From a virus (lineage: Duplodnaviria > Caudoviricetes), in IMG/VR virus record IMGVR_UViG_3300044682_000021, positions 96-64,095 of that record: 64,000 nt of DNA; one strand, written 5' to 3'. Positions within the stretch are counted from its first letter, which is position 1. Each line of letters opens with the position of its first letter. A program made the position numbers and the translations under genes. The notes under the pieces are model-generated. The model saw nothing but the letters and a program-made list of their open reading frames with translations. It was not told the DNA's origin and did no database searches. Positions 1-64,000 of the stretch are shown in pieces.

Positions 1-86
1 TGCAATGCGATCACAGCCTGCGGCAGGCCGACGTACCATTCTGCCGCCGCCCATGCGCCTTGGCCTGCTACCGTCTTGGCCTCGTT
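1..86. repeat. Terminal overlap identical to 63915-64000 (circular assembly junction)
   Basis: Exact 86-nt identity starting tgcaatgcgatcacag; an ORF reads in frame across the junction. Confidence 0.97.
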
Positions 87-1352
87 GGCGATCTGGGAAT
101 TGACCAGCCCTAGGTATTCGCTGATCTTCCGTACGGACTCGGGATTATCAAACACTCCGATGTCGGCGGCCAGCCCTCCGACGGACTTGGTAGGATCAGG
201 GCCAACGAGGGAGTTCCGCGCCTCGTCAACGGCTGTGGCCTGCTTCTGGAGGATGTTATACTGACGGGCGGGGATACCATGGCCGCCGCTATTGCCCCCA
301 CCGCCGCCCCCCGATCCCTTGCCGCCGCTGGATGATTTGCTGCCGCTGCTACCCGTCGCCGACGGCATCACCTTCCGCGACGTGGAGTGCGTCGGTTGCT
401 GCTCGAACTGGTTCGTCGTGGGATTGAACACAGGCATCTCGCCCGTGTGAACCGTCTCCATCATCGACGTGGGGATGATGACAGGATCGTCGATCTTCTG
501 ACCGTCTGGGCCGAACACCTCGCCTGTGGTGGGATCTTGCAACGCAGGCACCTGTGTCCCGTTGGGATTGCTTACCTTAACAGGGTGCATGGACTTGGCG
601 CGGATCGCAGCTCCACCAACCTTGGCTCGGATAACTTCGCGTATCTGATCGTCTGTGAACCCCGCCGCCTTGAGCCCCTTCTGCATTCCCGTGATGGTGG
701 CCGTTTCCTCGGCTTCCTTCTTACCCACGTCGGCGGTAAGCGCGTCCTGCGACTTCATCATCGCATCCTGCGCCGCCTCGGTCGCAGACTCCTCCAGCGG
801 ATTCGGCGGCGGTGGGACTGTGGCCTGCTGCTGCGGCTGTGGCGACGCCTGCTCCCCCTGTGGCGGTGGCTGTACCGTCTGCTGTCCCTGCTTGGCCTGC
901 CCCTGTCCCTGCTGCCCACCCCCGCCGATATGCTTCAGCAACCCGCCCATGGCCTCGATGATCGGCTTGGCCGCCTTCGACTTCCCCGCGATCTTGGTGT
1001 AGTCCGCCCACGCGCCATCGGCCTTGGCCTTCCACATCAACACCTGTGGATCGTCCGTCGCTATCGGCTGGCCCGTCAGCGGGTTCTTCTTGTCCAGCAA
1101 CGCCTTGTGATAGAGGGTATAGTTTTGCTTGGCGGTGTCTGCGTGCCGTGACGCGTCTGCCATTATCTGATCGTGATGCTGCTTCAGCGCGGCGTCGATG
1201 GCCGGCGTCCCACCACCGCTCAACCGCGAGATGATCCCGCGCATCCGGTCCATCCCTCCGCCATTACCCGGAGCCTGAATGTCCGTCTGCGGATCGCCAC
1301 TTGGCGGCGGTGGTACGGTCGCTGCACCTTGCGTCGTTGTTTGTGGTGGCAT
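1..1352 (-). CDS. 5' part of a 593-aa putative internal virion/ejection protein that continues at 63914-63485
   Basis: Manual translation from ATG 1352 (MPPQTTTQGAATVPPPPSG) is open to base 1 and joins VIALQQGALAEAS; missed by the ORF track; Gln/Gly/Pro-rich; lies after the GNAT and pilot-like genes. Confidence 0.8.
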   Translation of the reverse strand, partial: MPPQTTTQGAATVPPPPSGDPQTDIQAPGNGGGMDRMRGIISRLSGGGTPAIDAALKQHHDQIMADASRHADTAKQNYTLYHKALLDKKNPLTGQPIATDDPQVLMWKAKADGAWADYTKIAGKSKAAKPIIEAMGGLLKHIGGGGQQGQGQAKQGQQTVQPPPQGEQASPQPQQQATVPPPPNPLEESATEAAQDAMMKSQDALTADVGKKEAEETATITGMQKGLKAAGFTDDQIREVIRAKVGGAAIRAKSMHPVKVSNPNGTQVPALQDPTTGEVFGPDGQKIDDPVIIPTSMMETVHTGEMPVFNPTTNQFEQQPTHSTSRKVMPSATGSSGSKSSSGGKGSGGGGGGNSGGHGIPARQYNILQKQATAVDEARNSLVGPDPTKSVGGLAADIGVFDNPESVRKISEYLGLVNSQIANEAKTVAGQGAWAAAEWYVGLPQAVIAL

Positions 1353-1356
1353 AGTG

Positions 1357-1941
1357 TTATCCGAATAGTGCGTCTACGAAGTCCGCCGCCAAATCCCCTG
1401 TGGACTTGGCGGTCTGCTGGTGCAGCGCGTTCGACTCAGCGCGAGAGTTGCCCGCCAGTGACGTGAGGCTGGTGGCCGACGAATCCGCTACGCCGAGCAG
1501 GTTCCCGGCCTGCGACGCCATCGTCCCTCCCACAGCAGTCGCGCCCCCGGCGGCCTTGGACTTGGCGTCGTTGATGGCGCTGTCCACCGAGGCGCGCTTC
1601 TGGTCGTCGAGCGTCTGCGTGGTAGCGTTCACTCCCCCACCGCGCGCAGTGCCGCTGGTGGCGATGGATCGCTTGGCCGCGTCCGTGGTCGCGTTGGCCG
1701 CGTTGACGGTAGGTGCCACCGCGCTGAGCGTGGATGCACGGTCGCCACTGAGCAGCTTCGAGTAGTACGCCCCCGCTTGGCCGAGGAGATCCTGCGACTG
1801 GCCCGTTTCGTTCGCGCCGGACTTCATGCCGAAGTTGAACAGGTTGTTGAGGTCGCCGAATCCCGCGAGTTGGTTCTTGCGGTCAGTCTTGGCCGCCGAT
1901 CCGCCGAACACGTTGCCGATGTCTGTGGCGAGTCCAGGCAT
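1357..1941 (-). CDS. Putative DNA pilot/ejection protein (Ala/Gly/Ser-rich)
   Basis: Likely start MPGLATDIG overlaps the upstream stop (TAATG); composition and position match podoviral ejection proteins. Confidence 0.6.
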   Translation of the reverse strand: MPGLATDIGNVFGGSAAKTDRKNQLAGFGDLNNLFNFGMKSGANETGQSQDLLGQAGAYYSKLLSGDRASTLSAVAPTVNAANATTDAAKRSIATSGTARGGGVNATTQTLDDQKRASVDSAINDAKSKAAGGATAVGGTMASQAGNLLGVADSSATSLTSLAGNSRAESNALHQQTAKSTGDLAADFVDALFG

Positions 1942-2342
1942 TATTGAGTCCTGTAAACCGCGCTGGCTATCTTCTCCATCCCACGTTCGCGGCACAACTT
2001 CTCCGTCACCGGATCGCCCGCGAGCACCAGCCATCCTCTCGCGTCGGAATCCTTAAGGAACTTGACCATCTGGTCGGCCATATCGGCAGCGAGTCCCGTC
2101 CCGCGCTCGGCCTTGTCCACCCACATAGGTTCGGCGTGCGGTACCAGTTGCATGACGTGGAAGCCTACGATCTCCTCGCCGCGCTTGGCCAGCAGGATGC
2201 GTGTCAGGGATCGGTTGGGCATCATCCATGAGCGTTCAACAAAGGTGTCGCAGATGAATCCCCACTCTTCGCGTGTGGCAGGGCGTGGGCCTGCGCTATC
2301 CGGCCCGTCCACCCATTCGTAGGTTACGTCGTCAGCCATCAT
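1941..2342 (-). CDS. GNAT-fold acetyltransferase-like protein
   Basis: MWVDKAERGTGLA resembles GNAT motif A; position before ejection genes is usual in podoviruses. Confidence 0.7.
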   Translation of the reverse strand: MMADDVTYEWVDGPDSAGPRPATREEWGFICDTFVERSWMMPNRSLTRILLAKRGEEIVGFHVMQLVPHAEPMWVDKAERGTGLAADMADQMVKFLKDSDARGWLVLAGDPVTEKLCRERGMEKIASAVYRTQ

Positions 2343-2347
2343 CCCTC

Positions 2348-2803
2348 CTATTGTACGAGTAGTGTTACCAGCGCTGCGTCGTTCGCGTTGTCGGCGTCAA
2401 TATAGTACCGATACGGCCCCCAGCACGCCCGGTTCCGTGCGCTCGACGCCAGGAACAGCGTCTGCCCTGGCGGTAACACTGCAACCATCGAGCCGAAGTC
2501 GGTGTGGTTGCCCGCACCCTGTACGCCCTTGCGCATGATATACACGTTGCCGGTGTTGTTGACCACGCCCGTCCCGGCGTTCGACTTGAATCCCTGAAAC
2601 ATGATCTGCTGCGCCAGCTCCGTGTATTCGTTGTTCTGCGCGGCCCCGGCAGGCTCGGTCGCGGTCGCCGTCTCCGGCGCATTGTAAGAGTTGGGATCGA
2701 CAAGGGACATGATCCCGACAGGCGTGCCGGGTGTCGCTACGGTTATCAAGCCAAGGGGCCAATCTGGCCCCTGCTTGTCCTTCTGAATCGACTGTGTGGC
2801 CAT
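2348..2803 (-). CDS. Hypothetical virion-associated protein
   Basis: GGAGGAG RBS, beta-rich sequence, within the tail module. Confidence 0.55.
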   Translation of the reverse strand: MATQSIQKDKQGPDWPLGLITVATPGTPVGIMSLVDPNSYNAPETATATEPAGAAQNNEYTELAQQIMFQGFKSNAGTGVVNNTGNVYIMRKGVQGAGNHTDFGSMVAVLPPGQTLFLASSARNRACWGPYRYYIDADNANDAALVTLLVQ

Positions 2804-2828
2804 GTACTATCTCCTCCCGCCCATCGTA

Positions 2829-3122
2829 TCACTCGAAGATGAATCCACCAACTTTGGCGGAATATTTTAGCGCCTGTCCGTCCGTGGGCTGCGTTGCGGT
2901 CACGGGTATACCCATGATCTTGGTCGTCGATGGCCCCTGCGCCACCTGCTGGGCCAGCTTCCCGTGCTTCTGTTCCATCGCCTCCAGCCGCGCCTGCAAG
3001 TCCGCGTTGGTGCGACCCTGTTCATGGATGTGGTCGAACACCATCTTCCATTCGTCCTTGAGGTCGCCTGTCTTGAACGGGGACGGGTAGAAGGGATTCT
3101 GCTGTGGCGTCGTGGGTGGCAT
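2829..3122 (-). CDS. Small coiled-coil tail protein (97 aa)
   Basis: Start MPPTTPQQ overlaps the upstream TGA; heptad segment, then a fibre-like PTDGQALKY motif. Confidence 0.55.
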   Translation of the reverse strand: MPPTTPQQNPFYPSPFKTGDLKDEWKMVFDHIHEQGRTNADLQARLEAMEQKHGKLAQQVAQGPSTTKIMGIPVTATQPTDGQALKYSAKVGGFIFE

Positions 3123-3898
3123 CACTCCCCTCCCTGAAACGGATACGTGTCCGGCCCTAGCCGATACTCCGTGCCATCCGGTCCCCAGTGCGCCGGGAGC
3201 ACGCCGCCATGCGCCAGCATCGTCATTCCAGCCTCGCGCACCTTGCGGCAGAAGTACAGGTCGTCCGTCATGCTCCCGTCGGGCGGGTCGTGGAACCACG
3301 GCTCCGGCACGTGGTCGAACGCTGCCGTGCGGATCATCATGCAGCCAGTGGCGATCCCGCCGGGGCACTCGAACACCTCGTCCATGCGCCAGCGCCAATA
3401 CGGCCCAGCGCCCTCGGCAAGGAACACTAGCGGCGAGGGGGGATCGTACTTGTTCGTGTATATCCCCGCGCATAACGCCACCTCCGGCCCCGTGGACTCC
3501 AGCACGTACATCAGCTTCAGCACCGTGTCTGGCGGCGGCGGATTGTCGTCGTCGAGGAACAGCACGTACCGCGCTCCGAGCGTCCGCGCCTGCCGCACAA
3601 GGTCGTTCCGTGCTTCGTCGCGTTTTAGGCCCTTGGTCGCGGTCAGCATCCATTGCATGTTGGGCGGAAATTGCAGCAGGGCTAAGGCCAGCGCGAACTC
3701 CGGCGGCACATAGCGGCCCTCGAACGGAATGGCGATGACCAGCACTGGAGGTGTCGTGGCCGTTCGCTTTCCCTCCATCGTCCATCCCGGCGCGGGCGGC
3801 GGCAGCACGACGCGGCGCGGCTCCGGGCTCCCCGTCCCGCGCAGCATCACCTCGCTCAAGTCCATCGACGCCAGTGGCATCACATCCTCCCGATCCAC
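3122..3898 (-). CDS. GT-A/GT2-like glycosyltransferase
   Basis: VIAIP, ARN, YVLFLDDD (DxD), ATGCMMIR, TDDLYFC, and a terminal H. Confidence 0.8.
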   Translation of the reverse strand: MDREDVMPLASMDLSEVMLRGTGSPEPRRVVLPPPAPGWTMEGKRTATTPPVLVIAIPFEGRYVPPEFALALALLQFPPNMQWMLTATKGLKRDEARNDLVRQARTLGARYVLFLDDDNPPPPDTVLKLMYVLESTGPEVALCAGIYTNKYDPPSPLVFLAEGAGPYWRWRMDEVFECPGGIATGCMMIRTAAFDHVPEPWFHDPPDGSMTDDLYFCRKVREAGMTMLAHGGVLPAHWGPDGTEYRLGPDTYPFQGGE

Positions 3899-4004
3899 GC
3901 CGTCTCGAAGTCTGTCAGGGGCGGCAACTCAATCCCTTGCTGGGACGCACGACAAGCCATCCCTGCCACCCACTCGATAAACTTGGCTTGGCGCTCCCAG
4001 CGGT

Positions 4005-7000
4005 TCAGATGCGGGCTTGGTCCCCCGCCGACGACCCCAGGTTGCGGTATCGCAGATAATTGTCCTGTCGTGCCCATGCGCCGACCTCCACTTCCCAGTT
4101 CTCAAGGTACAACTGAAACGGTGCTGTGCTGGTAGCGACGTAGAAGAATAATTGCCCCTTGTTGGCGGTCAGTATCACTGCCAGCTTCTGCATCGCGCCA
4201 CCCGTCGCCGGGAGCGTGATCGCCGCCGGCGACTGGCCATCGTAACTCGTAATGGTGAGCGTCACAGGCTGCGTAGCCGCGTAGCACGGCGAAACCTGCT
4301 TGAGGTGCATGTAGCCTTGCAGCCCGTGCGCCGTTCCCTGCGTCTGCCATGTCTCCGCCATCTCCGGCGTCGCTTCGTACACCCACTCGACGCCGAAGAA
4401 CCGCCACGCCACCTGATCCGTCGGCTCCAGCCGCATCGTATGCGCCACGAAGGGAGCGTTGAACGAGTACGCGATGACGCACTCGCCGTTGTGCTGCACT
4501 ACTGGCGTGAACGCGTGCAGCGCCAATGCGTCGCCGTCGCGCACCTGCAATCCCTTCACGGCGTCGAACGTGTCCGCGTGCAGCAGGAATCCCTGCACCC
4601 ACTTCGCCGCCTCGGTCCCTGCGTCGTACCAGTCCGTGTAGCGGTCGGCGATGGTTTCCGGCTTGGGGACGTAGGACGGCTCCCACGCTTGGATGACCGT
4701 GGGCGCGGATTGCGTGGCGAAGTTATCTGTCCATGCCAGTTGCAGGCCGAGGAAGTCGGACAGGATCTCGCCGCCCAGCGATACGGGCGTCTGGACGACG
4801 CCAGCGGACGTGGGGATGGTCGTAGGTGGTGCCACCTGCGCCCCGAACGCCATCGGCGTCGCCATCACGCCAGTCGCCGTCACAGGTTGCAGGTAGGCCC
4901 AGAGGTCGCCCCACTGCTCTCCGGCGCGCAGGTCGCCGCCGTCCCATTCCAGTGTGGCGATTACGGCGGATATCGTCCCAATGGGCGGCGTGAGCACGAT
5001 AGCCACGCCCGCCACATGGGTCTTGGTGAAATTGGCGACGATCCCCGGCGATAAAGGCCCGCCGTCGTTAATGCCCTGGATGACTACGCTTTCACTGTTG
5101 ACGCCCGCGTCTATCTCCACCGTATCGCCGATCTCGAATCCTACGAAGCTTATTACTTTAACATTCTGTAATCCCGTAACCGTGATCGCAGCAGTGGTGG
5201 TGGTGCTAGCACCCAGCCCCGTGATGTCATTGGTGAAATCCTGTGCCACGAGGATCGGCCCGAGGCTCGACCCTGCGACCAGTTGCGGGTACGCACGCGT
5301 CTCGCTCAGCAGCGTCCCAGCCTGCTGCTCCAGGGCGTAGTACGTCGTGACTGTCATGGTGGCGAACGTGTCCGGCGTCCACGCATGACGGCGGATGTCG
5401 TAGGTCAGAGTACAGAATGCGCCAGTGGAGTTGCGGTACAGCGCCCGCAGGTAGCCCTCACACACGACCAGCCGGAACGACGCCGCGTAGGCGTAGTTGG
5501 GAGCGTATATCGTCTGACCGTTGTAAGTATAGTCCACCCCCGCCACACCATCGTGCGGGAACAGGTTATAGAGGTCCGCGTCCGTCAGCGACCCCCCGCC
5601 AGACGAGTAGATGCCATCCTCCGCCCACCAGTAGAGTGTCTTGCCGTCGTTGCAGTGGCCCCACGGCGCGGCGAGGCCTCGGGTGAGCGGCTGTTGGACG
5701 ACGGAGTAACGTTGCGTGGGATTCGACAGTTGCGGGTACAAGGCCCACCACCGCTTCGGCGACGCTACGTAGCTGAGTCCGTCAATGGTCTCCCCGCCCA
5801 GCAGCGGCTCCGTTGGCGGCGTGATCTCTATGGGATAGGAGTCGGGCGCGGCATCCGGCGCGTAATTCTTCGACGGATACAGCACACCGGGACGCACCGG
5901 ATCACCGACCGCGAAGACCGTCCCCGCCGCGTCTGGTCCCCACATATACGGCAGAAGTTGCCGCGCCATTTCGGGCTCGTAGATGGTGACAGGGATGCCC
6001 GCGAGCAGCGCTCCGGCGTTCTCTACGAGGGATAAGAGATAGGTGTTGCCGCTGATCAGCGTAGGCCGCGTCCGCAGCGTGTAAACGTTAATCCCTCCGA
6101 TCTGGATCAGGTTGCCGGGGAGATAGCGCAAGAGGTTGCCCGGCGTCACGGCCTGGACCAGCAACGCAGTGCCGACGACCTGGTCGGTGGTCTGGAGGAA
6201 CGGTACATCAATCGAAGGCCACGGTTCGAGGTTGTCGAACTCCAGTTCCTCGCCCTCGGATACGGCTTCGTCGGAATAGTTGTCTACGAATGGAGACACG
6301 GACGACGATGCCTGCTGGCCGACCTTGCGCCACGATGTAAGCGAGCCACCATAGCGGAACACGTCCCACGTGTCAATCTGAGCATCGTAAGCGGCGGATG
6401 GTGGGACCACGCTCACCGGGTTGCGCCGGGGGTTGACGCCATAGCGCGTCTCCGGCGACGGATTCCCCTTCGCACCCGTGACGCTGGACCGTGGCCGCAC
6501 GCGATACAGGTACGGCGCGCCACTGTCGCCTACGTCCGGCTGGAACCGCCCGAACACACTGCACTCGCCGACCGAGGCGTTCGTGGCAGCGCTTACATTG
6601 AACAGGAACTGGACCGCGTTGAGGTTCTGGAGCGACTTCGTCTGATCGTTGCCTACCCGCGTGAGAGCGGAAATGGGGAACACGATCTCCACCCATTGGC
6701 CGTCGCCGGGAGTGGTCTGGGCGCTGGAGGCGGTGGCAAGCTGGTTGTGCGACGCCGCCGCCTGCTCCTCGTCGATGGTCGCGCGCTGCGTGACCAGTTG
6801 CGCCGCGCCGAGTTGTGTCAGCGTGTTCTGCACCGCCGCCTCGATGTCCGAGACGCGCACCGTGTAGAAGTAGAAGTTCTGGGTGAAGGACCCGTCGCCT
6901 ACGTCCAACAGGAACTTGAGTTCGTTCAGCGACGCGAGTGTGGTAATGGCGAACGAGATATGGATATAGTCCTCGGGCTGGTACGAGCCTCCGGCGTTGA

Positions 7001-8210
7001 CGAACAGGCCTGCGAGGGACGCAGTGGTCGTGATGGTGCCGATCCCCGCGCCGCTGAGGTTGAACCCCGCTGTGGGCGACGTGAGCGACTGGCCGACCGC
7101 CCACAGCTCCGGTGACGATCCGGCGGTGATCTGGATCGCAGGTGGGCAGGTGAACGATTCCGCGCTGGTATGCGTGTTGACCGTCGAAGTCTCGAAGCAT
7201 ACGGTCCCGTTCGGTCCCTCCACCACGTTCCACACGATGCACGTCTCCGGGCCGCTGCTGAACTTGACCAGCGCGCCGCGGCGGAGGGAGTTGACAAGGT
7301 TCTGCGTGTACAAGGATTCCCCGCCGTCGCCGGGGCCTGTGGGCATGGACGCCGGGACGACGACGCAATGGCCCGTGCCGCCAGTAAAGTAGTAGATTGC
7401 GGCGATATCAATCGCGGTGGGCAAGGCCGGGAACACATCCTGCACCAGCACTTCCTCGCCCAGCGTGGAATTGATGATCGCCATCTGGCGGGTGTAATTG
7501 TTGACCACCGACGATGTGGTGCCGATGGTGATCGGGGAGCCGTTAATGGCGATTCCGGATGGGTCCGCGAACACGGATTGTATGGTGTCACTGATGCGCG
7601 TCTGGACCACTGGGGCGGATGCTACGCCGCTATGCGTGCCACCACTCCCGGCGGTGAAGAATGCAGACGCGATAATGGCGACTTGGTTGGCGGTGATGAC
7701 CGCTTCCGGCTGCGACTGCGGCTCCGCGATCCCTACCTTCTGCTGCGTCACGACGTTCGTCGCCGAGGGCGCACTGAATTTCTGGTAGTCGCTGCCGTTG
7801 GCCACGTACATCCACGGGTTCGGCGACTGAGCAGGACGGAATGGGATCGGGCTGGCCCCGGCGGACGCGCCTGCGCCTGCAAGGGAGCCAACGTTTGCCG
7901 CCGCCCCACCTGCGCTGCTGCCCATCCATATAGAGTCGTTGGAATAGCGGGCTATGAGTTGCGGCAGGTTGTCGGTGGCAAGAGCCGAGTAGGCGCGGAT
8001 ATTGGTCGCGTAGGCGCTGGTGTTGGCGGACAGGAGTTGCGGCAGGCCGGGGCGACAGCGTACCGAGGAGTCCTGCACTGCGCGGATATTCTGTGCGTAG
8101 GGATATTTGTTGGGGCCGACGGCATCCGGCGCGCTGTTGGTCTTGACGCCGCCCCATTTGAGGCGGAAGGCCTCCTGCGGGCGCTTGTAGCCTTGGCCGG
8201 AATCAGCCAT
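4005..8210 (-). CDS. Large tail protein, probable nozzle/stabilisation protein (1401 aa)
   Basis: N-terminal GGVKTNSAPD...QNIR...VRCRPG pattern like P22 gp10/T7 gp12-type nozzles; beta-propeller-like C-terminal half; coupled to the adaptor gene. Confidence 0.6.
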   Translation of the reverse strand: MADSGQGYKRPQEAFRLKWGGVKTNSAPDAVGPNKYPYAQNIRAVQDSSVRCRPGLPQLLSANTSAYATNIRAYSALATDNLPQLIARYSNDSIWMGSSAGGAAANVGSLAGAGASAGASPIPFRPAQSPNPWMYVANGSDYQKFSAPSATNVVTQQKVGIAEPQSQPEAVITANQVAIIASAFFTAGSGGTHSGVASAPVVQTRISDTIQSVFADPSGIAINGSPITIGTTSSVVNNYTRQMAIINSTLGEEVLVQDVFPALPTAIDIAAIYYFTGGTGHCVVVPASMPTGPGDGGESLYTQNLVNSLRRGALVKFSSGPETCIVWNVVEGPNGTVCFETSTVNTHTSAESFTCPPAIQITAGSSPELWAVGQSLTSPTAGFNLSGAGIGTITTTASLAGLFVNAGGSYQPEDYIHISFAITTLASLNELKFLLDVGDGSFTQNFYFYTVRVSDIEAAVQNTLTQLGAAQLVTQRATIDEEQAAASHNQLATASSAQTTPGDGQWVEIVFPISALTRVGNDQTKSLQNLNAVQFLFNVSAATNASVGECSVFGRFQPDVGDSGAPYLYRVRPRSSVTGAKGNPSPETRYGVNPRRNPVSVVPPSAAYDAQIDTWDVFRYGGSLTSWRKVGQQASSSVSPFVDNYSDEAVSEGEELEFDNLEPWPSIDVPFLQTTDQVVGTALLVQAVTPGNLLRYLPGNLIQIGGINVYTLRTRPTLISGNTYLLSLVENAGALLAGIPVTIYEPEMARQLLPYMWGPDAAGTVFAVGDPVRPGVLYPSKNYAPDAAPDSYPIEITPPTEPLLGGETIDGLSYVASPKRWWALYPQLSNPTQRYSVVQQPLTRGLAAPWGHCNDGKTLYWWAEDGIYSSGGGSLTDADLYNLFPHDGVAGVDYTYNGQTIYAPNYAYAASFRLVVCEGYLRALYRNSTGAFCTLTYDIRRHAWTPDTFATMTVTTYYALEQQAGTLLSETRAYPQLVAGSSLGPILVAQDFTNDITGLGASTTTTAAITVTGLQNVKVISFVGFEIGDTVEIDAGVNSESVVIQGINDGGPLSPGIVANFTKTHVAGVAIVLTPPIGTISAVIATLEWDGGDLRAGEQWGDLWAYLQPVTATGVMATPMAFGAQVAPPTTIPTSAGVVQTPVSLGGEILSDFLGLQLAWTDNFATQSAPTVIQAWEPSYVPKPETIADRYTDWYDAGTEAAKWVQGFLLHADTFDAVKGLQVRDGDALALHAFTPVVQHNGECVIAYSFNAPFVAHTMRLEPTDQVAWRFFGVEWVYEATPEMAETWQTQGTAHGLQGYMHLKQVSPCYAATQPVTLTITSYDGQSPAAITLPATGGAMQKLAVILTANKGQLFFYVATSTAPFQLYLENWEVEVGAWARQDNYLRYRNLGSSAGDQARI

Positions 8211-9571
8211 CAGGAGGCCGCCTCCGCCGGGTCAAGGTCGGGCGTGTACTCAGGGTTCATGTTCGATTCCAACTGAGATTGGCCGTACAGGAGTTTGGCG
8301 AACTCTCCCGACTCGTCGATGCGCGATGCGGCGAGCGACGCCTGCCACAGGAACCGGGAATAGAGTGGCACGGTAGCCATGAACTCCTGTCCGCCCATTT
8401 TGAACGCGGCGAGGTGTTGTGCGTAGTCGAGGATGGCGTCGTAGGCCCCACGGTCCACTTGCAGGAAGTCGGTGGCGAGCACGGGCACTGGCGCGTTCTG
8501 CACGACGGTTGCGGTCAGGGAATACGGCCCCGCGTCCGGCGGGGGGTTCAGCGCTACGAGGTTTAGCCCCGCGGTCAGGGCTTCCGTCGCAGGCCCCGGT
8601 GCGTGCGCCTCCCAGCCAGTCTGGTAGAGGTCTGCCGATCGTACCGCATCAACGCGCAATGGGACGCCATTGACGCGCAGGCCCAGCGTAGCTGGAGCCG
8701 CAGCCAGCAGCTCCAGTCCCTGCCGATACCGCCCTTCACAATACTTGGCGCGGAGCGGATCTTTCGCGTTCGACTCGGTGCCCAGCAGGTCCATCAGCGA
8801 GCCCCAGCGCAGCAGCCAGGTCCAATCATCGGGGATGGACAGCGTGGAGGGAGCAGCGGCGGATAGCGTGGCCCCGGATTGGACAACCAGCAACTCGTAG
8901 CTGCCGGGGATCGCAGGAGGCACGTCGGTGTCGAAGGTCAGCGTAGGCTCGGTGGTCACGCGGAACGTGCTAGGCGTCTGGTTGCTGGCGGTGGCGTATC
9001 CCACGTCGAACGAGTCCAGCGACCATGTGTCCTCCGGCCACAGTACAATCGACGACGGCAGGCCGAATCCCGCGACAGGCTGGTACACGACTCGGCGGAT
9101 GGCGAGGGTGGTATCGGGGACCGCGTTGCGGGTGTAGCCGGGGGTGACTGGCAGCTTGATCCGCGTCAGCGTGCAGCCGCTGGTAGCCAGCGTTTCGTCC
9201 CGGCGGCGCTGAAGGGCGGCGATCAGGTTGGCGATGCTGAACTGGCGCGATCCGGTCCACGTCAACGGATAGGTGGCCGTCAGGGGCTCCAGCAGCGAGT
9301 ATTCCATCGACTCGTAGAGGGATTGATCCGTGACCGTGTAGGGGCGGAGGGACGCCGCAGCCGCAGTGAGGTCATAGAACACAGTTCCCTGCGTGCTGGG
9401 TAGGGTGAAATCCCCGCGCTGTTGGCCCGTGAAGGCGTTCCACGTCCGAAGGGCCTCTTGGAGCAGCACAGTGAGTTCCGCAGGCGACCAGAACTGCATG
9501 GTAGGGTCGTAGAGCCGCGATGCGAGGTCGGATTGCGCGGTGGCCAGAGTGACGTAAGCGTAAGTGGCCAT
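8210..9571 (-). CDS. Probable tail adaptor/connector protein
   Basis: TLATAQSDLASRL..WSPAELTVLLQEALR helix pattern of adaptor proteins, apparently duplicated internally. Confidence 0.55.
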   Translation of the reverse strand: MATYAYVTLATAQSDLASRLYDPTMQFWSPAELTVLLQEALRTWNAFTGQQRGDFTLPSTQGTVFYDLTAAAASLRPYTVTDQSLYESMEYSLLEPLTATYPLTWTGSRQFSIANLIAALQRRRDETLATSGCTLTRIKLPVTPGYTRNAVPDTTLAIRRVVYQPVAGFGLPSSIVLWPEDTWSLDSFDVGYATASNQTPSTFRVTTEPTLTFDTDVPPAIPGSYELLVVQSGATLSAAAPSTLSIPDDWTWLLRWGSLMDLLGTESNAKDPLRAKYCEGRYRQGLELLAAAPATLGLRVNGVPLRVDAVRSADLYQTGWEAHAPGPATEALTAGLNLVALNPPPDAGPYSLTATVVQNAPVPVLATDFLQVDRGAYDAILDYAQHLAAFKMGGQEFMATVPLYSRFLWQASLAASRIDESGEFAKLLYGQSQLESNMNPEYTPDLDPAEAAS

Positions 9572-9730
9572 TTACTTCCGGCCTCGTTTGCGCCTCGACT
9601 TCTTCTCGTTCTTGCGTTTATTCTCGGTCGCGTAGAAGACGCGCTTGGCCTTGTCCGAGTCGCCATAGGTGCGCTTCATAGCAGACATTACTTCCGCGCC
9701 GTGGCCTTCGTAGTGCTTCGACACAGGCAT
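9572..9730 (-). CDS. Small basic phage protein (52 aa)
   Basis: Manual: MPVSKHYEGHGAEVMSAMKRTYGDSDKAKRVFYATENKRK...; GAGGA RBS. Confidence 0.65.
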   Translation of the reverse strand: MPVSKHYEGHGAEVMSAMKRTYGDSDKAKRVFYATENKRKNEKKSRRKRGRK

Positions 9731-9732
9731 CG

Positions 9733-9933
9733 CTAGTCCTCATGCGGCCCGTAATCGTCATCCCTGCCCTGTTTGAAGCGCGGCCGCACATGCAGCGCGA
9801 ACGCCGCAGGGTCCGCCGCGATTTCGCGCACGTTCTGGCGGTCGCGGACCACGGTGGGACCGTGTCGGTCGGGGACGACAGGCGGCAGGTTGTCGTTGCG
9901 TCTAGAGCCGTATTCCTCGTCGTAACAGGTCAT
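9733..9933 (-). CDS. Hypothetical protein
   Basis: GGAGG RBS; fills the gap in the operon. Confidence 0.5.
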   Translation of the reverse strand: MTCYDEEYGSRRNDNLPPVVPDRHGPTVVRDRQNVREIAADPAAFALHVRPRFKQGRDDDYGPHED

Positions 9934-9942
9934 GGCATCCTC

Positions 9943-10140
9943 CTACCACGTTGGCTTCACGCGGAGTGATTCGAGTTGCGCGTAGGTCACTGGTGTCCCC
10001 TGCACCGCTTCCAGTGACGTGATCGCGGCTTGGATGTTCTGCGCGATGGCATCGGCATCCGCAGCCGCCGATCCCTTGACGTTGGAGAGCACGCCTTCGA
10101 GCAGCATGAGTACGAAACTGACAATGTTGGCTGCGTTCAT
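9943..10140 (-). CDS. Small hypothetical protein of the lysis block
   Basis: Amphipathic ORF tightly packed after the lipoprotein gene. Confidence 0.55.
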   Translation of the reverse strand: MNAANIVSFVLMLLEGVLSNVKGSAAADADAIAQNIQAAITSLEAVQGTPVTYAQLESLRVKPTW

Positions 10141-10142
10141 GG

Positions 10143-10508
10143 CTACAGGAGTCCCTTCAGCTCAGTGACGAACAGGTTGGCGTTATTGATAGCGGATTGC
10201 AGCCCTGCGCTGGCCCCCTTGACGGGCGTGCAAGCTTGGGTGGTAGATGCAGGCGGCGACGCGGTAGACCATCCGCAGTACGCCTCGATTGCAGTCACCA
10301 GCGCGTTCTGGCCGTCGATGGCCTTAGTGATGATGGCGCAGGGCGTGGCAGTAGGCGACGCCGTACACTGCGTCTGGTATTTAGTCTGAGCCGCGCCGAG
10401 CGCGCCTTGCAGCGCGGCGGCGGTGTTACGCGCCGACTGCTCTAGCGGGGTGCAGGCGACAGTGGACAGCGTGAACGCCAGGGCTACGAGAACTACCAGT
10501 CGTCTCAT
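10143..10508 (-). CDS. Lipoprotein, possible spanin-like component
   Basis: MRR + hydrophobic stretch + lipobox TVAC; AGGAGG RBS; follows the endolysin. Confidence 0.7.
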   Translation of the reverse strand: MRRLVVLVALAFTLSTVACTPLEQSARNTAAALQGALGAAQTKYQTQCTASPTATPCAIITKAIDGQNALVTAIEAYCGWSTASPPASTTQACTPVKGASAGLQSAINNANLFVTELKGLL

Positions 10509-10536
10509 GTCAATCCTCCTTGGAACACGATACCAC

Positions 10537-10911
10537 CTATTTGTAATCCTGCAACGTTGTTGTTGGCGTCACAGGCTTGCCGAGCGCGTGCGACGCCCAG
10601 CCACAGACAAATTGCGTATACGCCGAGGGGTTGTTGGCATCGCCCGCCGGCGCATACAGGTTGAACAGATCGAGCAGGGTGGATTGCGGCGACAAGCCGT
10701 GTGAACCGTTGAACTTGGCCGTCAGGTCGTCGAGCAACGCCTGCCAGCCAAGCGCAAGGGAGTCGAAGGTCCGGTAGCCATCTCCATCCTGCGCCTGCGC
10801 GGGCTGAAACGGACGAAGGTTGCCGGGATTGCGGTTGCGCCATGAGCGTGAGTCACGGTGCCAGCCCTCGAACTGCATGATCGCATCTGCTAACGCTTCG
10901 AGGGGCGTCAT
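10537..10911 (-). CDS. Lysozyme-fold endolysin candidate
   Basis: AIMQFEG, RNRNPGNL and YAP..D.NNP..Y motifs. Confidence 0.7.
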   Translation of the reverse strand: MTPLEALADAIMQFEGWHRDSRSWRNRNPGNLRPFQPAQAQDGDGYRTFDSLALGWQALLDDLTAKFNGSHGLSPQSTLLDLFNLYAPAGDANNPSAYTQFVCGWASHALGKPVTPTTTLQDYK

Positions 10912-10956
10912 TTCTGTTTCTTCGGTTCCGGGTCTTTCGGGTCCGGGCAAGGTGGA

Positions 10957-11739
10957 TCACTCGGAGGGGGTGTCGGGTCTCCAGGTGGGCGGTTCTGCAT
11001 AGGATGCGAGTATGGGTACACCGTGACCATCCATTTCTACGCCGATTGCGGCGTGGGTTTTGTTGCTAATGTCCATACACCGATGCTCGGTGTCTTCTTG
11101 ATACTGCCAGAGAGTAATGGTCGCCCCGGCGCGGATGTCAGGCGTGAGCTTGAGCGGACCGGGACAAACGTTGAACATAAACCTCTCCCACGTATGGGCC
11201 GCGTGGTCGAATACCCAAGCATCGAAAGCCCAGTCGTCGGTTCGTTTAATAACTGCAATGTTGCGCCGAATGATAGTGTTCGCGGGGGCTTCGGTCAGGT
11301 CGCGTATCTGCTGCCGCAAGTCTACGATCGTATTGTGGTCGTGAATCGCCAGCCACGCCCAACCCATCCACGATCCAACGATCACCAGTAACATCAATGC
11401 CGCCAACCAGCGCGATATGCCGCGCTCGTCCTTTTTCGCCTTGTAGCCGGGGATGTGCCGCTCAAGCTGCTGCTTGATGACACGACCCTCTTCCTCTTCA
11501 GTCATGAGGGTCAAGGTCTTCAGGTAGCGGCGGATACTCACGATTTTGGCGTAATCCCGCAACGATGTCCCTCTCGTGCCGATCCAGCCTGATAATGTTC
11601 TTCCGTACAATAAGTAGAAGCCTCTGCCAGCGACCAAGAATGCCGAGCACAGTCCCAGATATAAGGGCAAATGCGCAACCACAGGCCCATATCTCCCAAG
11701 GCTGGAGGCTGGTGTCGAGAAAAATAGCAGCACGTTCAT
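10957..11739 (-). CDS. Membrane protein with two hydrophobic segments
   Basis: TM-like segments, a coiled coil and a Cys-containing C-terminal domain; lower GC than its neighbours. Confidence 0.5.
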   Translation of the reverse strand: MNVLLFFSTPASSLGRYGPVVAHLPLYLGLCSAFLVAGRGFYLLYGRTLSGWIGTRGTSLRDYAKIVSIRRYLKTLTLMTEEEEGRVIKQQLERHIPGYKAKKDERGISRWLAALMLLVIVGSWMGWAWLAIHDHNTIVDLRQQIRDLTEAPANTIIRRNIAVIKRTDDWAFDAWVFDHAAHTWERFMFNVCPGPLKLTPDIRAGATITLWQYQEDTEHRCMDISNKTHAAIGVEMDGHGVPILASYAEPPTWRPDTPSE

Positions 11740-11813
11740 GCACGGCGCTTCCAGTTTTTACGATATTTCAATCCTCGGCACATAGCAAGCCTAAAATTTA
11801 CGAATCCCGAACG

Positions 11814-12722
11814 TTAAGCCCAGACAATCCCTTGCTCCTCGGCCAGAATTTTTTCTCGCGGCCCCGAACTTTGTTCGTCATAGTCTGAAAGCGTGAGGAT
11901 GGCAATCACCGGCGTGGCCGGGTTGATCGTCGCCAACTGTTGCAACGAGAATTGACCCGCAAACGACTCCAGAATACGCGCAGGACCGCCCCAGACGGAG
12001 TTCGCCAGATTCCTTACCCCCCCAGCAGCATCGAATGCCGTTTGGCTCTGTACGCCCACCGGAAGCGGCTGGCCGCTATCGTCAAACGACTTACAGAAGG
12101 ACGCAATCTGCATCGCGGGATTCGCGTGCTGTGACTTGAGATTGGCAACCGCCGCCGCATTGCGGGCAGGAGAGTCTGAGATATCTGGGATGTCGATCCA
12201 ACTGAAGCCGGAGCCCTGAGCGAGAAACTTGTACGAGGGGAAAGTCTTTGCCAGCGTAGTCAGGTTCGCGCCCGTATTGAAGTCCAGAATCCACTTCTCA
12301 GGGCAGTAGGACGACGCATTGAGCATCGACACGGTTGAGGCAGTTTGAAGCGCAGTTGTGACGTTGGCAGTGATCGTAACTTGCGCTGCCGCGACTTCAG
12401 CAGGGGTATTGTAAAGCCACTTCTGCATCCCCCCAGGATCGAGCAAGAGAGCAAACTGAAGTCCCACCGTCTTGCACGCCGCCGACATCGCCAGCGCAGC
12501 CGCATTGCACGATGTTGCCCACGGACCCTGCCACGTCCCGATGCACAGCGAGACGCCATCCGACTTCATCAGTTTCGCTTTTTGTAGCGCCACAGCAGGA
12601 TTGGTAGGATCGTAAGGTATAGCACGATGAACATGACCGTCGCCGTTATAGCAAATGTCGTGTGCAGCCAAACGCCCACTCCACGTTGGTAGCGTCTTTT
12701 GAACGAGTTCAAGCGATGTCAT
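11814..12722 (-). CDS. Glycoside hydrolase-like TIM barrel (GH71/GH99-like)
   Basis: YDPTNPAVALQKAKLMKSDGV...TWQG, FALLLD, and TLSDYDE resembling TWNDYEE. Confidence 0.55.
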   Translation of the reverse strand: MTSLELVQKTLPTWSGRLAAHDICYNGDGHVHRAIPYDPTNPAVALQKAKLMKSDGVSLCIGTWQGPWATSCNAAALAMSAACKTVGLQFALLLDPGGMQKWLYNTPAEVAAAQVTITANVTTALQTASTVSMLNASSYCPEKWILDFNTGANLTTLAKTFPSYKFLAQGSGFSWIDIPDISDSPARNAAAVANLKSQHANPAMQIASFCKSFDDSGQPLPVGVQSQTAFDAAGGVRNLANSVWGGPARILESFAGQFSLQQLATINPATPVIAILTLSDYDEQSSGPREKILAEEQGIVWA

Positions 12723-12740
12723 TTCTCCTCCAGCATCTCT

Positions 12741-13013
12741 CTAGGGTGTTACCGTAACCTGGTTGCTCGGTTTAGAGGTGACATTCCACCAGTTTGTGTC
12801 CGTAATCACACAATAGAACGTCTCTCCGGTTGTCATGTCGATGGTCGTCGTGGAGGCTGTTGGCTGCAATTGAAGCGTCGCAAAGGTATAAGGCCCTCCT
12901 GAGACTTTCCCGCACGCCAGCGTCTGATGAGTAATGCCGATGGCGGAGCTGGGCTTCCATGAGAACTGCACGGGCGTATTCGTGAGTGCGAGTAAAAGAA
13001 AGAAACTCATCAT
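12741..13013 (-). CDS. Small FN3-like protein with hydrophobic N-terminus
   Basis: FSWKPS...GKVSGGPY...FYCVIT...SKPSNQV. Confidence 0.65.
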   Translation of the reverse strand: MMSFFLLLALTNTPVQFSWKPSSAIGITHQTLACGKVSGGPYTFATLQLQPTASTTTIDMTTGETFYCVITDTNWWNVTSKPSNQVTVTP

Positions 13014-13246
13014 GTGATAATCCCCCTTCGCATGGCCATGGCAACGGCGTTCGGGCTGCTATCTGCGCCCAGTTTGATCAAAGCGATAGAGCGATATTTC
13101 TTTACTGTCGAGAGCGCCAACCCCCAATCTTTCGCAATATCCTCGTACTTCACACCGTCTGCCATAGCTTGCAATACTCGGCGCTGGCCTGCGGTGAGCA
13201 CCCTCGATTCGCCCGATATGAGCAACCTCGGCATTAACTCCCCCAA
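13010..13246 (-). CDS. Stand-alone LuxR/GerE-type HTH regulator
   Basis: LTAGQRRVLQAMADGVKYEDIAKDWGLALSTVKKY...KLG. Confidence 0.85.
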   Translation of the reverse strand: MGELMPRLLISGESRVLTAGQRRVLQAMADGVKYEDIAKDWGLALSTVKKYRSIALIKLGADSSPNAVAMAMRRGIIT

Positions 13247-13272
13247 TTTCTTGCGGAGCCTTCAGCGTAGCG

Positions 13273-13413
13273 TCATTTCTTCTCCAACATCTCTAACTCT
13301 TTCCGCAACAAAATGATGTGGTAAGCGATCCAACGAGCAAGTCCCGTATCCGTCGCCAGAGCCAGTTCGCGCTCAAACTTCTTGACCTCCTGCTCGATTT
13401 GCTTGCGGTCCAT
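13273..13413 (-). CDS. Small hypothetical protein (46 aa)
   Basis: Manual: MDRKQIEQEVKKFERELAL...; fills the gap. Confidence 0.45.
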   Translation of the reverse strand: MDRKQIEQEVKKFERELALATDTGLARWIAYHIILLRKELEMLEKK

Positions 13414-13414
13414 C

Positions 13415-13864
13415 TCATTTGTCAGCGCTCATGTCTGGAAAGGGGGGCGGGTCCGGTACAGGAATCGGCGCATCCGCTGCCATCGCGGTTTCTTCAAGTA
13501 CCTTGTCCATCACGCCCAGCATCAAGGCTGCACTTGAACGCTGCTGGGGCGTGATGTCTGGGTGCGTGTCTACCGCTCGCAGGCTCAATAGTTCCTTGAG
13601 CCGTAGCCGCGAGGCGTCGCTCAACTGCAACGGACGGGCTTCTAATTGTTCCAGCAGTTGATCCATTTCGGCATAGCGCGGATGCGGATGGTGCAGTTCA
13701 GCCGCGATACGAGACTCAACCTGCTTCCAGAGAGGGCTGACCTGAGTAGTCACGATGGCCATCTTGTCTTCTAGATCGCGAAGCCTGCCATAGAGCGCCG
13801 CAATTGCAGCCAGCAGAGCGGCGAACATGGCCACCGTCACGCCGATAATGATCCCGCTGTTCAT
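13415..13864 (-). CDS. Single-TM coiled-coil protein (lysis-associated)
   Basis: N-terminal TM helix followed by a helical domain. Confidence 0.55.
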   Translation of the reverse strand: MNSGIIIGVTVAMFAALLAAIAALYGRLRDLEDKMAIVTTQVSPLWKQVESRIAAELHHPHPRYAEMDQLLEQLEARPLQLSDASRLRLKELLSLRAVDTHPDITPQQRSSAALMLGVMDKVLEETAMAADAPIPVPDPPPFPDMSADK

Positions 13865-13923
13865 GTCAGCAGACGCAACGGGCGGCATCCTTACGTGCGA
13901 AGTGGCATGCGTGAGGGACATAA

Positions 13924-14103
13924 TCAAGGAAGCATCTCGCTCAAACTCCAGCAGAACAATCCCGCCGCGATTAGAGTAGCGTTGTACCACGGCCACGGGG
14001 TAGCACGCGCCACTACGGAACCGAGCGCAGCAAGGAAAAACAACACTACCGCGAGCAGCATTAGAAAATCGGAAATACCAAACGATCCATGTCTTGTTCT
14101 CAT
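13924..14103 (-). CDS. Two-TM small membrane protein
   Basis: 59 aa, two hydrophobic helices, GGAGG RBS. Confidence 0.6.
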   Translation of the reverse strand: MRTRHGSFGISDFLMLLAVVLFFLAALGSVVARATPWPWYNATLIAAGLFCWSLSEMLP

Positions 14104-14104
14104 A

Positions 14105-14392
14105 TCAGTGGCCTCCTTTGGCCACAGGATTTGATGCAGGCAATGCCTCGACCGCAGCGACCTGCGTAGCAGTTTGGACTTCCGCGACGGTGCTATGCGT
14201 GGTCCCGTCCTTAGCAGCGGCCAAGCCAGCGCCAATCGCAGCTAGCGCAACCGAAACCAGGACTTGCCGCCAGTTTACGGGCTGATGGCTACCCCAGGCT
14301 GTTATAGCCGAAATAAATCCCGGCACGCTGGATAAAAATGCACACAGTCCAGCGAGTGAAGTCTTCCAGTTACGTGTGATCGTTTGCCACAT
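14105..14392 (-). CDS. Putative holin
   Basis: NWKTSLAG motif, two TM helices, AAKD; AAGGAGG RBS. Confidence 0.7.
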   Translation of the reverse strand: MWQTITRNWKTSLAGLCAFLSSVPGFISAITAWGSHQPVNWRQVLVSVALAAIGAGLAAAKDGTTHSTVAEVQTATQVAAVEALPASNPVAKGGH

Positions 14393-14452
14393 ATTCCTCC
14401 TTATCGTAGCCTAAAATCACTCCAAAATCGAATTGACTGCCTGTATGCCCCC

Positions 14453-17400
14453 TCACTGCAAATGCACGATGAAGGTGTCGCAGCGTGGATTTCCAAGCGA
14501 GTCGTTGCCCAGCCCCAGCAGCATTCCACTGGCAACCATGGCCCAATTGCCATCTTGGGAAACGCTCATGATGCTGTACTGGCAGCCAAATTCGTAATCA
14601 CCCTGTCCCCCGCAGGTCGCATACGCCGAGTCGGAAGTAGTGTTGCAGCTATAGGTATGCCCGAAGTAGGTGCGTGTCTTACCGGGCGGATACGCGCTCA
14701 CCGCGCTTGGGTAGTCTGCGAAGATCGCATTCCCGCCAGTAATGGGGCAGGCGTTCGGATTGCCGCAACCCGAGTCTTGCCCGGATGATAGTAGCCCGTA
14801 AGCTGTCTGCACGTAAGGATAATCGTCAGCTTGATCCGGCTGTGCCCAGAAGCCATGCGCGGCCCAAGGTGTGCCCGTCTGATACTGTTGATAGGTCAGA
14901 ACATTTGACAGAGCGCGAGTAGAAACCGGAGCGCCCGTAGATTCCTCGTTGACCATTCGGCTGGTTCCAACCGAGTCATGCCCTCCGCAATATAACCCTC
15001 CGAGTCCTGAAACGTTCGCGCTGCAATACTGCGTATACTGTGTCCCAACATTCCAAATCGAGAACATCGTGCCTACACTTGCGCCCGCACAAGCTCCTAA
15101 AGTCCATGCCGGAGTTGCCTCGCTGATAACGACCTCAGTCCCATCGCCCGAGAATTGCGCGTCGTGAATCGTTCCGCCGGAGCAGGTACAATTCTGTCCA
15201 GTCGTGCAGGTATTGGCTACCGCCAGCGTGCCAGAGGGTGAGGCGGCTCCAAAGTTCCAGTACTGCTGCCCCAAAGGATTCGTCGTAGCGTTGTAGACCC
15301 CCGTGTTTTCCACTGCACAGCCTAGCGTCGTGTCGTAGACCACGACCCACACGCCCGTGCCTTGCCCTCCTGTATTGCTGAGACTCAATGCGAATCTAGT
15401 GTCTCCGTTGGAAATGCCCAGAATGCCGCTCCACGTCCAGCCAGATAAGCCTGACAAGGCTGGGCAGTTGGAAACGTCGTAGACCAGCGTGGAAGTGTAG
15501 GACTTGTTGTAGGGAAGGGTGATCGTGTTCTTTTCGATCTGCGTGGAGTTTTTAATGTTATAGAAAACGTTGTCGGTGACTTTGGAGAATCCAAAGGGAC
15601 CGGGAACTCCGATGCCACCCGATCCTGTGATATTTCCAGTATTTAGCACTTGGGCACAATTGCCGCTCACATTCAGATTCAGAAGATAAACGTAGCCACC
15701 CTCCGTAGTTCCCACAAAGTCTGAGTTCTTCGACCACATGATGTCATTGTCGCCCCCGGAGTAGGTATTATTCCCAACTGACTTTCCACCAAGCGTGGTC
15801 GAGTCCGTGGCGCGGGTATAGCAGTCGGTTCCAAAAGGATTGTAGGAGGTGTCGTAAGCGATCTGGTTCACGCCAGTGGTCCCGGTAAAGAGCGCTGTGA
15901 CCGTCCCTGGATTTGTTGTGGAGGTGGTAGAGCAGTAGTAGTTAGGAGCGCCGCATAGCGTCCGGCCGATGGTGAACGAGACATTTGTTGGCGGTTGTGT
16001 GCCGAGGCGATACCCTGCTCCAAGGAAAAGGGACATGGCAGCCTGATACGTATTGATTTGTGGCTGATAGTTGACGGTCGGACCACACTGCGCCTCGTTA
16101 GTAGAACAGTAAGTGGTGTTGTCCAGCGCCAGCAGGACATCGCCTGCTGGCCAAGCCTGATTACCGATTCCTGAATTGGGATTGTTGGTCGGCGCGGTCG
16201 CGTACATCTCGAAAATGTGGTCGCAGATATGAACCGTTCCGCCGTTGAGGCCCGTCGTACACATGGACACAAGGAACGGCAGGATGCCGGGGAAGCCCGC
16301 AGAGCAATAGGTTGATCCCGATGGCAATGGCCCCAGCGGGCCTGTGATGTTGGCCGCGCAATCCAGCGGCGTAGAGCCTGTCAGCGTTTGGTGGACGTGG
16401 TACATCGTCTGGCCGCAGGCGTTGGTAGAGAAGCGCGAGAAATTGTAAGGCCAGTCGCCGCTGAAGATGTTGGTGGACACGAGCGGGTAGTTGGCCGGAT
16501 TCTGTAAGGCCACTATGTCGTTCACCTGCACGCCGTTGGTGCCAATCGCGGTAGCGCACAAGTCGTGGCCGAGTTGCGCTTCCTGATCCGCATAGGTCTG
16601 GTCGGACCCAACAATGTGCATATCGAAGTCCACCGTCATCGTCGGCCCTGCGGCCATAATTACTTGGTCGTACATCTTGACGCCGCTGAGTGCCTGCGCG
16701 CGTTGCTGGTTGGTGGTCGAGCCGTAGTTTGGCCATAGGCCAGAATTAACGCCGAGAATGGAGATTTCTCCGCCTTCCCAGCCGGGACGGATGTAGCCGA
16801 CCTTGCCGTTATAGTGCGGAATCGCGGCGTCGATCACCTGCGTCTGCCACGCCGAGATGGGAGGCTCGGTGGGGATCGGCTCGGACTCGTAGAGTTGCGT
16901 CAAGGTACACGCGCCGAGATTGTTGATGTTGATGACGAAGCCAGCGCCGGTCGTCCAGCAGCCGCCGCAGGTGTAATTCGCGCTACAGTAGCCGTCCTGT
17001 GGCGGGGCGTGAGCGCCACTGCTCACTGAACTCAATGTGAAGGTGCAAGTCCCATCGGTGTACGGCCCTGCTCCCGTGAAGGTAAGCGTCCCGGTGGAAA
17101 TGTTGCAGGTGTTGTCGAGCGACGGCGATGTGTAGGAGTTGTTGGACACCACCCAATACTTCCCGTTCTGGAGCACGTACTGGCCGGGGAGGTAGGGATT
17201 GGCACCAAGGCCGTAGCCAACAAAGGTAGCGTCCGCCTGCGCCTGCGAGAACACACACTGAGGCGTGAAGGAGTTGGTCCCGCCCTCCGTTGCCGAGGAT
17301 AGGATAAGGCTGGTCGAGTAGGCTGCTACGATGGGGTCCCACAGCGCAAACCCTGCGGTGAACGATGGCGCACATGCCCCTGTGCCCGTCTCCTGGTCGA

Positions 17401-19339
17401 ATCCGCTCGTTCCCCCGAGGCCCACGATGATCGTCTGGCCGCTGAGGAGTTGGTTATTCTGCGCGAGCACAGCTTGATAGGCGCTAGCGTCAGTTCCAGT
17501 CGGCACGGGAGGCTGGACCGAGTGAATCGTGTTTCCGTTGCCGACGTTCCCGACGGTGCTTATGTTGTATGTGTTCGTCGCGACTAGGCTGTTGGCGTAC
17601 CCTCCGCCCCCAGCAGAAATGTAGAGGGTGGACGAAGCGCTGATCGGGATCGCTCCTGTGTAAAGGACGCCCGTGGAACAAGCCGTGCCAAGGCTATTTA
17701 CTGCCGGTGCGCCGGTAAAGTTATAGCACTGCAATGGGGCAATGTCTGTGCAGGCAACGGACTGAGTCGCACCGTAGGTGCCACCGGGAGGAGTACAGGA
17801 CGGCGCTGGGGCAGTTAGGGTAAAGTAGGCGGACACAGACATCGCGGCAGACATGGTGACGACGCACGGCGCGGTGCCCGTGCAGACGCCGACCCAGCCG
17901 GAGAAGATACTCCCGGCGGATGCCGTGGCGGTCAGGGTGACCTGTGTGCCCGTATTCACATTCTCCGAGCAGATTGTAGGGCAGGAGATGCCGGCGGGAC
18001 TGCTGGTCACAGTGCCAGCACCCGTACCACCAGTGGTGACGGTAAGTGGATAGGTGACGATTGATGTAACCGTTAGCGTGAAGTCTTGATAGTAAACCGT
18101 CGAATTAAGCCCCAGCGCCTCAAAGATCAAAGGGTAGCTGCCGGTGACGGTCGGTGTCCCACTAAGTATCCCCGGCGAAACACCAGTAGGGTCACTGAAC
18201 GACACCCCGGCAGGCAGCGTCCCAGAGGTCAAGGCAATCGATGGAGCAGGATAACCTGTGGCGGTTACATCGAAAGAACTTGCCTGACCCTTGGTGAAGG
18301 TAGAGCTAGTCGCTGAGGTGAATACCGGATAGGCGTATACGGTGATGGTGAAACTTTGGGTTGCGTTCGGGGAAATACCATTCGCCGCCGTGATGGTAAT
18401 CGGAAAGACTCCACCCGCTCCAGTGGGTGTTCCGAAAAGAGTTCCGCTGGCAGTTAACGTGATGCCGGGAGGGAGAGCGCCTGTCTCCGTGAAGGTCGGC
18501 GGAGGGAATCCGGTAGCGGCAACAGTAAAACTTCCTGCGCTGCCGACTGTAAATGAGGTATTGTTTGCGCTTGTGAATGCCGGGGCGCTGGTTCCCGTGG
18601 CAGCACCAAATGTCATTTCGTCAATATAAACGCCGAGTGTGCCCCCGGCTGAATCGCTGCTCACGTCAAATTGCATCCCCCGGTCATCTGAATGGGTATT
18701 TACCCCCGAAGGATAAGACACGTTAAGATTGTATTTAGTGCCGTCCTGGATAATGTAGTCGTAATACTCGCAGGGCACCCCGCCGCAAGAGGTGTCGCCG
18801 GGGACCCGATGGGCCTGAAACGAAATCTGGTGCCATGCGCCGCTGGTGAATGGGCAGGGCACGGCAGGGGAGGTGGGTTCCCATGTGGTCGTACCCGCGT
18901 TCCACAATGACCAGATTACCGCTGTGCCATTCAGGCCGCATTGCGTGCCAAACATATAACGCACGGAGCCGGAGAACAGGTACATGTCTTGCCCGAAGAT
19001 TTGAAATGGCGCAGTGTTGACGATATAGGCATAATACGAACCAAAAAAGTAAGTGTCCGCATCATTCGCCCCCACGCTGCGCCCGAACTCAATATTGGCA
19101 TAGTCCGTTCCCACATCTTCGAGATACATGGAGTTCCCGTCGATGGATGGAGAGGCGTTGAGATAGGTTTGCGCCCACGCCGTAGGAGTGGAATTGCCTC
19201 CAGCGCAACCGGGCGGCGGCAAAGCACCGCACGGAGGATTCTGCCAACCCGTCGATGAGTCGTCCAGATTGTAGTAGGACTGGCCCATGGCCGTCAGCGA
19301 CAGCAGGCACAGCGCCATCAATATGAGCAGGCATCGCAT
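14453..19339 (-). CDS. 1628-aa multidomain adhesin/depolymerase-like protein with signal peptide
   Basis: MRCLLILMALCLLSLTAMG-Q; lectin-like domain, two putative-Ig repeats (PAFTSA..TFTVG), InlB-B-like repeat, CHB_HEX/Fn3-associated-like domain, GH-like and propeller-like regions; many Cys. Confidence 0.7.
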   Translation of the reverse strand: MRCLLILMALCLLSLTAMGQSYYNLDDSSTGWQNPPCGALPPPGCAGGNSTPTAWAQTYLNASPSIDGNSMYLEDVGTDYANIEFGRSVGANDADTYFFGSYYAYIVNTAPFQIFGQDMYLFSGSVRYMFGTQCGLNGTAVIWSLWNAGTTTWEPTSPAVPCPFTSGAWHQISFQAHRVPGDTSCGGVPCEYYDYIIQDGTKYNLNVSYPSGVNTHSDDRGMQFDVSSDSAGGTLGVYIDEMTFGAATGTSAPAFTSANNTSFTVGSAGSFTVAATGFPPPTFTETGALPPGITLTASGTLFGTPTGAGGVFPITITAANGISPNATQSFTITVYAYPVFTSATSSTFTKGQASSFDVTATGYPAPSIALTSGTLPAGVSFSDPTGVSPGILSGTPTVTGSYPLIFEALGLNSTVYYQDFTLTVTSIVTYPLTVTTGGTGAGTVTSSPAGISCPTICSENVNTGTQVTLTATASAGSIFSGWVGVCTGTAPCVVTMSAAMSVSAYFTLTAPAPSCTPPGGTYGATQSVACTDIAPLQCYNFTGAPAVNSLGTACSTGVLYTGAIPISASSTLYISAGGGGYANSLVATNTYNISTVGNVGNGNTIHSVQPPVPTGTDASAYQAVLAQNNQLLSGQTIIVGLGGTSGFDQETGTGACAPSFTAGFALWDPIVAAYSTSLILSSATEGGTNSFTPQCVFSQAQADATFVGYGLGANPYLPGQYVLQNGKYWVVSNNSYTSPSLDNTCNISTGTLTFTGAGPYTDGTCTFTLSSVSSGAHAPPQDGYCSANYTCGGCWTTGAGFVININNLGACTLTQLYESEPIPTEPPISAWQTQVIDAAIPHYNGKVGYIRPGWEGGEISILGVNSGLWPNYGSTTNQQRAQALSGVKMYDQVIMAAGPTMTVDFDMHIVGSDQTYADQEAQLGHDLCATAIGTNGVQVNDIVALQNPANYPLVSTNIFSGDWPYNFSRFSTNACGQTMYHVHQTLTGSTPLDCAANITGPLGPLPSGSTYCSAGFPGILPFLVSMCTTGLNGGTVHICDHIFEMYATAPTNNPNSGIGNQAWPAGDVLLALDNTTYCSTNEAQCGPTVNYQPQINTYQAAMSLFLGAGYRLGTQPPTNVSFTIGRTLCGAPNYYCSTTSTTNPGTVTALFTGTTGVNQIAYDTSYNPFGTDCYTRATDSTTLGGKSVGNNTYSGGDNDIMWSKNSDFVGTTEGGYVYLLNLNVSGNCAQVLNTGNITGSGGIGVPGPFGFSKVTDNVFYNIKNSTQIEKNTITLPYNKSYTSTLVYDVSNCPALSGLSGWTWSGILGISNGDTRFALSLSNTGGQGTGVWVVVYDTTLGCAVENTGVYNATTNPLGQQYWNFGAASPSGTLAVANTCTTGQNCTCSGGTIHDAQFSGDGTEVVISEATPAWTLGACAGASVGTMFSIWNVGTQYTQYCSANVSGLGGLYCGGHDSVGTSRMVNEESTGAPVSTRALSNVLTYQQYQTGTPWAAHGFWAQPDQADDYPYVQTAYGLLSSGQDSGCGNPNACPITGGNAIFADYPSAVSAYPPGKTRTYFGHTYSCNTTSDSAYATCGGQGDYEFGCQYSIMSVSQDGNWAMVASGMLLGLGNDSLGNPRCDTFIVHLQ

Positions 19340-19731
19340 TAGGGGGCGGTCCAAGTGGTCGTGGATACACTCTGGCCCTGTGGCGGAACAGGCACAACGG
19401 TGGGACTCGATGGCCCGCTCGTGCCGCACGGCGTCGTAAGCGGGCTAGTCGGCCCGCACGCCGGGTAGAGCGCGACTACGGAGTATCCGTAGGCCACGCC
19501 GACCGTCTCTTGAATCGTGATTGTCGGGTTCGTCAGCGGTGAAGCGTTGACGGGTGTACCCGTGACCACCGGAGTGCAGGAAGTCGCCGGAGGAGCAATC
19601 GCGCAACTAAATACGTTGAAGCCAGTAGCGCCTGTAGGAGTGTTCCACGTTCCGATTACGGGCCGGGTGGCCGCCTGTGCGAAGGCTAAGGCTGCCGCAA
19701 GTACCACCAGAAGGGGGAGTAGTTTTCTCAT
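19339..19731 (-). CDS. Secreted FN3-like protein (130 aa)
   Basis: MRKLLPLLVVLAAALAFA-Q signal; W...GFNVF...YSVVA; four Cys. Confidence 0.7.
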   Translation of the reverse strand: MRKLLPLLVVLAAALAFAQAATRPVIGTWNTPTGATGFNVFSCAIAPPATSCTPVVTGTPVNASPLTNPTITIQETVGVAYGYSVVALYPACGPTSPLTTPCGTSGPSSPTVVPVPPQGQSVSTTTWTAP

Positions 19732-22700
19732 TGATCGTATCCTGTCAGTCGGATTGCCACGCATACCGGACCGGATGTGTAGCTGCTGCCCATTGTAAAG
19801 GTCATGGTTCCGAGAGTGCTACCGGAAACGTATGGCACGCTCCCAGTCATATAGGGGAGGTATGTCGGCGCGAACGTGGATAAGGGAGTGCAGGTGGTGC
19901 TCAGGAGGCCGTTGACCACGGTCCCGGACACGATCTGGATGAAGCCGACTGTGTGCGGCCCGATGCCGTTGTCGGTGACCGTGATCGAAGCGGTGGACGG
20001 CGGGAACGCGGTTAAGATAAGCGCCTCGCCGGGGGTGGGGTTGGTGAGCGAACTGTTGGTGCAGTTCTGCGCCCCTCCGCCGCCGCTGGTGTACACATGA
20101 CACAGCATAGGATCGTCGATCTGGTATAGGAGTGATCCAAGCGTCGTCTGGCATCCGGGATAGTTTGACGAACTCAATCGCAGGTAGCCTCCAACCGTAG
20201 AACCTTGCGAGCCTATCTCGTAGTCGGAAATGATGGATTCGTTCGAGATTGGATCGGTGCAGCCCGTAAGTGAGTCTGCGATCAGGTTCGTGGGATAGTT
20301 AGCGCCAACAGCGTTCAGATTGGTGAATTTTACTCCAGACGAATTGCCTACGTTAGAGATGCAGAGCAGAGCGCCAGCCGTGTTCATCTGACCTGAGTTC
20401 AGATTATCGACCTGTAAACCTTTTACGCCCGCGCCTGCACCCACGCGGAGGCCACACGCACTTGAGGCGTTCGCCGATTCGACGTGCATGGTTTCGATCA
20501 CCATGCCAGTGCCATCAAGAATGTCCACGATGTTCGTCGGGGCGGTGCCCACGAATCCGCTGTTCACCGTGACTGTGGTATGCGGTCCGATGTAAGCAGG
20601 TCCAGCCTCACCGACCACGCCGGTGCTGATGGCCATGAGCACGGAGTCGGAGGTCGAGGTTTCGTTGCGGTTAATGTAGATATTGCCCGGTCCGGCGAGA
20701 GAATTCTGCGACCCCGGCCCGTTGTTCGTACCTGGCACGAACGACATCGAGACAACGATGGCGCGGCGAGTGGTTGCGGAAGTCCAATTGAGCGCAATGG
20801 CGGCGGCGGTTGACTGAAGAACATACTCCATACCCTGCAACGCCGTCCCGATCACGAGTTGGCACGCGGAGGCCGCGCAGCCGGAGGTCGTCCCTGCGGC
20901 GAAGGTAGCGCCAGAGGTTTCCGCCTCAATCCAGCAGGTGACGAGTTCGTTGTTCTTGGTGGGCGTGATCGAGGGGCACGCTGGCGCGGAGGTTGTGACC
21001 ACCGCGACTGCTACTTGGTCGATGGTGCCAAGCGATATCATGTTCTTCCACTCAGCAGCCTCAGCGGCAAAGTAGGACGCGGTGGCGGCGCTGAAGTTGT
21101 ATTTAATGGACTGTCCCGAGGGAGCGGCGTTGATGTTCTGCGCGTAGCCGCACTGCATCGTATAAAGGCCGTCCGTCTGGAGAGAGCCGGAGACAAGGGA
21201 GTAGGGATTAGAGGCGGTGTCGGTAATGGTAGAGAGGGAGGGCGAGCCAGCGGATGTCTTCCACATACCGCAGGTAGGGACGGTGTCGCCAGCGACCTGC
21301 GCGGAAGGAAGGGGGAGGGCGCAGTTGGTGCAGGCGGTAGATGTGGTCGTGGAGTTCGATTGCAGCGGCGCTCCGATGGCCACTTGCACGAACGCCCCGC
21401 CGAATCCCACACTGACGGAGTGGTTGCCGCAGCCGTGGACCGCATAGAATTGCGGACCCGTGTGTTCTTCTCCCACGAAGTTGGCGAGGCAGATCAGGCC
21501 GGGATTGGATTGCCCGTCAATGGCGAATCCAGACATGATTGCGTCTTGAATGCCGCCGTAGTTGAAGTTGCAGGTTATGCCGTCATCGGTCCAGCCTACG
21601 ACGCAATAGGTGGGAGTGGTCGCACTTGTAGGGAAGAACACGCCATTGCAATTAAGGTTGCCTGAGATGCAGACTTGGAAGTCCGTCGAGTCGATCCCCA
21701 TGCCCCGCATATCCGTGCGGGCCTGCATAAACACGAGGTTCGGGCCTTGTACGTTGATCGTCCCTTGCGGCAGGAGGATCGGTGGTCCTGTGTAGCCGGA
21801 CACGTAGTCCGACGTGCCCCATTTGATCGCCGCGCCTTGAATGTTGAATGACCGTGCGTCCAGTTGGACGCCGTCGTTGAAGTGGAGTATCTTACATGCC
21901 GCGATGGCTGCACCGAGGTCCGTACTGCCGCAGGCTGTATAGACATCGACCCAGGCTGTAACCGAGGTCGCGCCGGGGTTTGCTGTGGTCCCAAGTGCGC
22001 CTACGAATGGCTCGCCCGCGTCCAAAGCGGATGGATTGGTCTGGTATATAAGGTCGGCAGGCTGTGTCATCGAGCCGCCAATGCACTCTTGCAGGTAGTG
22101 GTCGAGTCCAACGCCGAAGTTGGTGAATCCCACAGAGGGACAGCTCAAGGTGGCGTTCGGCGAGTTAAGGATTTGGTACGCCCCGGCGACGGTGAGTTGC
22201 CCAGTGATGTTGATGTTGGTGGCGGTCAGGTTGACGCAGGTGAGAGTGGAGATGCCGTCGTAAGAGCAAACGCCTGCGACCGAGCCCGCGGAATTCCACA
22301 GAAGTTGGCCGGGAGAGGAGGACCCCGTGCCGCCGGGCGAGCCACAGGCCCATGCGGTTCCATTCCAGATGAGCGCGTTCCCGCTGGAACAGGTCAGGAT
22401 CAGGCCGAGGGTGGTTCCGGTGACCACCAGCCCACCGTTTGCGGTCGCTCCCGTGATGCCGCCGCCACTACCCCCGCCTCCTTGCACCGCCACGTCTACG
22501 AGCGTAACGGTCGTGGTGATGGTGCCGCCTGCCGAGCAGCCGTTGAGCAAGGGAACACAGTAAGTGGTGCCGACGGTCACGATATCGTACTGTGAGGCGG
22601 TCGAGGCCCAGAAGCTGTAGGAGCCGTCGGAGTTGGCGGTGAAGGGATTAGAGAGGGTGCCGCCGGAACCGTTCGAGTAAATCGTGGCGAGAACGTTGGT

Positions 22701-22946
22701 GCCTGTGTTGTAGACGGTCACCGTGCAGAGCGGCATCGACACCTGCGCAGGCCCAGTGGACGCTAACCCTTGGACGACGATGGAGAGGCCGCCCTCCTGA
22801 CACCACAGCGGGGGCGTCTTCGCAGTCTGGGCAGAGAGGGACGCGGCGGCGAGGAGGAGGGCGAGGATGAGGAGGGTCCACCTAAACGAACTCAGTACAG
22901 ATTGCAGCGTGATCTTAGCAGGGGAGGAGAAGAGGTTGTGTGTCAC
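19728..22946 (-). CDS. Tailspike-like protein with signal peptide
   Basis: RWTLLILALLLAAASLSA-Q; then CTVTVYNTGT..LATIY..LSNPFTA..G.YSF anchor-like domain; beta-helix entry TDLGAAIAAC..ILLPQG. Confidence 0.7.
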   Translation of the reverse strand: MTHNLFSSPAKITLQSVLSSFRWTLLILALLLAAASLSAQTAKTPPLWCQEGGLSIVVQGLASTGPAQVSMPLCTVTVYNTGTNVLATIYSNGSGGTLSNPFTANSDGSYSFWASTASQYDIVTVGTTYCVPLLNGCSAGGTITTTVTLVDVAVQGGGGSGGGITGATANGGLVVTGTTLGLILTCSSGNALIWNGTAWACGSPGGTGSSSPGQLLWNSAGSVAGVCSYDGISTLTCVNLTATNINITGQLTVAGAYQILNSPNATLSCPSVGFTNFGVGLDHYLQECIGGSMTQPADLIYQTNPSALDAGEPFVGALGTTANPGATSVTAWVDVYTACGSTDLGAAIAACKILHFNDGVQLDARSFNIQGAAIKWGTSDYVSGYTGPPILLPQGTINVQGPNLVFMQARTDMRGMGIDSTDFQVCISGNLNCNGVFFPTSATTPTYCVVGWTDDGITCNFNYGGIQDAIMSGFAIDGQSNPGLICLANFVGEEHTGPQFYAVHGCGNHSVSVGFGGAFVQVAIGAPLQSNSTTTSTACTNCALPLPSAQVAGDTVPTCGMWKTSAGSPSLSTITDTASNPYSLVSGSLQTDGLYTMQCGYAQNINAAPSGQSIKYNFSAATASYFAAEAAEWKNMISLGTIDQVAVAVVTTSAPACPSITPTKNNELVTCWIEAETSGATFAAGTTSGCAASACQLVIGTALQGMEYVLQSTAAAIALNWTSATTRRAIVVSMSFVPGTNNGPGSQNSLAGPGNIYINRNETSTSDSVLMAISTGVVGEAGPAYIGPHTTVTVNSGFVGTAPTNIVDILDGTGMVIETMHVESANASSACGLRVGAGAGVKGLQVDNLNSGQMNTAGALLCISNVGNSSGVKFTNLNAVGANYPTNLIADSLTGCTDPISNESIISDYEIGSQGSTVGGYLRLSSSNYPGCQTTLGSLLYQIDDPMLCHVYTSGGGGAQNCTNSSLTNPTPGEALILTAFPPSTASITVTDNGIGPHTVGFIQIVSGTVVNGLLSTTCTPLSTFAPTYLPYMTGSVPYVSGSTLGTMTFTMGSSYTSGPVCVAIRLTGYDQ

Positions 22947-24790
22947 TTGCAATCCTCCACGAAGGTGTAGGATTGGGAAGCGGTTGGCGTGCCGGTAAAC
23001 GTGATGGTGTCGGTTGTGGCCGTGATGACGTGTGAGGGGTTCGAGAGCGTGCTGAAGGTGCCACCGTCTTGAATCAGTGTGCAGCTTGGAGCTATCAGGA
23101 AGCCGGGAAGCCCGTTCTCCGTTGGAAAAGTGTAGGTCAAGACTGGCGATGCTGAGCCAGTCACGGTAGTTGTGATGGTGAATTGCGAGTGCCGCGCATC
23201 GCCGGTGATGGTCCCTACACTGCTGGTGCCCCAGCCGGAAGTGAGCGCGTAGTTAGCCGCTATGGGAGCGAGTCCGGTGATTGAGCAGGAACCGAATAGG
23301 ACGCCGCCGGAAGAGAAATAATACGTTTCGGTGCCGACTTTTTTGAAGATGTTCCCGCAGTCATCGAAAATGATGCCTTGGTTGTAAATGATTCCCGTAC
23401 TGGCCGTGCCTGTGCCAACCACTTGGGTTTCGATGAGATGTAGAATGTCGGTGCTTGCGTTGGTGAAAACGGCGTGACCGGCGGATGCGTTGGCGTAAAT
23501 TTTCCCGTTGGTAATCTTCATCGTGCCAGCGCCGGTTACGGTGCCGCTTTGCGTGACGCAGCTACCGACGCCGACGATGTTTACGCCGCAACATGCGCCG
23601 TTTGGTAATCCGAATTCGTCACCATCGGAGTTCCAGTTTCCACCGCCAATCACGCAAGCGGTCATCGCGCCCGCCGAGCCGTAGTTGCCGCCAACCGTGA
23701 AGTAGTCGTTCGGATTGGAAGCGTTGTTAACTTCAAGCGCCGTGCCGCCGTTGTCGTACGCGACGGGAAAATATTCTACTACAGGCCCAAGGCCGCCGCC
23801 GCTACCGATGACGTGACCAACGTAACCGAAGCCGTCTTCCTCCATGTGACGCGTGTCGATTTCGCCGCCGATAATTTCCCACCCTACGCCAAGCGCCGTT
23901 GCGGTTGTTGAAGACGTTCCACTGCCCCACGCCAGAAAGTCGATGTCATGCGCTTTGGAATTGTTGGACGCATCCAGCTCGAATCCGATCTTGCTGTTAA
24001 AGGCCGACCCGACTGCGCTGTTCCCGCCGCCGTGGATCGTGAAACAACAGAAATCCATGCCGTCGCCATTCCCGCCGAAACAAGCCACGCCGCTAATCCC
24101 ACTGTTGCAAGTGGGACCGCTGAAAGATGGCGTTGGTAAAATGTAAGTGGCAGTGATTCCTTGCCCAACCAGCGACGGTCCATGACGCGTGCTGCCAACC
24201 GCCGTCGTGCCGCAAGTTGTACCGCTTCCGATAAACGAAGCGGTGCTTACCAAAATCATAGCGGGGCCAGTATTTTCCGGGTTGAGGCCGGGAAGAATCA
24301 ACGGCACGCAGGCGGTAAGAGCTGCCGTCCACGCCGTTGCTACTTGCGTGCTTTCGTCCGTTCCCCACGACAGCAAACAGGCGTTGGTAGCGCAATTGGC
24401 GGTTACGTTTGCTGATGCGTGAATCTGGGTATTGCTGTCCACCGACAGGATCGTCGTTCCAACCGGCGTGATAAGAGTGGCCCCGGCCATTGCGCCAAAG
24501 CCGGTTGCCGTCAGGTTGGACATGTAGAGAACCTGTCCAGCGGTTGCGTTCGTCGTGAAGTTGCACGTGGCGCACGTAATGACTTCAGTTGGCGCGCCGG
24601 TAACGACGGCCAAGCTGGACTGGTGTCCCTCACCCACCACTCCATAAGCAGTGGCATAAATGCCGTTGCTGGCGCTGCCTCCGCCATTGCTGCTGCTGCC
24701 ACTGCCACCTCCGCTCATATTGGATTGCGCGGTTGCGGCGAGGGGGGATAGGCATAGCAGGATAGCGAGGAAGAGTCGGCGGATCATCAT
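22943..24790 (-). CDS. Beta-helix spike-like protein with signal peptide
   Basis: MMIRRLFLAILLCLSPLAATA-Q; AYGVVGEG and TDESTQVATAW as in pectin-lyase-like spikes; ATGA overlap with the adaptor gene. Confidence 0.7.
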   Translation of the reverse strand: MMIRRLFLAILLCLSPLAATAQSNMSGGGSGSSSNGGGSASNGIYATAYGVVGEGHQSSLAVVTGAPTEVITCATCNFTTNATAGQVLYMSNLTATGFGAMAGATLITPVGTTILSVDSNTQIHASANVTANCATNACLLSWGTDESTQVATAWTAALTACVPLILPGLNPENTGPAMILVSTASFIGSGTTCGTTAVGSTRHGPSLVGQGITATYILPTPSFSGPTCNSGISGVACFGGNGDGMDFCCFTIHGGGNSAVGSAFNSKIGFELDASNNSKAHDIDFLAWGSGTSSTTATALGVGWEIIGGEIDTRHMEEDGFGYVGHVIGSGGGLGPVVEYFPVAYDNGGTALEVNNASNPNDYFTVGGNYGSAGAMTACVIGGGNWNSDGDEFGLPNGACCGVNIVGVGSCVTQSGTVTGAGTMKITNGKIYANASAGHAVFTNASTDILHLIETQVVGTGTASTGIIYNQGIIFDDCGNIFKKVGTETYYFSSGGVLFGSCSITGLAPIAANYALTSGWGTSSVGTITGDARHSQFTITTTVTGSASPVLTYTFPTENGLPGFLIAPSCTLIQDGGTFSTLSNPSHVITATTDTITFTGTPTASQSYTFVEDCK

Positions 24791-25824
24791 GGCAGGCCAC
24801 CTGGATTTGCGGTTCCGCCCAAAGTGTTGTAAAAGGCCCACAGGCTGCTCCCGTCGTCAATTCTATACGACGTGTACCAGTTGTCCACCCGTTCCCGGTC
24901 GGCGCGACGGTAGATGCCCAGCAGGGACTCGTACTCCGCCTTGGCTGCACCCATCAGGTACTTGAAGTCCGGGCCGACGTTGCGCGGCGATGTGCCCTTG
25001 TTCGCCTCCGCCCACTCGTAGGCGTAGACGCGGGCAAGGGCGACGACGCAGTCCTGCCCCACCGCGAACGGCAGGGTGTCGGTCGGGTTGACGAGGTCGG
25101 TGCCTGAGCGGATGCCATAGAGTTGATAGTTGACGTTGTAGGTCGGCGCGCCCCACAGCTCGTGGAGCAGGTCGCCGTAGGAGGCGGAGGCGGGATTCTG
25201 GTCGGTGTCGAATGGCACCACGTCGGTAGGGATGCCGTACCATGTGCGTTGCGGATCGCGCATGTCGAGGTCGCGGCGGGTGTAGCGCTCCGTGTACAGA
25301 GAGCGGAAGTTGGCCATGTCGCGGATCGAGATCCACGACTTCCAGTCCGCGATAGGGACGTTGCGCGTGTTGGCGACGTAGTAGCACTGGTAAATTTGAA
25401 AGGCCGAGCCGCCCACGCCGAGGGAGCCGGGCGTGGAGCCTTCGCCCCACCAGCGGTCGAGGGTAAGCGTGGTAAGGCCCGCGGACGGCGTGTTGACCGC
25501 GTAGCCCCAGATGTTGTAAAGGCCGGAGGAGGCGATGCGGAACTGGCGCTGGGTGATGAGGGAGAAGGGCTGGGTGGGCAGGAGAGTCGCCAGGTTGGCG
25601 GCGTCGGCGGTACCCAGCACCACCGTGTTCGTGCCCTGAGAGACGGTCGCGGAGGAGCCGACGTATTGCGGCGGCGCGATCCACTGGCCGTCGAACAGGA
25701 GGAAGGACCACAGGTTGCGTTCGCGGATGGCGCGCCATGCGCGGTTGATGAGGGTCTTCGAGTAGGCGTAGGGCAGCTTCGGTACCGAGCCGCGGAGTTC
25801 CGCCTGCATGTCCATCAGACTCAC
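24787..25824 (-). CDS. Probable head-tail adaptor
   Basis: LINRAWRAI...WSFL and YGIP/DLVNPTDTLP motifs of podoviral adaptors; follows the capsid genes. Confidence 0.6.
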   Translation of the reverse strand: MSLMDMQAELRGSVPKLPYAYSKTLINRAWRAIRERNLWSFLLFDGQWIAPPQYVGSSATVSQGTNTVVLGTADAANLATLLPTQPFSLITQRQFRIASSGLYNIWGYAVNTPSAGLTTLTLDRWWGEGSTPGSLGVGGSAFQIYQCYYVANTRNVPIADWKSWISIRDMANFRSLYTERYTRRDLDMRDPQRTWYGIPTDVVPFDTDQNPASASYGDLLHELWGAPTYNVNYQLYGIRSGTDLVNPTDTLPFAVGQDCVVALARVYAYEWAEANKGTSPRNVGPDFKYLMGAAKAEYESLLGIYRRADRERVDNWYTSYRIDDGSSLWAFYNTLGGTANPGGLP

Positions 25825-25839
25825 GCCAAGCCTCCCTGT

Positions 25840-25865
25840 AAAAACGGCGCGACCGAAGCCGCGCC
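25840..25865 (-). terminator. Intrinsic terminator after the capsid block
   Basis: GGCGCGGC-TTCG-GTCGCGCC followed by GTTTTT on the minus strand. Confidence 0.8.
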
Positions 25866-25899
25866 AACCTCACCCGTTACACACTCACATTCACACTCA

Positions 25900-26316
25900 T
25901 TAGACCATCGTGGCAAAGAGCCGCAACGTCTCCGCGCTCAGGTTAGTCGCGTTGGTCACCTCGGTCGAGATCGCGCCGAAGGGTGCCGCAGTGGTGAACC
26001 ATTGCAGCACAATCTGCGAAAACGCACTGCCCACAGGATACACGACAGTCGGCGTAGTGGTCGTGTTCCCGGTGAACATTTTGACGAGGTAGTTGCCTGA
26101 GGCCGTGTAGAACTCGGTGAACCCGCCGAACGCTCCGCTTACTTGGTCGATCCCGCCAAAGCCGAGGTCGGAGGCGCGAATGATGTCGCCCGCGTTGGCC
26201 CCGCCCGTGGTGCCGATGTTGTTGTAGGACGCAGGGCCAGTGTGGTCCCACATCATCTGGTACTTCGAGCCCCACGGTTGCGGGTAGCCAAATACTGGTG
26301 TGTTGACGTTCGCCAT
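25900..26316 (-). CDS. Probable minor capsid/decoration protein
   Basis: Position after the MCP; TGPASY and NLSAETLRL motifs. Confidence 0.55.
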   Translation of the reverse strand: MANVNTPVFGYPQPWGSKYQMMWDHTGPASYNNIGTTGGANAGDIIRASDLGFGGIDQVSGAFGGFTEFYTASGNYLVKMFTGNTTTTPTVVYPVGSAFSQIVLQWFTTAAPFGAISTEVTNATNLSAETLRLFATMV

Positions 26317-26319
26317 GAG

Positions 26320-26976
26320 TTAGAGCCTCCCGAAACCGCGCAGCATTGCGACCTTGCTGATCGTGGATGTGGTGACGGTGGCCAGCGATACGCCGATCTG
26401 GGCGCACCATGTAGCCTGCGAGATGACAGGGCCGTTGTCGGCGGTGGAGGGGACGACGGCAGACCCCTTGGCCACCACCATCGAGCCGATGGTCGTCGCG
26501 GTGACGGCCGAGTCGTAGAGCACGGACGCCACGCCTGAAATCTGAATCCACGCGTAGTAGTTTTTCGTCGGCGCGGAGATGAAGATGCCGAAGACGAACG
26601 CGGGGTTGGTGGTCACGGGTTGGGCGTCGCCGTAGGCCACGTACTGCGTGGTGTTCGGCGAGGTGGGCGTGCGGTTGCCCACGTCGGTGGCCTTGAGGAA
26701 CGCAATCTGGCCAACCGCCGGCGCGGTGGTCGTGTACGTCGCTTGGACGTAGCAGTAGATACCGCCGTAGAGCGTGCCGACGGTCGTGTCCGACAGCGCG
26801 TAGGCGGTCAGGTCGTCCACGACGATGCGATCGCCCGGCTGCGTCTGGATGCCCTGCGACGCGGGGACGGCAGAGGGGACGGACTGGATCTGCCCGCCCA
26901 CCGTCTGGTCGTTCACGTCGTTGAGGTAGGCTGCGGTTAGGAAATCCGCCTGCTTGGTGAACATTCCTGAAGCCAT
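26320..26976 (-). CDS. Probable capsid cement/decoration protein
   Basis: Directly after the MCP; YCYVQ and YAWIQISG motifs. Confidence 0.6.
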   Translation of the reverse strand: MASGMFTKQADFLTAAYLNDVNDQTVGGQIQSVPSAVPASQGIQTQPGDRIVVDDLTAYALSDTTVGTLYGGIYCYVQATYTTTAPAVGQIAFLKATDVGNRTPTSPNTTQYVAYGDAQPVTTNPAFVFGIFISAPTKNYYAWIQISGVASVLYDSAVTATTIGSMVVAKGSAVVPSTADNGPVISQATWCAQIGVSLATVTTSTISKVAMLRGFGRL

Positions 26977-26988
26977 GTCAAATCTCCT

Positions 26989-28137
26989 TTAGAAGCCTGC
27001 GCCGTACATCTGGGCGTTGTCGCGTGGTGACACGCAATATACGTTTATTCCAACTTTAAAAAATCCCACGACGTTATCCGGGTTGGTCTGCGACCGCACC
27101 CACGGCGTGAAGTTGAAGTTGTACTCCGGGTCCGTGGTGGGGCGCACCTTCCAGCCCTTGGTGCGGAGCCAGAAGAAGGGCTCGCCTGGGTTGATGGTCG
27201 TCGCCGACGGGAGGTTCGAGATCGCGTTCTGCGTCGCGGTCAGGGTGGCGGAAGTGAACGTCGAAGGCTTGATCGCGGTGGTCTGCGACAGGCCGGACGG
27301 CAGGAGGGTTCCGTACTTGGTCGAGGGGCAGAGCTTGTCCACCATGATAAGCGCGTTCATCACGCGGATGCCCACCATGCCCATGTTTACGTCCTGCTCC
27401 TCGGCGTAGCGCTGCTTTGGCTCCAGGCGTTCGAGGAGGTAGGCGTACAGGGCCTTGTTGCAGATACCGAGGTCCGGCTCTTGGACGCAGTTGAGGTAGG
27501 CTTCGACGAGGGGCTTGTAGGTGATCTGGCCCGTCGCGCCGGTCTGCGTGCCCAGCCATATAGGCACCGAGTTCAACACGTTGCCGATGGCCCCGTTGCG
27601 GTTCTGGCCGCCGTAGTTGGTGAAGACGTTCCCGTCCCACGAGTTGTTGACGCCATCGTTCAGCGCCTCCGAGATGCCGTTGATGTAGATGACGCGGTTC
27701 TGGAGGATGGCGGTAGCGGATGCCTGCCCGTGGCGAAAGATGTCGATACCGAGGTCGGTGTTGAGCGCCTGTACGGCGTTGGTCATGTAGGCGTCGATGA
27801 TCTTCACCTTGGCGGCGGGCCCGGCGTTGATGACGCCCACCTGCCACAGGTTGACCGGGATTTGCTCAACGTACTCCTTGGGCACGAAGCCAGTCGCAGC
27901 GAGGATCTGCACCTGCATCACGTTCAGGTCGGAGCCGGGAGCGATGGCACCGCCGTTGACCCGGTTGTACTGGAACGGCGTCTGCATGATGGTGCCGCCC
28001 GCGTACTCGTCGAGCGCGCCGGAGAGGCGCAACTTTCGCAGCGTAGTTGAATCGACGAAGAATTCGTCATAGACAACGTCTTCCCTCATGTCAGCCAAAG
28101 TCGTGGCGCTCAGCTGGTCAAATACCGGATCTGCCAT
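26989..28137 (-). CDS. Major capsid protein
   Basis: 382 aa after the scaffold; GGTIMQTPF, INGISEAL, YGGQNR and PDLGI motifs; strong RBS. Confidence 0.8.
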   Translation of the reverse strand: MADPVFDQLSATTLADMREDVVYDEFFVDSTTLRKLRLSGALDEYAGGTIMQTPFQYNRVNGGAIAPGSDLNVMQVQILAATGFVPKEYVEQIPVNLWQVGVINAGPAAKVKIIDAYMTNAVQALNTDLGIDIFRHGQASATAILQNRVIYINGISEALNDGVNNSWDGNVFTNYGGQNRNGAIGNVLNSVPIWLGTQTGATGQITYKPLVEAYLNCVQEPDLGICNKALYAYLLERLEPKQRYAEEQDVNMGMVGIRVMNALIMVDKLCPSTKYGTLLPSGLSQTTAIKPSTFTSATLTATQNAISNLPSATTINPGEPFFWLRTKGWKVRPTTDPEYNFNFTPWVRSQTNPDNVVGFFKVGINVYCVSPRDNAQMYGAGF

Positions 28138-28177
28138 TGCGTTTCTCCTGTGCTACGAAATCGTATGGTGCTGCTAC

Positions 28178-29020
28178 TCAGTTCACCAATCCCTGTTCCG
28201 CCAACTTAGCGATCACCTTCTGCTCACGTTGCGACTGGCGTTGCGAGTCCGACACCTGCCACGGCTGCTTGACCGTTCCGGCGGTAAGGTCGGAGGGGAT
28301 GCGGCCCGTGAACGGCGTCCGGCTGATCCCCGGCGTCGCCAGCATCGGGTTCGTCTCGGGATGCTCGGACTTGTACTTGGTGACAGCGTCGGCGGCGATC
28401 TTGGCTTCGTGGGCGGCCTGCGACTTGGCGGCTGCGGCCTCGCGGGCGGCTTGAACGCTGTAGCGCTCCATCCACAACGCCTCGACGCTGACCTTGCGCG
28501 ATACGGCCTCCTTGCGGAGTTCGCGGAAGTTCAGGCGCTTCGAGGGATCGTTGCCGAACAGTTGCGAGTGTTCGTAGGCGATGTCCTGCGCGGTGGCGAT
28601 GGCGTCGCCTTCGTGCTCGGCGACTTCGAGCAGGGTCTTGCGGTCCACGTAGCCGTCGAGGACTTTGGGGTCGAACGCGGGAGTCTCGCCGTCCTTCGGC
28701 TTGGTCGATCCCGGCTCCATGCGTTCGGCGACCTCGATCAGCCCGAGTTCGGCCATCTTGGCGATGCGTGCGGCGGCAGCGGCGGCCTCCACCTTGGCGG
28801 AGTCGCGCTCCTTCAGGTACTCCTGATTCTGCGCCTCGACCTGCGTCTTCCATTCGAGGTTGTCCTTGTACTTCTGCTCGGCCTTGGCGCGGGCGGTAGC
28901 GGCCTCGGCGGTCGCGGCCTCCATCTTCTCATAGGCCTTGCGGGCCACGGGCGTGTCGAGGACTGCGATCTCCGCGTCCGTTGCACCTTGCGACTTCAGG
29001 AACTCGGCGTAGTTGGCCAT
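28178..29020 (-). CDS. Probable scaffolding protein
   Basis: Helical Ala/Glu/Lys-rich ORF immediately upstream of the MCP. Confidence 0.65.
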   Translation of the reverse strand: MANYAEFLKSQGATDAEIAVLDTPVARKAYEKMEAATAEAATARAKAEQKYKDNLEWKTQVEAQNQEYLKERDSAKVEAAAAAARIAKMAELGLIEVAERMEPGSTKPKDGETPAFDPKVLDGYVDRKTLLEVAEHEGDAIATAQDIAYEHSQLFGNDPSKRLNFRELRKEAVSRKVSVEALWMERYSVQAAREAAAAKSQAAHEAKIAADAVTKYKSEHPETNPMLATPGISRTPFTGRIPSDLTAGTVKQPWQVSDSQRQSQREQKVIAKLAEQGLVN

Positions 29021-29032
29021 AGTGATCCTCCT

Positions 29033-29431
29033 TTACGGCGTTACGAGCGGCTGCGGCGGCGCGGGCGGCGTCGGCGCTACTCCGGTTGCGGTCGCAGGCG
29101 GCAGCGGCTTGGCTACAGGCGGTGGGTTGTAGGCCACTACGCCCATTGCCAGTTGGACCTGCTTCGCGGCCTCGTCGATGAACTTGGCAGTCTCGGGGAA
29201 TCGCTTGGCGACGGCACGCAGGCCCGACATGGCGGCGGCGAACGGTGCCACGCCGGTGTGTAGGTCGTCCTGAAGCGCGGCCACGGCCGCAGCGGCCTCA
29301 GCAGCCTTGTCGCGCAGTGCCAGTTCCGCATCCACCGCCTTCTGGTAGGTGGAGTTGGCGACCAGAGGCGCGAGATCGGCGGATGAGGTCGGTGCGACTT
29401 CCGTAATGTAAGATTGCAGTGTCTTCGGCAT
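29033..29431 (-). CDS. Hypothetical head-module protein
   Basis: GGAGG RBS; helical with Pro-rich tail. Confidence 0.6.
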   Translation of the reverse strand: MPKTLQSYITEVAPTSSADLAPLVANSTYQKAVDAELALRDKAAEAAAAVAALQDDLHTGVAPFAAAMSGLRAVAKRFPETAKFIDEAAKQVQLAMGVVAYNPPPVAKPLPPATATGVAPTPPAPPQPLVTP

Positions 29432-29443
29432 GGTGATCCTCCG

Positions 29444-29551
29444 TTAGCGCTTCTTGCCGCCCTTGCGATTTTTCTTCTTCGACGTTTCGACCTTGTGCCG
29501 GAACGCCCCTTGAGCTTCATGGACCATCTTATGCTTCCCTTTGTGTGCCAT
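29444..29551 (-). CDS. Tiny basic peptide (35 aa)
   Basis: Manual: MAHKGKHKMVHEAQGAFRHKVETSKKKNRKGGKKR; AAGGAG RBS. Confidence 0.6.
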   Translation of the reverse strand: MAHKGKHKMVHEAQGAFRHKVETSKKKNRKGGKKR

Positions 29552-29562
29552 CGCTGACTCCT

Positions 29563-29874
29563 TCAGGCCGGCGGAACCGGCGGTGCTGCGGGCTCGGCGG
29601 GTTTCCCGGCGGCCATGACCTTCTTTTGTAGTTCCTGCGCCAGATCATTGATCTTAGTTACGATGGGCACCGCGCCCGGAATCAGGTCGCCCAATTGGCG
29701 GAACGACTGTACGCCCTGGATGACCAGCTTGATGCCGCGGGCCACTTTGTCGTCAGCCTCCGGCGGCGCGGGGGAGGGCGACGCGGATGGCGGCGGAGGC
29801 GCGGGCGTCGAGGGCGCACCGCTTGGCGGTGGTGGCACCGTCGAGAGTCCGCCGCCCATGCCGAGCGATCCCAT
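29563..29874 (-). CDS. Pro-rich hypothetical head-module protein
   Basis: TAATG coupling to the upstream ORF. Confidence 0.6.
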   Translation of the reverse strand: MGSLGMGGGLSTVPPPPSGAPSTPAPPPPSASPSPAPPEADDKVARGIKLVIQGVQSFRQLGDLIPGAVPIVTKINDLAQELQKKVMAAGKPAEPAAPPVPPA

Positions 29875-30032
29875 TAGAGAGACTTCCTCGCCATCTTGGG
29901 CGCTTTCGCGTGACCCTTGGCGTGCATTTCCTTCATGTCGGAGTGGAGCTTGAGGCCGGGACCACGCTTGCCGTGGTTGCCGATCTTGGTTCCGGTGATA
30001 GCGGATTTGCCGCCCTTACGACCGTATGCCAT
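29874..30032 (-). CDS. Small basic peptide (52 aa)
   Basis: MAYGRKGGKS...KMARKSL with GAGGT RBS. Confidence 0.6.
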   Translation of the reverse strand: MAYGRKGGKSAITGTKIGNHGKRGPGLKLHSDMKEMHAKGHAKAPKMARKSL

Positions 30033-30166
30033 TCGAGTGACCTCGCTGCGGCGGTGTAGCCGCTGGTGCAATGTGAAGGGGTGGGTCACGGTGCCCGCCC
30101 CTGACCTCGGTTGATCCTGACTCGGAGACAGGCACACGACCCATCGTTTTCCGGGTAGGAGCGGCG

Positions 30167-30223
30167 TTATTTCTTGTGTTTCTTGCGTTTCTCGCGATAC
30201 TCACGTGCGCTCAGGCTCAGCAT
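30167..30223 (-). CDS. Possible 18-aa basic leader peptide
   Basis: Manual: MLSLSAREYREKRKKHKK after GGAAGGGGG. Confidence 0.4.
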   Translation of the reverse strand: MLSLSAREYREKRKKHKK

Positions 30224-30359
30224 AATGTTGTACCCCCTTCCTAAAAGTTGAAAGGCCCACCGAACCAAGGAATACGATCCAAGGTCCGATGAGCCTTCTT
30301 GGTGCGTCGTCTGCGAACCGTGTCGCAGGCAAAGCCAACAAAGTAACTCGTCAGTTCAC

Positions 30360-30389
30360 ATTTAACTCATATTGCGGATTACGTGTCAA
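30360..30389 (-). promoter_or_regulatory. Sigma70-like promoter for the head operon
   Basis: TTGACA-18 nt-TTAAAT on the minus strand, ahead of a structured leader. Confidence 0.5.
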
Positions 30390-30681
30390 GTAAATTCGCA
30401 TCGCCACCCACGTCAACGCACTCGTTGTTCTCGAATTCCGCCGACGCCGCACAGCCGCGAGTGAGGTTTATGGTGAGGCGTCCGGTGGCGCGTTCGCTGA
30501 CAAGGACGCACAGAACGTCGATCACGAAGCCCGCGAGTTCGCGGCGGTAGCGCAACCAGCGGCGGGTGCGGCGGTAGAAGTCGTCGGCGATGCCGATGTC
30601 GAGGGCAGAAGGTGGTGCCACGCTAGACGACACGACCGCCTCCCTCGGATTCGGAGATATTGTGAAGGTAAAATGGCGCAT
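30379..30681 (-). CDS. Hypothetical protein (true start uncertain)
   Basis: Open frame between the HNH gene and the head promoter. Confidence 0.4.
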   Translation of the reverse strand: MRHFTFTISPNPREAVVSSSVAPPSALDIGIADDFYRRTRRWLRYRRELAGFVIDVLCVLVSERATGRLTINLTRGCAASAEFENNECVDVGGDANLLDT

Positions 30682-31126
30682 CCTTCCATGAAATTCCTCT
30701 TCGTATGTCGGATACGGTTTTGAAACTTACGCCACATAAAGCTGCGGTGAGCCTCTGAGGAAGGTTCATGCTGTCTAGATCGTAAATCAAAGCAGCAAAC
30801 GGAAGAGTGAGTGTGGTTGTAGATCGGCCACGGACGTTCTCTTTAAGAGACACGAAGCGGCAGTTAGAGGGACAATAGTTTCCGTCAATGTCGATACGAT
30901 CTATTTGAAGGCCATCTCTCCACCCGTTAGTCAACGCCCACTCGAAAAACTTTCTACGGTCGTTTAGCCACTCGTCGCATATCCGTATTCCTCGGCCTCC
31001 ATAGCGATGATAATTTATGTCACGTGCGTAATAACAGCGACCCCGCATAGACATGAAAACCATGTAGAGTTGGTGGTTACGCATCCCGTGTTTCGGGTGA
31101 GATCGCTTGGGATACTTCAAAGTCAT
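30623..31126 (-). CDS. HNH homing endonuclease
   Basis: MRGRC, YGGRGIRICDEW, IDRIDIDGNYCPSNCRF; lower GC. Confidence 0.9.
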   Translation of the reverse strand: MTLKYPKRSHPKHGMRNHQLYMVFMSMRGRCYYARDINYHRYGGRGIRICDEWLNDRRKFFEWALTNGWRDGLQIDRIDIDGNYCPSNCRFVSLKENVRGRSTTTLTLPFAALIYDLDSMNLPQRLTAALCGVSFKTVSDIRRGISWKDAPFYLHNISESEGGGRVV

Positions 31127-33160
31127 TCAGACTACCTTTCCCCCGCCCGGACTCTCGCTCACAAATGACCGACCGTTCGGCTTCTGCTTCAACTCAGGCT
31201 GCTGCTGGCCGGAGGGCGGCGTGCCCTCCTGCTGCTTGCCACCCGCGCCCGCGCCTGCGGGATTCATCTCGCCCTGCTCGGTGAGCGACATGCCGAGTTC
31301 CTTCATCCGCGCCGCGAAGATCAGGTTCTCCTCCTGCTCTTTCTTGAACTTCTCGCGCACCGTGGAGCCTTCGATGGTGCCGTAGTTGGGCACGTTGCAG
31401 GCGTCGGCGATGGTCTGCGAATCGATCTGGATGCCAGCTTTCTTGAGCTGGACCAACAGGAGGCGCTGTGCCATTTGCGTGATCTCGTGCAAGGATCGCG
31501 GCGTGATGAGGAACCGCAGCGTGGACGCGAATATCCGCGCCCGCTCGATCATCCCCGTCGGCGACGGCTTGGGCTTGTCCCCCGTGCCGGGGTCTTCGCT
31601 GGGCAGGTGCGAGGGTATCATCCGCGTGGGATCGTAGTCGAATGTCTCCCGCGTCATGTTGTCCTCGCCCACCACCTGCATGAAGCGGGCGGGGGAGACG
31701 TACTGGAGGAGCAGGAATTTCACCTGCGATGCGATTTCGCGGATGGGCGGCTCCATTGAGCGCGACATATCCTCGACGATGGGGCCGGCGGATTCGAGTA
31801 ACTTCTGAAGGTCGTCGCCCGCCATGCGTGCCTTCGCCAGATTCTGGATATCGTGGATGCCGTGCTGCGAATCCATCGCGTCCTTCAGCAACTCGTAGAA
31901 CTTGAGCGTCGATTCCTGCGTGACGTAGACCTCGGGAGGAACCGGGATCTCGAACGCCTTGGTCGCCTGCGTCCCGTCGAACCCGGCGCGCATTCGCGGC
32001 TGCATGGGGTCGAACTGCTGCGCCTCCTTCTTGGTCACGGCGTTGATGTCGTAGGCGAGAGGGAGGTCCATCTTGGCGCGTTCCTTGTCCATCGTGCCGC
32101 GTTCGAGTTCGGTCATCGCCTGTTGGAGGTCGAAGCCATCGCGCACCATCGAGTAGCCAAGAGGTTCCCACGGCCACTTGTCGAGGCAGAAGGGGACGCC
32201 GGGGAAGCGCCCGTGCCAGTCGAACGACGTGTTGTCGTACATCAGGCAGGACTCCGACGAGATCAGCAATCGGCGGCGTGGATACAGCAACTCTCCGGGC
32301 TTCACGGTATAGGCCCATGAGGTATCCGGCTCGCCCATCGGGATGTCGCGGTCGGTGGTGTTACGAGTGAGGTCGATGACGTAGGTGTAGCGGATCGGGA
32401 TCATCAGGTCCGCGATGCCCGGTGTGTATTGCGAGGGGGATTTGCCGAAGCCGCCGAACATGCGCTGCCAGATGTTGCCCGTGGCGGACTTGCGGATTTC
32501 GTTCGAGTACCAATAGAGCGAGGAGGTGGGCCGCAGCCACTCCTGATGCTTGTGGAACATGGAGTGCGCCATGTAGATCGGCATCTCGTCGAGGATGGTC
32601 ATGGCGTAGGCCTGCTGGAAGTCGCCGCTGGTGGGGAGCTGGCAGGGCAGAATGCAGGGCGCGCCGTAGGTAAGAAGGCGGACTTGGCCCTCGCCTTGGC
32701 CGCCCATGTCGCGGGAGTAGACGGGGCGGACCCAGCCGGTGCAGGTGGTCGAGGCCCACGCGAGGGCTTCGCGGATGGCGAGGTCGGCGGAGGTTTCGAG
32801 CCACCACGCGCGGGTGTAGAGGTTGAACATCTGGGCGGAAGCGGCGTAGGCAGGATTGTCGGAGGCGTAGCCCCACAGCGGGCGGAGTTTCGCGAGCGTG
32901 CCGACGACCTCGCGGACGTTGCGCTTCAGATGGTTGGAGTTGAGGCGGGAGCGGTACTTGGCGGGCTGGGGGCCGCTAGAGCGCCCGGCGATGGTGTCGA
33001 TGGCCGCCTTGAAATCTTCCGTGCCGCGCTGGGACTTGAGCCACGCCTGACCGGATTCGGTGCATTCGTTGAGCCAGCCGAGGCGGCGTTCGGGTGGCGT
33101 GGCGGCGGGTGGCACCTGCCACTCGTGAAGGCGTCCGTCGCGGCGTTGCTCGTCGCTCAT
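31127..33160 (-). CDS. Portal protein
   Basis: 677 aa, between TerL and the head genes; helical with Gln/Gly-rich C-terminus. Confidence 0.7.
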   Translation of the reverse strand: MSDEQRRDGRLHEWQVPPAATPPERRLGWLNECTESGQAWLKSQRGTEDFKAAIDTIAGRSSGPQPAKYRSRLNSNHLKRNVREVVGTLAKLRPLWGYASDNPAYAASAQMFNLYTRAWWLETSADLAIREALAWASTTCTGWVRPVYSRDMGGQGEGQVRLLTYGAPCILPCQLPTSGDFQQAYAMTILDEMPIYMAHSMFHKHQEWLRPTSSLYWYSNEIRKSATGNIWQRMFGGFGKSPSQYTPGIADLMIPIRYTYVIDLTRNTTDRDIPMGEPDTSWAYTVKPGELLYPRRRLLISSESCLMYDNTSFDWHGRFPGVPFCLDKWPWEPLGYSMVRDGFDLQQAMTELERGTMDKERAKMDLPLAYDINAVTKKEAQQFDPMQPRMRAGFDGTQATKAFEIPVPPEVYVTQESTLKFYELLKDAMDSQHGIHDIQNLAKARMAGDDLQKLLESAGPIVEDMSRSMEPPIREIASQVKFLLLQYVSPARFMQVVGEDNMTRETFDYDPTRMIPSHLPSEDPGTGDKPKPSPTGMIERARIFASTLRFLITPRSLHEITQMAQRLLLVQLKKAGIQIDSQTIADACNVPNYGTIEGSTVREKFKKEQEENLIFAARMKELGMSLTEQGEMNPAGAGAGGKQQEGTPPSGQQQPELKQKPNGRSFVSESPGGGKVV

Positions 33161-33573
33161 AGTGCCTCGCCAAGGAGTTCTTCTGCGTTGCGGGGCTTGT
33201 CGTTCTCTCTCATCTCCAAATAAGCTACGTCGCAGGTGAAGCGCGACCGATACTTCTCCCGTTTATCTTCTCGAAGACGAATATACTCCCGCAGGAACTC
33301 GCGCTCGTACTCCGAGGTGGCAGCACTGGCGATGCGGGCGGTAAGGCTGGAGCGGGTCCGTTCGCGGGCTTCGACGAACGCCTGCTCGTCGCGCATCAGC
33401 TCCTGCTGGCAGCGGGCGTAGGTGGCCGCCTGCAACCGGCGCTGGAGGGCGTCTACTTCGGCGAGCGTGTTGGCTTCGCGGCGTTCATATTGCGGTGGGC
33501 AGGGGGTATCGTCGGTAGGTGGGAGGCTGACTTCGCCAGTCGCGGACTCGAAGTAAACGAGATGAATCGCCAT
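33157..33573 (-). CDS. Hypothetical protein
   Basis: GGAGG RBS; ATGA coupling to the portal gene. Confidence 0.6.
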   Translation of the reverse strand: MAIHLVYFESATGEVSLPPTDDTPCPPQYERREANTLAEVDALQRRLQAATYARCQQELMRDEQAFVEARERTRSSLTARIASAATSEYEREFLREYIRLREDKREKYRSRFTCDVAYLEMRENDKPRNAEELLGEAL

Positions 33574-33598
33574 CGTGCCTCCTGCGGACACTATACCA

Positions 33599-35854
33599 TT
33601 AGAGGTCGTAAATGTTGATCGGCAAATATCCGTCCACCGACCGCGACGGCACTACCATCCCCGGCGACGGCTTGAGGTCCAGCGGCGGCAGCGCATTCGC
33701 CCCGGCGTCGCCCATGAACCGTTTCTTCGACCGCTCCGTCATCGTCTGCTTGCCGCGCACGATCTCGATGGAGATGGCGGAGGCGAAGATCCCGTCGTCG
33801 TGCTCGCCGTCCTCGTGCTCCTGCTTTACCTTGCCGCTGGCCGTGGAGTGGGACTCGAAGTGTTCGCATTCGTGCAGCGTCCACGGGGAGTTGAGCTCGT
33901 ACCAGCCGTTCTCGATGGCATGGATGAAGGAGGACATCAGGATAGGGCGGGACCAGCCGAAGGTGTACCATCCGAGTTTGTTCGACTTCGTGGACTTGGC
34001 GTTGTCGTAGCGCGCGAACCGGAATATCCGCTGGTATCCCATCTGGCGCATCTGCACCAGGCACACGTCGCCGACCGACGCGACCACTTCCGGCGCGACC
34101 AGCGGCTGGCGGTGCAAGGGATTGTCCTTCATGGCGGAGGCGTAGTAGGCCGCGATGGCCATGACGAAGGCGAACGCCTGCACGTGGGAGACGTAGCAGG
34201 AGCGGAACTCGGCGGCCTGGAGGTCGGGCATTCCGGGCCGGGGCGCGATCTCGGTGACGACGATGACCGTAGAGTCCTGTCCCTTGCCCTCGCCGGAGTC
34301 GATGCCGATGGAGTAGTCGGCACCGGGCCGCGGCGGGTGCCACACGAAGAACTTGCCTTGCGCGTAGTCCCAGAAGGCATCGGGATTGGACTTGCGCCAG
34401 CCTTCGACGCGGGCGGAGTCGTGGCGCAGGGGGATCAGCTCCCAGTTGTAGGCGTTGCCCTTGGGGGAGCGGAAGATGACGGGGACGCGCGACGTGGGAC
34501 GACCGGGATCGCCGTAGTCGATGTCGTCGGGGTCGGGCTCGTAGTCGTCTTCGATGGACTGGCCGGAGATGCCGTAGACGGACACGTCGCGCTTGCGGTC
34601 GCGGTCCACGCGGGCCATCACGTCGTAGCCGAAGACGGATTCGCTGGAGCGCTGGAGGGCTTCGATGTCGTCGCCGGCCATTTCTTGGAAGAACGTGGCT
34701 TCGAGTCCCTTGGCCTTCGCCTCCTCATGCTCCACCTCCCAGAAGTAGACTTGCTCCAGCGGCATCCGACCGTCGGCCCACCATCCCTGCTTCAGCGGCC
34801 CTAGCTCAGGATGTGGCTTACACAGATGCCGCCGGATCATGTCGTGCGTGCGGACGTAGAGTTCCGCCTTCGCCACTTGCTCCTTCGTGTCAGGCAGGAG
34901 GTTGGCGGCGAAGTCCGGCGGGACGGGGTGGGCGCGCAGCCATGCGGCCTTGGGATAGATGTCCAGTCCGGTGAACCACGGCAGGAACTGTGGGCACAGC
35001 CGCGCCTTGCCGAGGGCATAGTTGGCTTTCGAGGAGCGCCAGGTGTCGGGCCACCATCCTTGGTCGCCCTCGCCGGAAGATTCGAGAATACCGAACACGG
35101 AAGGGGATGCGTGGACGGCCTTGAACAGCGCCGCCTCGATCTGCTCGCTGGCGTTTGAGAACGAGGCGCACTCGGAGAGGTGATAGACGGTCGGCGTGGC
35201 ACCACGGGCGATGCCGCTCATCTGGTTGCCGTGCTGCACCGAGACGCCGGAGTTGAGGTAGGCGAATTCCAGCTTGCCCCGGTCGGATTCGACGCGGGCG
35301 GTGTACTGGGGCCGCAGCCACACCGGAAGCATGTCGTAGGCCATCAGGAGTTTCTTAGCCATCATCAGCGACTTCTGCTGGTCGGCGGAGGCGATGACCG
35401 CGTTCACGCCGTAGGAGAATACGATGCGGAGCATGATGAGGAGTTCGACGATGGTGGTCATCCCAAGCTGCCGCGCCTTCAGGATCATGATTTCGATGGC
35501 TACGTCGCGGGATTCGAGGTCCGCGATGATGTTGAACAGGATTTGCTGGGCCACACGCGGCACGAACCGCTTGATGACGCCCTCCTCGTCGATCACGAAG
35601 CAATAGCGGGTGAGCGCGTACATAGCGTCCACCATGACGAGGCAGCGTTCGTTGAGTTGCCACTGGACTTCCCACGGCGCGAGGTTGACGCAGCCACAGG
35701 GCTGGCCGTTCTCGTCGTATTGGTACTTGGCGGAGGCGCGCAGGTGCTCCTCGAAGGCGGCGACTTCGTCGATGGTGTGAGGGACGGGAGTGAAGGAGTA
35801 TACGTCCTCGACCTCGGTGCGGATGCGGGCGGCGACTTTGGTGGGGTGGTACAT
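33599..35854 (-). CDS. terL: Terminase large subunit
   Basis: ILKARQLGMTT Walker A, YHLSE Walker B variant, LESS coupling motif, IGIDSGEG and HDD nuclease motifs. Confidence 0.93.
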   Translation of the reverse strand: MYHPTKVAARIRTEVEDVYSFTPVPHTIDEVAAFEEHLRASAKYQYDENGQPCGCVNLAPWEVQWQLNERCLVMVDAMYALTRYCFVIDEEGVIKRFVPRVAQQILFNIIADLESRDVAIEIMILKARQLGMTTIVELLIMLRIVFSYGVNAVIASADQQKSLMMAKKLLMAYDMLPVWLRPQYTARVESDRGKLEFAYLNSGVSVQHGNQMSGIARGATPTVYHLSECASFSNASEQIEAALFKAVHASPSVFGILESSGEGDQGWWPDTWRSSKANYALGKARLCPQFLPWFTGLDIYPKAAWLRAHPVPPDFAANLLPDTKEQVAKAELYVRTHDMIRRHLCKPHPELGPLKQGWWADGRMPLEQVYFWEVEHEEAKAKGLEATFFQEMAGDDIEALQRSSESVFGYDVMARVDRDRKRDVSVYGISGQSIEDDYEPDPDDIDYGDPGRPTSRVPVIFRSPKGNAYNWELIPLRHDSARVEGWRKSNPDAFWDYAQGKFFVWHPPRPGADYSIGIDSGEGKGQDSTVIVVTEIAPRPGMPDLQAAEFRSCYVSHVQAFAFVMAIAAYYASAMKDNPLHRQPLVAPEVVASVGDVCLVQMRQMGYQRIFRFARYDNAKSTKSNKLGWYTFGWSRPILMSSFIHAIENGWYELNSPWTLHECEHFESHSTASGKVKQEHEDGEHDDGIFASAISIEIVRGKQTMTERSKKRFMGDAGANALPPLDLKPSPGMVVPSRSVDGYLPINIYDL

Positions 35855-35860
35855 CGTCGG

Positions 35861-36004
35861 TCAATCCTGTTGTAATATCTTGCCACACTGAGGCTTACGA
35901 AAGGGACACATCCACAGTCCCTTCCGTATCAGTCGCATCACCATCTCCTTGGTAGCAGTTTTGGTCTGCGCGGCCACACACTGGCGACACAAGCGTACTT
36001 TCAT
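35861..36004 (-). CDS. Small Cys-containing protein (47 aa)
   Basis: Manual: MKVRLCRQC...CPFRKPQCG; ATGA overlap. Confidence 0.45.
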   Translation of the reverse strand: MKVRLCRQCVAAQTKTATKEMVMRLIRKGLWMCPFRKPQCGKILQQD

Positions 36005-36702
36005 TCGTCCGCCTCCTCATAGTCGCCATCGACGGTTACTAGGTCGCGGTCCCGCGCGGGCATGAACGTCGGCACACTCTCACTCGCAGGTGGCAACGCC
36101 TGCTGTTGCCCCGCGACCAGTTGGGCGTTCCGCTGCCGCGCCTCGACGATCCGGCGGATGGTGTCCTCCGGCGCGGGGGCGGCGATGGCAGCGGCCTTGG
36201 CGTCGGCGGTTGCGGTGGCGGTGGCGTTGGTGACGATCGAGATTTGCGCGCCCTTGGCGGCGGGCAGGAAGGCCATGTGCTTGAGGTGGGCCATGCGGTC
36301 CTCGACGCCTAAGGGATTAGCCGCGCACTCCGATGACACGTCCACGATCTCTTCGTGACGCTGGGCCGCCTTCACGACGCCCAACTGTTGCGCCTGCACG
36401 CGGATGGCTTCCGCAATCACGCCGAACAGGCGCGTGGGGGAGATGCCAGCGGCGACCGCGAACGCTTCCAGCGGCAGCACGCGGCGCACGTAGGAGGGGT
36501 AGAGGAGGTTGTCGTAGCGGGCGATGAACTTGCGTGCTTCGGGAGCGTCAGAGGCACGCAGGGCCTCCAGTGCCGCAGGGAGGCCGCCGCGAATCTTGGC
36601 GATCAGGTGCGTGATGCGCGGGGCCTCGGCGACCGTGTTAGGCGGGACGCCCAGCATGTCGTAGGCGAGGGCGCGCTGGCGGGCGATGGGCAGAGGGCTC
36701 AC
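36001..36702 (-). CDS. Candidate terminase small subunit
   Basis: Position upstream of terL; HTH-like EAFAVAAGISPTRLFG; GTGA overlap with the MTase stop. Confidence 0.4.
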   Translation of the reverse strand: MSPLPIARQRALAYDMLGVPPNTVAEAPRITHLIAKIRGGLPAALEALRASDAPEARKFIARYDNLLYPSYVRRVLPLEAFAVAAGISPTRLFGVIAEAIRVQAQQLGVVKAAQRHEEIVDVSSECAANPLGVEDRMAHLKHMAFLPAAKGAQISIVTNATATATADAKAAAIAAPAPEDTIRRIVEARQRNAQLVAGQQQALPPASESVPTFMPARDRDLVTVDGDYEEADE

Positions 36703-37301
36703 GGGAGTTGCCTCGCTATGTATTCGGAGTAGGCTGGCGGGATGGCTTCTCGCGTCTCGTGGCGATTCATCCACCCTACACCCATCTCACGCCCCCACAA
36801 CTTCTCAGGGTCTTGTCGTCCAAACTCAGCATATATGCGAAGGCGACTTTCGTGGTTATGGGGATTAAGAATAGGCTTGGTAACATTGCATCGCGGTCTG
36901 GCGGCGGTCAGCCTAGGAGACTCAAATAGGCGATGGCGATGGATACGCAAGCCAAACATGGTTCCACAAAGCACGAGTGGCTCACGAAGCGGTGCCCCAA
37001 CTACGTTCTCGATTACCCAAGCTGCGGTCGAGGCCATAAGTCTATCGCGCATAGCGTCAATAAGCATAGGTTGTGGTATGGCTAGATGCCTCATAGCAGC
37101 TGAATAAGATTGGCACGGCGGACTCGCCCACACGAAGTCGAATCCATCCAGCGGATAGGTCATCGCGTCGCCAAGGACGAACGTGAACGGATACCTCGGC
37201 TGCGGCTTGATATCCACGCCGATGATTTCCGCGTCAGGCCACGCACGATGCAACCCCATCGCCGCACCGCCGGCCCCTGAAAAAAGATCCAATATTCTCA
37301 T
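36699..37301 (-). CDS. C5-cytosine DNA methyltransferase (short phage type)
   Basis: ILDLFSGAGG, ASPPCQ, IENV, RHRLFE, EAIPPAY. Confidence 0.9.
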   Translation of the reverse strand: MRILDLFSGAGGAAMGLHRAWPDAEIIGVDIKPQPRYPFTFVLGDAMTYPLDGFDFVWASPPCQSYSAAMRHLAIPQPMLIDAMRDRLMASTAAWVIENVVGAPLREPLVLCGTMFGLRIHRHRLFESPRLTAARPRCNVTKPILNPHNHESRLRIYAEFGRQDPEKLWGREMGVGWMNRHETREAIPPAYSEYIARQLP

Positions 37302-37765
37302 GCCCTTGCCTGTGTTAATGTCGTACCCTCTATTTGTCCGGTCAGAGTCAGTTCGTAATGGTGATTCGCGCATAGCAGCCTGAACTCCTTTAGGTGTTTA
37401 AGCACATACCCCGGATGTCGGGGATGGCGGAATGGCCGATTGCGCGTCGTCGGAACATAATCCACATGCAGCCAGTTTCGATTCGATGTCCGACACGAAG
37501 GGACAACACAACCTCCACCAAGAGCCTCTATGATTCGCCGACGCTCCTCTCGGTGTTTCTCTCTCCAAGCACCGGGGTTCTTGGCTAGGCGATTTCCGTT
37601 GTAAGCCTTCATCGCGTCCGGGTGCTGCTGCATCCATAGTTTCGTCTTCTTTTGGCCGGCTTTCTTGGCGCACTTCTGTGAGCAATACTGACGATTGTTG
37701 TCGCCCTGAGTAAAAACGCCAAATGACTTGCTGCATGGCTGGTAACGGCAGGTGCGCGTTTTCAT
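37298..37765 (-). CDS. HNH-like endonuclease with N-terminal Zn finger
   Basis: C..PC..F...YCSQKC; ALGGGC...C...LHVD...RLLCANHH. Confidence 0.7.
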   Translation of the reverse strand: MKTRTCRYQPCSKSFGVFTQGDNNRQYCSQKCAKKAGQKKTKLWMQQHPDAMKAYNGNRLAKNPGAWREKHREERRRIIEALGGGCVVPSCRTSNRNWLHVDYVPTTRNRPFRHPRHPGYVLKHLKEFRLLCANHHYELTLTGQIEGTTLTQARA

Positions 37766-37831
37766 GGGTCCATGATACCACAAAATAAGTCAAACCCGCG
37801 CCGCAGAATAGGTCTAACACTCGTCGAGGAG

Positions 37832-38056
37832 TCACGGCAGCGGCACCTCCTTGAACGGTCGCGGCGCGACGTCTTCCGGGTCAGGCGGGACCTGGGCGCG
37901 GGAGTCGTAGCCCCGGTCGAAGTCGGCTACGGTGGCGACGGAGAAGTCGGGCCGGAGGCGGCGGCGCGGCATGGCGGGCGGGGGCGGGTAGGCGCGGTCG
38001 AGCGCCGCCGCAATCCGCTTCAAGTAGACCAGCGCTCGTGCGAGTCCGAGGGTCAT
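37832..38056 (-). CDS. Hypothetical protein
   Basis: Coupled ORF in the leftward operon. Confidence 0.5.
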   Translation of the reverse strand: MTLGLARALVYLKRIAAALDRAYPPPPAMPRRRLRPDFSVATVADFDRGYDSRAQVPPDPEDVAPRPFKEVPLP

Positions 38057-38574
38057 GCCAATCCTAGCTCCTTCCGCGCTTCCTCACTCAAGTCCTCGAT
38101 CCCCGGCACCTCGTACCCCGCGCCGTCCGTGCCCTCCCACGACTTGCCTGCCACCCGCCGCTCCTGCACATGGCCGTCGTTGTCGCGGGTCAGGATCTCC
38201 ACGGGGAGGTCGTGCTCGATGCGGACGAGGTTGGGAGAGGTGATGTCGCGGTGCAGGGCGTCGGAGGAGACGATGGAGTCGGGCGGTGGTGTCACCAGCG
38301 GCGGCGGCCCCTCCAGCGCGGCTAGGCCCGGCGACTCTGCCACCTGCTGCTGCGACGCGGAGTGCGACGTGACGCGCTCGACCACGGGCGCGGGGACGGA
38401 AGGGTTGCCGAGGTGGAGCGTGACGCGGATGTCGTAGGCGACGCGCTGGTAGGCGACGTGGGGGGACAGGTAGCCGTTCGACGACAGGATGCGGTGCAGG
38501 TCGTTCTCGATCACCTGCGCGAGGTCAGGGCCGCTGAGGGCCTTATTGAGTATCAGTTCCGAGTGCGTTGGCAT
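38053..38574 (-). CDS. Hypothetical protein
   Basis: GAGG RBS; GC3-biased coding. Confidence 0.6.
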   Translation of the reverse strand: MPTHSELILNKALSGPDLAQVIENDLHRILSSNGYLSPHVAYQRVAYDIRVTLHLGNPSVPAPVVERVTSHSASQQQVAESPGLAALEGPPPLVTPPPDSIVSSDALHRDITSPNLVRIEHDLPVEILTRDNDGHVQERRVAGKSWEGTDGAGYEVPGIEDLSEEARKELGLA

Positions 38575-38866
38575 TCTGTGTTCCTCTCTTGGTGCGGCTG
38601 CGGTCAGTATACAACTCGGCGCGGGCCATCAACTCCAGCCGAGGCACGCGGGGATCGTCGAGGTTCAGCCGGCGGATGGCGCGCATGGGGATGCCGCGGG
38701 CTACGAGGGCCAGTATCCACTCGCGGTGGGCGCGTTCCAGCCCCAAGGGCGCGCGGTCGCCCCACCGGACGAGCACCCGACCGTCCCACTCGTGCCAGCG
38801 GGCGGTGATGGCGCGCTCGGTGGCGGGAGGGACGGAGACGAGGTGGGTGGGGGAGGTGGCGATCAT
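38543..38866 (-). CDS. Hypothetical protein
   Basis: Open frame in the operon. Confidence 0.4.
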   Translation of the reverse strand: MIATSPTHLVSVPPATERAITARWHEWDGRVLVRWGDRAPLGLERAHREWILALVARGIPMRAIRRLNLDDPRVPRLELMARAELYTDRSRTKRGTQNANALGTDTQ

Positions 38867-39357
38867 GGGAGATCCTTTAGCTTCCAGTTGCTGCCATCTC
38901 GTTGCAGCATCCCCATGCTATTCATTTTAGTGACCACGTTGTTGGAGCAGTTGGAGCGGTTCATACGCATTGCGGCGGCAAGTTGTGCGGTGCTCATGGT
39001 GCCATGAACCAACAGAGTTTCGATAGCCTGCGCGATGCGGCCGGGGTTACGTTGTTTGATCGCGTCCCAGCGCGGATTACCAGTCGCAGAGATACCAGTC
39101 GCCGAGGTAGCAACACTCGCCGCTATCTCTTCGATGTCGAACTCGCCTGACGCGACGTGCTTGAGCGACCGTCCGAGAAGGTTCAGCAGGACGATTACCG
39201 CATCGCGTTTCACAAGGTCGATGCGCGCCTCCTGCCCCTCGATGCGGCGTTCAAGGTGAGACACGCGGTCGCGCAAGGCGGCGATCACGTCCGACCCCTC
39301 GCCATAGCGCGATTCGTCCCGCATGGAGGTACTAAGCAACGGTTGCGACGACATCAT
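38863..39357 (-). CDS. Coiled-coil plus winged-helix DNA-binding protein
   Basis: HGTMSTAQLAAAMRMNRSN...GMLQRDGSNWKL. Confidence 0.6.
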   Translation of the reverse strand: MMSSQPLLSTSMRDESRYGEGSDVIAALRDRVSHLERRIEGQEARIDLVKRDAVIVLLNLLGRSLKHVASGEFDIEEIAASVATSATGISATGNPRWDAIKQRNPGRIAQAIETLLVHGTMSTAQLAAAMRMNRSNCSNNVVTKMNSMGMLQRDGSNWKLKDLP

Positions 39358-40009
39358 CCACCTCCTTCGCGGATGGAGCAGGCAGCGACGCCCGGAACGT
39401 CCGCTCCATCACACGCTCCATGATGAACGGGGAGCCCAGCCGTTCCAGTGCTCGGATATGGCTCAGGATCAGCTTGATCGCGGCGAGGTTCTGGCGCGCT
39501 TCAATGTAATCGTCGCAAGGGATACAAGAGTCTAGGTCCATCGCCCCCTCACCACGAATCCACGCCATTGCCTGACGCTTCGCCGCTTCGAGTTTCATGT
39601 AAATGCGAACGTCGCCGCCAGAGCCACCCGCCACGCGGTCGGGATGGTGGTCAGCGGCAAGGCGCTTGAACGCAGATTCTATTTCCTGCCGCGTCGGGTT
39701 GGGTTTGTCGATATGGAGCTGGATTTGCCACGAGGTGTCCTGCGACCTCTTGCGCGAGAACCACACTGCTACGCCTGGGTCCATGCGCTCGTCGGAGGGC
39801 AGGTTGCGGGTTATGGTAACGGCGGACGCGCCAAGTAGCTCCAGTTCTGATACCACCGCGTCCTTGTAGATGGAGTATTGTTTCTTCCACGCAGCGCGGT
39901 CCTGTCGGTCGTTAATCAGCGTGCGCCCGTAGCCTTCCGGCCACTTGAGCGGCGTAGTGTCAGCGACCTCGACTGTGCGTGATTTCTTCTCTCCCTTTTT
40001 CATAGTCAT
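39332..40009 (-). CDS. J-domain (DnaJ-like) protein
   Basis: PTRQEIESAFKRLAADHHPDR; PLKWPEG, DPGVAVWF, IPCD and RALERLG motifs of phage J-domain proteins. Confidence 0.8.
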   Translation of the reverse strand: MTMKKGEKKSRTVEVADTTPLKWPEGYGRTLINDRQDRAAWKKQYSIYKDAVVSELELLGASAVTITRNLPSDERMDPGVAVWFSRKRSQDTSWQIQLHIDKPNPTRQEIESAFKRLAADHHPDRVAGGSGGDVRIYMKLEAAKRQAMAWIRGEGAMDLDSCIPCDDYIEARQNLAAIKLILSHIRALERLGSPFIMERVMERTFRASLPAPSAKEVDDVVATVA

Positions 40010-40584
40010 CCTTTCGTATCCGAATCCAAATCGTCCAGCCCCGGCGGTGGTGGCACGGTAGGGCGGAACGCGTTCGCAGGTGGCGTCACCGTCGCCCGGT
40101 CCCGCGCCGCCGCCTCCCGCCGCAACTCCGCGATCCCCGCGACCGGAGCCTGCGACGCGGGCAGGATCGTCATCTTGGGAGCGTTGCTGCTGCCGCGTCG
40201 GTTGCGAGGTCGGTCGTCCACCAGCTCCAGTCCCACTTCCCGCGCCACGCGGCGCACCTTTTGCAGCTTCCGCAGCTTGAGCGCCGTGCCCCGATCGCGA
40301 GCCAGTTGCGCCCGCACTTCGTCGAGGTCGGTGGATTCCGGCCGCCGGGCGCGGGCGCGCTGCGGCGGGCGGTCCCAGTAGGTCGAGTGGCATAGCGGGT
40401 TGGGGCAGCAGCGCGGGACCGTGGGCAGGCGGGGGTCCCAGCGCCAGCCGCAGCGCAGGCATTCGAGCGCGCCCACGGTGCCCACGGGCGGCGGCGGAGG
40501 GTCGAGGGAAGCGTCGAGCGCCGCCCACAAGCGGTCCATCGCGTCGGGGGAGGGTTCCTCGGAATTGTGCGGCTCGGTGGTCAT
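40006..40584 (-). CDS. Zn-ribbon protein
   Basis: CLRCGWRW...PRCCPNPLCHSTYWD. Confidence 0.65.
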   Translation of the reverse strand: MTTEPHNSEEPSPDAMDRLWAALDASLDPPPPPVGTVGALECLRCGWRWDPRLPTVPRCCPNPLCHSTYWDRPPQRARARRPESTDLDEVRAQLARDRGTALKLRKLQKVRRVAREVGLELVDDRPRNRRGSSNAPKMTILPASQAPVAGIAELRREAAARDRATVTPPANAFRPTVPPPPGLDDLDSDTKG

Positions 40585-40853
40585 TGCGTTACTATCGCGT
40601 CCGGTTCCGGCTTCTTCAGCACCAGCATGTTGCCGATGCGCGCCCCGCCGACGTAGGGCACCGGGAGTTGTACTACCAGCGTGATCGTGCCTTGCAGGTC
40701 CATGGGAGCGCCGCCGGGACCGGACAACACTCCCGCAGGTTCCACGTTAGCGACGGTGAATATCAGCGCGGATTCCGGCAGGGTGACCCTCAGCAGGTCA
40801 CCCTTGCGGATGGTGTTGCCAATGGCGTCCACGGGATATTGGCGGTCCGGCAT
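40581..40853 (-). CDS. Hypothetical beta-barrel protein
   Basis: AAGGA RBS; DAIGNTIRKGD. Confidence 0.55.
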   Translation of the reverse strand: MPDRQYPVDAIGNTIRKGDLLRVTLPESALIFTVANVEPAGVLSGPGGAPMDLQGTITLVVQLPVPYVGGARIGNMLVLKKPEPDAIVTQ

Positions 40854-40911
40854 CGTGAGTATCCTTGGTTGAATTGCCGCCAGTTTCGGTCGGCGGCCCA
40901 CCGCGATTAGG

Positions 40912-41487
40912 CTACGAAAGTTGGTTGATGGCGAACGCGGTCGGCGTCGGCGGTGACGTCACCACTGGCGCGTTCAGCGGTACGGACGCGGTTGCGGTCA
41001 GCGTGGCCCCGCCCGGCATGGTGGCGACACAGGTCAGCGTGAACAACGGCGACGTATCGCTGGTAGTCGTTGCAACCGCCACCTGCGTGGTGTCCGTGCT
41101 AGGCGTCAGGGTCGTAAGCGGGTCCGAGGTCGTCCATGCGAAAGTGGTGCCAGTGGGGAATGACGCCCCCGCCGGCGCGGTGACAAGCGTGTTAAACGTG
41201 CCCACGTTGCCAAGGGTGATGCCAAGGATCTGAGGTGTTACAGGTCCGGTGCTCATGGTTAAGTCTCCTGGGGATACGATTTGGTTGATTGCAAAGGCGG
41301 TGGGCGATGGGGGGAGAGGGGAGGGCTCCAACAATTCCAGCAGCCGTTCCAGCAGGCAGAGTTGTCGCTCCCCCTGCCGCAACAGCCGCTCCAGTGTGTG
41401 CTCTAAGTGCATAGTAATCACCACGATAGCGACGACTGCCACTACGATCAGCAGTGCGATGACCATGACGCATGGTAGCACACTCAC
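40912..41487 (-). CDS. Ig-like domain protein; internal in-frame start at 41256
   Basis: FAWTTSDP Ig-like core; AGGAG RBS before MSTGPV; hydrophobic N-terminal extension. Confidence 0.55.
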   Translation of the reverse strand: MSVLPCVMVIALLIVVAVVAIVVITMHLEHTLERLLRQGERQLCLLERLLELLEPSPLPPSPTAFAINQIVSPGDLTMSTGPVTPQILGITLGNVGTFNTLVTAPAGASFPTGTTFAWTTSDPLTTLTPSTDTTQVAVATTTSDTSPLFTLTCVATMPGGATLTATASVPLNAPVVTSPPTPTAFAINQLS

Positions 41488-41500
41488 CGTGGCTTGTCAA
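41472..41500 (-). promoter_or_regulatory. Sigma70-like leftward promoter
   Basis: TTGACA-17 nt-TACCAT on the minus strand at the head of the leftward arm. Confidence 0.5.
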
Positions 41501-41809
41501 GGCCCAACCGTGGCGACGGGGGCGACAGTGGGGGCGGACCCAACGGCGGACTCGGCGGCGGGCGGAGTATGAAAAATAATATAAAAATTGTGGTGAGGAA
41601 GGTGGGAGGGCTACCGGACACGTCAACGTCGTGGCGGGCTCGCCCTCCCCGGACAACTCGCGCCGCCGCCACCTGGCGCCAGCCGGCCGCCATCCGCCGG
41701 CACCAGTCGCGGGATCGCCCTGGGTGGCGTCGCGGTGGCGGGTGGCGGCGTGCTCGTGGCGGGAGCTGCTGGCGCATAGGACGCAGGACGCGGGTGGGCG
41801 GAGGGGAAC

Positions 41810-41900
41810 GCGGGACTGAGGGGACTAGGGGGACTGGCCGTCGCAGGTGCGTGAAAAGACGCAGTAGGTGCGCGAAATGACGCTGTGTGAAATGACGCAC
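41810..41900. repeat. Short direct repeats in the divergent intergenic region
   Basis: GGGACT x3, then G(T/C)GAAA(A/T)GACGC x3 at 41851, 41872 and 41887. Confidence 0.65.
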
Positions 41901-42030
41901 CCCTCCCCCACTCCCTTACCCTCCATTATCGCTTCCATACCCGTCTATTTTCCCTCGCCACGCATACCATCCACGCTAGTGTCCGATAATAGTGTGGGCT
42001 ATGTCGCTGATAACGTGGTCAATATAATCC

Positions 42031-42070
42031 TTGACACGTCACCGCGTATTGCGGTACGATTCACCGCGTA
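42031..42070 (+). promoter_or_regulatory. Rightward early promoter with direct-repeat operator
   Basis: TTGACA-18 nt-TACGAT; TCACCGCGTA at 42039 and 42061. Confidence 0.55.
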
Positions 42071-42099
42071 GTGACAATCCACCATGCGAGGCCACAACG

Positions 42100-42351
42100 A
42101 TGCTGCGATTCCAACCGATGTCCGAAGCCAAGGTTAGTGTGCTAATTCCTCCAATGCCACGCAAGCGGTTCGCCAAGTGCAACCAGTGCCAAGCGGCCTA
42201 TTATAACGGAGTGTTCTGCCATGAGGCAGGATGCCCGAATCAGGGAGCAAGGTGGGACGCTGGGAGCATGGAGTGGGTGAAGCAACGCGAGTGCTTTGAG
42301 TGTGGATGCACGGTAGACGCCGATGATCCATGCTGCAACGCGACGGAGTAG
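42100..42351 (+). CDS. Small Cys-rich Zn-binding protein
   Basis: CNQC..NGVFCHEAGCPN..CFECGC. Confidence 0.6.
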   Translation: MLRFQPMSEAKVSVLIPPMPRKRFAKCNQCQAAYYNGVFCHEAGCPNQGARWDAGSMEWVKQRECFECGCTVDADDPCCNATE

Positions 42352-42424
42352 GCGAAGTACCAGCGTACCGCCTCTGCGTGCCAGGGGCGGTGCGAAGTTA
42401 CTTCACTCTGCGAGGCCACTTACA

Positions 42425-42787
42425 ATGACACACTCTAGCAATAAGCAGTTTCAGCAGGATGCACAGTATTGGGTCGAAATTCGCCATCAGGATCATTGTG
42501 GTTATTGTAAGGATGGCGTTCGCCACGATTGCGCGACTGCGCCGAAAGAGATCAAACGTCGTACGCGCGTCGCACAGTTCATCTACTTCATGGAAGCAAT
42601 AGACTACGCACAAGCGCTGCAAAAGTCTGGCGTGCAATCGTGGCTGCGAAAACCACGGTTCACTCAGAACGGTATTGAATCTGATTACAGCCATTACGAT
42701 CTGAAGCCACTACTCCAGACTCCGATAGTCTTGGATGGCAGCGTAGGGCAGCCAGTTTCGGCAGTCCCATCGACCTCGCAACTGTAG
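42425..42787 (+). CDS. Hypothetical protein
   Basis: GAGG RBS; HCGYC..HDC. Confidence 0.5.
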   Translation: MTHSSNKQFQQDAQYWVEIRHQDHCGYCKDGVRHDCATAPKEIKRRTRVAQFIYFMEAIDYAQALQKSGVQSWLRKPRFTQNGIESDYSHYDLKPLLQTPIVLDGSVGQPVSAVPSTSQL

Positions 42788-42878
42788 AGCTGCCGAAACG
42801 TGCGTCCGTGGCGACATTGGCGCACGTTTGAGCAACTAGCAGGTGGTTGCTGACTTACTAGATGGAATGGAGGATGAG

Positions 42879-43076
42879 ATGACGACAATGAGCGAGGTCA
42901 GAGCTGCACAGCCGAATTGGTTTTCCCGCGAGAATCGCCGCTTCTTTAACGATGTCTCCTATAAACTCTTGCACGGCAAAGTCAGCCGCAAGCCTTATCT
43001 GGTACGTGCAACTTACCAGTGGTCGGATATGTTCGGCCAACCTAAAACACTGCGGTACGTTACGCTCTGGCAGTAG
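42879..43076 (+). CDS. Hypothetical protein, possibly truncated
   Basis: GGAGG RBS; NWFSRENRRFF motif. Confidence 0.5.
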   Translation: MTTMSEVRAAQPNWFSRENRRFFNDVSYKLLHGKVSRKPYLVRATYQWSDMFGQPKTLRYVTLWQ

Positions 43077-43117
43077 ATCTCTAGTACGATGAGTTCACAA
43101 CCATTGATGGGGCGTAT

Positions 43118-44473
43118 ATGACACCTAAAGACTTGGAAGCACTCCGAAAACTTCTCGACATGGCGAAGACCTACAAAACGGCGAATTGCCTAACTGTCAT
43201 TGATGCAGAGCGAGTAATTCTACAACTTCTAGAGCAGCCGAACACCGTTGAAGTTAGCGGGATATGGCTTCGATTCATTGACGACAAGGCACAAGTTTTG
43301 GCAGAGGTTGGGGGCCATTGGCGTTTACTGATGGAAGAATCCTTCATTCTTGGCGAAGGCAATCCGAACTTTTCCCACATCTATGAACCTTCTGGCATTC
43401 GCTCAGCACCCGTAGACCCCCTAATGAAAATGAGCTATGCCGGAACAAGGGGACGACCGGAAGCGAATAACGCTGTGGCAATGGAAAAGGAGCAGAGAAT
43501 GAAAATTACACTCGAACTCTTGCGCAGCAAAGGTGCTTGCTCAGCTGGAATGACTTGGGTTGAAGAGAATCTTCCCAATGGCGCTGAGTATCAAGTTTTT
43601 CTTGATGCGCTGGCGGCTGCTGACAAGCCTGACTGGGCTTCTTGGCTTCTCGCAAACTTCGGCAGAACAACAGATATAAAGACGGTGACTGCTGTCACTG
43701 CCGGCACAAAACACATATTCGCTGCTGGGCGCTTAGTTTTTGAGTGTTCAGTAAGTGTACTCGGGGTTATCGAAGCTGGCGAGGGTATCAAAGCTGGCGA
43801 GGGTATCGAAGCTGGCGGGGGTATCAAAGCTGGCGAGGGTATCGAAGCTGGCTGGGGTATCAGAGCTGGCGTTCGTATCGAAGCTGGCGAGGGTATCAAA
43901 GCTGGCGAGGGTATCAAAGCTGGCGAGGGTATCAAAGCTGGCAGGGGTATCGAAGCTGGCAGGGGTATCGAAGCTGGCGGGGGTATCAAAGCTGGCTGGG
44001 GTATCAGAGCTGGCGGGGGTATCAGAGCTGGCGGGGGTATCAAAGCTGGCTGGGGTATCGAAGCTGGCGAGGGTATCAAAGCTGGCGGGGGTATCAAAGC
44101 TGGCGAGGGTATCAAAGCTGGCGAGGGTATCGAAGCTGGCTGGGGTATCAGAGCTGGCGGGGTTATCGAAGCTGGCGTTCGTATCGAAGCTGGCGAGGGT
44201 ATCGAAGCTGGCGAGGGTATCGAAGCTGGCGAGGGTATCAAAGCTGGCAGGGGTATCGAAGCTGGCAGGGGTATCGAAGCTGGCAGGGGTATCAAAGCTG
44301 GCGAGGGTATCAAAGCTGGCTTTCAGATCACGTGCAAACTTGACATCACTGTGAGACTAAGGATCTTCGCTGGTGTCTGTGACTGGAGATTGCCCTCTGC
44401 TGAAGAAACAACAATCACCTGCCGCGCCGTAAAGTCCGGAACTGTTGCTTTCGGATTAGTGGTGAAAGCGTAA
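43118..44473 (+). CDS. Hexapeptide-repeat (GI[EKR]AGx) beta-solenoid protein; probable internal start at 43499
   Basis: 31 repeats; AAGGAG RBS before MKITLELLRSKGAC. Confidence 0.75.
   Translation: MTPKDLEALRKLLDMAKTYKTANCLTVIDAERVILQLLEQPNTVEVSGIWLRFIDDKAQVLAEVGGHWRLLMEESFILGEGNPNFSHIYEPSGIRSAPVDPLMKMSYAGTRGRPEANNAVAMEKEQRMKITLELLRSKGACSAGMTWVEENLPNGAEYQVFLDALAAADKPDWASWLLANFGRTTDIKTVTAVTAGTKHIFAAGRLVFECSVSVLGVIEAGEGIKAGEGIEAGGGIKAGEGIEAGWGIRAGVRIEAGEGIKAGEGIKAGEGIKAGRGIEAGRGIEAGGGIKAGWGIRAGGGIRAGGGIKAGWGIEAGEGIKAGGGIKAGEGIKAGEGIEAGWGIRAGGVIEAGVRIEAGEGIEAGEGIEAGEGIKAGRGIEAGRGIEAGRGIKAGEGIKAGFQITCKLDITVRLRIFAGVCDWRLPSAEETTITCRAVKSGTVAFGLVVKA
43769..44320 (+). repeat. 18-bp coding tandem repeat, 31 units
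   Basis: ATC(GAA/AAA/AGA)GCTGGC(GAG/GGG/TGG/AGG/GTT)GGT. Confidence 0.97.
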
Positions 44474-44478
44474 ACTTC

Positions 44479-44519
44479 CCGCGCAGTCTCTTATGCAGAC
44501 TGCGCGGACTCTTTTTCTT
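44479..44519 (+). terminator. Intrinsic terminator
   Basis: CCGCGCAGTCT/AGACTGCGCGG 11-bp stem followed by a T-rich tract. Confidence 0.75.
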
Positions 44520-44584
44520 AAAGGAGAAATTGCTCAACGACTGAACCAACGGAGAAAGAGCTGGACAACTTCGAGCAGGAACTG

Positions 44585-44938
44585 ATGATGGAAGAGCAAG
44601 ACGAGCTGGCGATCGCGCTGCTCATTGACTCAGTGCCACCATCAGGGAAGTGCGAACACGGAGTCTACATCTCCCAACGTGCGGAAGTAAAAGAGCACCG
44701 TCAGCATTATGATAGGCTACGCCGTCTCGGGATTACACCCGAACAATTCGCGGCGAAACTGGAGTCGCAGGACGGTGTTTGCGGGCTGTGTGGTTTGCCG
44801 TTTCTACCAAACGAACCTACACCGCGTGCGGACCATGACCATGTCACGGGTGAGTTTCGAGGCGTGTTGCATCGGCATTGTAATCTTGGTTTGGGCACGT
44901 TCAACGACAATCCGATTCCGAATCCGAAGGAGAACTAA
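44585..44938 (+). CDS. Endonuclease VII-like protein, apparently chimeric or truncated
   Basis: GITPEQF..QDGVCGLC..DHDHVTGEFRGVLHRHCNLGLG.F.DN. Confidence 0.75.
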   Translation: MMEEQDELAIALLIDSVPPSGKCEHGVYISQRAEVKEHRQHYDRLRRLGITPEQFAAKLESQDGVCGLCGLPFLPNEPTPRADHDHVTGEFRGVLHRHCNLGLGTFNDNPIPNPKEN

Positions 44939-44942
44939 TTTT

Positions 44943-45215
44943 ATGTGGAAACCCATGTTGGCACCGAACGAGATTCCGACCGATGAATTTCTCTCGACCC
45001 GGCTCACGGAGGGAACGCCAATAACCCAGGCCTTCGCAACGCCCGCCGAACTTGTGGAGCACCTCGCGACCAAAGGCACGGATTGGGACCACGGAAAGCC
45101 GTGGGATCGCCACTCAGCCGAGCAGTTCGTCAAGGCGGGGTGGGCCATGTCAGCCGTCTACACGCCGGAGAAGGGATTCAAGACTGTCGAGGAAGCCGGA
45201 TTCTACGACAAATAG
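44943..45215 (+). CDS. Hypothetical protein, possibly chimeric
   Basis: AAGGAG RBS; TEGTPI..F.TP.EL motif. Confidence 0.5.
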   Translation: MWKPMLAPNEIPTDEFLSTRLTEGTPITQAFATPAELVEHLATKGTDWDHGKPWDRHSAEQFVKAGWAMSAVYTPEKGFKTVEEAGFYDK

Positions 45216-45263
45216 TTGGCGTAGCTGATTACGTGCGCCGCACACGAAACGAGGAGGAGGAAT

Positions 45264-45464
45264 ATGAAACTTTTAGGCAGGGTTTGGAACAGGCTTCCAC
45301 AGCACGAGAGGTTAACGCTGTTGCGGCACTGTAAAACCGTGATGACGGAGTCTATCAAGCAGCACGAGAGCACTCTTGATTGGAATCAACTTTGGCCGAT
45401 GCGTCAAGACGAGCTTTGCGACGTGGATGCTGAGAGCATTCTAAAGCGCGAACTGGCACCGTAG
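45264..45464 (+). CDS. Hypothetical protein
   Basis: GAGGAGG RBS. Confidence 0.55.
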   Translation: MKLLGRVWNRLPQHERLTLLRHCKTVMTESIKQHESTLDWNQLWPMRQDELCDVDAESILKRELAP

Positions 45465-45498
45465 GGCTGCGCCGCACACGAAAGGGGAAAGGGACACA

Positions 45499-45798
45499 AT
45501 GACCAACGACCTGATACTAAAACATCCGCTGATCGACAGAGGCGATGACACGAAAGTGGAGCACACGCCGACGCCTTGGGAAGCTTTCGATTACGGATAC
45601 CACATGCGCCCGTACTCTCAGACCAGTTGGGTATCACGCACCGGAGATAACGATAGAAAGCTTGTCTGTGGATGCTGGGAGGCCGCGCTGCCGCTAATGA
45701 AGAAGCAGGCCGCATGGGATTGGGAGCCGATTATCAAACAGACTGAGGCGGCCATTGCGAAGGCCCGCGGCGGTGCCGGCAGTGGCGGTGCGCGATGA
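45499..45798 (+). CDS. Hypothetical protein
   Basis: HTPTPW...AAIAKARG pattern common in small phage early proteins. Confidence 0.55.
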   Translation: MTNDLILKHPLIDRGDDTKVEHTPTPWEAFDYGYHMRPYSQTSWVSRTGDNDRKLVCGCWEAALPLMKKQAAWDWEPIIKQTEAAIAKARGGAGSGGAR

Positions 45799-45950
45799 CC
45801 ATGCAATGGACCGACCACGCTGCGCGGCAGCTGGAGGACCGCGCGACGGGATGGCGCGACTGGTTGAACTGGCTGCTGGCCCTGTGCGTGGGGATGGCGC
45901 TGTGGGGGCTGGGGGGAGTGGCGGCGATTGAGCTTGGATGGTGGCGCTGA
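45795..45950 (+). CDS. Small membrane protein (51 aa)
   Basis: Manual: MTMQWTDH...WLNWLLALCVGMALWGLGGVAAIELGWWR; ATGA overlap. Confidence 0.5.
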   Translation: MTMQWTDHAARQLEDRATGWRDWLNWLLALCVGMALWGLGGVAAIELGWWR

Positions 45951-46018
45951 CGGCGAGGCCTTCCCGCGGCGCACCTGCAACCTGTGAAAATGTGTGCTCG
46001 GGTGGCACGCCGGAGGCG

Positions 46019-47341
46019 TCAGGAGGGCGGCGAGGACGCTTGTGCCACGATAGCCGCGTGGCAACACTGCGGCGCGTGTAGCGGTTTCACCCTATTGGTC
46101 GCTATAGGGCCAAACCACACTCGGGGAAATATACGCTGGATTTCGGACACAGGTGCAGGTGCGGCCATACTCATCCTTAGCGGAGTGTGATGGTTGCTGC
46201 ATTCGCCATGTCCATCGTCTTCGTCGTCAACCAGTCCGTCCTCCCACAAGCCTTCCGCTGCGTCCTCCAAAGCTTTGCCGCGGAGCGATCCGCTGGTGAT
46301 GCCAAGTTGCTGGCCAAACAACGGCTCCGCGTATTTCAGGCGCGCCCTCGCGGAGTACGTAAGAATTGGTGCTAATCCGCTGAACAATGACGCCAAGGAC
46401 TTAGCCGCCGAGCCTTGGTCATATTGCTGGCTGGTAACCTGAGTCTGGGGCTGGCAGGCGATAGCGTTGGCGTGTAATGCCTCGTGCAGCACGAGTATCG
46501 ACCAGTCTGAGTTACCGGATAGCACGATGCCTCGTGCCTTGAGCAAAACTTGCGCGATCCGTTTCCAGTTGCGAACGCAAATCGCTTCCCACATGCTGCG
46601 GATCTTGTGTAGTGTACGCGGCATGTCTATCCATAGAACATGAAAGCTAAGGCTGCGTGCGCCAGGATCAAGCACTGGAAAGAACTTGGCCCCGTAGGGG
46701 GCCTCCGCTTGACGATCCAGCGCAGCTTTGAGCTTGCGGTATAGGAATTTGGAGAGTTTGAACCGCGCGTCGAGGTCCATCTCTGGAAATGGCCCTCCAC
46801 AAGGCGTACCAATTTCCAACGAGAACTTCTGTACCTGATGCCGAGATGCGTTTGCCAGCGCATAGAGTTCGATATTCTCTCGCTTGAGTTGCCGAGTTAG
46901 AGACTCGCCCGTGCCGCAGTTACGGCACAGAAGTTTCTGCCCACAGAATACATAATAGACACGAGCCTCGTCGCCGTGCTCACACTCGGCGCGGCGGGCG
47001 AGCCGGCGGCAGGCGACGTAGGCGTTGGCCTTGGAGCGAAACGAATTGGATTCGTCGGCGGGGTTGTCTCTAGCCAGCAGAGCGAAGGACATTGCATCCT
47101 GGTCCGCGTCCAAGGGGATATCGAGATCCTGGCGCACAGTCCAGCGGGCCGTGGATGGATCGAAGATGAGCCCGCCAAGGGGCTGCATGTCGGATAGGGT
47201 TGGAGGAGTGTGGAGCGATGGATGGTCGGGCGATACGGCGAGCGGAGACGTGGTACACATAGGGGATTCTCTCTTCTGGGTAAAGAGTTTGAAAGGGCCG
47301 TGTTCCCAGCACGGCCCCCTGGTGAAGTCTGAGCGGTTCAT
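46019..47341 (-). CDS. Degenerate HUH Rep / IS91-like Zn-binding protein (start may be 47260)
   Basis: C..C..FCGQKLLCRNC Zn motif, SFHVLW in place of HxH, ITSGSLRG, and a terminal C..H. Confidence 0.45.
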   Translation of the reverse strand: MNRSDFTRGPCWEHGPFKLFTQKRESPMCTTSPLAVSPDHPSLHTPPTLSDMQPLGGLIFDPSTARWTVRQDLDIPLDADQDAMSFALLARDNPADESNSFRSKANAYVACRRLARRAECEHGDEARVYYVFCGQKLLCRNCGTGESLTRQLKRENIELYALANASRHQVQKFSLEIGTPCGGPFPEMDLDARFKLSKFLYRKLKAALDRQAEAPYGAKFFPVLDPGARSLSFHVLWIDMPRTLHKIRSMWEAICVRNWKRIAQVLLKARGIVLSGNSDWSILVLHEALHANAIACQPQTQVTSQQYDQGSAAKSLASLFSGLAPILTYSARARLKYAEPLFGQQLGITSGSLRGKALEDAAEGLWEDGLVDDEDDGHGECSNHHTPLRMSMAAPAPVSEIQRIFPRVWFGPIATNRVKPLHAPQCCHAAIVAQASSPPS

Positions 47342-47560
47342 CCCTGTTCCGCTCCGGCGACCTCAGGCAAACTGTGACATATCTACACCCTTCGTGTCAA
47401 TCCCGTCAACTACTTTTAATACTCGGCGATGGTAACCGCAGTACTTGCGCCCAAAATGTGGCCTAACGCGGCATCCACGGAAAGCACAAGAGGGCCTAGA
47501 TACTTTGGGGAATTATATACATGAGTCGCTAACCCTTTCAGAACAAAGCGACTAAAGTCC

Positions 47561-47589
47561 TTGACAAAATGCAGCGAGTTATCTACTAT
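47561..47589 (+). promoter_or_regulatory. Sigma70-like promoter inside the IS end
   Basis: TTGACA-17 nt-TACTAT. Confidence 0.55.
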
Positions 47590-47916
47590 AGGGACAGTAA
47601 AGGGGTCGCAGAGATGATAGGCGGAATCGAAATCGTCAATGGAATCGTTATCGGGCCTTGCACCGTAACGGCTAGCGTTCACTCCCCACGCGGAACACAG
47701 CAGGGCAATTGGCCGAAGTCGGGCCTAGTGAGTGTGAGCGCCTGGGCTGGAACGGCCAATGGGAAATGCGGATTAGAGACTAATGAAGCAGCCTTGCAAG
47801 TGCGGACGGTATTGGAAAACGCAGTGGATTTCTCAACATGCGTATCGGCCATACTGCCCCAAGTGCAAGAAAACTCCGTCGAAATGCACCTGTGTCCCAT
47901 TAAGGAGCGGGCATGA
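47569..47916 (+). CDS. IS passenger hypothetical protein
   Basis: ORF coupled (ATGA) to the next gene; start uncertain. Confidence 0.4.
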   Translation: MQRVIYYRDSKGVAEMIGGIEIVNGIVIGPCTVTASVHSPRGTQQGNWPKSGLVSVSAWAGTANGKCGLETNEAALQVRTVLENAVDFSTCVSAILPQVQENSVEMHLCPIKERA

Positions 47917-48203
47917 CGTTCACCGAAGCTAATAGCTTTCCTCCTCTCGCGCCTTGCAGCCATGACGAACTTAAATGGGGAAGGAAAAAAGAGATCATCG
48001 GCGGGAAAGAGATTACCGTCTGCGGAAGATGCCGCGAGGATATGAGCAATTACCCGTTCATCTCGGGCCATCAAATAGTGGTTACTGAGTTTGAGCGGTC
48101 GGTGGTTATCAGTATCCTTGAAACCGCCCTTAGTGGCCGGGAAGGTGAACAACCAAGACAGAATGCAGTTGCGCGCGTGATCCGCAAACTCAAGACGAAA
48201 TAG
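47913..48203 (+). CDS. IS passenger hypothetical protein
   Basis: AAGGAG RBS; CSH..CGRC. Confidence 0.5.
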   Translation: MTFTEANSFPPLAPCSHDELKWGRKKEIIGGKEITVCGRCREDMSNYPFISGHQIVVTEFERSVVISILETALSGREGEQPRQNAVARVIRKLKTK

Positions 48204-48212
48204 GCTATTCCT

Positions 48213-48782
48213 ATGAGCAAAAGCACAATCAGCACCTTCCAGCTTTTCGAGATGTTCCCGACCGCTGAGTCGGCACGGCTCTATCTTGAATCCCGGCTCT
48301 GGCCCGATGGCCCATTCTGCCCTGAGTGCAAGGGTCGTGAGCGTATCGGCAAGCAGCCCAAGGTTGGCTTCTATCGCTGCAATGCTTGTGCCCTTGATTT
48401 CACAATCCGCACGGGCACGATCTTCGAGCGCAGCCATATTCCCTTGCACAAGTGGCTCTACGCCATGTACCTGCTCGTGACTGCTCGGAAGGGTATCTCT
48501 AGCCTGCAACTGGCGAAAGAGATTGGTGTCACTCAGAAGTCCGCATGGTTTATGCTCCAGCGTCTCCGCGAAGCGTGTGGCTCTGGCGATGACCTTGACA
48601 AGTTGCGTGGGACTCTCGTAGAGGCAAATCATGAAAACTCCCCCAGAGCTAGATCGAATCGCGGACAAAGTTCTCTCGTATCGTCCGAAACCCAAGACCA
48701 AAGCGGCCAAGCGCCGGAAGCGAAGGAATCAATATGCGAAACGTCGAAGGAGCGCCTGACCTATGCGGGGTTGACGGCATGA
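48213..48782 (+). pseudogene. IS1595 transposase lacking the DDE domain
   Basis: FPT..AR.YLE..LWPDGPFCPEC, FTIRTGTIFERSHIPL.KW, KGISSLQLAKEIG; no VEIDET motif; C-terminal RLTY..L retained. Confidence 0.85.
48631..48759 (+). CDS. 42-aa basic peptide nested out of frame in the transposase remnant
   Basis: Manual: MKTPPELDRIADKVLSYRPKPKTKAAKRRKRR...; GAGG RBS. Confidence 0.5.
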   Translation: MKTPPELDRIADKVLSYRPKPKTKAAKRRKRRNQYAKRRRSA

Positions 48783-48982
48783 AACTCCGCACCCGTGAAG
48801 AGATTGCCAGAGATTACTACTTAGCATCTGGCCGCGCGAACTCTGCTCCCACTCAAGCGACCCTGAATCGGATTGACGGTCTTGAGGCGTTGAAGAAAAC
48901 GGCAGATGTTGTGCTGGCCTACCGTCCGAAGTCGAAGCGCAAAAAACCACGCAAGCGAAAGAAGGCAAAACGCCGTGCGTAG
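48779..48982 (+). CDS. Basic peptide paralogous to 48631-48759
   Basis: ADVVLAYRPKSKRKKPRKRKK; ATGA overlap with the transposase stop. Confidence 0.55.
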   Translation: MKLRTREEIARDYYLASGRANSAPTQATLNRIDGLEALKKTADVVLAYRPKSKRKKPRKRKKAKRRA

Positions 48983-49138
48983 AATCGTTGTCGGATATTC
49001 GGGCGGTGTTAGAGTCAAGAGGAATTATACGCACTATTTTTGTGGTCGGTTGGCTTGTAACCCTTGGCAGAGACGGGACTTTACTTGCTCCCCGCGCACT
49101 CCCGCGTCACCGTGGTCGCACGATTCCACGCCCGCGTA

Positions 49139-49177
49139 CGATTTCCCTTGACACCGTGGTGAGGGCGTGGTATGTTG
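49139..49177 (+). promoter_or_regulatory. Sigma70-like promoter
   Basis: CGATTTCCC-TTGACA-17 nt-TATGTT. Confidence 0.6.
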
Positions 49178-49230
49178 GCTCAACGTTCGCCACTGACCAA
49201 CGAGGGACGCGGCTAGGAGGCCGCAACGAT

Positions 49231-49815
49231 ATGTCTAACGCATTGAAAGAACAGTTGTTAAGTAGTTACAGTTGGGTCGGAGAACTAGCGGCACGGGTGG
49301 CTAGAATTGAGGCCGCCGCTAAGCACATTGGGCTGGATGACGCTTTGGATGGTGTAGAAGCTTACTGCACTATCACCACCTATGGAGACGCGCCGGAAAT
49401 TTCCTGCTCACTCTATGTCCAGCGCGGCATCACCGCCGACTTTCAAACTCTGACAGAAAGTAATCCCTTACAGGTGTTGGCGAAGCGCCTTCTGCCAGCC
49501 GTGGGCAAGTTCACCAAGGGCTTCGATGACAGCAGCAACCGTCTTACCTTGACCGCCGATGTGATGGGTGTCAAGTTGATCTTAGGCATGAGCACGCCTA
49601 GTACATGCACGGTCGAAACGGTCACGGAAGAGGTTGAGGTACCTGAAGAGGTGATCCCGGCGCACACGGAGAAGAAGACGCGATATGTGCTCAAAGGAGA
49701 TTGCGCGCCGATCCTTGCGGCTACAGAGGACGAGGCTGCGCTGGTCGTAGGGACGGCACAGGCCGTGGCAGAGATCGGCGAGATCGTGGACCGAGTGACG
49801 GAAGGACGGATCTGA
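49231..49815 (+). CDS. Hypothetical protein
   Basis: AGGAGG RBS before MSNALKEQ. Confidence 0.6.
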   Translation: MSNALKEQLLSSYSWVGELAARVARIEAAAKHIGLDDALDGVEAYCTITTYGDAPEISCSLYVQRGITADFQTLTESNPLQVLAKRLLPAVGKFTKGFDDSSNRLTLTADVMGVKLILGMSTPSTCTVETVTEEVEVPEEVIPAHTEKKTRYVLKGDCAPILAATEDEAALVVGTAQAVAEIGEIVDRVTEGRI

Positions 49816-51557
49816 TGAAAACCGTCTATACTGACCGCTCGCGCATCCTCGCCTACCAGCAGTGCCCCCGGCTCCGCTACCTTCAGTACCACCAGGACGG
49901 CACTGGGATTGAGAGTGCTCGCAAGCCGCTCCCATTGGCCGTGGGTGGGGCCGTGCATAAGGGATTGGAGACGCTGCTGCGTGACGGTGGCGCAATGTGG
50001 GAGCACGGCGATCCCGCGATCAAGTTGCCTTGGGGTGAACTCAGCAAGGTATGGATGACTAAGATAGAAGATGACGCGGTCGCCGCCGCCCTCGCCGACT
50101 TCTCCACCCACCGCTCCGCCTTGGCGCTGGACCTTACGGAGGCCACCGCCCTTGCCGCCGCGCTGGACCCCAAGGACGGGGGATTCGCGGCGCAACTCAC
50201 CGCCACGGCGCAGGAGCTGGGCATGTCGCCAGACGATCCCTCCCTCGCGGAGCTGCTGGGTCGGCAGCGCAACGCCGCTGCGGAATACGACGACTGGCTC
50301 TGGCGTGAGCAGGCCGCGCTGGTCGAGGGGATGGTGCGCGCCTACGCGCGGCGGCGGCTGCGGCCGCTGCTGGAGGAGTTCGAGGTGCTGGAGGTGGAGC
50401 GGGAAGAGGAGTGGGAACTGGCGGAAGAGTGGATGCTGAATCCGAATGGAGATCCGTATTGCCGTAAGTGTGGAGAGCATTGGGCACGAACTACTCATAA
50501 CCCCAATAAGAAGGTAGAAGGTAGCCACACATTTGAGAACCCTAATTACTTGGGTCCGATCCGTTTCCTATCCCGCCCCGACGCCCTCCTGCGGTCCCGC
50601 GCCGACAACTCCCTCTACCTGCTGTCGTTCAAGACCGCCGCGTCGTGGGACATCCGCAAGGAGCGCGACGCGCAGCATGACATGCAGGGGCTGAGCGAGG
50701 GCGTGGGAGTGGAGAAGCGGCTGGGGGAGTGGTGGGCTCTGCTGCATTCTCGCATCATGCCCCAACAAGGCAATCCACCAATCGACGCCCCATCTCAGGC
50801 GATGTACAACTACCTCGTGGCACTCCCCGCTCCGCCCCGCATCCTCGGCATCCGCTACGAGTACCTGCTCAAATCAAGTAGATATGCTGACAAAGACCTA
50901 GCCGCCAGATTCGGTCTAAATGTCTGGGCACAAAGATCGCATCTTATTCGTGCGTATCAAGGTGCTGATAACTCTTGGTGCTGGAGTTATGAATTCAAAA
51001 AGGATGATGGAGGAGATTCCAAGCTATATTACAAGAATTGGCGGCCAAAAGCCGTCTGGGAGGTCATGTCAATTAAACAGTGGATTGATATGCTGGACGC
51101 CAGCATCGAAACCATGTCAGCCGAGGACTCTACAATAGGCATGGAACCTAGGCTTTTGGGGTATAGGTCAGAGGCTCAGGCCCAAGGCTACACCGCGACG
51201 CATCCGCTAGACGACGTGTTTCCTGCGCCGCTGACCGTGTACCGACAGGACGACGATCTCCGCGACTGGGTGGAGCAGACGGAGGCGCAGGAACGCCGCG
51301 TCGCTGAGGCTGTAGCACGGATCGACGCTGCTGTGGACGATGGAGAGAAGCGTCATCTACTAAACGTTCTCGCTCCTATGTCGAGGCGCAGTTGCTCCTA
51401 CCCGGTGGAATGCGTCTACGCCAAGTCGATTTGCTATGGTGGCGAGGACGCCCGACGTGATCCACTAGGCACAGGCGCGTTCCGCCGGCGAGAGCCCAAC
51501 CATCCCGCCGAGGACGCTGTATTGAATAGCGTCGCGGCCCAAGGGCCGATTCGGTGA
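49815..51557 (+). CDS. PD-(D/E)XK Cas4/RecB-like exonuclease
   Basis: SRILAYQQCPR, GGAVHKGLE, VE, SRPDAL, SFKT, C...C.Y...C. Confidence 0.85.
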   Translation: MKTVYTDRSRILAYQQCPRLRYLQYHQDGTGIESARKPLPLAVGGAVHKGLETLLRDGGAMWEHGDPAIKLPWGELSKVWMTKIEDDAVAAALADFSTHRSALALDLTEATALAAALDPKDGGFAAQLTATAQELGMSPDDPSLAELLGRQRNAAAEYDDWLWREQAALVEGMVRAYARRRLRPLLEEFEVLEVEREEEWELAEEWMLNPNGDPYCRKCGEHWARTTHNPNKKVEGSHTFENPNYLGPIRFLSRPDALLRSRADNSLYLLSFKTAASWDIRKERDAQHDMQGLSEGVGVEKRLGEWWALLHSRIMPQQGNPPIDAPSQAMYNYLVALPAPPRILGIRYEYLLKSSRYADKDLAARFGLNVWAQRSHLIRAYQGADNSWCWSYEFKKDDGGDSKLYYKNWRPKAVWEVMSIKQWIDMLDASIETMSAEDSTIGMEPRLLGYRSEAQAQGYTATHPLDDVFPAPLTVYRQDDDLRDWVEQTEAQERRVAEAVARIDAAVDDGEKRHLLNVLAPMSRRSCSYPVECVYAKSICYGGEDARRDPLGTGAFRRREPNHPAEDAVLNSVAAQGPIR

Positions 51558-51589
51558 TACCTGGGTATCTACCCAAAGGAGAAGTAAAC

Positions 51590-51760
51590 AATGGCAATCG
51601 AGCATCGGCTGAAGCGAAAGCGCCGGGAGCATAAGCATCGGTGCATGAATAACTACGTATCGCAGTTCCGGATCGGCAAGGGCTACGTATCTCGCGCTAA
51701 CAGAATCGCAGAGTTCAAGATGCTCTGGAATCAGAGGCGGATCGGGTGCCCGCGACCGTG
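51590..51760 (+). CDS. Small basic hypothetical protein (56 aa)
   Basis: Manual: MAIEHRLKRKRREHKHRC...; AAGGAG RBS. Confidence 0.45.
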
Positions 51761-51934
51761 AAAATGTCATTCGAGTACGATGATGGCAAGCATCAGCCGC
51801 GAGTGGTGCTTGAGGGTGAGAATGGCGGCGAGGATGACCAACTCAAGATACTGGCCGCGTTCAAGAGCGTGACGTTTGCGGTTGTGATCGACGATGACGA
51901 AGAGGAAGTTGAGGCGGGCCACTGCGGTAATTGA
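51746..51934 (+). CDS. Small acidic hypothetical protein
   Basis: Fills the operon; start uncertain. Confidence 0.45.
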   Translation: MPATVKMSFEYDDGKHQPRVVLEGENGGEDDQLKILAAFKSVTFAVVIDDDEEEVEAGHCGN

Positions 51935-51947
51935 GGGGGAGGGGTGA

Positions 51948-52271
51948 ATGAGCAGGAAAGATTTCGATATTCCAATCAAGCATCCAGAGTGGTTGCAGTA
52001 CTCTCGCGTAGCCGAGACGTTCGCGCTTCGCAAGAAGATCGGACCACTCCCCTGCGATGGCTGGATGCTCGTGGTTTCGTTGAAACATCCTCTACGTGCG
52101 ATCTACGGCAGCGATCTAAAAGCTGCATGGGCGCTAATGAAAATGGCGCTGCGGGAGAAGCTTCGGCAACCGTGGAGGTACATCGACTGTCGTCTACACC
52201 GAAAGAAATGGGCACAGGAAGAAGAACTGGAAGAACTGCGGGAGATCGAAGAGGAATTCAAGGCTGAGTAG
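51948..52271 (+). CDS. Hypothetical protein
   Basis: GGAGG RBS. Confidence 0.5.
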   Translation: MSRKDFDIPIKHPEWLQYSRVAETFALRKKIGPLPCDGWMLVVSLKHPLRAIYGSDLKAAWALMKMALREKLRQPWRYIDCRLHRKKWAQEEELEELREIEEEFKAE

Positions 52272-52325
52272 TTTGTCTGGTTTCGAGTCTGTGCGGAGAG
52301 AGGGAGTGGACACCAACCGGAATGA

Positions 52326-52673
52326 ATGGAGGAGAGCGTCGTGAAAAATGACGAAGTTAAGTTTGAAGAGTGGGCCGTTTTGGAATTGTTCGGCCATCAG
52401 CGGTTGGCCGGATTAGTCACGGAGGTTCAGCTTGGCGGCGCGAGCTTCGTCCGTGTGGATGTGCCGGAAGACAGCAAGAAAAAGGGCTACAAGCTGACGA
52501 AGATGTACAACCCGTCCGCGATTTATTCGATTACGCCAGTCACGGAAGAGACGGCTCGCATGGTCGCGAAGTCTGTTTCTGGCGAACCAATCACGCGATG
52601 GGACGTGCAGGAAATGGTCCGCGAAGCCAAGCGCGCGCTGAAACCGGCGTTCATAGACGAAGACGCCAGCTAG
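52326..52673 (+). CDS. Conserved phage hypothetical protein
   Basis: WAVLELFGHQRLAG.VTE...FVRVDVP...SAIYSITPVTEE. Confidence 0.7.
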   Translation: MEESVVKNDEVKFEEWAVLELFGHQRLAGLVTEVQLGGASFVRVDVPEDSKKKGYKLTKMYNPSAIYSITPVTEETARMVAKSVSGEPITRWDVQEMVREAKRALKPAFIDEDAS

Positions 52674-52859
52674 CCGGGGGAAGCCCGTCCCGGAATGAAT
52701 GGATGAAAACTCCATGAAAGCTACGCTCTTCAGGAAAGGAGGTGCCCATTGACAGCGAATTCCATGTTCTGCCGCTGTGCAGCACTCACCAGCTTTTGGC
52801 TGAGTTTCCTCTTCCCTGCCGCATGCCACTCACGGAACGCGATCCGCCGCGCCCCGTAG

Positions 52860-52902
52860 GAGCCGTATCGGGATGCGGAGAGTAGATACGGCTCATCTCT
52901 TT
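52860..52902 (+). terminator. Hairpin, possible terminator
   Basis: GAGCCGTATC/GATACGGCTC 10-bp stem, then ATCTCTTT. Confidence 0.5.
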
Positions 52903-52948
52903 ACTGCCACTCGCCCGTCAGTAATTGCGCGAATTCAAGAAGGCGCTG

Positions 52949-53010
52949 CGATTTCCCTTGACAAAGTATCACCACTTGAGTATGGTAACACCACTATGAA
53001 TAACACCACT
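52949..53010 (+). promoter_or_regulatory. Promoter with triple CACCACT operator
   Basis: CGATTTCCC-TTGACA-17 nt-TATGGT; CACCACT at 52970, 52989 and 53004. Confidence 0.65.
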
Positions 53011-53187
53011 CTCAAACCCGCCCCCAAGCACGGCCCGTCGATCCGCATCCGGTTCCGCAACCTAGCCCAGAGGAACGCGCTTCGCCGGGCCGCCCGCCTC
53101 CGAGGGCTGACCCTGAACACTTACGCCATGACCGTGCTGGTGGATGCGGCGCGGGTGGCCCTGAAAGGAGTGGGCGGCAATGGCTAA
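52996..53187 (+). CDS. Ribbon-helix-helix (Arc-like) regulator
   Basis: IRIRF strand plus LRRAARLRGLTLNTY helices. Confidence 0.7.
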   Translation: MNNTTLKPAPKHGPSIRIRFRNLAQRNALRRAARLRGLTLNTYAMTVLVDAARVALKGVGGNG

Positions 53188-54214
53188 ATCCGGCTGCATC
53201 TACGGGCCAACGTCTTCGTTCAAGACGACCGCTATCGCCCACTTCGCGCACTATATCGCGGAGAAGACGGGCAAAGCGACGCTCCTGTTCAGCGCTGACG
53301 GCGGCGGCTGGGCGCCATGTGAGGAAGAAGTCCGCGCTGGGATGATCCGCCCTTACCGCTGTGACACGGCGAACATTCCTCTTCCAGTGGTTCGCAAGGT
53401 GTCGCAGGGCTACTGGCCGCGCAACCCTGAAGAGACGGATATTGCCAAGGTAGAGTTCCACCGTGCCAACTGGGACGAGATCGGTGGGATAGCGGTCGAG
53501 GGATTCACCTCGATCGGCACCATGTTCATGCGCCACGCAGCGGACAAGAACCTGAAAACGGGCGAGGAGGGAACGTCGAAGTTCTACCAGCCTATCAACA
53601 TCGCAGGCAACGTCGAGCAGGAAGTGTTTGCTGGTTCTTCGAAAGGGCACTACAATTTTGTGCAAAATCAACTCTTCGGCATGACCATGAATTTCACGTC
53701 CCTGCCTGTCGAGTACGTCCTGTTCACGGGACTGGAGAAAAAGGGCGAGGATGACGACCGCTCGACAGTGTATGGCGTCAGCGTCCCTGGTAAGGCGATC
53801 ACCAACCAGATCCCGACGTGGGTGGGTGATTTAATCCACGCGCAGGACTTCGCGGTGCCGCGAAAGGTACGGGTTCCGCCACCGGGTAAGATCGCAGCGC
53901 AGTGCAAACCGGAGGAGCTGATAGAGACGGACATTGTGGACACCGTGTGCCGTTACTACTTCAAGAAGCATCCAGACCCGTCGAGTGGGATCATGTTCCC
54001 CGCCAAGCCACGCGTGACTCACGGCGCGGTCAGGGAGTTGGAGAAACGCTATCCTGGTGGATACTTTGAGCCTTCTACAGAATCGGGATTCGACGACTAC
54101 CTGCGCGTGATCGACGAACTTAGCGCCGGACGGGCGGATTCGATGAAGGACTGGCGTGCCAAGGCTGACGCCAAGCTGGGGCGTGGGGTGGCGGGAGTAG
54201 CAACACCAAAATGA
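53180..54214 (+). CDS. Sak4/AAA_24-like ATPase
   Basis: IYGPTSSFKTT Walker A variant, IAVEG, PGKA...IPTWVG; lies between nuclease and SSB-like genes. Confidence 0.7.
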   Translation: MAKSGCIYGPTSSFKTTAIAHFAHYIAEKTGKATLLFSADGGGWAPCEEEVRAGMIRPYRCDTANIPLPVVRKVSQGYWPRNPEETDIAKVEFHRANWDEIGGIAVEGFTSIGTMFMRHAADKNLKTGEEGTSKFYQPINIAGNVEQEVFAGSSKGHYNFVQNQLFGMTMNFTSLPVEYVLFTGLEKKGEDDDRSTVYGVSVPGKAITNQIPTWVGDLIHAQDFAVPRKVRVPPPGKIAAQCKPEELIETDIVDTVCRYYFKKHPDPSSGIMFPAKPRVTHGAVRELEKRYPGGYFEPSTESGFDDYLRVIDELSAGRADSMKDWRAKADAKLGRGVAGVATPK

Positions 54215-54220
54215 CATTGA

Positions 54221-54298
54221 TGCGGGGATTGAGCTACGCTGCGCTCGCAAGTCTCATAAACTTGATCGTACCGCGTTGAACTCGCGGCCCCGCTACCA
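54221..54298 (+). tRNA. Non-canonical tRNA with CAT anticodon (Met/fMet/Ile2-like)
   Basis: GCGGGG/CCCCGC acceptor, GAGC/GCTC D stem, CAAGT-CTCATAA-ACTTG, CCGCG-TTGAACT-CGCGG, encoded ACCA. Confidence 0.8.
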
Positions 54299-54301
54299 AT
54301 C

Positions 54302-54570
54302 TCGTATGGCGATGTGGAAGGACACATTCGATAATGTTGACGCAATGCGATACAGGCTTGATGGGCGGTCTGGTGGCGACACTGGACGCATATTAGCGGC
54401 CCGTCCCGAAAGAGCGAGAGGACTCAGAGTACGGATGCAGCCTGTTCAACAGTAGACAACAACGTCCGGTAGGACCGACACTTCCGGCTGACATAAACTC
54501 AGTCTAGTTAAAGGTCGCCGTTGTTGGGTTGAGAAACCGCATAAGCTGGTATCAAGCCCAGTCCATACGA
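54302..54570 (+). ncRNA. 269-nt structured RNA with tRNA-like closing arms
   Basis: TCGTATGG/CCATACGA closing stem, D-like and T-like arms, nested helices, GNRA tetraloops, no convincing ORF. Confidence 0.7.
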
Positions 54571-54662
54571 TAAAGTTTGTTAGCCGACCGAAACAACTAT
54601 GCCGTGCTGGCGCGCACGGTGACGCCTCCCGCGCCTACTCACACTCACGGAGGAAACACACC

Positions 54663-55412
54663 ATGTCCGCATTTGGAGAAGTCACCTACGCCGACGCGCC
54701 TGCCGAAGCCGCAGCCGCGCCCAGCGAGCAACCTCAACTCATCGACCCCAACGACCCCCGGCTCACGTCGGAAACGCTCACCGACTCCGGCGCTGACGCC
54801 TACGCGATCCTGCCTCCGCTCCCCGATGGCAAGTGGCGCGCCAAGGCCAAGCAGGTGGACATCAAGGACGACAAGGGGCAGCAACAGCGGTACTCCGTGT
54901 TCTCGCGGCCCAAGATGGCGAACGGAGCGCCGTTCTTCGCCACCAACGTGGAGTTCTCGATCATCGACCATTCGGGCAAGAACGACGGCGTCAAGCTGAC
55001 CGAGTATTGGGTCAAGACGCTGATCGACGACCGCAAAGGGACCAGCCAAGCGGCGACGCTGATCCGCAAACTGGGCAAGCCGACGCCGCCCGCCGCCACG
55101 CATAAGGTGATCATCGACCTGCTGCTGGCGACCCTCGCCGCCGAGCCGGAGCTGGTGGTCGAAACGTCATGGTCCGCCGAGTGCCAGCACTGTCAGGAGT
55201 CGGCGAAGAAGAAGGGCGACCGCGCCCCGCGACCGTTCCTGCAAGGGATGCACCGCTTCCCTGCGACCAAGGTTCCGGGCGAGCACGACCCGATGGCCAA
55301 GTGTGGGACGTGCAACTCAATGGTGCGGGCGCAGCCGCGGATCGTAGGTTTCTATTCCCTCGCCGAATCGCAGCCGACGCGGGGCACGGGGCACGCGGCG
55401 ACGGGGAAGTGA
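54663..55412 (+). CDS. Probable ssDNA-binding protein with Zn ribbon
   Basis: PPLPDGKW N-terminal motif; position after the Sak4-like ATPase; CQHC..CGTC. Confidence 0.55.
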   Translation: MSAFGEVTYADAPAEAAAAPSEQPQLIDPNDPRLTSETLTDSGADAYAILPPLPDGKWRAKAKQVDIKDDKGQQQRYSVFSRPKMANGAPFFATNVEFSIIDHSGKNDGVKLTEYWVKTLIDDRKGTSQAATLIRKLGKPTPPAATHKVIIDLLLATLAAEPELVVETSWSAECQHCQESAKKKGDRAPRPFLQGMHRFPATKVPGEHDPMAKCGTCNSMVRAQPRIVGFYSLAESQPTRGTGHAATGK

Positions 55413-55458
55413 GCAACGGATTCGGCGGCGCGGCCAACGCTCTGGCGATGCCGCCGAC

Positions 55459-55506
55459 GGACGCGGGACCGAGGCTAATCCCTTACCCGCGTCCCTTCTT
55501 ACTCTT
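55459..55506 (+). terminator. Probable terminator
   Basis: GGACGCGGG/CCCGCGTCC stem followed by CTTCTTACTCTT. Confidence 0.5.
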
Positions 55507-55624
55507 ATGCTGTGGGAACTTAAATCGTTCGTGGCGTTCACGCGCTCTGCGCCATGCTGGATGACCCCTATGTTCCAAGTATGCTTATATACACAGGACG
55601 ATCAAGAGTCGCACCTGATAACTC

Positions 55625-55852
55625 GTGACGCGAACGGCTTGCGTTACATACCAGTCGAGGTGGATGATGGCCAGCCAAGCAACTGAGAACTGGATGCCTC
55701 GCTGCCCGCAGTGCGGACAAGGCACGCCCATGCTGGCCCCTGCCAACGGGTTCACCAAGCATATCGTGGACAAGGTGGAAGTGTACTGTGCGGAGTGTCG
55801 CTGGCGGGCGGTGCTGGCGGATGTGATAACGCAGGTGTATGTGAGGAGCTGA
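55625..55852 (+). CDS. Small Zn-ribbon protein
   Basis: CPQCG...YCAEC; start probably later (MMASQ). Confidence 0.55.
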   Translation: MTRTACVTYQSRWMMASQATENWMPRCPQCGQGTPMLAPANGFTKHIVDKVEVYCAECRWRAVLADVITQVYVRS

Positions 55853-55854
55853 GG

Positions 55855-57357
55855 ATGCCGCATGGATTCCCTATCGACGCTGCTGTGCCCGATTCACCAC
55901 GTCCCCCTGACGCTGCGAACGCTGGTACTGGGATCGTTCGGCCTGCTGCCGGAGGACCGACGCCGCTACGAATGGTGGCAATGCCTGACGGAGATACCGA
56001 ACGTGTCGCCGCAGGCACAGAAGCCGTCGAGGAGGTGCCAATACTGCTTGCCGAGGACGGCGGCGAGTCCGCCGGCATTCCCGGCGAATCTGGCGGTGAC
56101 ACTGCATTCCCATGTGAGTTCATTTGCGGAGTTGCAGGGAGCGGCAAAACCCACACCGTCCGCGAAGCCATCGTCGCTGATCCATCGTGGGGCCTCCTCT
56201 GTGCTACGACCGGGATCGCGGCCATCAACCTCGGGGCGGTGACCCTGAACTCTACGCTTGGCTACTTCGACACCGACAGCCTCCGCGACGCCTACCTATC
56301 CGGCCAACTGGTACGCAAGCTCAAGGCCATCCGCGAGGACTACCGCCGACTGGCGATCGACGAAGTGTCGATGATGGACGGCGACCAGCTCGGCATCCTG
56401 GTCCGCGCCACGCGGGTGGCCAACTCGTTCAAGTCCGCCACGGGCGCGCCGCCCTTGGGATTGTGCCTCGTGGGCGACTTCGCCCAGTTGCCGCCCGTCC
56501 GCGCCCGATGGGCGTTCGAGTCCGACGAATGGCGGCGCTTCGATGAGCATACTACCCGGCTCACGAAGGTGTGGCGGCAGGGGCTGGGGCCGTTCCTCGA
56601 CGCGCTCAACTTTGCCCGCAGTGGGGACGGTGGCCAAGCCGCCGCGTTGTTGTCCGAGTCCGGCCTTGAATGGCACACTGGCTTGGACATCAACTTTGAT
56701 GGCACAACCATCGTCCCCAAGAACGACGCCGTGGACCGATATAACGGGATGGCCCTCGACCGCCTGCCGGGGCCGACGTTCACTCTCGCTTCCCGCCGCT
56801 GGGGCAAGCAGCGCGGCGACTGGAAGCAGGTGCCGGAGGGGGTCAAGTTGAAGCGCGGGGCCTATGTCATGCTGCTGGCGAACGCCTACGACGATGAGGG
56901 GCGTATGGAGTACGCGAACGGGGATTGCGGGCACGTAATCGAGCAGACGCCAGGAGGATTGTGTGTGGAACTCGTTCGTAATGGTGCGGTCGTGGGAGTC
57001 GAGCGCGTCTGCCGCGACGTGGGCCACAAGGGCAAGCCCACCGGCTGGGACGGCGTAACCGGACACGGCGAGTGGCTCCCGCGACCGCACTGGATGCCCG
57101 ACAAGCGGCGCTACGTCGAGGGCCAGTGCGAGTTCTTCCCGGTGCGACTGGCGTATGCGAGCACGGTACACAAGTCGCAAGGGCTGAGTTTGGATCGCCT
57201 CCAAGTCGATGTGCGGGACCATTTCTTCTCCAGTTACGGGATGATCTATGTTGCGATGTCACGGGCCAGAACGTTGGAGGGACTGCGGATCGTGGGGCAG
57301 AAGGAACGATTTATAACTCAGTGTAAATGTGATCCGAGGGTACGACGATGGCTGTAG
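55855..57357 (+). CDS. Pif1/RecD-like SF1B helicase
   Basis: GVAGSGKT, TTGIAA, IDEVSM, GDFAQLPPV, WRQ, LAYASTVHKSQG, YVAMSR. Confidence 0.93.
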   Translation: MPHGFPIDAAVPDSPRPPDAANAGTGIVRPAAGGPTPLRMVAMPDGDTERVAAGTEAVEEVPILLAEDGGESAGIPGESGGDTAFPCEFICGVAGSGKTHTVREAIVADPSWGLLCATTGIAAINLGAVTLNSTLGYFDTDSLRDAYLSGQLVRKLKAIREDYRRLAIDEVSMMDGDQLGILVRATRVANSFKSATGAPPLGLCLVGDFAQLPPVRARWAFESDEWRRFDEHTTRLTKVWRQGLGPFLDALNFARSGDGGQAAALLSESGLEWHTGLDINFDGTTIVPKNDAVDRYNGMALDRLPGPTFTLASRRWGKQRGDWKQVPEGVKLKRGAYVMLLANAYDDEGRMEYANGDCGHVIEQTPGGLCVELVRNGAVVGVERVCRDVGHKGKPTGWDGVTGHGEWLPRPHWMPDKRRYVEGQCEFFPVRLAYASTVHKSQGLSLDRLQVDVRDHFFSSYGMIYVAMSRARTLEGLRIVGQKERFITQCKCDPRVRRWL

Positions 57358-57554
57358 ACGACAGCAGCAAGCCGCCCGTGATAATGACCGAGTGGGGCCC
57401 GGTAACCGAGTCCGCGCGCAAGCAAGCGGCGTTGAACATCGCCCGCAACCCTGCGCTGCGCGACCGCATGTTCGCCCAGTTCGGCGAGGCCAAGGTGCGG
57501 GCGCAGTACCCGGAAGCGTTTGAGGAGGGCGAGAGCGATGCCAAGGCCGATTGA
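57348..57554 (+). CDS. Hypothetical protein
   Basis: Overlaps the helicase stop; GC3-biased. Confidence 0.55.
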   Translation: MAVDDSSKPPVIMTEWGPVTESARKQAALNIARNPALRDRMFAQFGEAKVRAQYPEAFEEGESDAKAD

Positions 57555-57819
57555 AAAGGTGGACGTGCCTGTCGGCTCCGTGGAGTACAAGATCGTCTAC
57601 ATCGACAAGCTGTTGGTGTCGGCGGGATTTGCCGCCTCTCGCTCCGAGGCCATGCGGCTGGTCAAGGCGGGCGCGGTGACGATCAAGGACGGCGATCTGG
57701 GGTGGGAGGGGCGCGACGTGTGGGGTTGGGGACCGCCGAACCAAGCGTTGATGCCGTTCGGCAGGGTGTTCCAGATGCGGGTGGGAAGGATGCACAAGGG
57801 GGTAAGGATTCGTGCGTAG
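57538..57819 (+). CDS. Stand-alone S4 RNA-binding domain (TyrRS C-terminal-like)
   Basis: IDKLLVSAGFAASRSEAMRLVKAGAVTI...MRVGR. Confidence 0.8.
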   Translation: MPRPIEKVDVPVGSVEYKIVYIDKLLVSAGFAASRSEAMRLVKAGAVTIKDGDLGWEGRDVWGWGPPNQALMPFGRVFQMRVGRMHKGVRIRA

Positions 57820-57840
57820 CAAGCCCTCTGGAGGACGGCG

Positions 57841-58047
57841 ATGGCCTATCACACACTAACGACTGAAAGCGGCGGCGACGAGCGCTCGCGTATTGAGGAG
57901 GCACACACTATCGTGCGTCTGCTTGAGGAAGTGACCGAGGAGATGACGCCGAAGGAGCGCGAGTTCGTCGAACAGATGGCGGACTGCGACTACTGCACCA
58001 CGAAGCAGGTGTTCTGGCTGCGTGACATCAAGGATAAGTATCTATGA
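57841..58047 (+). CDS. Hypothetical protein
   Basis: GGAGG RBS; ATGA coupling to the polymerase. Confidence 0.6.
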   Translation: MAYHTLTTESGGDERSRIEEAHTIVRLLEEVTEEMTPKEREFVEQMADCDYCTTKQVFWLRDIKDKYL

Positions 58048-60995
58048 GAGCCAAGCCTTCCAGTTGCGACGGCTGCCAGTTGCAGCACCGAGGCACCGAC
58101 TTCTCTCAGGTCGAGGGGACCGGATCGCTCGGCGTAATGATCGTGGCGGAAGCGAGTGGCGAGATGGAAGCCCGCGACCAACTGCCGCTGCGTCCCTACG
58201 CCCCCGCCGGGTCGCTGCTGGAGCGGACATTCCGACGGATAGGTTACTCGCGGCAACAATTCTCACTGACCAACACCCTCCGCTGCCGCCCGCCGAATAA
58301 TTGGCTCTCGGGCGCGCCGTGGGAGTTCTCCGCCCTCAACCATTGCCGCCCCAACCTCGACGCCGCCATCGGCGACCGCCGGCCGCGCGCGATCCTGGCG
58401 CTGGGTGACACCGCGCTGCGGGAACTGACGGGGGAGGCAGGGGAGGCGAGGGGCGTGTCGCATCTGGCGGGGTACGTGTTGCCGACTACCTCCGTGCGTG
58501 AGCCTTGCACGAACTGTATCAGCTACGAATCGGAAATGAAGGACGCATCTTGCAGCGCGTGTCGCGGGAGTGGATTAGTGCAGAATGGGGGGACGGGCAG
58601 CATCCCCGTGATCCCCACCTTCCACCCCGCGTTCATCCGCCGCGGCAAGGCATCCCTGCAAGGCTTGTTCGCCCGCAACCTGCAACGCGCGGTGAACGTG
58701 GCAGCGGGGCGGGACAGAGAGTGGGAGTGGGACTTAGAGGAGGCACAACGCAATGGACGCATCAGATATCAGGTACATCCTAGCCTTGACGAGGCGCGAT
58801 CATTTGTTACGCGAGTTAGAGGAAATTCGGGATTCACTCTCAGTTACGACATCGAGACTTTCGAGAGCGCGAGTCTTGATGAGGACGCTAGAGACGGATT
58901 TACTGATACTAGAATCCGGCTCATCCAGTTCTCAGTCGAAGGAGGCTCTGGAATCGCTCTACCTTGGGACGGCGATTATCGAAGAGTTGCTCAAGAGCTA
59001 CTCCTCCTCCCAAACACTAAATGCGGCCACAACCTCTGGCTCTTCGACAACCGCGTCCTCGAAGCCTGCGGGGCCCGCGAGGGACTAGACCTCCGCCCCC
59101 GCGGCCCGATCCACGACACCCTCGCCATGTTCCACCACTGGCAGCCGGACCTCCCGGCCCACCTCCAGTTCGCGGCACAGTTCGTGTCGTTCCCGTTCCC
59201 GTGGAAGCACCTGGCGGCGACGGATCTGGAATTCTACGGCTGCGTGGACGTGGATGCGACGCTGCGGCTGTACACGTTCTTACGGGCACAATTAGAAAGG
59301 GATGGTATATGGGACGACCAAAGCTACATGAACACACTTGCCCCTTCTGTAAGCAGCCTTGGACACACAACAACAGCGCATGTACCGACGGAGAGTATCG
59401 AGCCTGCCGATTCTGCAAAGACGCTTATCACCTACAAGAGCGTTCGAGGGTACGTCGGGCAAGTGGCTGAAGTGAGGCCGATCCTCGCGGCGATGGAACG
59501 CCGTGGATTGCCAGTGGACGACGCCGAGCGGCTGAAGCTGGACGGGGAGTTTGACTTGGCGCAACAGGAACTCGACGCCCAGTTGCAGGCCCGTGTCCCT
59601 GCCGAGGTGCTGGGACTGGAGCCGCGACGGGGGAAGAAAGGGAACTATGACTATGGCTACCTTAAAACGCCGAAAGATACTGACGGTCTCGTATTGCGGA
59701 CCTTTACCATCGCCGCGATTGATGAAAGCACTCAGGAGCCTTGCACGCGCAGCGTCGAACGCTATTGCCGCATCGTTCCATTCAACGCCAATTCAGGTCA
59801 GCAGTTGCTGCGGTACATGGACGCAAGAAAGCATAAAAGGCCGAAGTCACGTGAGCAAGACGACGAGGGGAACGACAAAGACACGACAGGCAAGAAAGAG
59901 TTAGTGCGGCTGGCTCATCGGAGCGGCGACGACTTCTACTTGAAGGTGATCGAGTACCGGGAACTCAGCAAGATGCGCGGGACGTATATCGAGGGATTCG
60001 TGCCACACACGGACGGTCGCGTCCACACGACGTTCACGTTCGACACTGGCATCGGCCAACTATCGTCGCGTAATCCCAACATCCAGAATTATCCGAAGCA
60101 TGGGCGACTGGCGAAAGCGGTACGCAAGATGATCGCGGCCAAGCCAGGCCATGTCCTCACCGAATGGGATTATAAGTCCTGCCACGTTCTCACTCTCGGC
60201 TTCCTCGCAGAAGACGCCAATTACATCCGTTGCGCCCGCATCGACATGCACTCCATTGTCACGGGGCATAAGCTCGGCCTGTGGCACGCCATCCAACTCC
60301 TGCGCGACTACGATGACGCGGCCATCCGCGCCAAGTGCAAATGGCTGAAGTCGAACGCCGAGTGGAAGCACATCCGCGACGCCCGCATGAAGCACGCCAT
60401 CCTCGGCATCGGCAACGGCCTGAAGGCGCGCGGGCTGTACGAGAAGCACATGGAGGACTTCTCGTCGCAGAAGGAGGCGCAGTCGTTCCTCGATGTGGTG
60501 GAGGAACTGTTCCCCAAAGTGTTCGCGTGGCACAAGATGGTGCAGCAGAAGGCCCATGACCAGCAATGGCTGAAGACACAGTACGGCCACATGCGGCGGT
60601 TCTACGAAGTGTTCGTGTGGAACTACAAGAAGGCTGCGTATGGCCACGGCGATCAGGCGGAGGAGGCTATCTCCTACTGGCTGTCCAACATCGCGTTCGG
60701 TTACATCCGCGAGCACATGAAGCTCTTGGAGGCGGCAGGACTCAACGAGAAGTACGGCCTGTGCAACAACGTCCACGACTCGCTGATGTTCCACTTCCCT
60801 GCCGCCATGCTGGACGAGCACGTGCGGGAGGTATACCCGCTGCTGGTCACGCCGTCGAAGGTGCTCACCCACCCGACGATATGCCCCGAGGGGCTGTGGA
60901 TCGACGCGGAGGCGAACGCGGGGCCGAACTGGGCGGAGATGGAGGAAGTGGCGATACCAAAGGAGGCTCACCTTGAAGCTACGCCAGTATCGTAA
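58044..60995 (+). CDS. Family A DNA polymerase with N-terminal family-4 UDG-like domain and 3'-5' exonuclease
   Basis: VAEASG, RCRPP, HPAF (UDG); YDIET, HN..FD, YGCVD (exonuclease); GQLSSRNPNIQN, DY, DMH, HD (polymerase). Confidence 0.93.
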   Translation: MRAKPSSCDGCQLQHRGTDFSQVEGTGSLGVMIVAEASGEMEARDQLPLRPYAPAGSLLERTFRRIGYSRQQFSLTNTLRCRPPNNWLSGAPWEFSALNHCRPNLDAAIGDRRPRAILALGDTALRELTGEAGEARGVSHLAGYVLPTTSVREPCTNCISYESEMKDASCSACRGSGLVQNGGTGSIPVIPTFHPAFIRRGKASLQGLFARNLQRAVNVAAGRDREWEWDLEEAQRNGRIRYQVHPSLDEARSFVTRVRGNSGFTLSYDIETFESASLDEDARDGFTDTRIRLIQFSVEGGSGIALPWDGDYRRVAQELLLLPNTKCGHNLWLFDNRVLEACGAREGLDLRPRGPIHDTLAMFHHWQPDLPAHLQFAAQFVSFPFPWKHLAATDLEFYGCVDVDATLRLYTFLRAQLERDGIWDDQSYMNTLAPSVSSLGHTTTAHVPTESIEPADSAKTLITYKSVRGYVGQVAEVRPILAAMERRGLPVDDAERLKLDGEFDLAQQELDAQLQARVPAEVLGLEPRRGKKGNYDYGYLKTPKDTDGLVLRTFTIAAIDESTQEPCTRSVERYCRIVPFNANSGQQLLRYMDARKHKRPKSREQDDEGNDKDTTGKKELVRLAHRSGDDFYLKVIEYRELSKMRGTYIEGFVPHTDGRVHTTFTFDTGIGQLSSRNPNIQNYPKHGRLAKAVRKMIAAKPGHVLTEWDYKSCHVLTLGFLAEDANYIRCARIDMHSIVTGHKLGLWHAIQLLRDYDDAAIRAKCKWLKSNAEWKHIRDARMKHAILGIGNGLKARGLYEKHMEDFSSQKEAQSFLDVVEELFPKVFAWHKMVQQKAHDQQWLKTQYGHMRRFYEVFVWNYKKAAYGHGDQAEEAISYWLSNIAFGYIREHMKLLEAAGLNEKYGLCNNVHDSLMFHFPAAMLDEHVREVYPLLVTPSKVLTHPTICPEGLWIDAEANAGPNWAEMEEVAIPKEAHLEATPVS

Positions 60996-62056
60996 CTCGG
61001 ACGGCTCGACGGAGGTTGTGGTTGAGGGGACGAACGCTCGCCTTCGGGCGCTGCTCGGGGCAGATATCGTCCCAGCTCGCCGATTCCGTGCGACGGTTCA
61101 TCCCGATAGCACGCCGCTTGCCACGGACACGGCCCTCCCGCCAGCGGATCGCACGCCGACCGCGCCATCGGCATCACCATCGCCTGCGTCCCTGCCACCG
61201 ATGCCATTTCCCTGGCCAGCAGAGCGACTTCATCACGTACTCGACGTAGATGCGACGGGGCAGGTAGCGAAATGGATATGTGATGAAGGAGGGCGGGGGT
61301 AACGTGATCGTCGTCCATCAGGTCGCACCATTCGTCGGGATCTGGCTTCGTCTGGTCCGCATACCACAAGGGCGTCCACTTGTCGCCGCTCAACTTGCGC
61401 CATCCGCCCTTGCCGTCGGGCCGCTGGAACCGGAACATCCCCGCGATGCACGGGTGCCGCCAGCAGCGCGCCCACGGCGAATGCCGCCGGCCCGCCACCT
61501 GCCGTCCGATCTCCACGACGTGCAGGTCCATTGGCAGCTCACAGAAGGCCATGTCCGCGATGGTGTGCCACGAGTGGGCCTCGCGGGCGAGGTCGGCGTC
61601 GGACCAGGAGTCGATGGTGAGGTAGCGGTGGAGGCGGGTGATGGAAGAATAGGAGAGAGGCTGATATGACAGATACTCAGACTGTAACGTTGTTGTGTGA
61701 GGGGATGTATCTAGAGGCGCTATTGGGGGTAATTTTTGGAGCTTGGGCAATGTGGTACGCGACAGGGCCGTTAAGACGACTCCTAGCATCCCGCACCAGT
61801 CCTGCGCCACCGTCCACGGATCTCCCGCCGTCACGTCCAGCCCCGGATTCGCTGCCTGCGCCAGAAAGCGAGTTCGAGCGCTGGACACGACAGTGGCAGG
61901 AGCGGCCCCCGACGATAATTGGAGTAGACCTTGGCGCAAGCACGAGTCGAATAGGGATTTTGGTCGGCGACGAGCAACCTGCCACGTCCGCTCCAGAATC
62001 CAGCGGCGGCGGCACGTCTGCCACTGGCGAAGATCGGAGGCGGTGAATGTTGTCAC
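60968..62056 (-). CDS. Second Cas4/PD-(D/E)XK-like protein; catalytic motifs appear eroded
   Basis: ASDLRQWQTCRRRW and C....GGPCPWQAACY; GTGA coupling to the upstream ejection-type gene. Confidence 0.7.
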   Translation of the reverse strand: MTTFTASDLRQWQTCRRRWILERTWQVARRRPKSLFDSCLRQGLLQLSSGAAPATVVSSARTRFLAQAANPGLDVTAGDPWTVAQDWCGMLGVVLTALSRTTLPKLQKLPPIAPLDTSPHTTTLQSEYLSYQPLSYSSITRLHRYLTIDSWSDADLAREAHSWHTIADMAFCELPMDLHVVEIGRQVAGRRHSPWARCWRHPCIAGMFRFQRPDGKGGWRKLSGDKWTPLWYADQTKPDPDEWCDLMDDDHVTPALLHHISISLPAPSHLRRVRDEVALLAREMASVAGTQAMVMPMARSACDPLAGGPCPWQAACYRDEPSHGIGELGRYLPRAAPEGERSSPQPQPPSSRPSYDTGVASR

Positions 62057-63504
62057 TGCTCCTGTGGCCCCTCGTCCTCGTCGCTGCCTGGGGGCGGTGG
62101 CACGGTAGCCGGACGGCCCTGCGGCGTGGCGGACTGCGTGATCGACGACACTGGCAGGCTAAGTATCGCGGCTCGCCGTGCGGTCGCGGCTGAGGTAGGG
62201 CCGAACGCGGACTTAGTAGCGGCGTTGGCGTGCGACAGCGGCCCTTTCTTCAGCAACTCCGTGATATGCGCGCGTGGCGTAACCCCACCCGCGTGGGCGC
62301 TGGCGCTCACACCCGCCTTCTCGCTCAAGGGTGCGCCGGATCGCTTGGCTTGCGTCGCCTCCAGCCTCTCTACGTGATCCTTGAACTTGCCCTGCATCTC
62401 TAGCACGCTGGATTGCTTCCGCTTCAACTCGCGGTATCCCTGCCCCGGATGCTGCCGCTCCATCTCATCGTACAACACGTCGCGGCTCGCTTCCGCCACT
62501 GTCTCGTCGATCATGGTATCCGAGTTGGCGCGCATGGCCGCCATCTGACCCGTGGCGCTCTTGTTGTGGAACGCCTGCGTGTTGGCGTTGCGGAACATGC
62601 GCTCGCGGTTCAGCTCCTGCATCGTCCATGGCTTGCGGTACTCGGTTGCTGCCTTAGTCAGCTTCTTGGCGATGGCGCGGCCTTCGGCGGTGGGCGGCAT
62701 GGTGCGTGCCTTGGCCTCTAGCGCGTCCGCGATCTGGTCGGGCACGAATGATCCCTTGGTCGTGTACAATCCCTTGTTGAACTCGCGCTCATAACCTTTC
62801 ATCGTCCTATCGACTAAAGTCTGTAACTCACCGACCGTCTGCGGCTTGCCTGCCTTCTCCGCCGCCGCCACAAGGTCCGGCATGATGTGATCGAGTGGGC
62901 GGATCGACTCCGCTCCTGTGGCGTAGGCCAGCTTGTTCAGCCGCGTCTCAGGGCTGACCTCGCGGCCTGTCTTGCCACCGACGATCAGCGATAGCGCATC
63001 GAACGCGCCCTCGCCCAACGCCTCTTTATAGCGTCCTTCGTCGCTCAACTTGTTCACGTTCGTCACAGGTCCGGTCGCAAAAGGATCGGCCATCGACGCT
63101 GCCGTAACTCCAGCGCGCGCATACGCCAGTCCTTTCTGCGTTGCATCGCCCTTGATGCTCTGCGCGGCCTTGTATTGCTCCTTCGTCTGACTGGTGGCTT
63201 GTTTCTCGCCTTCATAGACTCCCTTGGCTAGCCGATGCTCAACCAGCGCGGGCCGCTCGAACGCAGTGGGGAACTCCTTCTGCTCCTCGCCTGTAGGAGG
63301 ATCAGTAACGGTCTTGTAGATCCCCTTGACGGTATCCCGTCCACGCCGGAAGAACGCGCTGACGCTGGAATCCGGCTGATCCACGGACCCCTGCGGTACG
63401 GTGATCCCAGTCGCGGAATTCGTCTCAAGGTTGCCGACGGGAGTCCATCCTTCGGGCGCGGCAGGCTCGACCGGAGTCCAGCCGTTATTGTCCTGTGGGG
63501 GCAT
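62053..63504 (-). CDS. Putative internal virion/ejection protein
   Basis: GWTPV repeats at the N-terminus; helical and Ala/Lys-rich; last gene of the structural run. Confidence 0.6.
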   Translation of the reverse strand: MPPQDNNGWTPVEPAAPEGWTPVGNLETNSATGITVPQGSVDQPDSSVSAFFRRGRDTVKGIYKTVTDPPTGEEQKEFPTAFERPALVEHRLAKGVYEGEKQATSQTKEQYKAAQSIKGDATQKGLAYARAGVTAASMADPFATGPVTNVNKLSDEGRYKEALGEGAFDALSLIVGGKTGREVSPETRLNKLAYATGAESIRPLDHIMPDLVAAAEKAGKPQTVGELQTLVDRTMKGYEREFNKGLYTTKGSFVPDQIADALEAKARTMPPTAEGRAIAKKLTKAATEYRKPWTMQELNRERMFRNANTQAFHNKSATGQMAAMRANSDTMIDETVAEASRDVLYDEMERQHPGQGYRELKRKQSSVLEMQGKFKDHVERLEATQAKRSGAPLSEKAGVSASAHAGGVTPRAHITELLKKGPLSHANAATKSAFGPTSAATARRAAILSLPVSSITQSATPQGRPATVPPPPGSDEDEGPQEQ

Positions 63505-63914
63505 TGGTTAGCTTCCATCCTTGCGGCAGTGGTGTACCCTTCTTGGCCTTGTGAACGACACCTCTAAGATCAGTGGCGTAGATAGTGTCGCTGTCACCAC
63601 CTGTAGGCGGCGGGGTCACTTTGCCACGCGGATCGGAGGAGGGCGCGGCTGCGGGTTGCAGCAACGGATTCCGCTTCGCCACTACGTTCGTCTCCTGCAC
63701 GAAGTTGTTAATGCGCCGCCCGGCTTCCTTGCGGTTGGTGACCGGGCCAGGCGTCGGCAGCTCACCGCGAAGCGTGTTGAACGACCACTGCGCCGAGGCT
63801 GCTCCGGTCGCAGCGCGCATACCACCGATGGTACCCAACACGCGATAATAATCTGCCACGAACCGTTGCTCGACGGGACTGAGCCCACGCGACGCTTCGG
63901 CCAGCGCACCCTGC
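63485..63914 (-). CDS. 3' part of the junction-spanning 593-aa protein that starts at 1352
   Basis: In frame with 1352-1 across the overlap. Confidence 0.8.
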
Positions 63915-64000
63915 TGCAATGCGATCACAGCCTGCGGCAGGCCGACGTACCATTCTGCCGCCGCCCATGCGCCTTGGCCTGCTACCGTCTTGGCCTCGTT
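63915..64000. repeat. Terminal overlap identical to 1-86
   Basis: Exact match. Confidence 0.97.

What the first reader, a model, noticed from the sequence alone, without database searches (positions are those of the whole stretch)
54302..54570. Candidate novel ncRNA: tRNA-like frame with a ~215-nt folded domain replacing the anticodon arm
Seen: closing stem TCGTATGG/CCATACGA; D-like arm ATGTG-GAAGGA-CACAT; T-like arm GCTGG-TATCAAGC-CCAGT adjoining the 3' strand. Between them are TGTTGA/TCAACA (54335/54446), ACAGGCT/AGCCTGT (54352/54439), GATGGGC/GCCCGTC, GTCTGGTG-GCGA-CACTGGAC, CAACAACG/CGTTGTTG (54457/54519), GGCTGA/TCAGTC and GGTT-GAGA-AACC. G-U pairs and GNRA loops indicate a plus-strand RNA. 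It lacks tmRNA alanine identity, an encoded CCA and clear group I core motifs. Inference: an unnamed tRNA-mimic RNA class co-transcribed with the odd tRNA, possibly acting on ribosomes, tRNA-targeting defences or replication priming.
Basis: partly seen in the sequence, partly recalled or inferred. Interest (0 to 1): 0.85.

Follow-up and report, generated by a model that had tools for sequence, protein, structure and literature searches.

The report
Orphan RNA cassette after phage tRNA-like
A roughly 275-base non-coding stretch that folds moderately well sits in a swappable slot just after a conserved tRNA-like gene in an uncultured phage; it matches no known RNA family, and nothing yet shows it mimics a tRNA or is functional.

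Summary
The "tRNA frame" is weak: the T-like arm has an ensemble pairing probability of 0.10, and no tRNA, tmRNA, YrlA, GOLLD, ROOL or group I model matches. Folding is only moderately better than chance (z -2.35 for the chosen 269 nt, +0.29 for the whole gap, 16 of 399 genome windows as good). The stretch does hold the richest cluster of GNRA-capped hairpins on the plus strand.

The window is a complete 64-kb uncultured phage. The element lies in a 448-nt gap between a Sak4-like gene and an unknown 249-aa gene. Ten related phage records have neither the element nor the neighbouring tRNA-like.

The closest relative, a metagenome contig, keeps the tRNA-like at 75 of 77 identical bases. Its two changes are a compensatory pair, while its flanks are 81% identical. 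It carries an unrelated 117-nt folded segment in place of the element. Lake-metagenome contig pieces carry the element at 99-100% identity.

So this is a real, discrete, non-coding cassette in a slot directly 3' of a conserved tRNA-like. It is most likely a co-transcribed accessory RNA. No divergent homologue was found, so there is no covariation test, and no expression data. Interest is moderate.

The parts
53180..54214 (+). Upstream gene, Sak4-like ssDNA-annealing protein (344 aa)
   Evidence: ORF; PHROG phrog_124 E 2.1e-06; 52-68% identical relatives in 10 IMG/VR records.
54222..54298 (+). Conserved tRNA-like cloverleaf (CAT in a 7-nt loop, ends in ACCA), directly upstream of the element
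   Evidence: Cloverleaf is the minimum-energy fold, z -2.15. ARAGORN calls it tRNA-Met(CAT) only at the relaxed 80% threshold. No Rfam tRNA match at E <= 10. 75 of 77 bases identical in L018, and the 2 changes are a compensatory pair in the T-stem, while L018's flanks are 81% identical. 78 of 78 identical on a soil contig whose downstream gene start differs at 28 places plus 10 gaps in 183 (run X4, record 12).
54299..54575 (+). The cassette: about 275 nt of non-coding DNA that is present, replaced or absent among close relatives.
   Evidence: A contig of run X4 joins 54298 to 54584 with 128 other letters between. L018 has an unrelated 117-nt segment here. A 13-letter loose end in run X2 joins the tRNA-like end almost directly to 54581. 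Contig pieces of runs X2 and X3 cover 54229-54381, 54270-54454 and 54466-54606 with 1, 0 and 2 differences. Single copy in the window.
54302..54309 (+). 5' strand of the 8-bp closing stem, which is also a terminal inverted repeat; partner 54563-54570
   Evidence: Perfect 8-nt inverted repeat I5; pairing probability 0.95.
54312..54327 (+). D-like hairpin ATGTG-GAAGGA-CACAT
   Evidence: Pairing probability 0.91.
54335..54451 (+). Domain A: nested helices TGTTGA/TCAACA, ACAGGCT/AGCCTGT and GATGGGC/GCCCGTC around the GCGA-capped hairpin
   Evidence: Pairing probabilities 0.78, 0.96 and 0.98; present in both the minimum-energy and centroid folds.
54368..54387 (+). 8-pair hairpin with a GCGA (GNRA) tetraloop and two tandem G-U pairs
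   Evidence: The only GNRA hairpin with a stem of 8 or more pairs on the 64-kb plus strand; none on the minus strand. Pairing probability 0.65. G-U pairs at 54371/54384 and 54372/54383.
54457..54526 (+). Domain B: GGCTGA/TCAGTC hairpin inside the alternative closing helix CAACAACG/CGTTGTTG
   Evidence: The inner hairpin has probability 0.84; the outer helix only 0.16.
54527..54562 (+). 3' region with two competing folds: GGTT-GAGA-AACC plus the T-like arm GCTGG/CCAGT, or one longer imperfect hairpin
Evidence: The minimum-energy fold pairs 54524-54530 with 54555-54561.
54576..54662 (+). Leader shared with L018, with a conserved hairpin (54602-54619) and the ribosome-binding site of the next gene
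   Evidence: 85.7% identical to L018 over 84 aligned nt (alignment). Absent from the short gaps of the other 10 records.
54663..55412 (+). Downstream gene p249 (249 aa, unknown function, Cys-rich C-terminus)
   Evidence: ORF. No Pfam, PHROG or PDB match. Relatives at 49-78% identity in 10 IMG/VR records.

Best explanation
The 54302-54570 stretch is the core of a discrete, roughly 275-nt non-coding accessory cassette (about 54299-54575). It occupies a swap slot directly 3' of a conserved, non-canonical tRNA-like gene inside the plus-strand replication operon of an uncultured 64-kb phage.

Most likely it is transcribed with the tRNA-like and the downstream genes. It would be released as a stem-closed, GNRA-rich folded RNA when host tRNA-processing enzymes cut the tRNA-like out (RNase P at its 5' side, RNase Z/E and exonucleases at its 3' side). 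It would then act in trans as a dispensable phage RNA.

Shown: discreteness, non-coding nature, the slot, conservation of the tRNA-like, and moderate plus-strand folding.

Inferred: transcription, processing, and any function. It is not a member of any described RNA family, and the tRNA-mimic frame is not needed to explain it.
For: - **Discrete slot.** L018 and a soil contig keep the tRNA-like but hold an unrelated 117-128-nt segment where the window has 54299-54583. The two fillers are unrelated: local alignment score 15 against a shuffle mean of 16.1, with 351 of 500 shuffles as good. Both fold about equally better than shuffles, z -2.35 and -2.43.
- **The neighbour is a functional RNA.** 75 of 77 bases are identical, with one compensatory C-G to U-A pair, against 81% identical flanks. 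It is 78 of 78 identical on a contig whose coding flank differs at 28 places plus 10 gaps in 183 nt.
- **Non-coding.** None of the 8 six-frame ORFs reaches a family cut-off. The 59-aa ORF has no relative in IMG/VR or in 5.8 billion proteins.
- **Plus-strand RNA signals.** z is -2.35 on the plus strand and -1.46 on the minus strand. 7 of 10 named helices have P >= 0.65. 3 of the genome's 46 GNRA hairpins lie here, including the only 8-pair one.
- **Operon context.** All neighbouring genes are on the plus strand. No promoter-like or plus-strand terminator-like site lies in 53000-56000.
- **Copies elsewhere.** Contig pieces in two lake-metagenome studies show 3 differences plus 1 gap over the 479 laid bases of three overlapping pieces.
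- **Precedent for the logic.** Phage GOLLD and ROOL RNAs lie near tRNA genes, and one GOLLD lies downstream of a Met-tRNA (passages of bioRxiv 10.1101/2024.12.08.627333; PMC5737381). Herpesviral TMERs are a tRNA-like followed by hairpins released by tRNase Z (passage of PMC4838037).
Against: - No divergent homologue was found, so there is no covariation at all. The only copies are 99-100% identical.
- Folding is not exceptional. The whole gap has z +0.29, and 16 of 399 genome windows fold as well after GC adjustment. The 269-nt boundaries were chosen on the closing stem, which inflates z.
- Three of the ten helices, including the T-like arm, are disfavoured.
- The element is absent from 10 of 10 related phage records. 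It is replaced or missing in close relatives, so it is dispensable and could be filler.
- There are no expression data of any kind.
- The near-identity of the lake copies may reflect recent spread and not constraint. No contig links them to diverged coding flanks.
Confidence: 0.4

Rival explanations
1. Non-functional filler. The gap between two conserved genes is a recombination hot spot, and this is a scrap of foreign DNA whose folding is near the ordinary tail of the genome's distribution.
For: The same gap holds an HNH_3 homing endonuclease in L013 and a small ORF in L002. It is 40-99 nt in the other 8 of 10 records. The whole gap has z +0.29, and 16 of 399 windows fold as well. There are no homologues, no family and no covariation.
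Against: GNRA-capped hairpins are clustered far above the genome background (3 in one window; 0.16% of 1275 windows). Strand asymmetry favours the sense strand. The unrelated filler in L018 is also folded, z -2.43. The element recurs almost unchanged in two lake studies.
Confidence: 0.25
2. A selfish mobile insertion without an ORF (a miniature inverted-repeat element, an IS200/IS605-type palindromic element, or an ORF-less self-splicing intron) that landed in the trailer of the tRNA-like.
For: It has a perfect 8-bp terminal inverted repeat (I5). It is present, absent or replaced at one precise site. The lake copies are nearly identical. Read against the element-free junction, the insert would follow a T and end in G, as group I introns do (reading). 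Its size and GNRA loops fit a small intron.
Against: The Intron_gpI model finds nothing at E <= 10 in the whole genome or in cmscan. I could not thread a P3-P7 pseudoknot by eye. No target-site duplication flanks the inverted repeat. It is single-copy in the phage. No extended match was found in the species genomes behind the genome-contig scan: the 18-mer gave 19 hits, all limited to 18-23 nt. The phage has no transposase-like, integrase or reverse-transcriptase partner.
Confidence: 0.2
3. A cis-acting leader (sensor or translational regulator) of the downstream p249 and helicase genes.
For: It lies in the 5' untranslated region, 92 nt upstream of the p249 start. It is on the same strand, with no terminator between.
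Against: Relatives express the same genes from 40-99-nt gaps without it. It is separated from the ribosome-binding site by a conserved leader that relatives share without the element. It matches no riboswitch family. It is closed on itself by a terminal stem and not paired with the start region.
Confidence: 0.07
4. One reading: a tRNA-shaped scaffold (acceptor-like stem, D-like and T-like arms) whose anticodon arm is replaced by a 215-nt domain, acting as a tRNA mimic.
For: The closing stem, the D-like hairpin with GG in its loop, and a T-like hairpin abutting the 3' strand are all in the sequence. The enforced fold is only 2.5 kcal/mol above the optimum.
Against: The T-like arm has P 0.10. 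Its loop has 8 nt, not the 7-nt T-loop. There is no CCA or discriminator. The tRNA, tmRNA and YrlA models find nothing at E <= 10, and ARAGORN finds no tRNA or tmRNA. A better tRNA-like already sits next door.
Confidence: 0.05

Closest known systems
GOLLD and ROOL RNAs (large ornate phage/prophage RNAs)
   Same: Both are phage-encoded, non-coding, multi-helix and of unknown function, and both typically lie next to tRNA genes. One GOLLD lies downstream of a Met-tRNA (passages read). Here the element follows a tRNA-like with CAT in its anticodon-like loop.
   Different: GOLLD and ROOL are two to three times larger (model lengths 416 and 574 positions, against about 270 nt here) and are defined by covariation. 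Neither model matches at E <= 10 (the ROOL control rang nowhere, so that single test is weak, but cmscan searches were also blank). No covariation is available here.
TMERs of murine gammaherpesvirus 68 (tRNA-like element plus downstream hairpins released by tRNase Z)
   Same: The layout matches: a viral tRNA-like immediately followed by folded RNA in one transcript, with tRNA 3' processing proposed to free the downstream part (passage of PMC4838037).
   Different: TMERs belong to a eukaryotic virus, are Pol III-driven, and their cargo is pre-miRNA hairpins. Here processing is only inferred, and the cargo is a 270-nt multi-helix fold. This is an analogy of mechanism, not homology.
tmRNA and YrlA (RNAs with a tRNA-like domain closed by the 5' and 3' ends)
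   Same: A terminal stem joins the two ends, a hairpin abuts the 3' strand, and a large insert lies between.
   Different: There is no G-U alanine identity pair, no CCA and no canonical T-loop. Neither model matches, and ARAGORN finds no tmRNA.
ORF-less group I introns of phages and bacterial tRNA genes
   Same: The length is 200-300 nt with GNRA tetraloops, it is discretely present or absent among relatives, and it is flanked by T on the 5' side and ends in G.
   Different: The Intron_gpI model is blank. No P3-P7 core was found. It does not interrupt a gene or the tRNA-like itself.
Stable RNAs of unknown function in the phage T4 tRNA gene cluster (recalled from memory, no call)
   Same: These are small stable phage RNAs encoded beside tRNA genes and matured by the tRNA-processing machinery.

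Membership tests
tRNA (Rfam RF00005; ARAGORN) | Cloverleaf with anticodon arm, 7-nt T-loop, and a score above the model threshold | tested here: not met
   For 54302-54570: no anticodon arm; ARAGORN finds none at default or relaxed settings, and only noise with long introns allowed; RF00005 gives no match at E <= 10 in the genome or by cmscan.
tmRNA (RF00023) | tRNA-like domain with a G-U identity pair and CCA end, a tag reading frame, pseudoknots | tested here: not met
   ARAGORN tmRNA search is blank. RF00023 gives no match at E <= 10, while the control rang in 14 of 14 genomes. No CCA follows 54570.
YrlA / bacterial Y RNA (RF02553) | Long terminal stem plus a tRNA-like module matching the model | tested here: not met
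   No match at E <= 10; 4 candidates were scored and none passed.
Group I intron (RF00028) | Conserved P3-P8 core with the P7 guanosine site; a match to the model | tested here: not met
   No match at E <= 10 in the whole genome or by cmscan on 301 nt with lax filters. Threading by eye failed.
Group I intron (RF00028) | Self-splicing at a U / G-bounded insert | not testable with these tools
   The boundaries read against the element-free junction are compatible. Only a splicing assay or RNA reads can test this.
GOLLD (RF02032) | Match to the conserved 3' domain model | tested here: not met
   No match at E <= 10; cmscan blank.
ROOL (RF03087) | Match to the model | tested here: inconclusive
   No match, but the control rang in 0 of 14 genomes. 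cmscan of all 4227 families was also blank.
Miniature inverted-repeat transposable element | Terminal inverted repeats | tested here: met
   8-bp perfect inverted repeat at the two ends (I5).
Miniature inverted-repeat transposable element | Target-site duplication and multiple dispersed copies | tested here: not met
   The flanks TC and TA differ. There is one copy in the window. Ten related phage records have none. The genome contigs 18-mer hits were k-mer only, 19 of 19.
Retron msr-msd / DGR / group II RNA | Adjacent reverse transcriptase | tested here: not met
   No RVT_1 match in the complete phage.
Phage attachment site at a tRNA gene | Integrase in the genome | tested here: not met
   No Phage_integrase match. 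5 of the 10 related records have direct terminal repeats.

The most novel reading that the evidence does not exclude
This phage lineage uses a conserved, non-decoding tRNA-like as a fixed processing handle, with a slot behind it into which unrelated folded cargo RNAs are exchanged by recombination. The slot holds the 270-nt element here, a 117-nt one in soil and peat relatives, and apparently none in a third form. Host tRNA-maturation enzymes would release each cargo. That would make this a bacterial-virus counterpart of herpesviral TMERs and a small-scale cousin of the tRNA-linked GOLLD and ROOL RNAs, with the cargoes serving as alternative host-takeover or anti-defence RNAs.
Probability: 0.2. 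Interest if true: 0.65.

Novelty: new member of a known kind. Interest (0 to 1): 0.35.

Why it matters
Phage non-coding RNAs next to tRNA genes, such as GOLLD and ROOL, are an open problem because their functions are unknown. A much smaller, swappable example directly fused to a conserved tRNA-like would give a simple system. It could test whether tRNA processing is what releases such RNAs, and what the cargo does.

As it stands the evidence supports only a real, discrete, moderately structured non-coding cassette in one rare uncultured lineage. The more robust finding is its neighbour, a conserved cloverleaf that standard tRNA models do not recognise.

Tried and rejected
**Homologue hunting**
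- BLAST of the gap against GenBank phages and PLSDB plasmids found nothing.
- BLAST against the 10 related IMG/VR records found only two 14-nt matches at E about 0.28.
- Three exact k-mers of the element were scanned in IMG/VR. One gave a single hit (L019). That hit is a 26-nt, 92% match at the start of an unrelated coding region, taken as chance. Two gave nothing.
- Degenerate peptide patterns of the 59-aa ORF gave 51 pattern matches and 0 relatives.
- An 18-mer in genome contigs gave 19 hits, all 18-23 nt only.
- The tRNA-like anchor gave 0 hits in IMG/VR and 0 in genome contigs. In metagenome contigs it gave 2 hits: L017, a chance match in low-GC coding DNA, and L018, a real relative.
- The leader pattern gave 0 hits in IMG/VR.
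- The CM of the tRNA-like matched 1 of 11 records, the window's own.

**Other tests that led nowhere**
- Similarity between the element and L018's filler was rejected.
- Long-range pairings I1 (tRNA-like 54253-54270 with 54566-54583) and I4 (54355-54362 with 54551-54558) have ensemble probability 0.00. I4 is a pseudoknot that the folding program cannot score.
- Group I threading by eye started from a remembered resemblance of 54434-54460 to the conserved R element. No consistent P3/P7 topology emerged, and the resemblance rests on memory only.
- Evaluating the plus-strand structure on the minus strand gave a meaningless energy because of non-standard pairs; it was discarded.

**Expression and coverage**
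- No RNA holder was listed.
- In runs X2 and X3 no near-identical piece was laid on the coding flanks. Parts without cover prove nothing, so I do not use this as evidence that the element is more conserved than its flanks.
- Runs X4-X6 have small word shares. No habitat claim is built on them beyond what the laid contigs show.

- Paper supplements were not consulted.

Full report
**Setting.** The window is bases 96-64095 of a 64,095-base IMG/VR virus record that CheckV rates 100% complete. Long ORFs, presumably structural genes (not annotated here), run on the minus strand up to about 42 kb, and a replication module runs on the plus strand. Around the finding lie:
- a Sak4-like annealing protein gene, 53180-54214 (phrog_124);
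- an unknown 249-aa gene, 54663-55412, with no Pfam, PHROG or PDB match;
- a Dda-like helicase;
- a UDG-PolA fusion.

The polymerase is below 28% identical to any isolated phage, and p249 has no match among them. The lineage is therefore uncultured and its host is unknown. The finding lies in the 448-nt gap between the Sak4-like gene and p249.

**The observation.**
- In the Boltzmann ensemble 7 of 10 helices have mean pairing probability of at least 0.65. The T-like arm (0.10), the GGTT-GAGA-AACC hairpin (0.10) and CAACAACG/CGTTGTTG (0.16) are outcompeted by a 7-pair stem between 54524-54530 and 54555-54561.
- The 269 nt fold better than shuffles on the plus strand (z -2.35, 2 of 200) and less so on the minus strand (z -1.46, 15 of 200).
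- The whole gap does not fold better than shuffles (z +0.29, 61 of 100).
- After GC adjustment 16 of 399 same-sized windows of this genome fold as well or better. The most extreme of those windows lie in an 18-nt tandem repeat (see below).
- An independent signal is stronger. Of 46 GNRA-capped hairpins with at least 4 pairs on the plus strand, 3 lie in the element, one of them weak. One is the only such hairpin with 8 pairs. Only 0.16% of 1275 windows hold 3.
- 7 of the 89 pairs in the optimum are G-U.

I rate the observation partly confirmed. The helices are real and the fold is moderately non-random, but the tRNA-shaped frame is not the favoured fold.

**Known families.**
- cmscan against all 4227 Rfam 15 families gave nothing at gathering scores for the whole window.
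- It gave nothing at E <= 10 for 54100-54750.
- For 54290-54590 it gave only a 13.6-bit microRNA hit at E 5.4.
- Direct searches of the genome with tRNA, tmRNA, group I intron, GOLLD, ROOL and YrlA models were all blank at E <= 10. The ROOL control rang nowhere, so that single test is weak.
- ARAGORN finds no tRNA or tmRNA in the element.

**Coding.** Eight stop-to-stop frames across the gap have no credible Pfam or PHROG match; the best is E 0.046 at 14 bits against a 27-bit cut-off. The 59-aa ORF has no relative in IMG/VR or in the 5.8-billion-protein collection, and no ribosome-binding site precedes it. The element is non-coding.

**Comparative context.**
- Thirteen loci from 10 related IMG/VR records keep the Sak4-like gene and p249 adjacent.
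- In 8 of 10 the gap is 40-99 nt. In L002 it is 259 nt with a small ORF. In L013 it is 603 nt with an HNH_3 homing endonuclease.
- None of the 10 whole records holds anything like the 448 nt by BLAST, or the tRNA-like by a covariance model.
- The gap is therefore a hot spot for accessory insertions, and both the tRNA-like and the element are peculiar to a sub-lineage.

**The neighbour.** 54222-54298 folds as a cloverleaf in its minimum-energy structure.
- It has CAT in a 7-nt loop and ends in ACCA.
- It is called tRNA-Met only at ARAGORN's relaxed threshold and gets no Rfam tRNA score at all.
- By my reading of the sequence it has a 6-pair acceptor stem, a D-loop without the usual GG, and G in place of C at T-loop position 56. 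A C opposite in the D-loop could restore the elbow pair; this is inference only.
- A 20-mer of it found one true relative among 241 million metagenome records, the 1866-nt contig L018.
- L018 is 81% identical to the window in the leader-p249 region, but 75 of 77 in the tRNA-like. The two changes form a compensatory C-G to U-A pair in the T-stem.
- A soil contig (run X4, record 12) carries it at 78 of 78 next to a p249 start with 28 differences and 10 gaps in 183 nt. A peat contig carries it with 1 difference in 82 nt.
- It is thus a conserved functional RNA, more firmly supported than the element itself.

**The slot.**
- In L018 and on the soil contig the tRNA-like is followed by an unrelated segment, not the element: 117 nt to the shared leader in L018, and "skips 285, 128 letters between".
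- The two fillers show no similarity. The local score is 15 against 16.1 +/- 2.4 for shuffles. The global score is 31 against 28.3 +/- 5.8, with 96 of 300 shuffles as good.
- Yet L018's filler is also folded (z -2.43, 2 of 200) and contains a GCGA-capped hairpin.
- Homology to the window resumes at the leader (85.7%), which carries a conserved hairpin.
- In lake run X2 one 151-nt contig aligns to 54581-54690. It has a 13-letter loose end whose first 8 letters equal the end of the tRNA-like. This is consistent with an element-free junction, though 13 letters is thin.
- Other contig pieces of lake runs X2 and X3, from two studies, cover 54229-54381, 54270-54454 and 54466-54606 with 1, 0 and 2 differences plus 1 gap. 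The last piece then continues with letters unlike the window after 54606.
- The element is therefore a discrete cassette, about 54299-54575, that exists nearly unchanged in at least two other data sets and is replaced or missing in close kin.
- I cannot show that its lake copies sit in diverged flanks, because uncovered stretches prove nothing.

**Mechanism.**
- There is no integrase and no reverse transcriptase in the phage. That removes attachment-site, retron, DGR and group II readings.
- There is no promoter-like site and no plus-strand terminator-like site in 53000-56000. The element is most simply part of the operon transcript.
- My best reading (0.4) is a co-transcribed accessory RNA, freed when the adjacent tRNA-like is matched and cut by tRNA-processing enzymes. 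Its ends would be protected by the 8-pair terminal stem. This layout is known from herpesviral TMERs (passage). It also echoes the tRNA linkage of phage GOLLD and ROOL RNAs, whose functions are also unknown (passages).

**Verdict.** This is a real and discrete non-coding cassette with moderate evidence of plus-strand RNA structure, and it is unassigned to any family. It has no covariation, no expression data and no function. It is rare: one lineage, and no divergent homologue in any collection I could scan. The tRNA-mimic interpretation is not supported. The interchangeable slot behind a conserved, non-canonical tRNA-like is the most interesting aspect and deserves a covariance-model search of full collections and RNA data.

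Noticed in passing
window 54222-54298 (+): A cloverleaf tRNA-like with CAT in its anticodon-like loop. It is invisible to Rfam tRNA and to default ARAGORN, yet it is 97-100% conserved across phages whose flanks are about 81-85% identical, with one compensatory T-stem change. It is arguably a stronger candidate for a new functional RNA than the reported element.
   Followed up: yes
window 43118-44473 (+), repeats about 43656-44446: A 451-aa ORF whose C-terminal half is a run of roughly 40 hexapeptide repeats (G-I-K/E-A-G-E/G type), encoded by an 18-nt tandem array. It has no Pfam match. It produces the most stable 269-nt windows in the genome, so it dominates any folding screen.
   Followed up: partly
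window 61131-61226 (-): ARAGORN calls a 96-nt tRNA-Pro(AGG) here, inside a long minus-strand ORF. The Rfam tRNA model finds nothing in the whole genome at E <= 10, so this call is probably false.
   Followed up: partly
L013 1223-1789; L002 about 4020-4226: The same Sak4-p249 gap holds an HNH_3 homing endonuclease gene in one relative and a small ORF of about 68 aa in another. This marks the gap as an insertion hot spot.
   Followed up: partly
L018 89-178: In the closest relative a 29-aa hydrophobic ORF lies between the Sak4-like gene and the tRNA-like. The window has no counterpart.
   Followed up: no
window 58044-60995 (+): A single 983-aa ORF combines a uracil-DNA-glycosylase-superfamily domain (residues 28-204) with a family A DNA polymerase domain.
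   Followed up: no
window 54602-54619 (+); L018 about 424-440: A G+C-rich hairpin in the p249 leader is conserved between the window and L018, and it is the point where a lake contig stops resembling the window. It is not followed by a T-run on the plus strand.
   Followed up: no
L019 14281-14306: A 26-nt, 92% match to the GCGA hairpin of the element lies at the start of an unrelated ORF in another IMG/VR contig. It was judged a chance match.
   Followed up: partly

Follow-up and report, generated by a model that had tools for sequence, protein, structure and literature searches.

Domain organisation and replication module

The window, which is the whole stretch of 64,000 nucleotides analysed here, holds the complete genome (about 64 kb) of an uncultured soil-type phage, probably with a host among the Acidobacteriota; the genomes of its relatives carry direct terminal repeats. 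The polA-type gene, called as an open reading frame on the plus strand (58044..60995), encodes a protein of 983 residues in which a UDG domain, a 3'-5' exonuclease and a family A DNA polymerase follow one another, and it is present in 22 of 22 related loci. The protein is a member of family A: Pfam DNA_pol_A (PF00476) covers residues 574-935 above its curated cut-off (E 4.1e-29, 102.1 bits against 34.3), and the AF2 model (mean pLDDT 91.4, pTM 0.89) is Klenow-like in fold, with 1kfs as the top Foldseek match (E 1.4e-25, TM-score by target 0.76).

The N-terminal domain (about residues 1-225; 58044..58718, plus strand) is family-4 UDG-like, and the fusion to the polymerase proposed in the sequence-only reading is borne out by Pfam UDG (residues 28-204, E 4.7e-15, 56.3 bits against a cut-off of 24.3), by phmmer matches to 1l9g, 1vk2, 4zbx and 1ui0, and by near-invariant columns; NCBIfam TIGR00758 reaches 68.1 bits, short of its cut-off of 125.3. 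Family-4 enzymes are marked by the catalytic motifs GE(A/G)PG and HP(S/A), a uracil-stacking Phe and four Cys, which serve as Fe-S ligands. The clade consensus includes GEAxGxxE, PF, N77, H194-P195 and four Cys. The protein has Asn77, His194-Pro195 and Cys8, Cys11, Cys81 and Cys101, but departs from the clade in reading AEASGEME for GEAxGxxE and Leu for the Phe of PF (PL). Because these motifs are softened, the glycosylase of this particular protein may be weak. A variable loop (residues 155-175; 58506..58568, plus strand), which lies in a low-confidence part of the model (pLDDT 63-75), contains a CxxC-x12-CxxC insertion. At least two CxxC pairs occur in this loop in three of 95 sequences, this one included, and one pair in a fourth, so the Zn-ribbon insert is not a lineage trait; as a primase-like element it was rejected on the same counts.

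The exonuclease domain (58761..59303, plus strand) retains an intact DEDDy set (D269, E271, N330, D335, Y398, D402), assigned from near-invariant columns and from alignment with the corresponding motifs in the E. coli Pol I exonuclease; the motifs Exo I (DxE), Exo II [Nx(2-3)F/YD] and Exo III (YxxxD) are all present.

The conserved replication proteins around the gene resolve as nucleases, an ATPase, an SSB and a helicase. On the plus strand lie a PD-(D/E)XK nuclease of 618 residues with a C-terminal Cys cluster (49701..51557; 12 of 22 loci), a Sak4-like RecA-fold ATPase (53180..54214; phrog_124, 2.1e-6; 19 of 22 loci), a 249-residue OB-fold, ssDNA-binding-like protein with a C-terminal Cys4 ribbon (54663..55412; 20 of 22 loci; AF2 pLDDT 77.9) and an SF1B (Dda/RecD/PIF1-like) helicase (55711..57357; phrog_325, 1.5e-58; AAA_30 and PIF1; 21 of 22 loci), the true start of which is probably downstream of the listed GTG. 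The helicase gene adjoins that of the polymerase, which has Leu at position 787. A second, weaker PD-(D/E)XK-like protein, of 362 residues, is encoded on the minus strand, convergent with polA (60968..62056; 11 of 22 loci).

The proposal that a primase hides among the conserved unknowns was rejected from these assignments. VIA-align places PrgE first for the 249-residue protein (Z 7.1), followed by RPA70C, Teb1 and PriB (Z 3-4), all in the middling range. Pfam PDDEXK_1 matches four of eight members of the 618-residue family, the copy in the window not among them (best E 4.5e-7), and, weakly, four of 12 members of the 362-residue family (best E 0.078). BLASTP detects no similarity between these two families, and PDB profile and sequence searches with the conserved unknown families returned nothing useful.

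At the level of HMMs the lack of a visible primase, claimed from the letters alone, is upheld in the window and in related genomes. Primase profiles match none of the window ORFs searched with Pfam (71), PHROGs (72) or NCBIfam (50); in six-frame searches none of 17 related genomes has Prim-Pol (PF09250), and none of 18 genomes has Toprim_2 (PF13155) or Zn_ribbon_DnaG (PF01807). Two substitutes for a primase were also considered and rejected. The first is a rolling-circle initiator, for which a minus-strand ORF of 440 residues is Rep_1/IS91-like yet occurs in only four of 18 genomes; the six-frame search with Pfam Rep_1 matched no genome, and the controls likewise gave no match. The second is a virion or early RNA polymerase among the large unknowns (1400 and 1073 residues), for which phmmer against the PDB found no match, and the protein atlas matches of such proteins are to "hypothetical protein" clusters only.

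Active-site residues and their conservation

Residue equivalences were taken from an hhalign comparison of E. coli Pol I with a clade alignment of 95 sequences (probability 99.9). The retained core consists of both catalytic aspartates (D709=D705, D912=D882), Lys (K783=K758) and Arg (R778=R754, which requires one inserted residue) in motif B, and the motif C His (H911=H881). At the remaining positions H714 corresponds to E710, L787 to F762, N791 to Y766, S913 to E883 and Q672 to R668. The first four of these substitutions had been read by eye, and the profile alignment confirms each of them, together with the rewiring of the pocket at A2 (the steric gate), B3, B4 and C3. The fifth, Gln672 (60057..60059, plus strand), which turns TGR into TGQ, had been missed. 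The protein accordingly lacks the Glu gate at A2, the TGR Arg, the Tyr at B4 and the aromatic residue at B3. To our knowledge, every characterised PolA has a Glu steric gate at A2.

The motif strings reported earlier (DYKSCH, motif B and HDS) are all found between 60150 and 60800, on the plus strand. Motif A, E707-W-D709-Y-K-S-C-H714 (60162..60185; DYKSCH itself is residues 709-714, 60168-60185), contains the catalytic Asp709, His714 at the steric-gate position and Glu707, a putative relocated third carboxylate; alignments, column counts and the tree support it, and phmmer against Taq pairs "wdykschvltlgflaed" with "ldysqielrvlahlsgd" without a gap. Motif B in the O helix (60375..60419) carries R778, K783, L787, N791 and G792, its core RMKHAILGIGNG being residues 781-792 (60384-60419). 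Motif C, H911-D912-S913 (60774..60782), forms part of VHDS (residues 910-913, 60771-60782); like motif B, it was placed by hhalign and column counts. The same methods locate the motif 6 region, AEEAISYWLSNIAFG (60657..60701, plus strand), with a register that is ambiguous by one residue; Arg841, Asn845 and Gln849 are not kept under either register.

These substitutions are signatures of a lineage and not private changes. At A2, 256 of the 262 relatives in the alignment have His, at identities as low as about 33%, as do 142 of the 145 representatives at 50% identity that were aligned and all 22 members added from the branch that is most distant, whereas the same columns read R/E/F/Y/E in 24 of 24 bacterial Pol I used as a positive control; His714 is conserved far more than chance would give. 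Gln672 is found in 94 of 95 aligned sequences and in 253 of 262 of the wider set; among eight aligned rows with another state, six fall at intein junctions and two are the aberrant relatives P0098 (Glu) and P0110 (Gly). The lineage of UDG-fused family A polymerases so delimited is large, comes from metagenomes only and is so far undescribed; it comprises at least 142 clusters at 50% identity, as seen in the best 150 of the 14,776 PolA matches of the search. The text of the 2023 PolA reclassification, taken apart from its Figure 3 logos, describes no cluster of this kind. The literature returned only that 2023 paper for "UDG-PolA" (PMC10201439), and its texts, supplements and figures aside, yielded no E615H, E710H, E658H or E480H and no natural His-gate PolA.

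Replacement of several residues that are critical in Klenow could mean a polymerase domain that has degenerated or no longer catalyses, with a host polymerase replicating the genome; two relatives (P0098 and P0134) lack even the catalytic Asp. Such a loss of function in the lineage is highly improbable, given that D709, D912, H911, K783 and R778 are conserved in 94-95 of 95 sequences and the exonuclease residues in at least 90%, that strong purifying selection acts on the pocket as a whole among relatives at 33-87% identity, and that no related locus lacks the gene.

The pocket residues differ in how they evolve. His714 and Asn791 had been proposed to be a co-evolved pair. On a tree of 248 tips, A2 changes only twice, while position 791 changes 24 times among Asn, Phe, Leu and Tyr; Asn marks the close subclade alone, and Phe or Leu is found elsewhere. 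Covariation of the two was therefore rejected, His being fixed while Asn is labile.

The motif C substitution has a different history. E883S stands as a substitution, but its reading as a carboxylate loss does not, because an acidic residue is available at Glu707. In the 262 relatives Glu707 is paired with Ser913 in 168 and with Ala913 in 30, and is found in 0 of 12 sequences with Glu913 and 0 of 11 with Asp913. Among 12 phylogenetically independent pairs, whose independence depends on the FastTree topology, about nine change in opposite directions and none in the same direction (median p 0.004). The carboxylate "lost" from motif C thus reappears as Glu707, anticorrelated with Glu or Asp at 913. 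Glu707 covaries with motif C and is not a steric gate that has moved elsewhere.

Sugar selection, priming and substrate

The protein is probably an ordinary replicase that proofreads, has an aromatic residue as its steric gate and obtains its primers from the host or through recombination. It would be the replicative DNA polymerase of the phage, still building DNA from dNTPs, with the sugar and minor-groove side of its active site rebuilt. By analogy with the solved SP15-like enzymes, the UDG domain would scan the template for uracil ahead of the polymerase, and the DEDDy exonuclease, with its residues intact, would proofread. The imidazole of His714 (a phenyl in two relatives) would sterically block the 2'-OH, as aromatic and His gates do in other families; the predicted contact with C2' derives from the sequence register and not from a measured distance. 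Leu787 would stand in for the Phe that stacks on the sugar, and Gln672 would take the place of the minor-groove TGR Arg. With no Glu left to hold, position 791 (Tyr766) may vary freely among Asn, Phe and Leu. The third carboxylate would have left motif C (Glu883) for Glu707, which precedes the catalytic Asp by two residues. Priming would most likely depend on the host, or on recombination 3' ends produced by the module of nuclease, Sak4-like ATPase, SSB and SF1B helicase.

The sequence-only reading suggested an opened gate, which finds no support as written. [quoted passage not shown] Both point to a steric block that is retained and not opened. Pol III alpha has a different fold and belongs to a different family, so that the likeness of the His gates is an analogy only.

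A relaxed gate would mean that His714, Leu787 and Asn791 together admit rNTPs or self-started chains in place of the absent primase. In its favour, Klenow's sugar discrimination is enforced by a Glu-Tyr pair that is missing here, and profile searches of the window ORFs and related genomes reveal no primase. Relaxed gates are usually small residues, as in Klenow E710A and Taq E615G, whereas at this spot His and Phe take up more room than Glu, and host priming is borrowed by many phages. Moreover, Asn791 is confined to one subclade while the primase is absent from all 18 genomes, so the two traits do not track each other. There is a precedent in CCPol-MP of staphylococcal SCC elements, an A-family polymerase that, paired with its partner protein MP, does the work of a primase and, as in the window phage, operates where a classical primase is absent; as portrayed in the sections of PMC10201439 on these enzymes, however, CCPols are without most of the exonuclease domain and need MP, whereas the present protein is full length with intact proofreading motifs. 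On balance a relaxed gate appears unlikely.

It is similarly doubtful that the pocket is fitted to non-canonical DNA, whether a modified dNTP pool or template, with an active-type UDG guarding a T-replaced genome as in the SPO1-/SP15-like phages. Residues that read the minor groove (R668 and probably Q849) are replaced, and the catalytic-type UDG motifs (E36, N77, H194-P195, four Cys) are clade-wide, as they are in the SPO1 and SP15 groups in the part of PMC13697223 on these enzymes. On the other hand, 0 of 71 window ORFs match thymidylate-synthase-like, deaminase, dUTPase, kinase or glycosyltransferase families at E <= 0.05. Known phage modifications of T, C and G lie in the major groove, whereas the substitutions in this pocket point towards the sugar and the minor groove. 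Ordinary metagenome sequencing yielded assemblies of this genome and of at least 17 relatives, and the SPO1 relatives SP-10 and SBSphiC keep fully canonical motifs A and B. Nor does a UDG fusion by itself indicate odd bases, as had been suggested, since the passages on N4-like phages in PMC10201439 present such a fusion and no known modification.

Since R668, E710, Y766 and probably R841, N845 and Q849 have changed together, the behaviour of the enzyme could differ by more than a like-for-like swap. In an unlikely but more far-reaching reading, the lineage would be the first natural one in family A to have dispensed with both the Glu gate and the TGR Arg, and its His/Leu/Asn pocket and weakened minor-groove readout would give it a truly different substrate range, such as efficient incorporation of rNMPs or 2'-modified nucleotides, elongation from mismatched or RNA ends, or even the initiation of chains. 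If true, a primase-less phage group, probably of Acidobacteriota, could replicate without a dedicated primase.

The Glu gate, its Tyr partner and the TGR Arg are treated as constants of family A (Pol I, T7, Pol gamma, theta and nu), and engineering for RNA, XNA and 2'-modified nucleotides begins by mutating these same residues. Here all of them have been replaced together naturally in a large lineage with proofreading kept, which offers a ready-made test of alternative sugar selection in the Klenow fold and a new engineering scaffold. The way in which the third carboxylate toggles from motif C to the motif A strand or back provides a definite structural rule that can be tested, and the primase-less module raises the question of how abundant soil-type phages start DNA synthesis.

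Relationship to other family A polymerases

The motifs are canonical in N4, SP-10, four other named phages and the 24 bacterial Pol I. The UDG-PolA architecture and the excision of template-side dU are set out in the portions of PMC10201439 and PMC13697223 that deal with these enzymes. According to the same portions, the SPO1-/SP15-like UDG-PolAs (SPO1, SP-10, SP-15, YerA41, phiLo) share with the present protein a family-4 UDG domain that carries catalytic-type motifs and is fused at the N-terminus to an exonuclease and a family A polymerase, and their active UDG groups accompany T-modified genomes (PMC13697223). SP-10 also has HDS as motif C; SP-10 and SBSphiC, unlike the present protein, have canonical DYSQLELR, TGRLSS and KAVGFGLLYG, and tblastn identity to them is about 22%. 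The two large inserts and the C-terminal domain of SP15-like enzymes are not evident at sequence level, and no T-modification genes were found in the window. By these comparisons the protein falls outside this group.

N4-like UDG-PolAs (cluster 17; Czernecki et al., 2023) have the same UDG-exonuclease-polymerase layout, in linear phage genomes of 55-70 kb. The N4 DNAP differs in having SGRLSS, DFASLE with a Glu gate, and IHDA; the text on N4 in PMC10201439 gives Phe at B3 and describes the UDG as catalytically dead. With Leu at B3, no Glu gate and a phmmer alignment to the N4 DNAP that extends over only 63 residues, the present protein lies outside cluster 17 as well.

Leu at B3 is shared with the Leu762 PolA groups (SPO2-like, KPP25-like, APEX, CHEAP, phiJL001-like and phiVC8 DpoZ), for which Nasko et al. 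(2018; PMC6302109) report a link with SF1 and SF2 helicases of the non-ring kind. In the 2023 text, its Figure 3 logos aside, Phe at B4 is unique to the DpoZ clusters and the sole change in TGR is Thr to Ala in APEX 2 (PMC10201439); the His-gate lineage is set apart from all these groups by Gln in TGR combined with Asn, Phe or Leu at B4.

Architecture of the polymerase and its UDG domain

The source record (64,095 bp) is rated 100% complete by CheckV, so the window, positions 96-64095, is essentially the entire phage genome; its G+C content ranges over 52-66%. The flagged stretch lies within a single long ORF (58044..60995, + strand) encoding the 983 aa query, in which Pfam recognizes a UDG domain (residues 28-204, E 4.7e-15) and a DNA_pol_A domain (residues 574-935, E 4.1e-29; bit score 102, cut-off 34.3). 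The AlphaFold2 model, computed with 95 homologues as input, has a mean pLDDT of 91.4 and a pTM of 0.89, and its top Foldseek matches are the Klenow fragment 1kfs (E 1.4e-25) and the Bst and Taq large fragments. In the clade alignment and by hhalign to E. coli Pol I, the proofreading residues D269/E271, N330/D335 and Y398/D402 are intact in the query and near-invariant. The three-domain polymerase is thus conserved, and its proofreading site is intact.

The UDG domain can be aligned with four family-4 UDGs (1l9g, 1vk2, 4zbx and 1ui0). In the clade consensus GEAxGxxE, PF, Asn77, His194-Pro195 and the four Cys at 8, 11, 81 and 101 are retained, which groups the domain with the “active-type” UDGs. 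In the query AEASG and PL stand in place of the clade motifs, which makes its own glycosylase activity uncertain. A zinc-ribbon-like CxxC-x12-CxxC insert (58506..58568, + strand) occupies a UDG loop in 3 of 95 sequences (the query, P0206 and P0211) and is partial in P0012; judging from this alignment, it is a sporadic loop feature.

A discrete and strongly conserved set of pocket residues

Motif A (DYKSCH, residues 709-714), motif B (RMKHAILGIGNG, residues 781-792) and motif C (VHDS, residues 910-913) were located in the query on the + strand and span nucleotides 60168-60782, within the 60150..60800 first flagged. E. coli numbering was obtained by aligning MG1655 polA to the 95-sequence clade alignment with hhalign (probability 99.9). 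In motif A, which phmmer aligns to Taq without gaps, D709 corresponds to D705 and H714 to the steric gate E710 (position A2); in motif B, R778 (followed by one inserted residue) corresponds to R754, K783 to K758, L787 to F762 (B3) and N791 to Y766 (B4); in motif C, H911-D912-S913 corresponds to H881-D882-E883. The query thus retains the two catalytic Asp together with the Arg and Lys of motif B, and since hhalign makes the same four pairings, the equivalences proposed by eye in the sequence-only reading (E710H, F762L, Y766N, E883S) are all right. Absent from that list was Arg668 of the TGR motif, replaced by Gln672, which would make a shorter minor-groove contact. In the motif 6 helix (AEEAISYWLSNIAFG) Arg841, Asn845 and Gln849 are all unretained in either of two registers one residue apart.

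Searched exhaustively with phmmer, 1.84 billion cluster representatives yielded 14,776 PolA-like proteins at E <= 0.001 (723 at E <= 1e-30). Among the best 150 of these 14,776 matches, all at E <= 4.6e-113, 145 align over the motifs, and the gate is His in 142. The addition of 120 closer relatives from a word-indexed search gave 262 aligned proteins, with His714 in 256, Gln672 in 253 and Leu787 in 234; position 791 is Asn (118), Phe (111), Leu (23) or Tyr (4), and position 913 Ser (186), Ala (40), Glu (12) or Asp (11). Eight aligned rows lack Gln at column 672, six at intein junctions and two in aberrant relatives (P0098, Glu; P0110, Gly).

The relatives are often 1200-1700 aa long. In P0004, P0006, P0013, P0050, P0112 and P0240 the alignment breaks exactly at TGQ|LSS (column 672) and the junction reads “...SHNS”, as if an intein had been inserted in the active-site motif. 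P0098 and P0134 may be inactivated copies: in both, Arg replaces the catalytic Asp of motif A and the gate residue is Trp.

A further search, started from P0115, the most distant member (33% identity to the query), found 22 more relatives, all with Gln672 and His714. The E-values then drop sharply from 1e-31 to 1e-9, where ordinary bacterial Pol I begin; all 24 of the latter carry R/E/F/Y/E in the identical columns, which validates the column mapping. Intermediate forms were absent from this search. Given the E-value gap and the complete split by motif between the 22 and the 24, the lineage is discrete within it. The alternative pocket-residue set is strongly conserved.

The sequence-only reading had regarded the His and Asn as a co-evolved pair. 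A FastTree tree was built from the 248 of 262 rows with at least 85% coverage of polymerase columns 575-975 (14 lower-coverage rows were excluded), the five trait columns being taken out beforehand. The gate (His 245, Phe 2, Val 1) changes twice on this tree, position 787 20 times and position 791 24 times; Asn791 is typical of relatives at roughly 55% identity or more, which form the close subclade, and gives way to Phe or Leu in the rest of the lineage. The two residues are therefore not a co-evolved pair, since the gate is near-fixed while position 791 is labile and its Asn subclade-specific. On this distribution, the His is the earlier change, and fixed; the former Tyr position has been freed, as expected where no Glu remains for it to hold. 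P0182 and P0184, whose polymerase domains share ~70% identity with that of the query, have Phe at the gate, which argues that the gate side chain acts as a flat, bulky block and not as an acid, base or metal ligand. His714 would then sterically block the 2'-OH; the rival reading of the same substitution, a relaxed gate or self-priming, is improbable.

The E883S substitution is real, but does not amount to a simple loss. Glu707 (60162..60164), two residues N-terminal of the catalytic Asp on the same motif A strand, accompanies Ser or Ala at position 913 (60780..60782, motif C) among the 262 proteins (168 Glu-Ser and 30 Glu-Ala pairs), and is found in 0 of 12 Glu913 and 0 of 11 Asp913 sequences. 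Across 12 phylogenetically independent pairs with acidic versus non-acidic 913 on the FastTree tree, Glu707 goes the opposite way in ~9, the same way in 0 and is unchanged in ~3 (sign test, median p 0.004). The third active-site carboxylate thus toggles between the two sites, and Glu707 may assume the role of Glu883.

Priming and the replication neighborhood

Primase families have no match among the ORFs of the window in Pfam (71 ORFs), PHROGs (72) or NCBIfam (50). Of 22 related IMG/VR loci, 17 belong to genomes with a length of 54-65 kb and a completeness of 93% or more, of which ten carry direct terminal repeats. In six-frame searches Prim-Pol (PF09250) had no match in any of 17 genomes, and Toprim_2 (PF13155) and Zn_ribbon_DnaG (PF01807) had none in any of 18. 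Neighbor conservation was counted over ±10-kb flanks (window genes from ~48 kb on, with a Rep-like ORF counted separately). With polA in 22/22 loci are found an SF1B helicase (21/22), a 249-aa OB-fold SSB-like protein with a Cys4 ribbon (20/22), a Sak4-like ATPase (19/22), a 618-aa PD-(D/E)XK nuclease (12/22; PDDEXK_1 match in 4 of 8 family members, best E 4.5e-7) and a second, weak PDDEXK-like protein (11/22). For the 249-aa protein (AF2 pLDDT 77.9), VIA-align places PrgE best (Z 7.1), then RPA70C, Teb1 and PriB, all Z values being middling. A hidden primase among these neighbors was considered, and all resolve otherwise. With profile searches negative and the conserved neighbors all non-primase, “no visible primase” holds for the whole group at this level of search. 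Primers may be supplied by the host, or by recombination intermediates that the nuclease, ATPase, SSB and helicase set would make.

The Rep-like ORF (46019..47341, - strand; 440 aa) lies in a lower-G+C stretch and resembles Rep_1/IS91-type HUH initiators (atlas feature score 0.96, structural TM 0.5-0.57). Since it is confined to 4 of 18 genomes, it is ruled out as a general answer to the missing primase. With divergent copies in only 3 of 17 relatives, it is probably a mobile insert together with the adjacent IS1595-type zinc-ribbon/transposase fragment (48213..48782, + strand; phrog_25593, 3e-22; NF033547, 1e-16). Just upstream of polA, a 99-aa S4 RNA-binding-domain protein (57520..57819, + strand; Pfam S4, E 4.4e-6) is present in 0 of 22 related loci.

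Elsewhere in the window are an HNH endonuclease beside the portal gene (30623..31126, - strand; phrog_3377, E 1.3e-35), a C5-cytosine methyltransferase-like gene (36699..37373, - strand), an endonuclease VII-type resolvase (44585..44938, + strand) and a 451-aa repeat protein (43118..44473, + strand), whose central 200 residues form ~30 tandem 6-residue “GI(E/K/R)AG(E/G/R)” units and which, apart from a weak repeat match, resembles no family. The remaining ORFs are mostly without family match. Hints of the host come from metagenome-assembled genomes (MAGs): close polymerase fragments occur on small contigs of a Terracidiphilus and a Solirubrobacterales MAG, and a truncated exonuclease-domain remnant (203 aa, 63% identity; L042:4998-5609) adjoins a ParB-methyltransferase gene on a 2.5-Mb contig of an Acidobacteriota MAG. 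The small contigs (L039-L041) carry SSB-like, helicase and polymerase genes.

Function and comparison with known polymerases

The observation behind the sequence-only reading is confirmed and extended (Gln672, motif 6, Glu707/913), and its interpretation is partly supported: the pocket substitutions and the primase absence stand, while His/Asn co-evolution and the simple loss of E883 do not. The enzyme is rather more likely than otherwise a normal dNTP-selective replicase. SP15-like UDG-PolA structures have been solved, with E710 still cited as the gate, and their UDG domain was shown to remove template dU ahead of the polymerase (Missoury et al., 2026; PMC13697223). By analogy, the UDG domain here may scan the template. 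A further rival reading, modified DNA, is unlikely.

The literature search returned no paper containing E615H, E710H, E658H or E480H, no natural His-gate PolA in the steric-gate literature and, for UDG-PolA, the 2023 paper alone. Its text sorts PolAs into 19 clusters, names A2 the steric gate, classes UDG-PolAs as N4-like, SPO1-like or unclassified, calls Phe at B4 unique to two DpoZ clusters, and reports as sole TGR change a Thr-to-Ala in APEX 2 (Czernecki et al., 2023; PMC10201439). The present lineage (TGQ, His at A2, N/F/L at B4) matches none of these descriptions, although the figure logos or supplements of that paper might show such a variant. It constitutes a His-gate UDG-PolA subfamily, of which the literature searched yielded no description.

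In a tblastn search of 50,697 phage records, the best matches reach 22-28% identity to the query, and none spans 80% of it. Every named phage compared (SP-10, SBSphiC, ZHS, DLP_3, Anansi, MW202554, N4) has Glu at the gate. The SPO1-like SP-10 and SBSphiC carry DYSQLELR, TGRLSS, KAVGFGLLYG and VHDS, and N4 SGRLSS, DFASLE and IHDA; motif A is DYGQIE in ZHS and Anansi, DYSQGE in DLP_3 and DKNQLE in MW202554. For the carboxylate pairing the picture outside the lineage is mixed: the unrelated DLP_3 and MW202554 share it (E at D-2 with HDA and HDS, respectively), whereas SP-10 (Q at D-2, HDS) and N4 (G at D-2, HDA) lack it.
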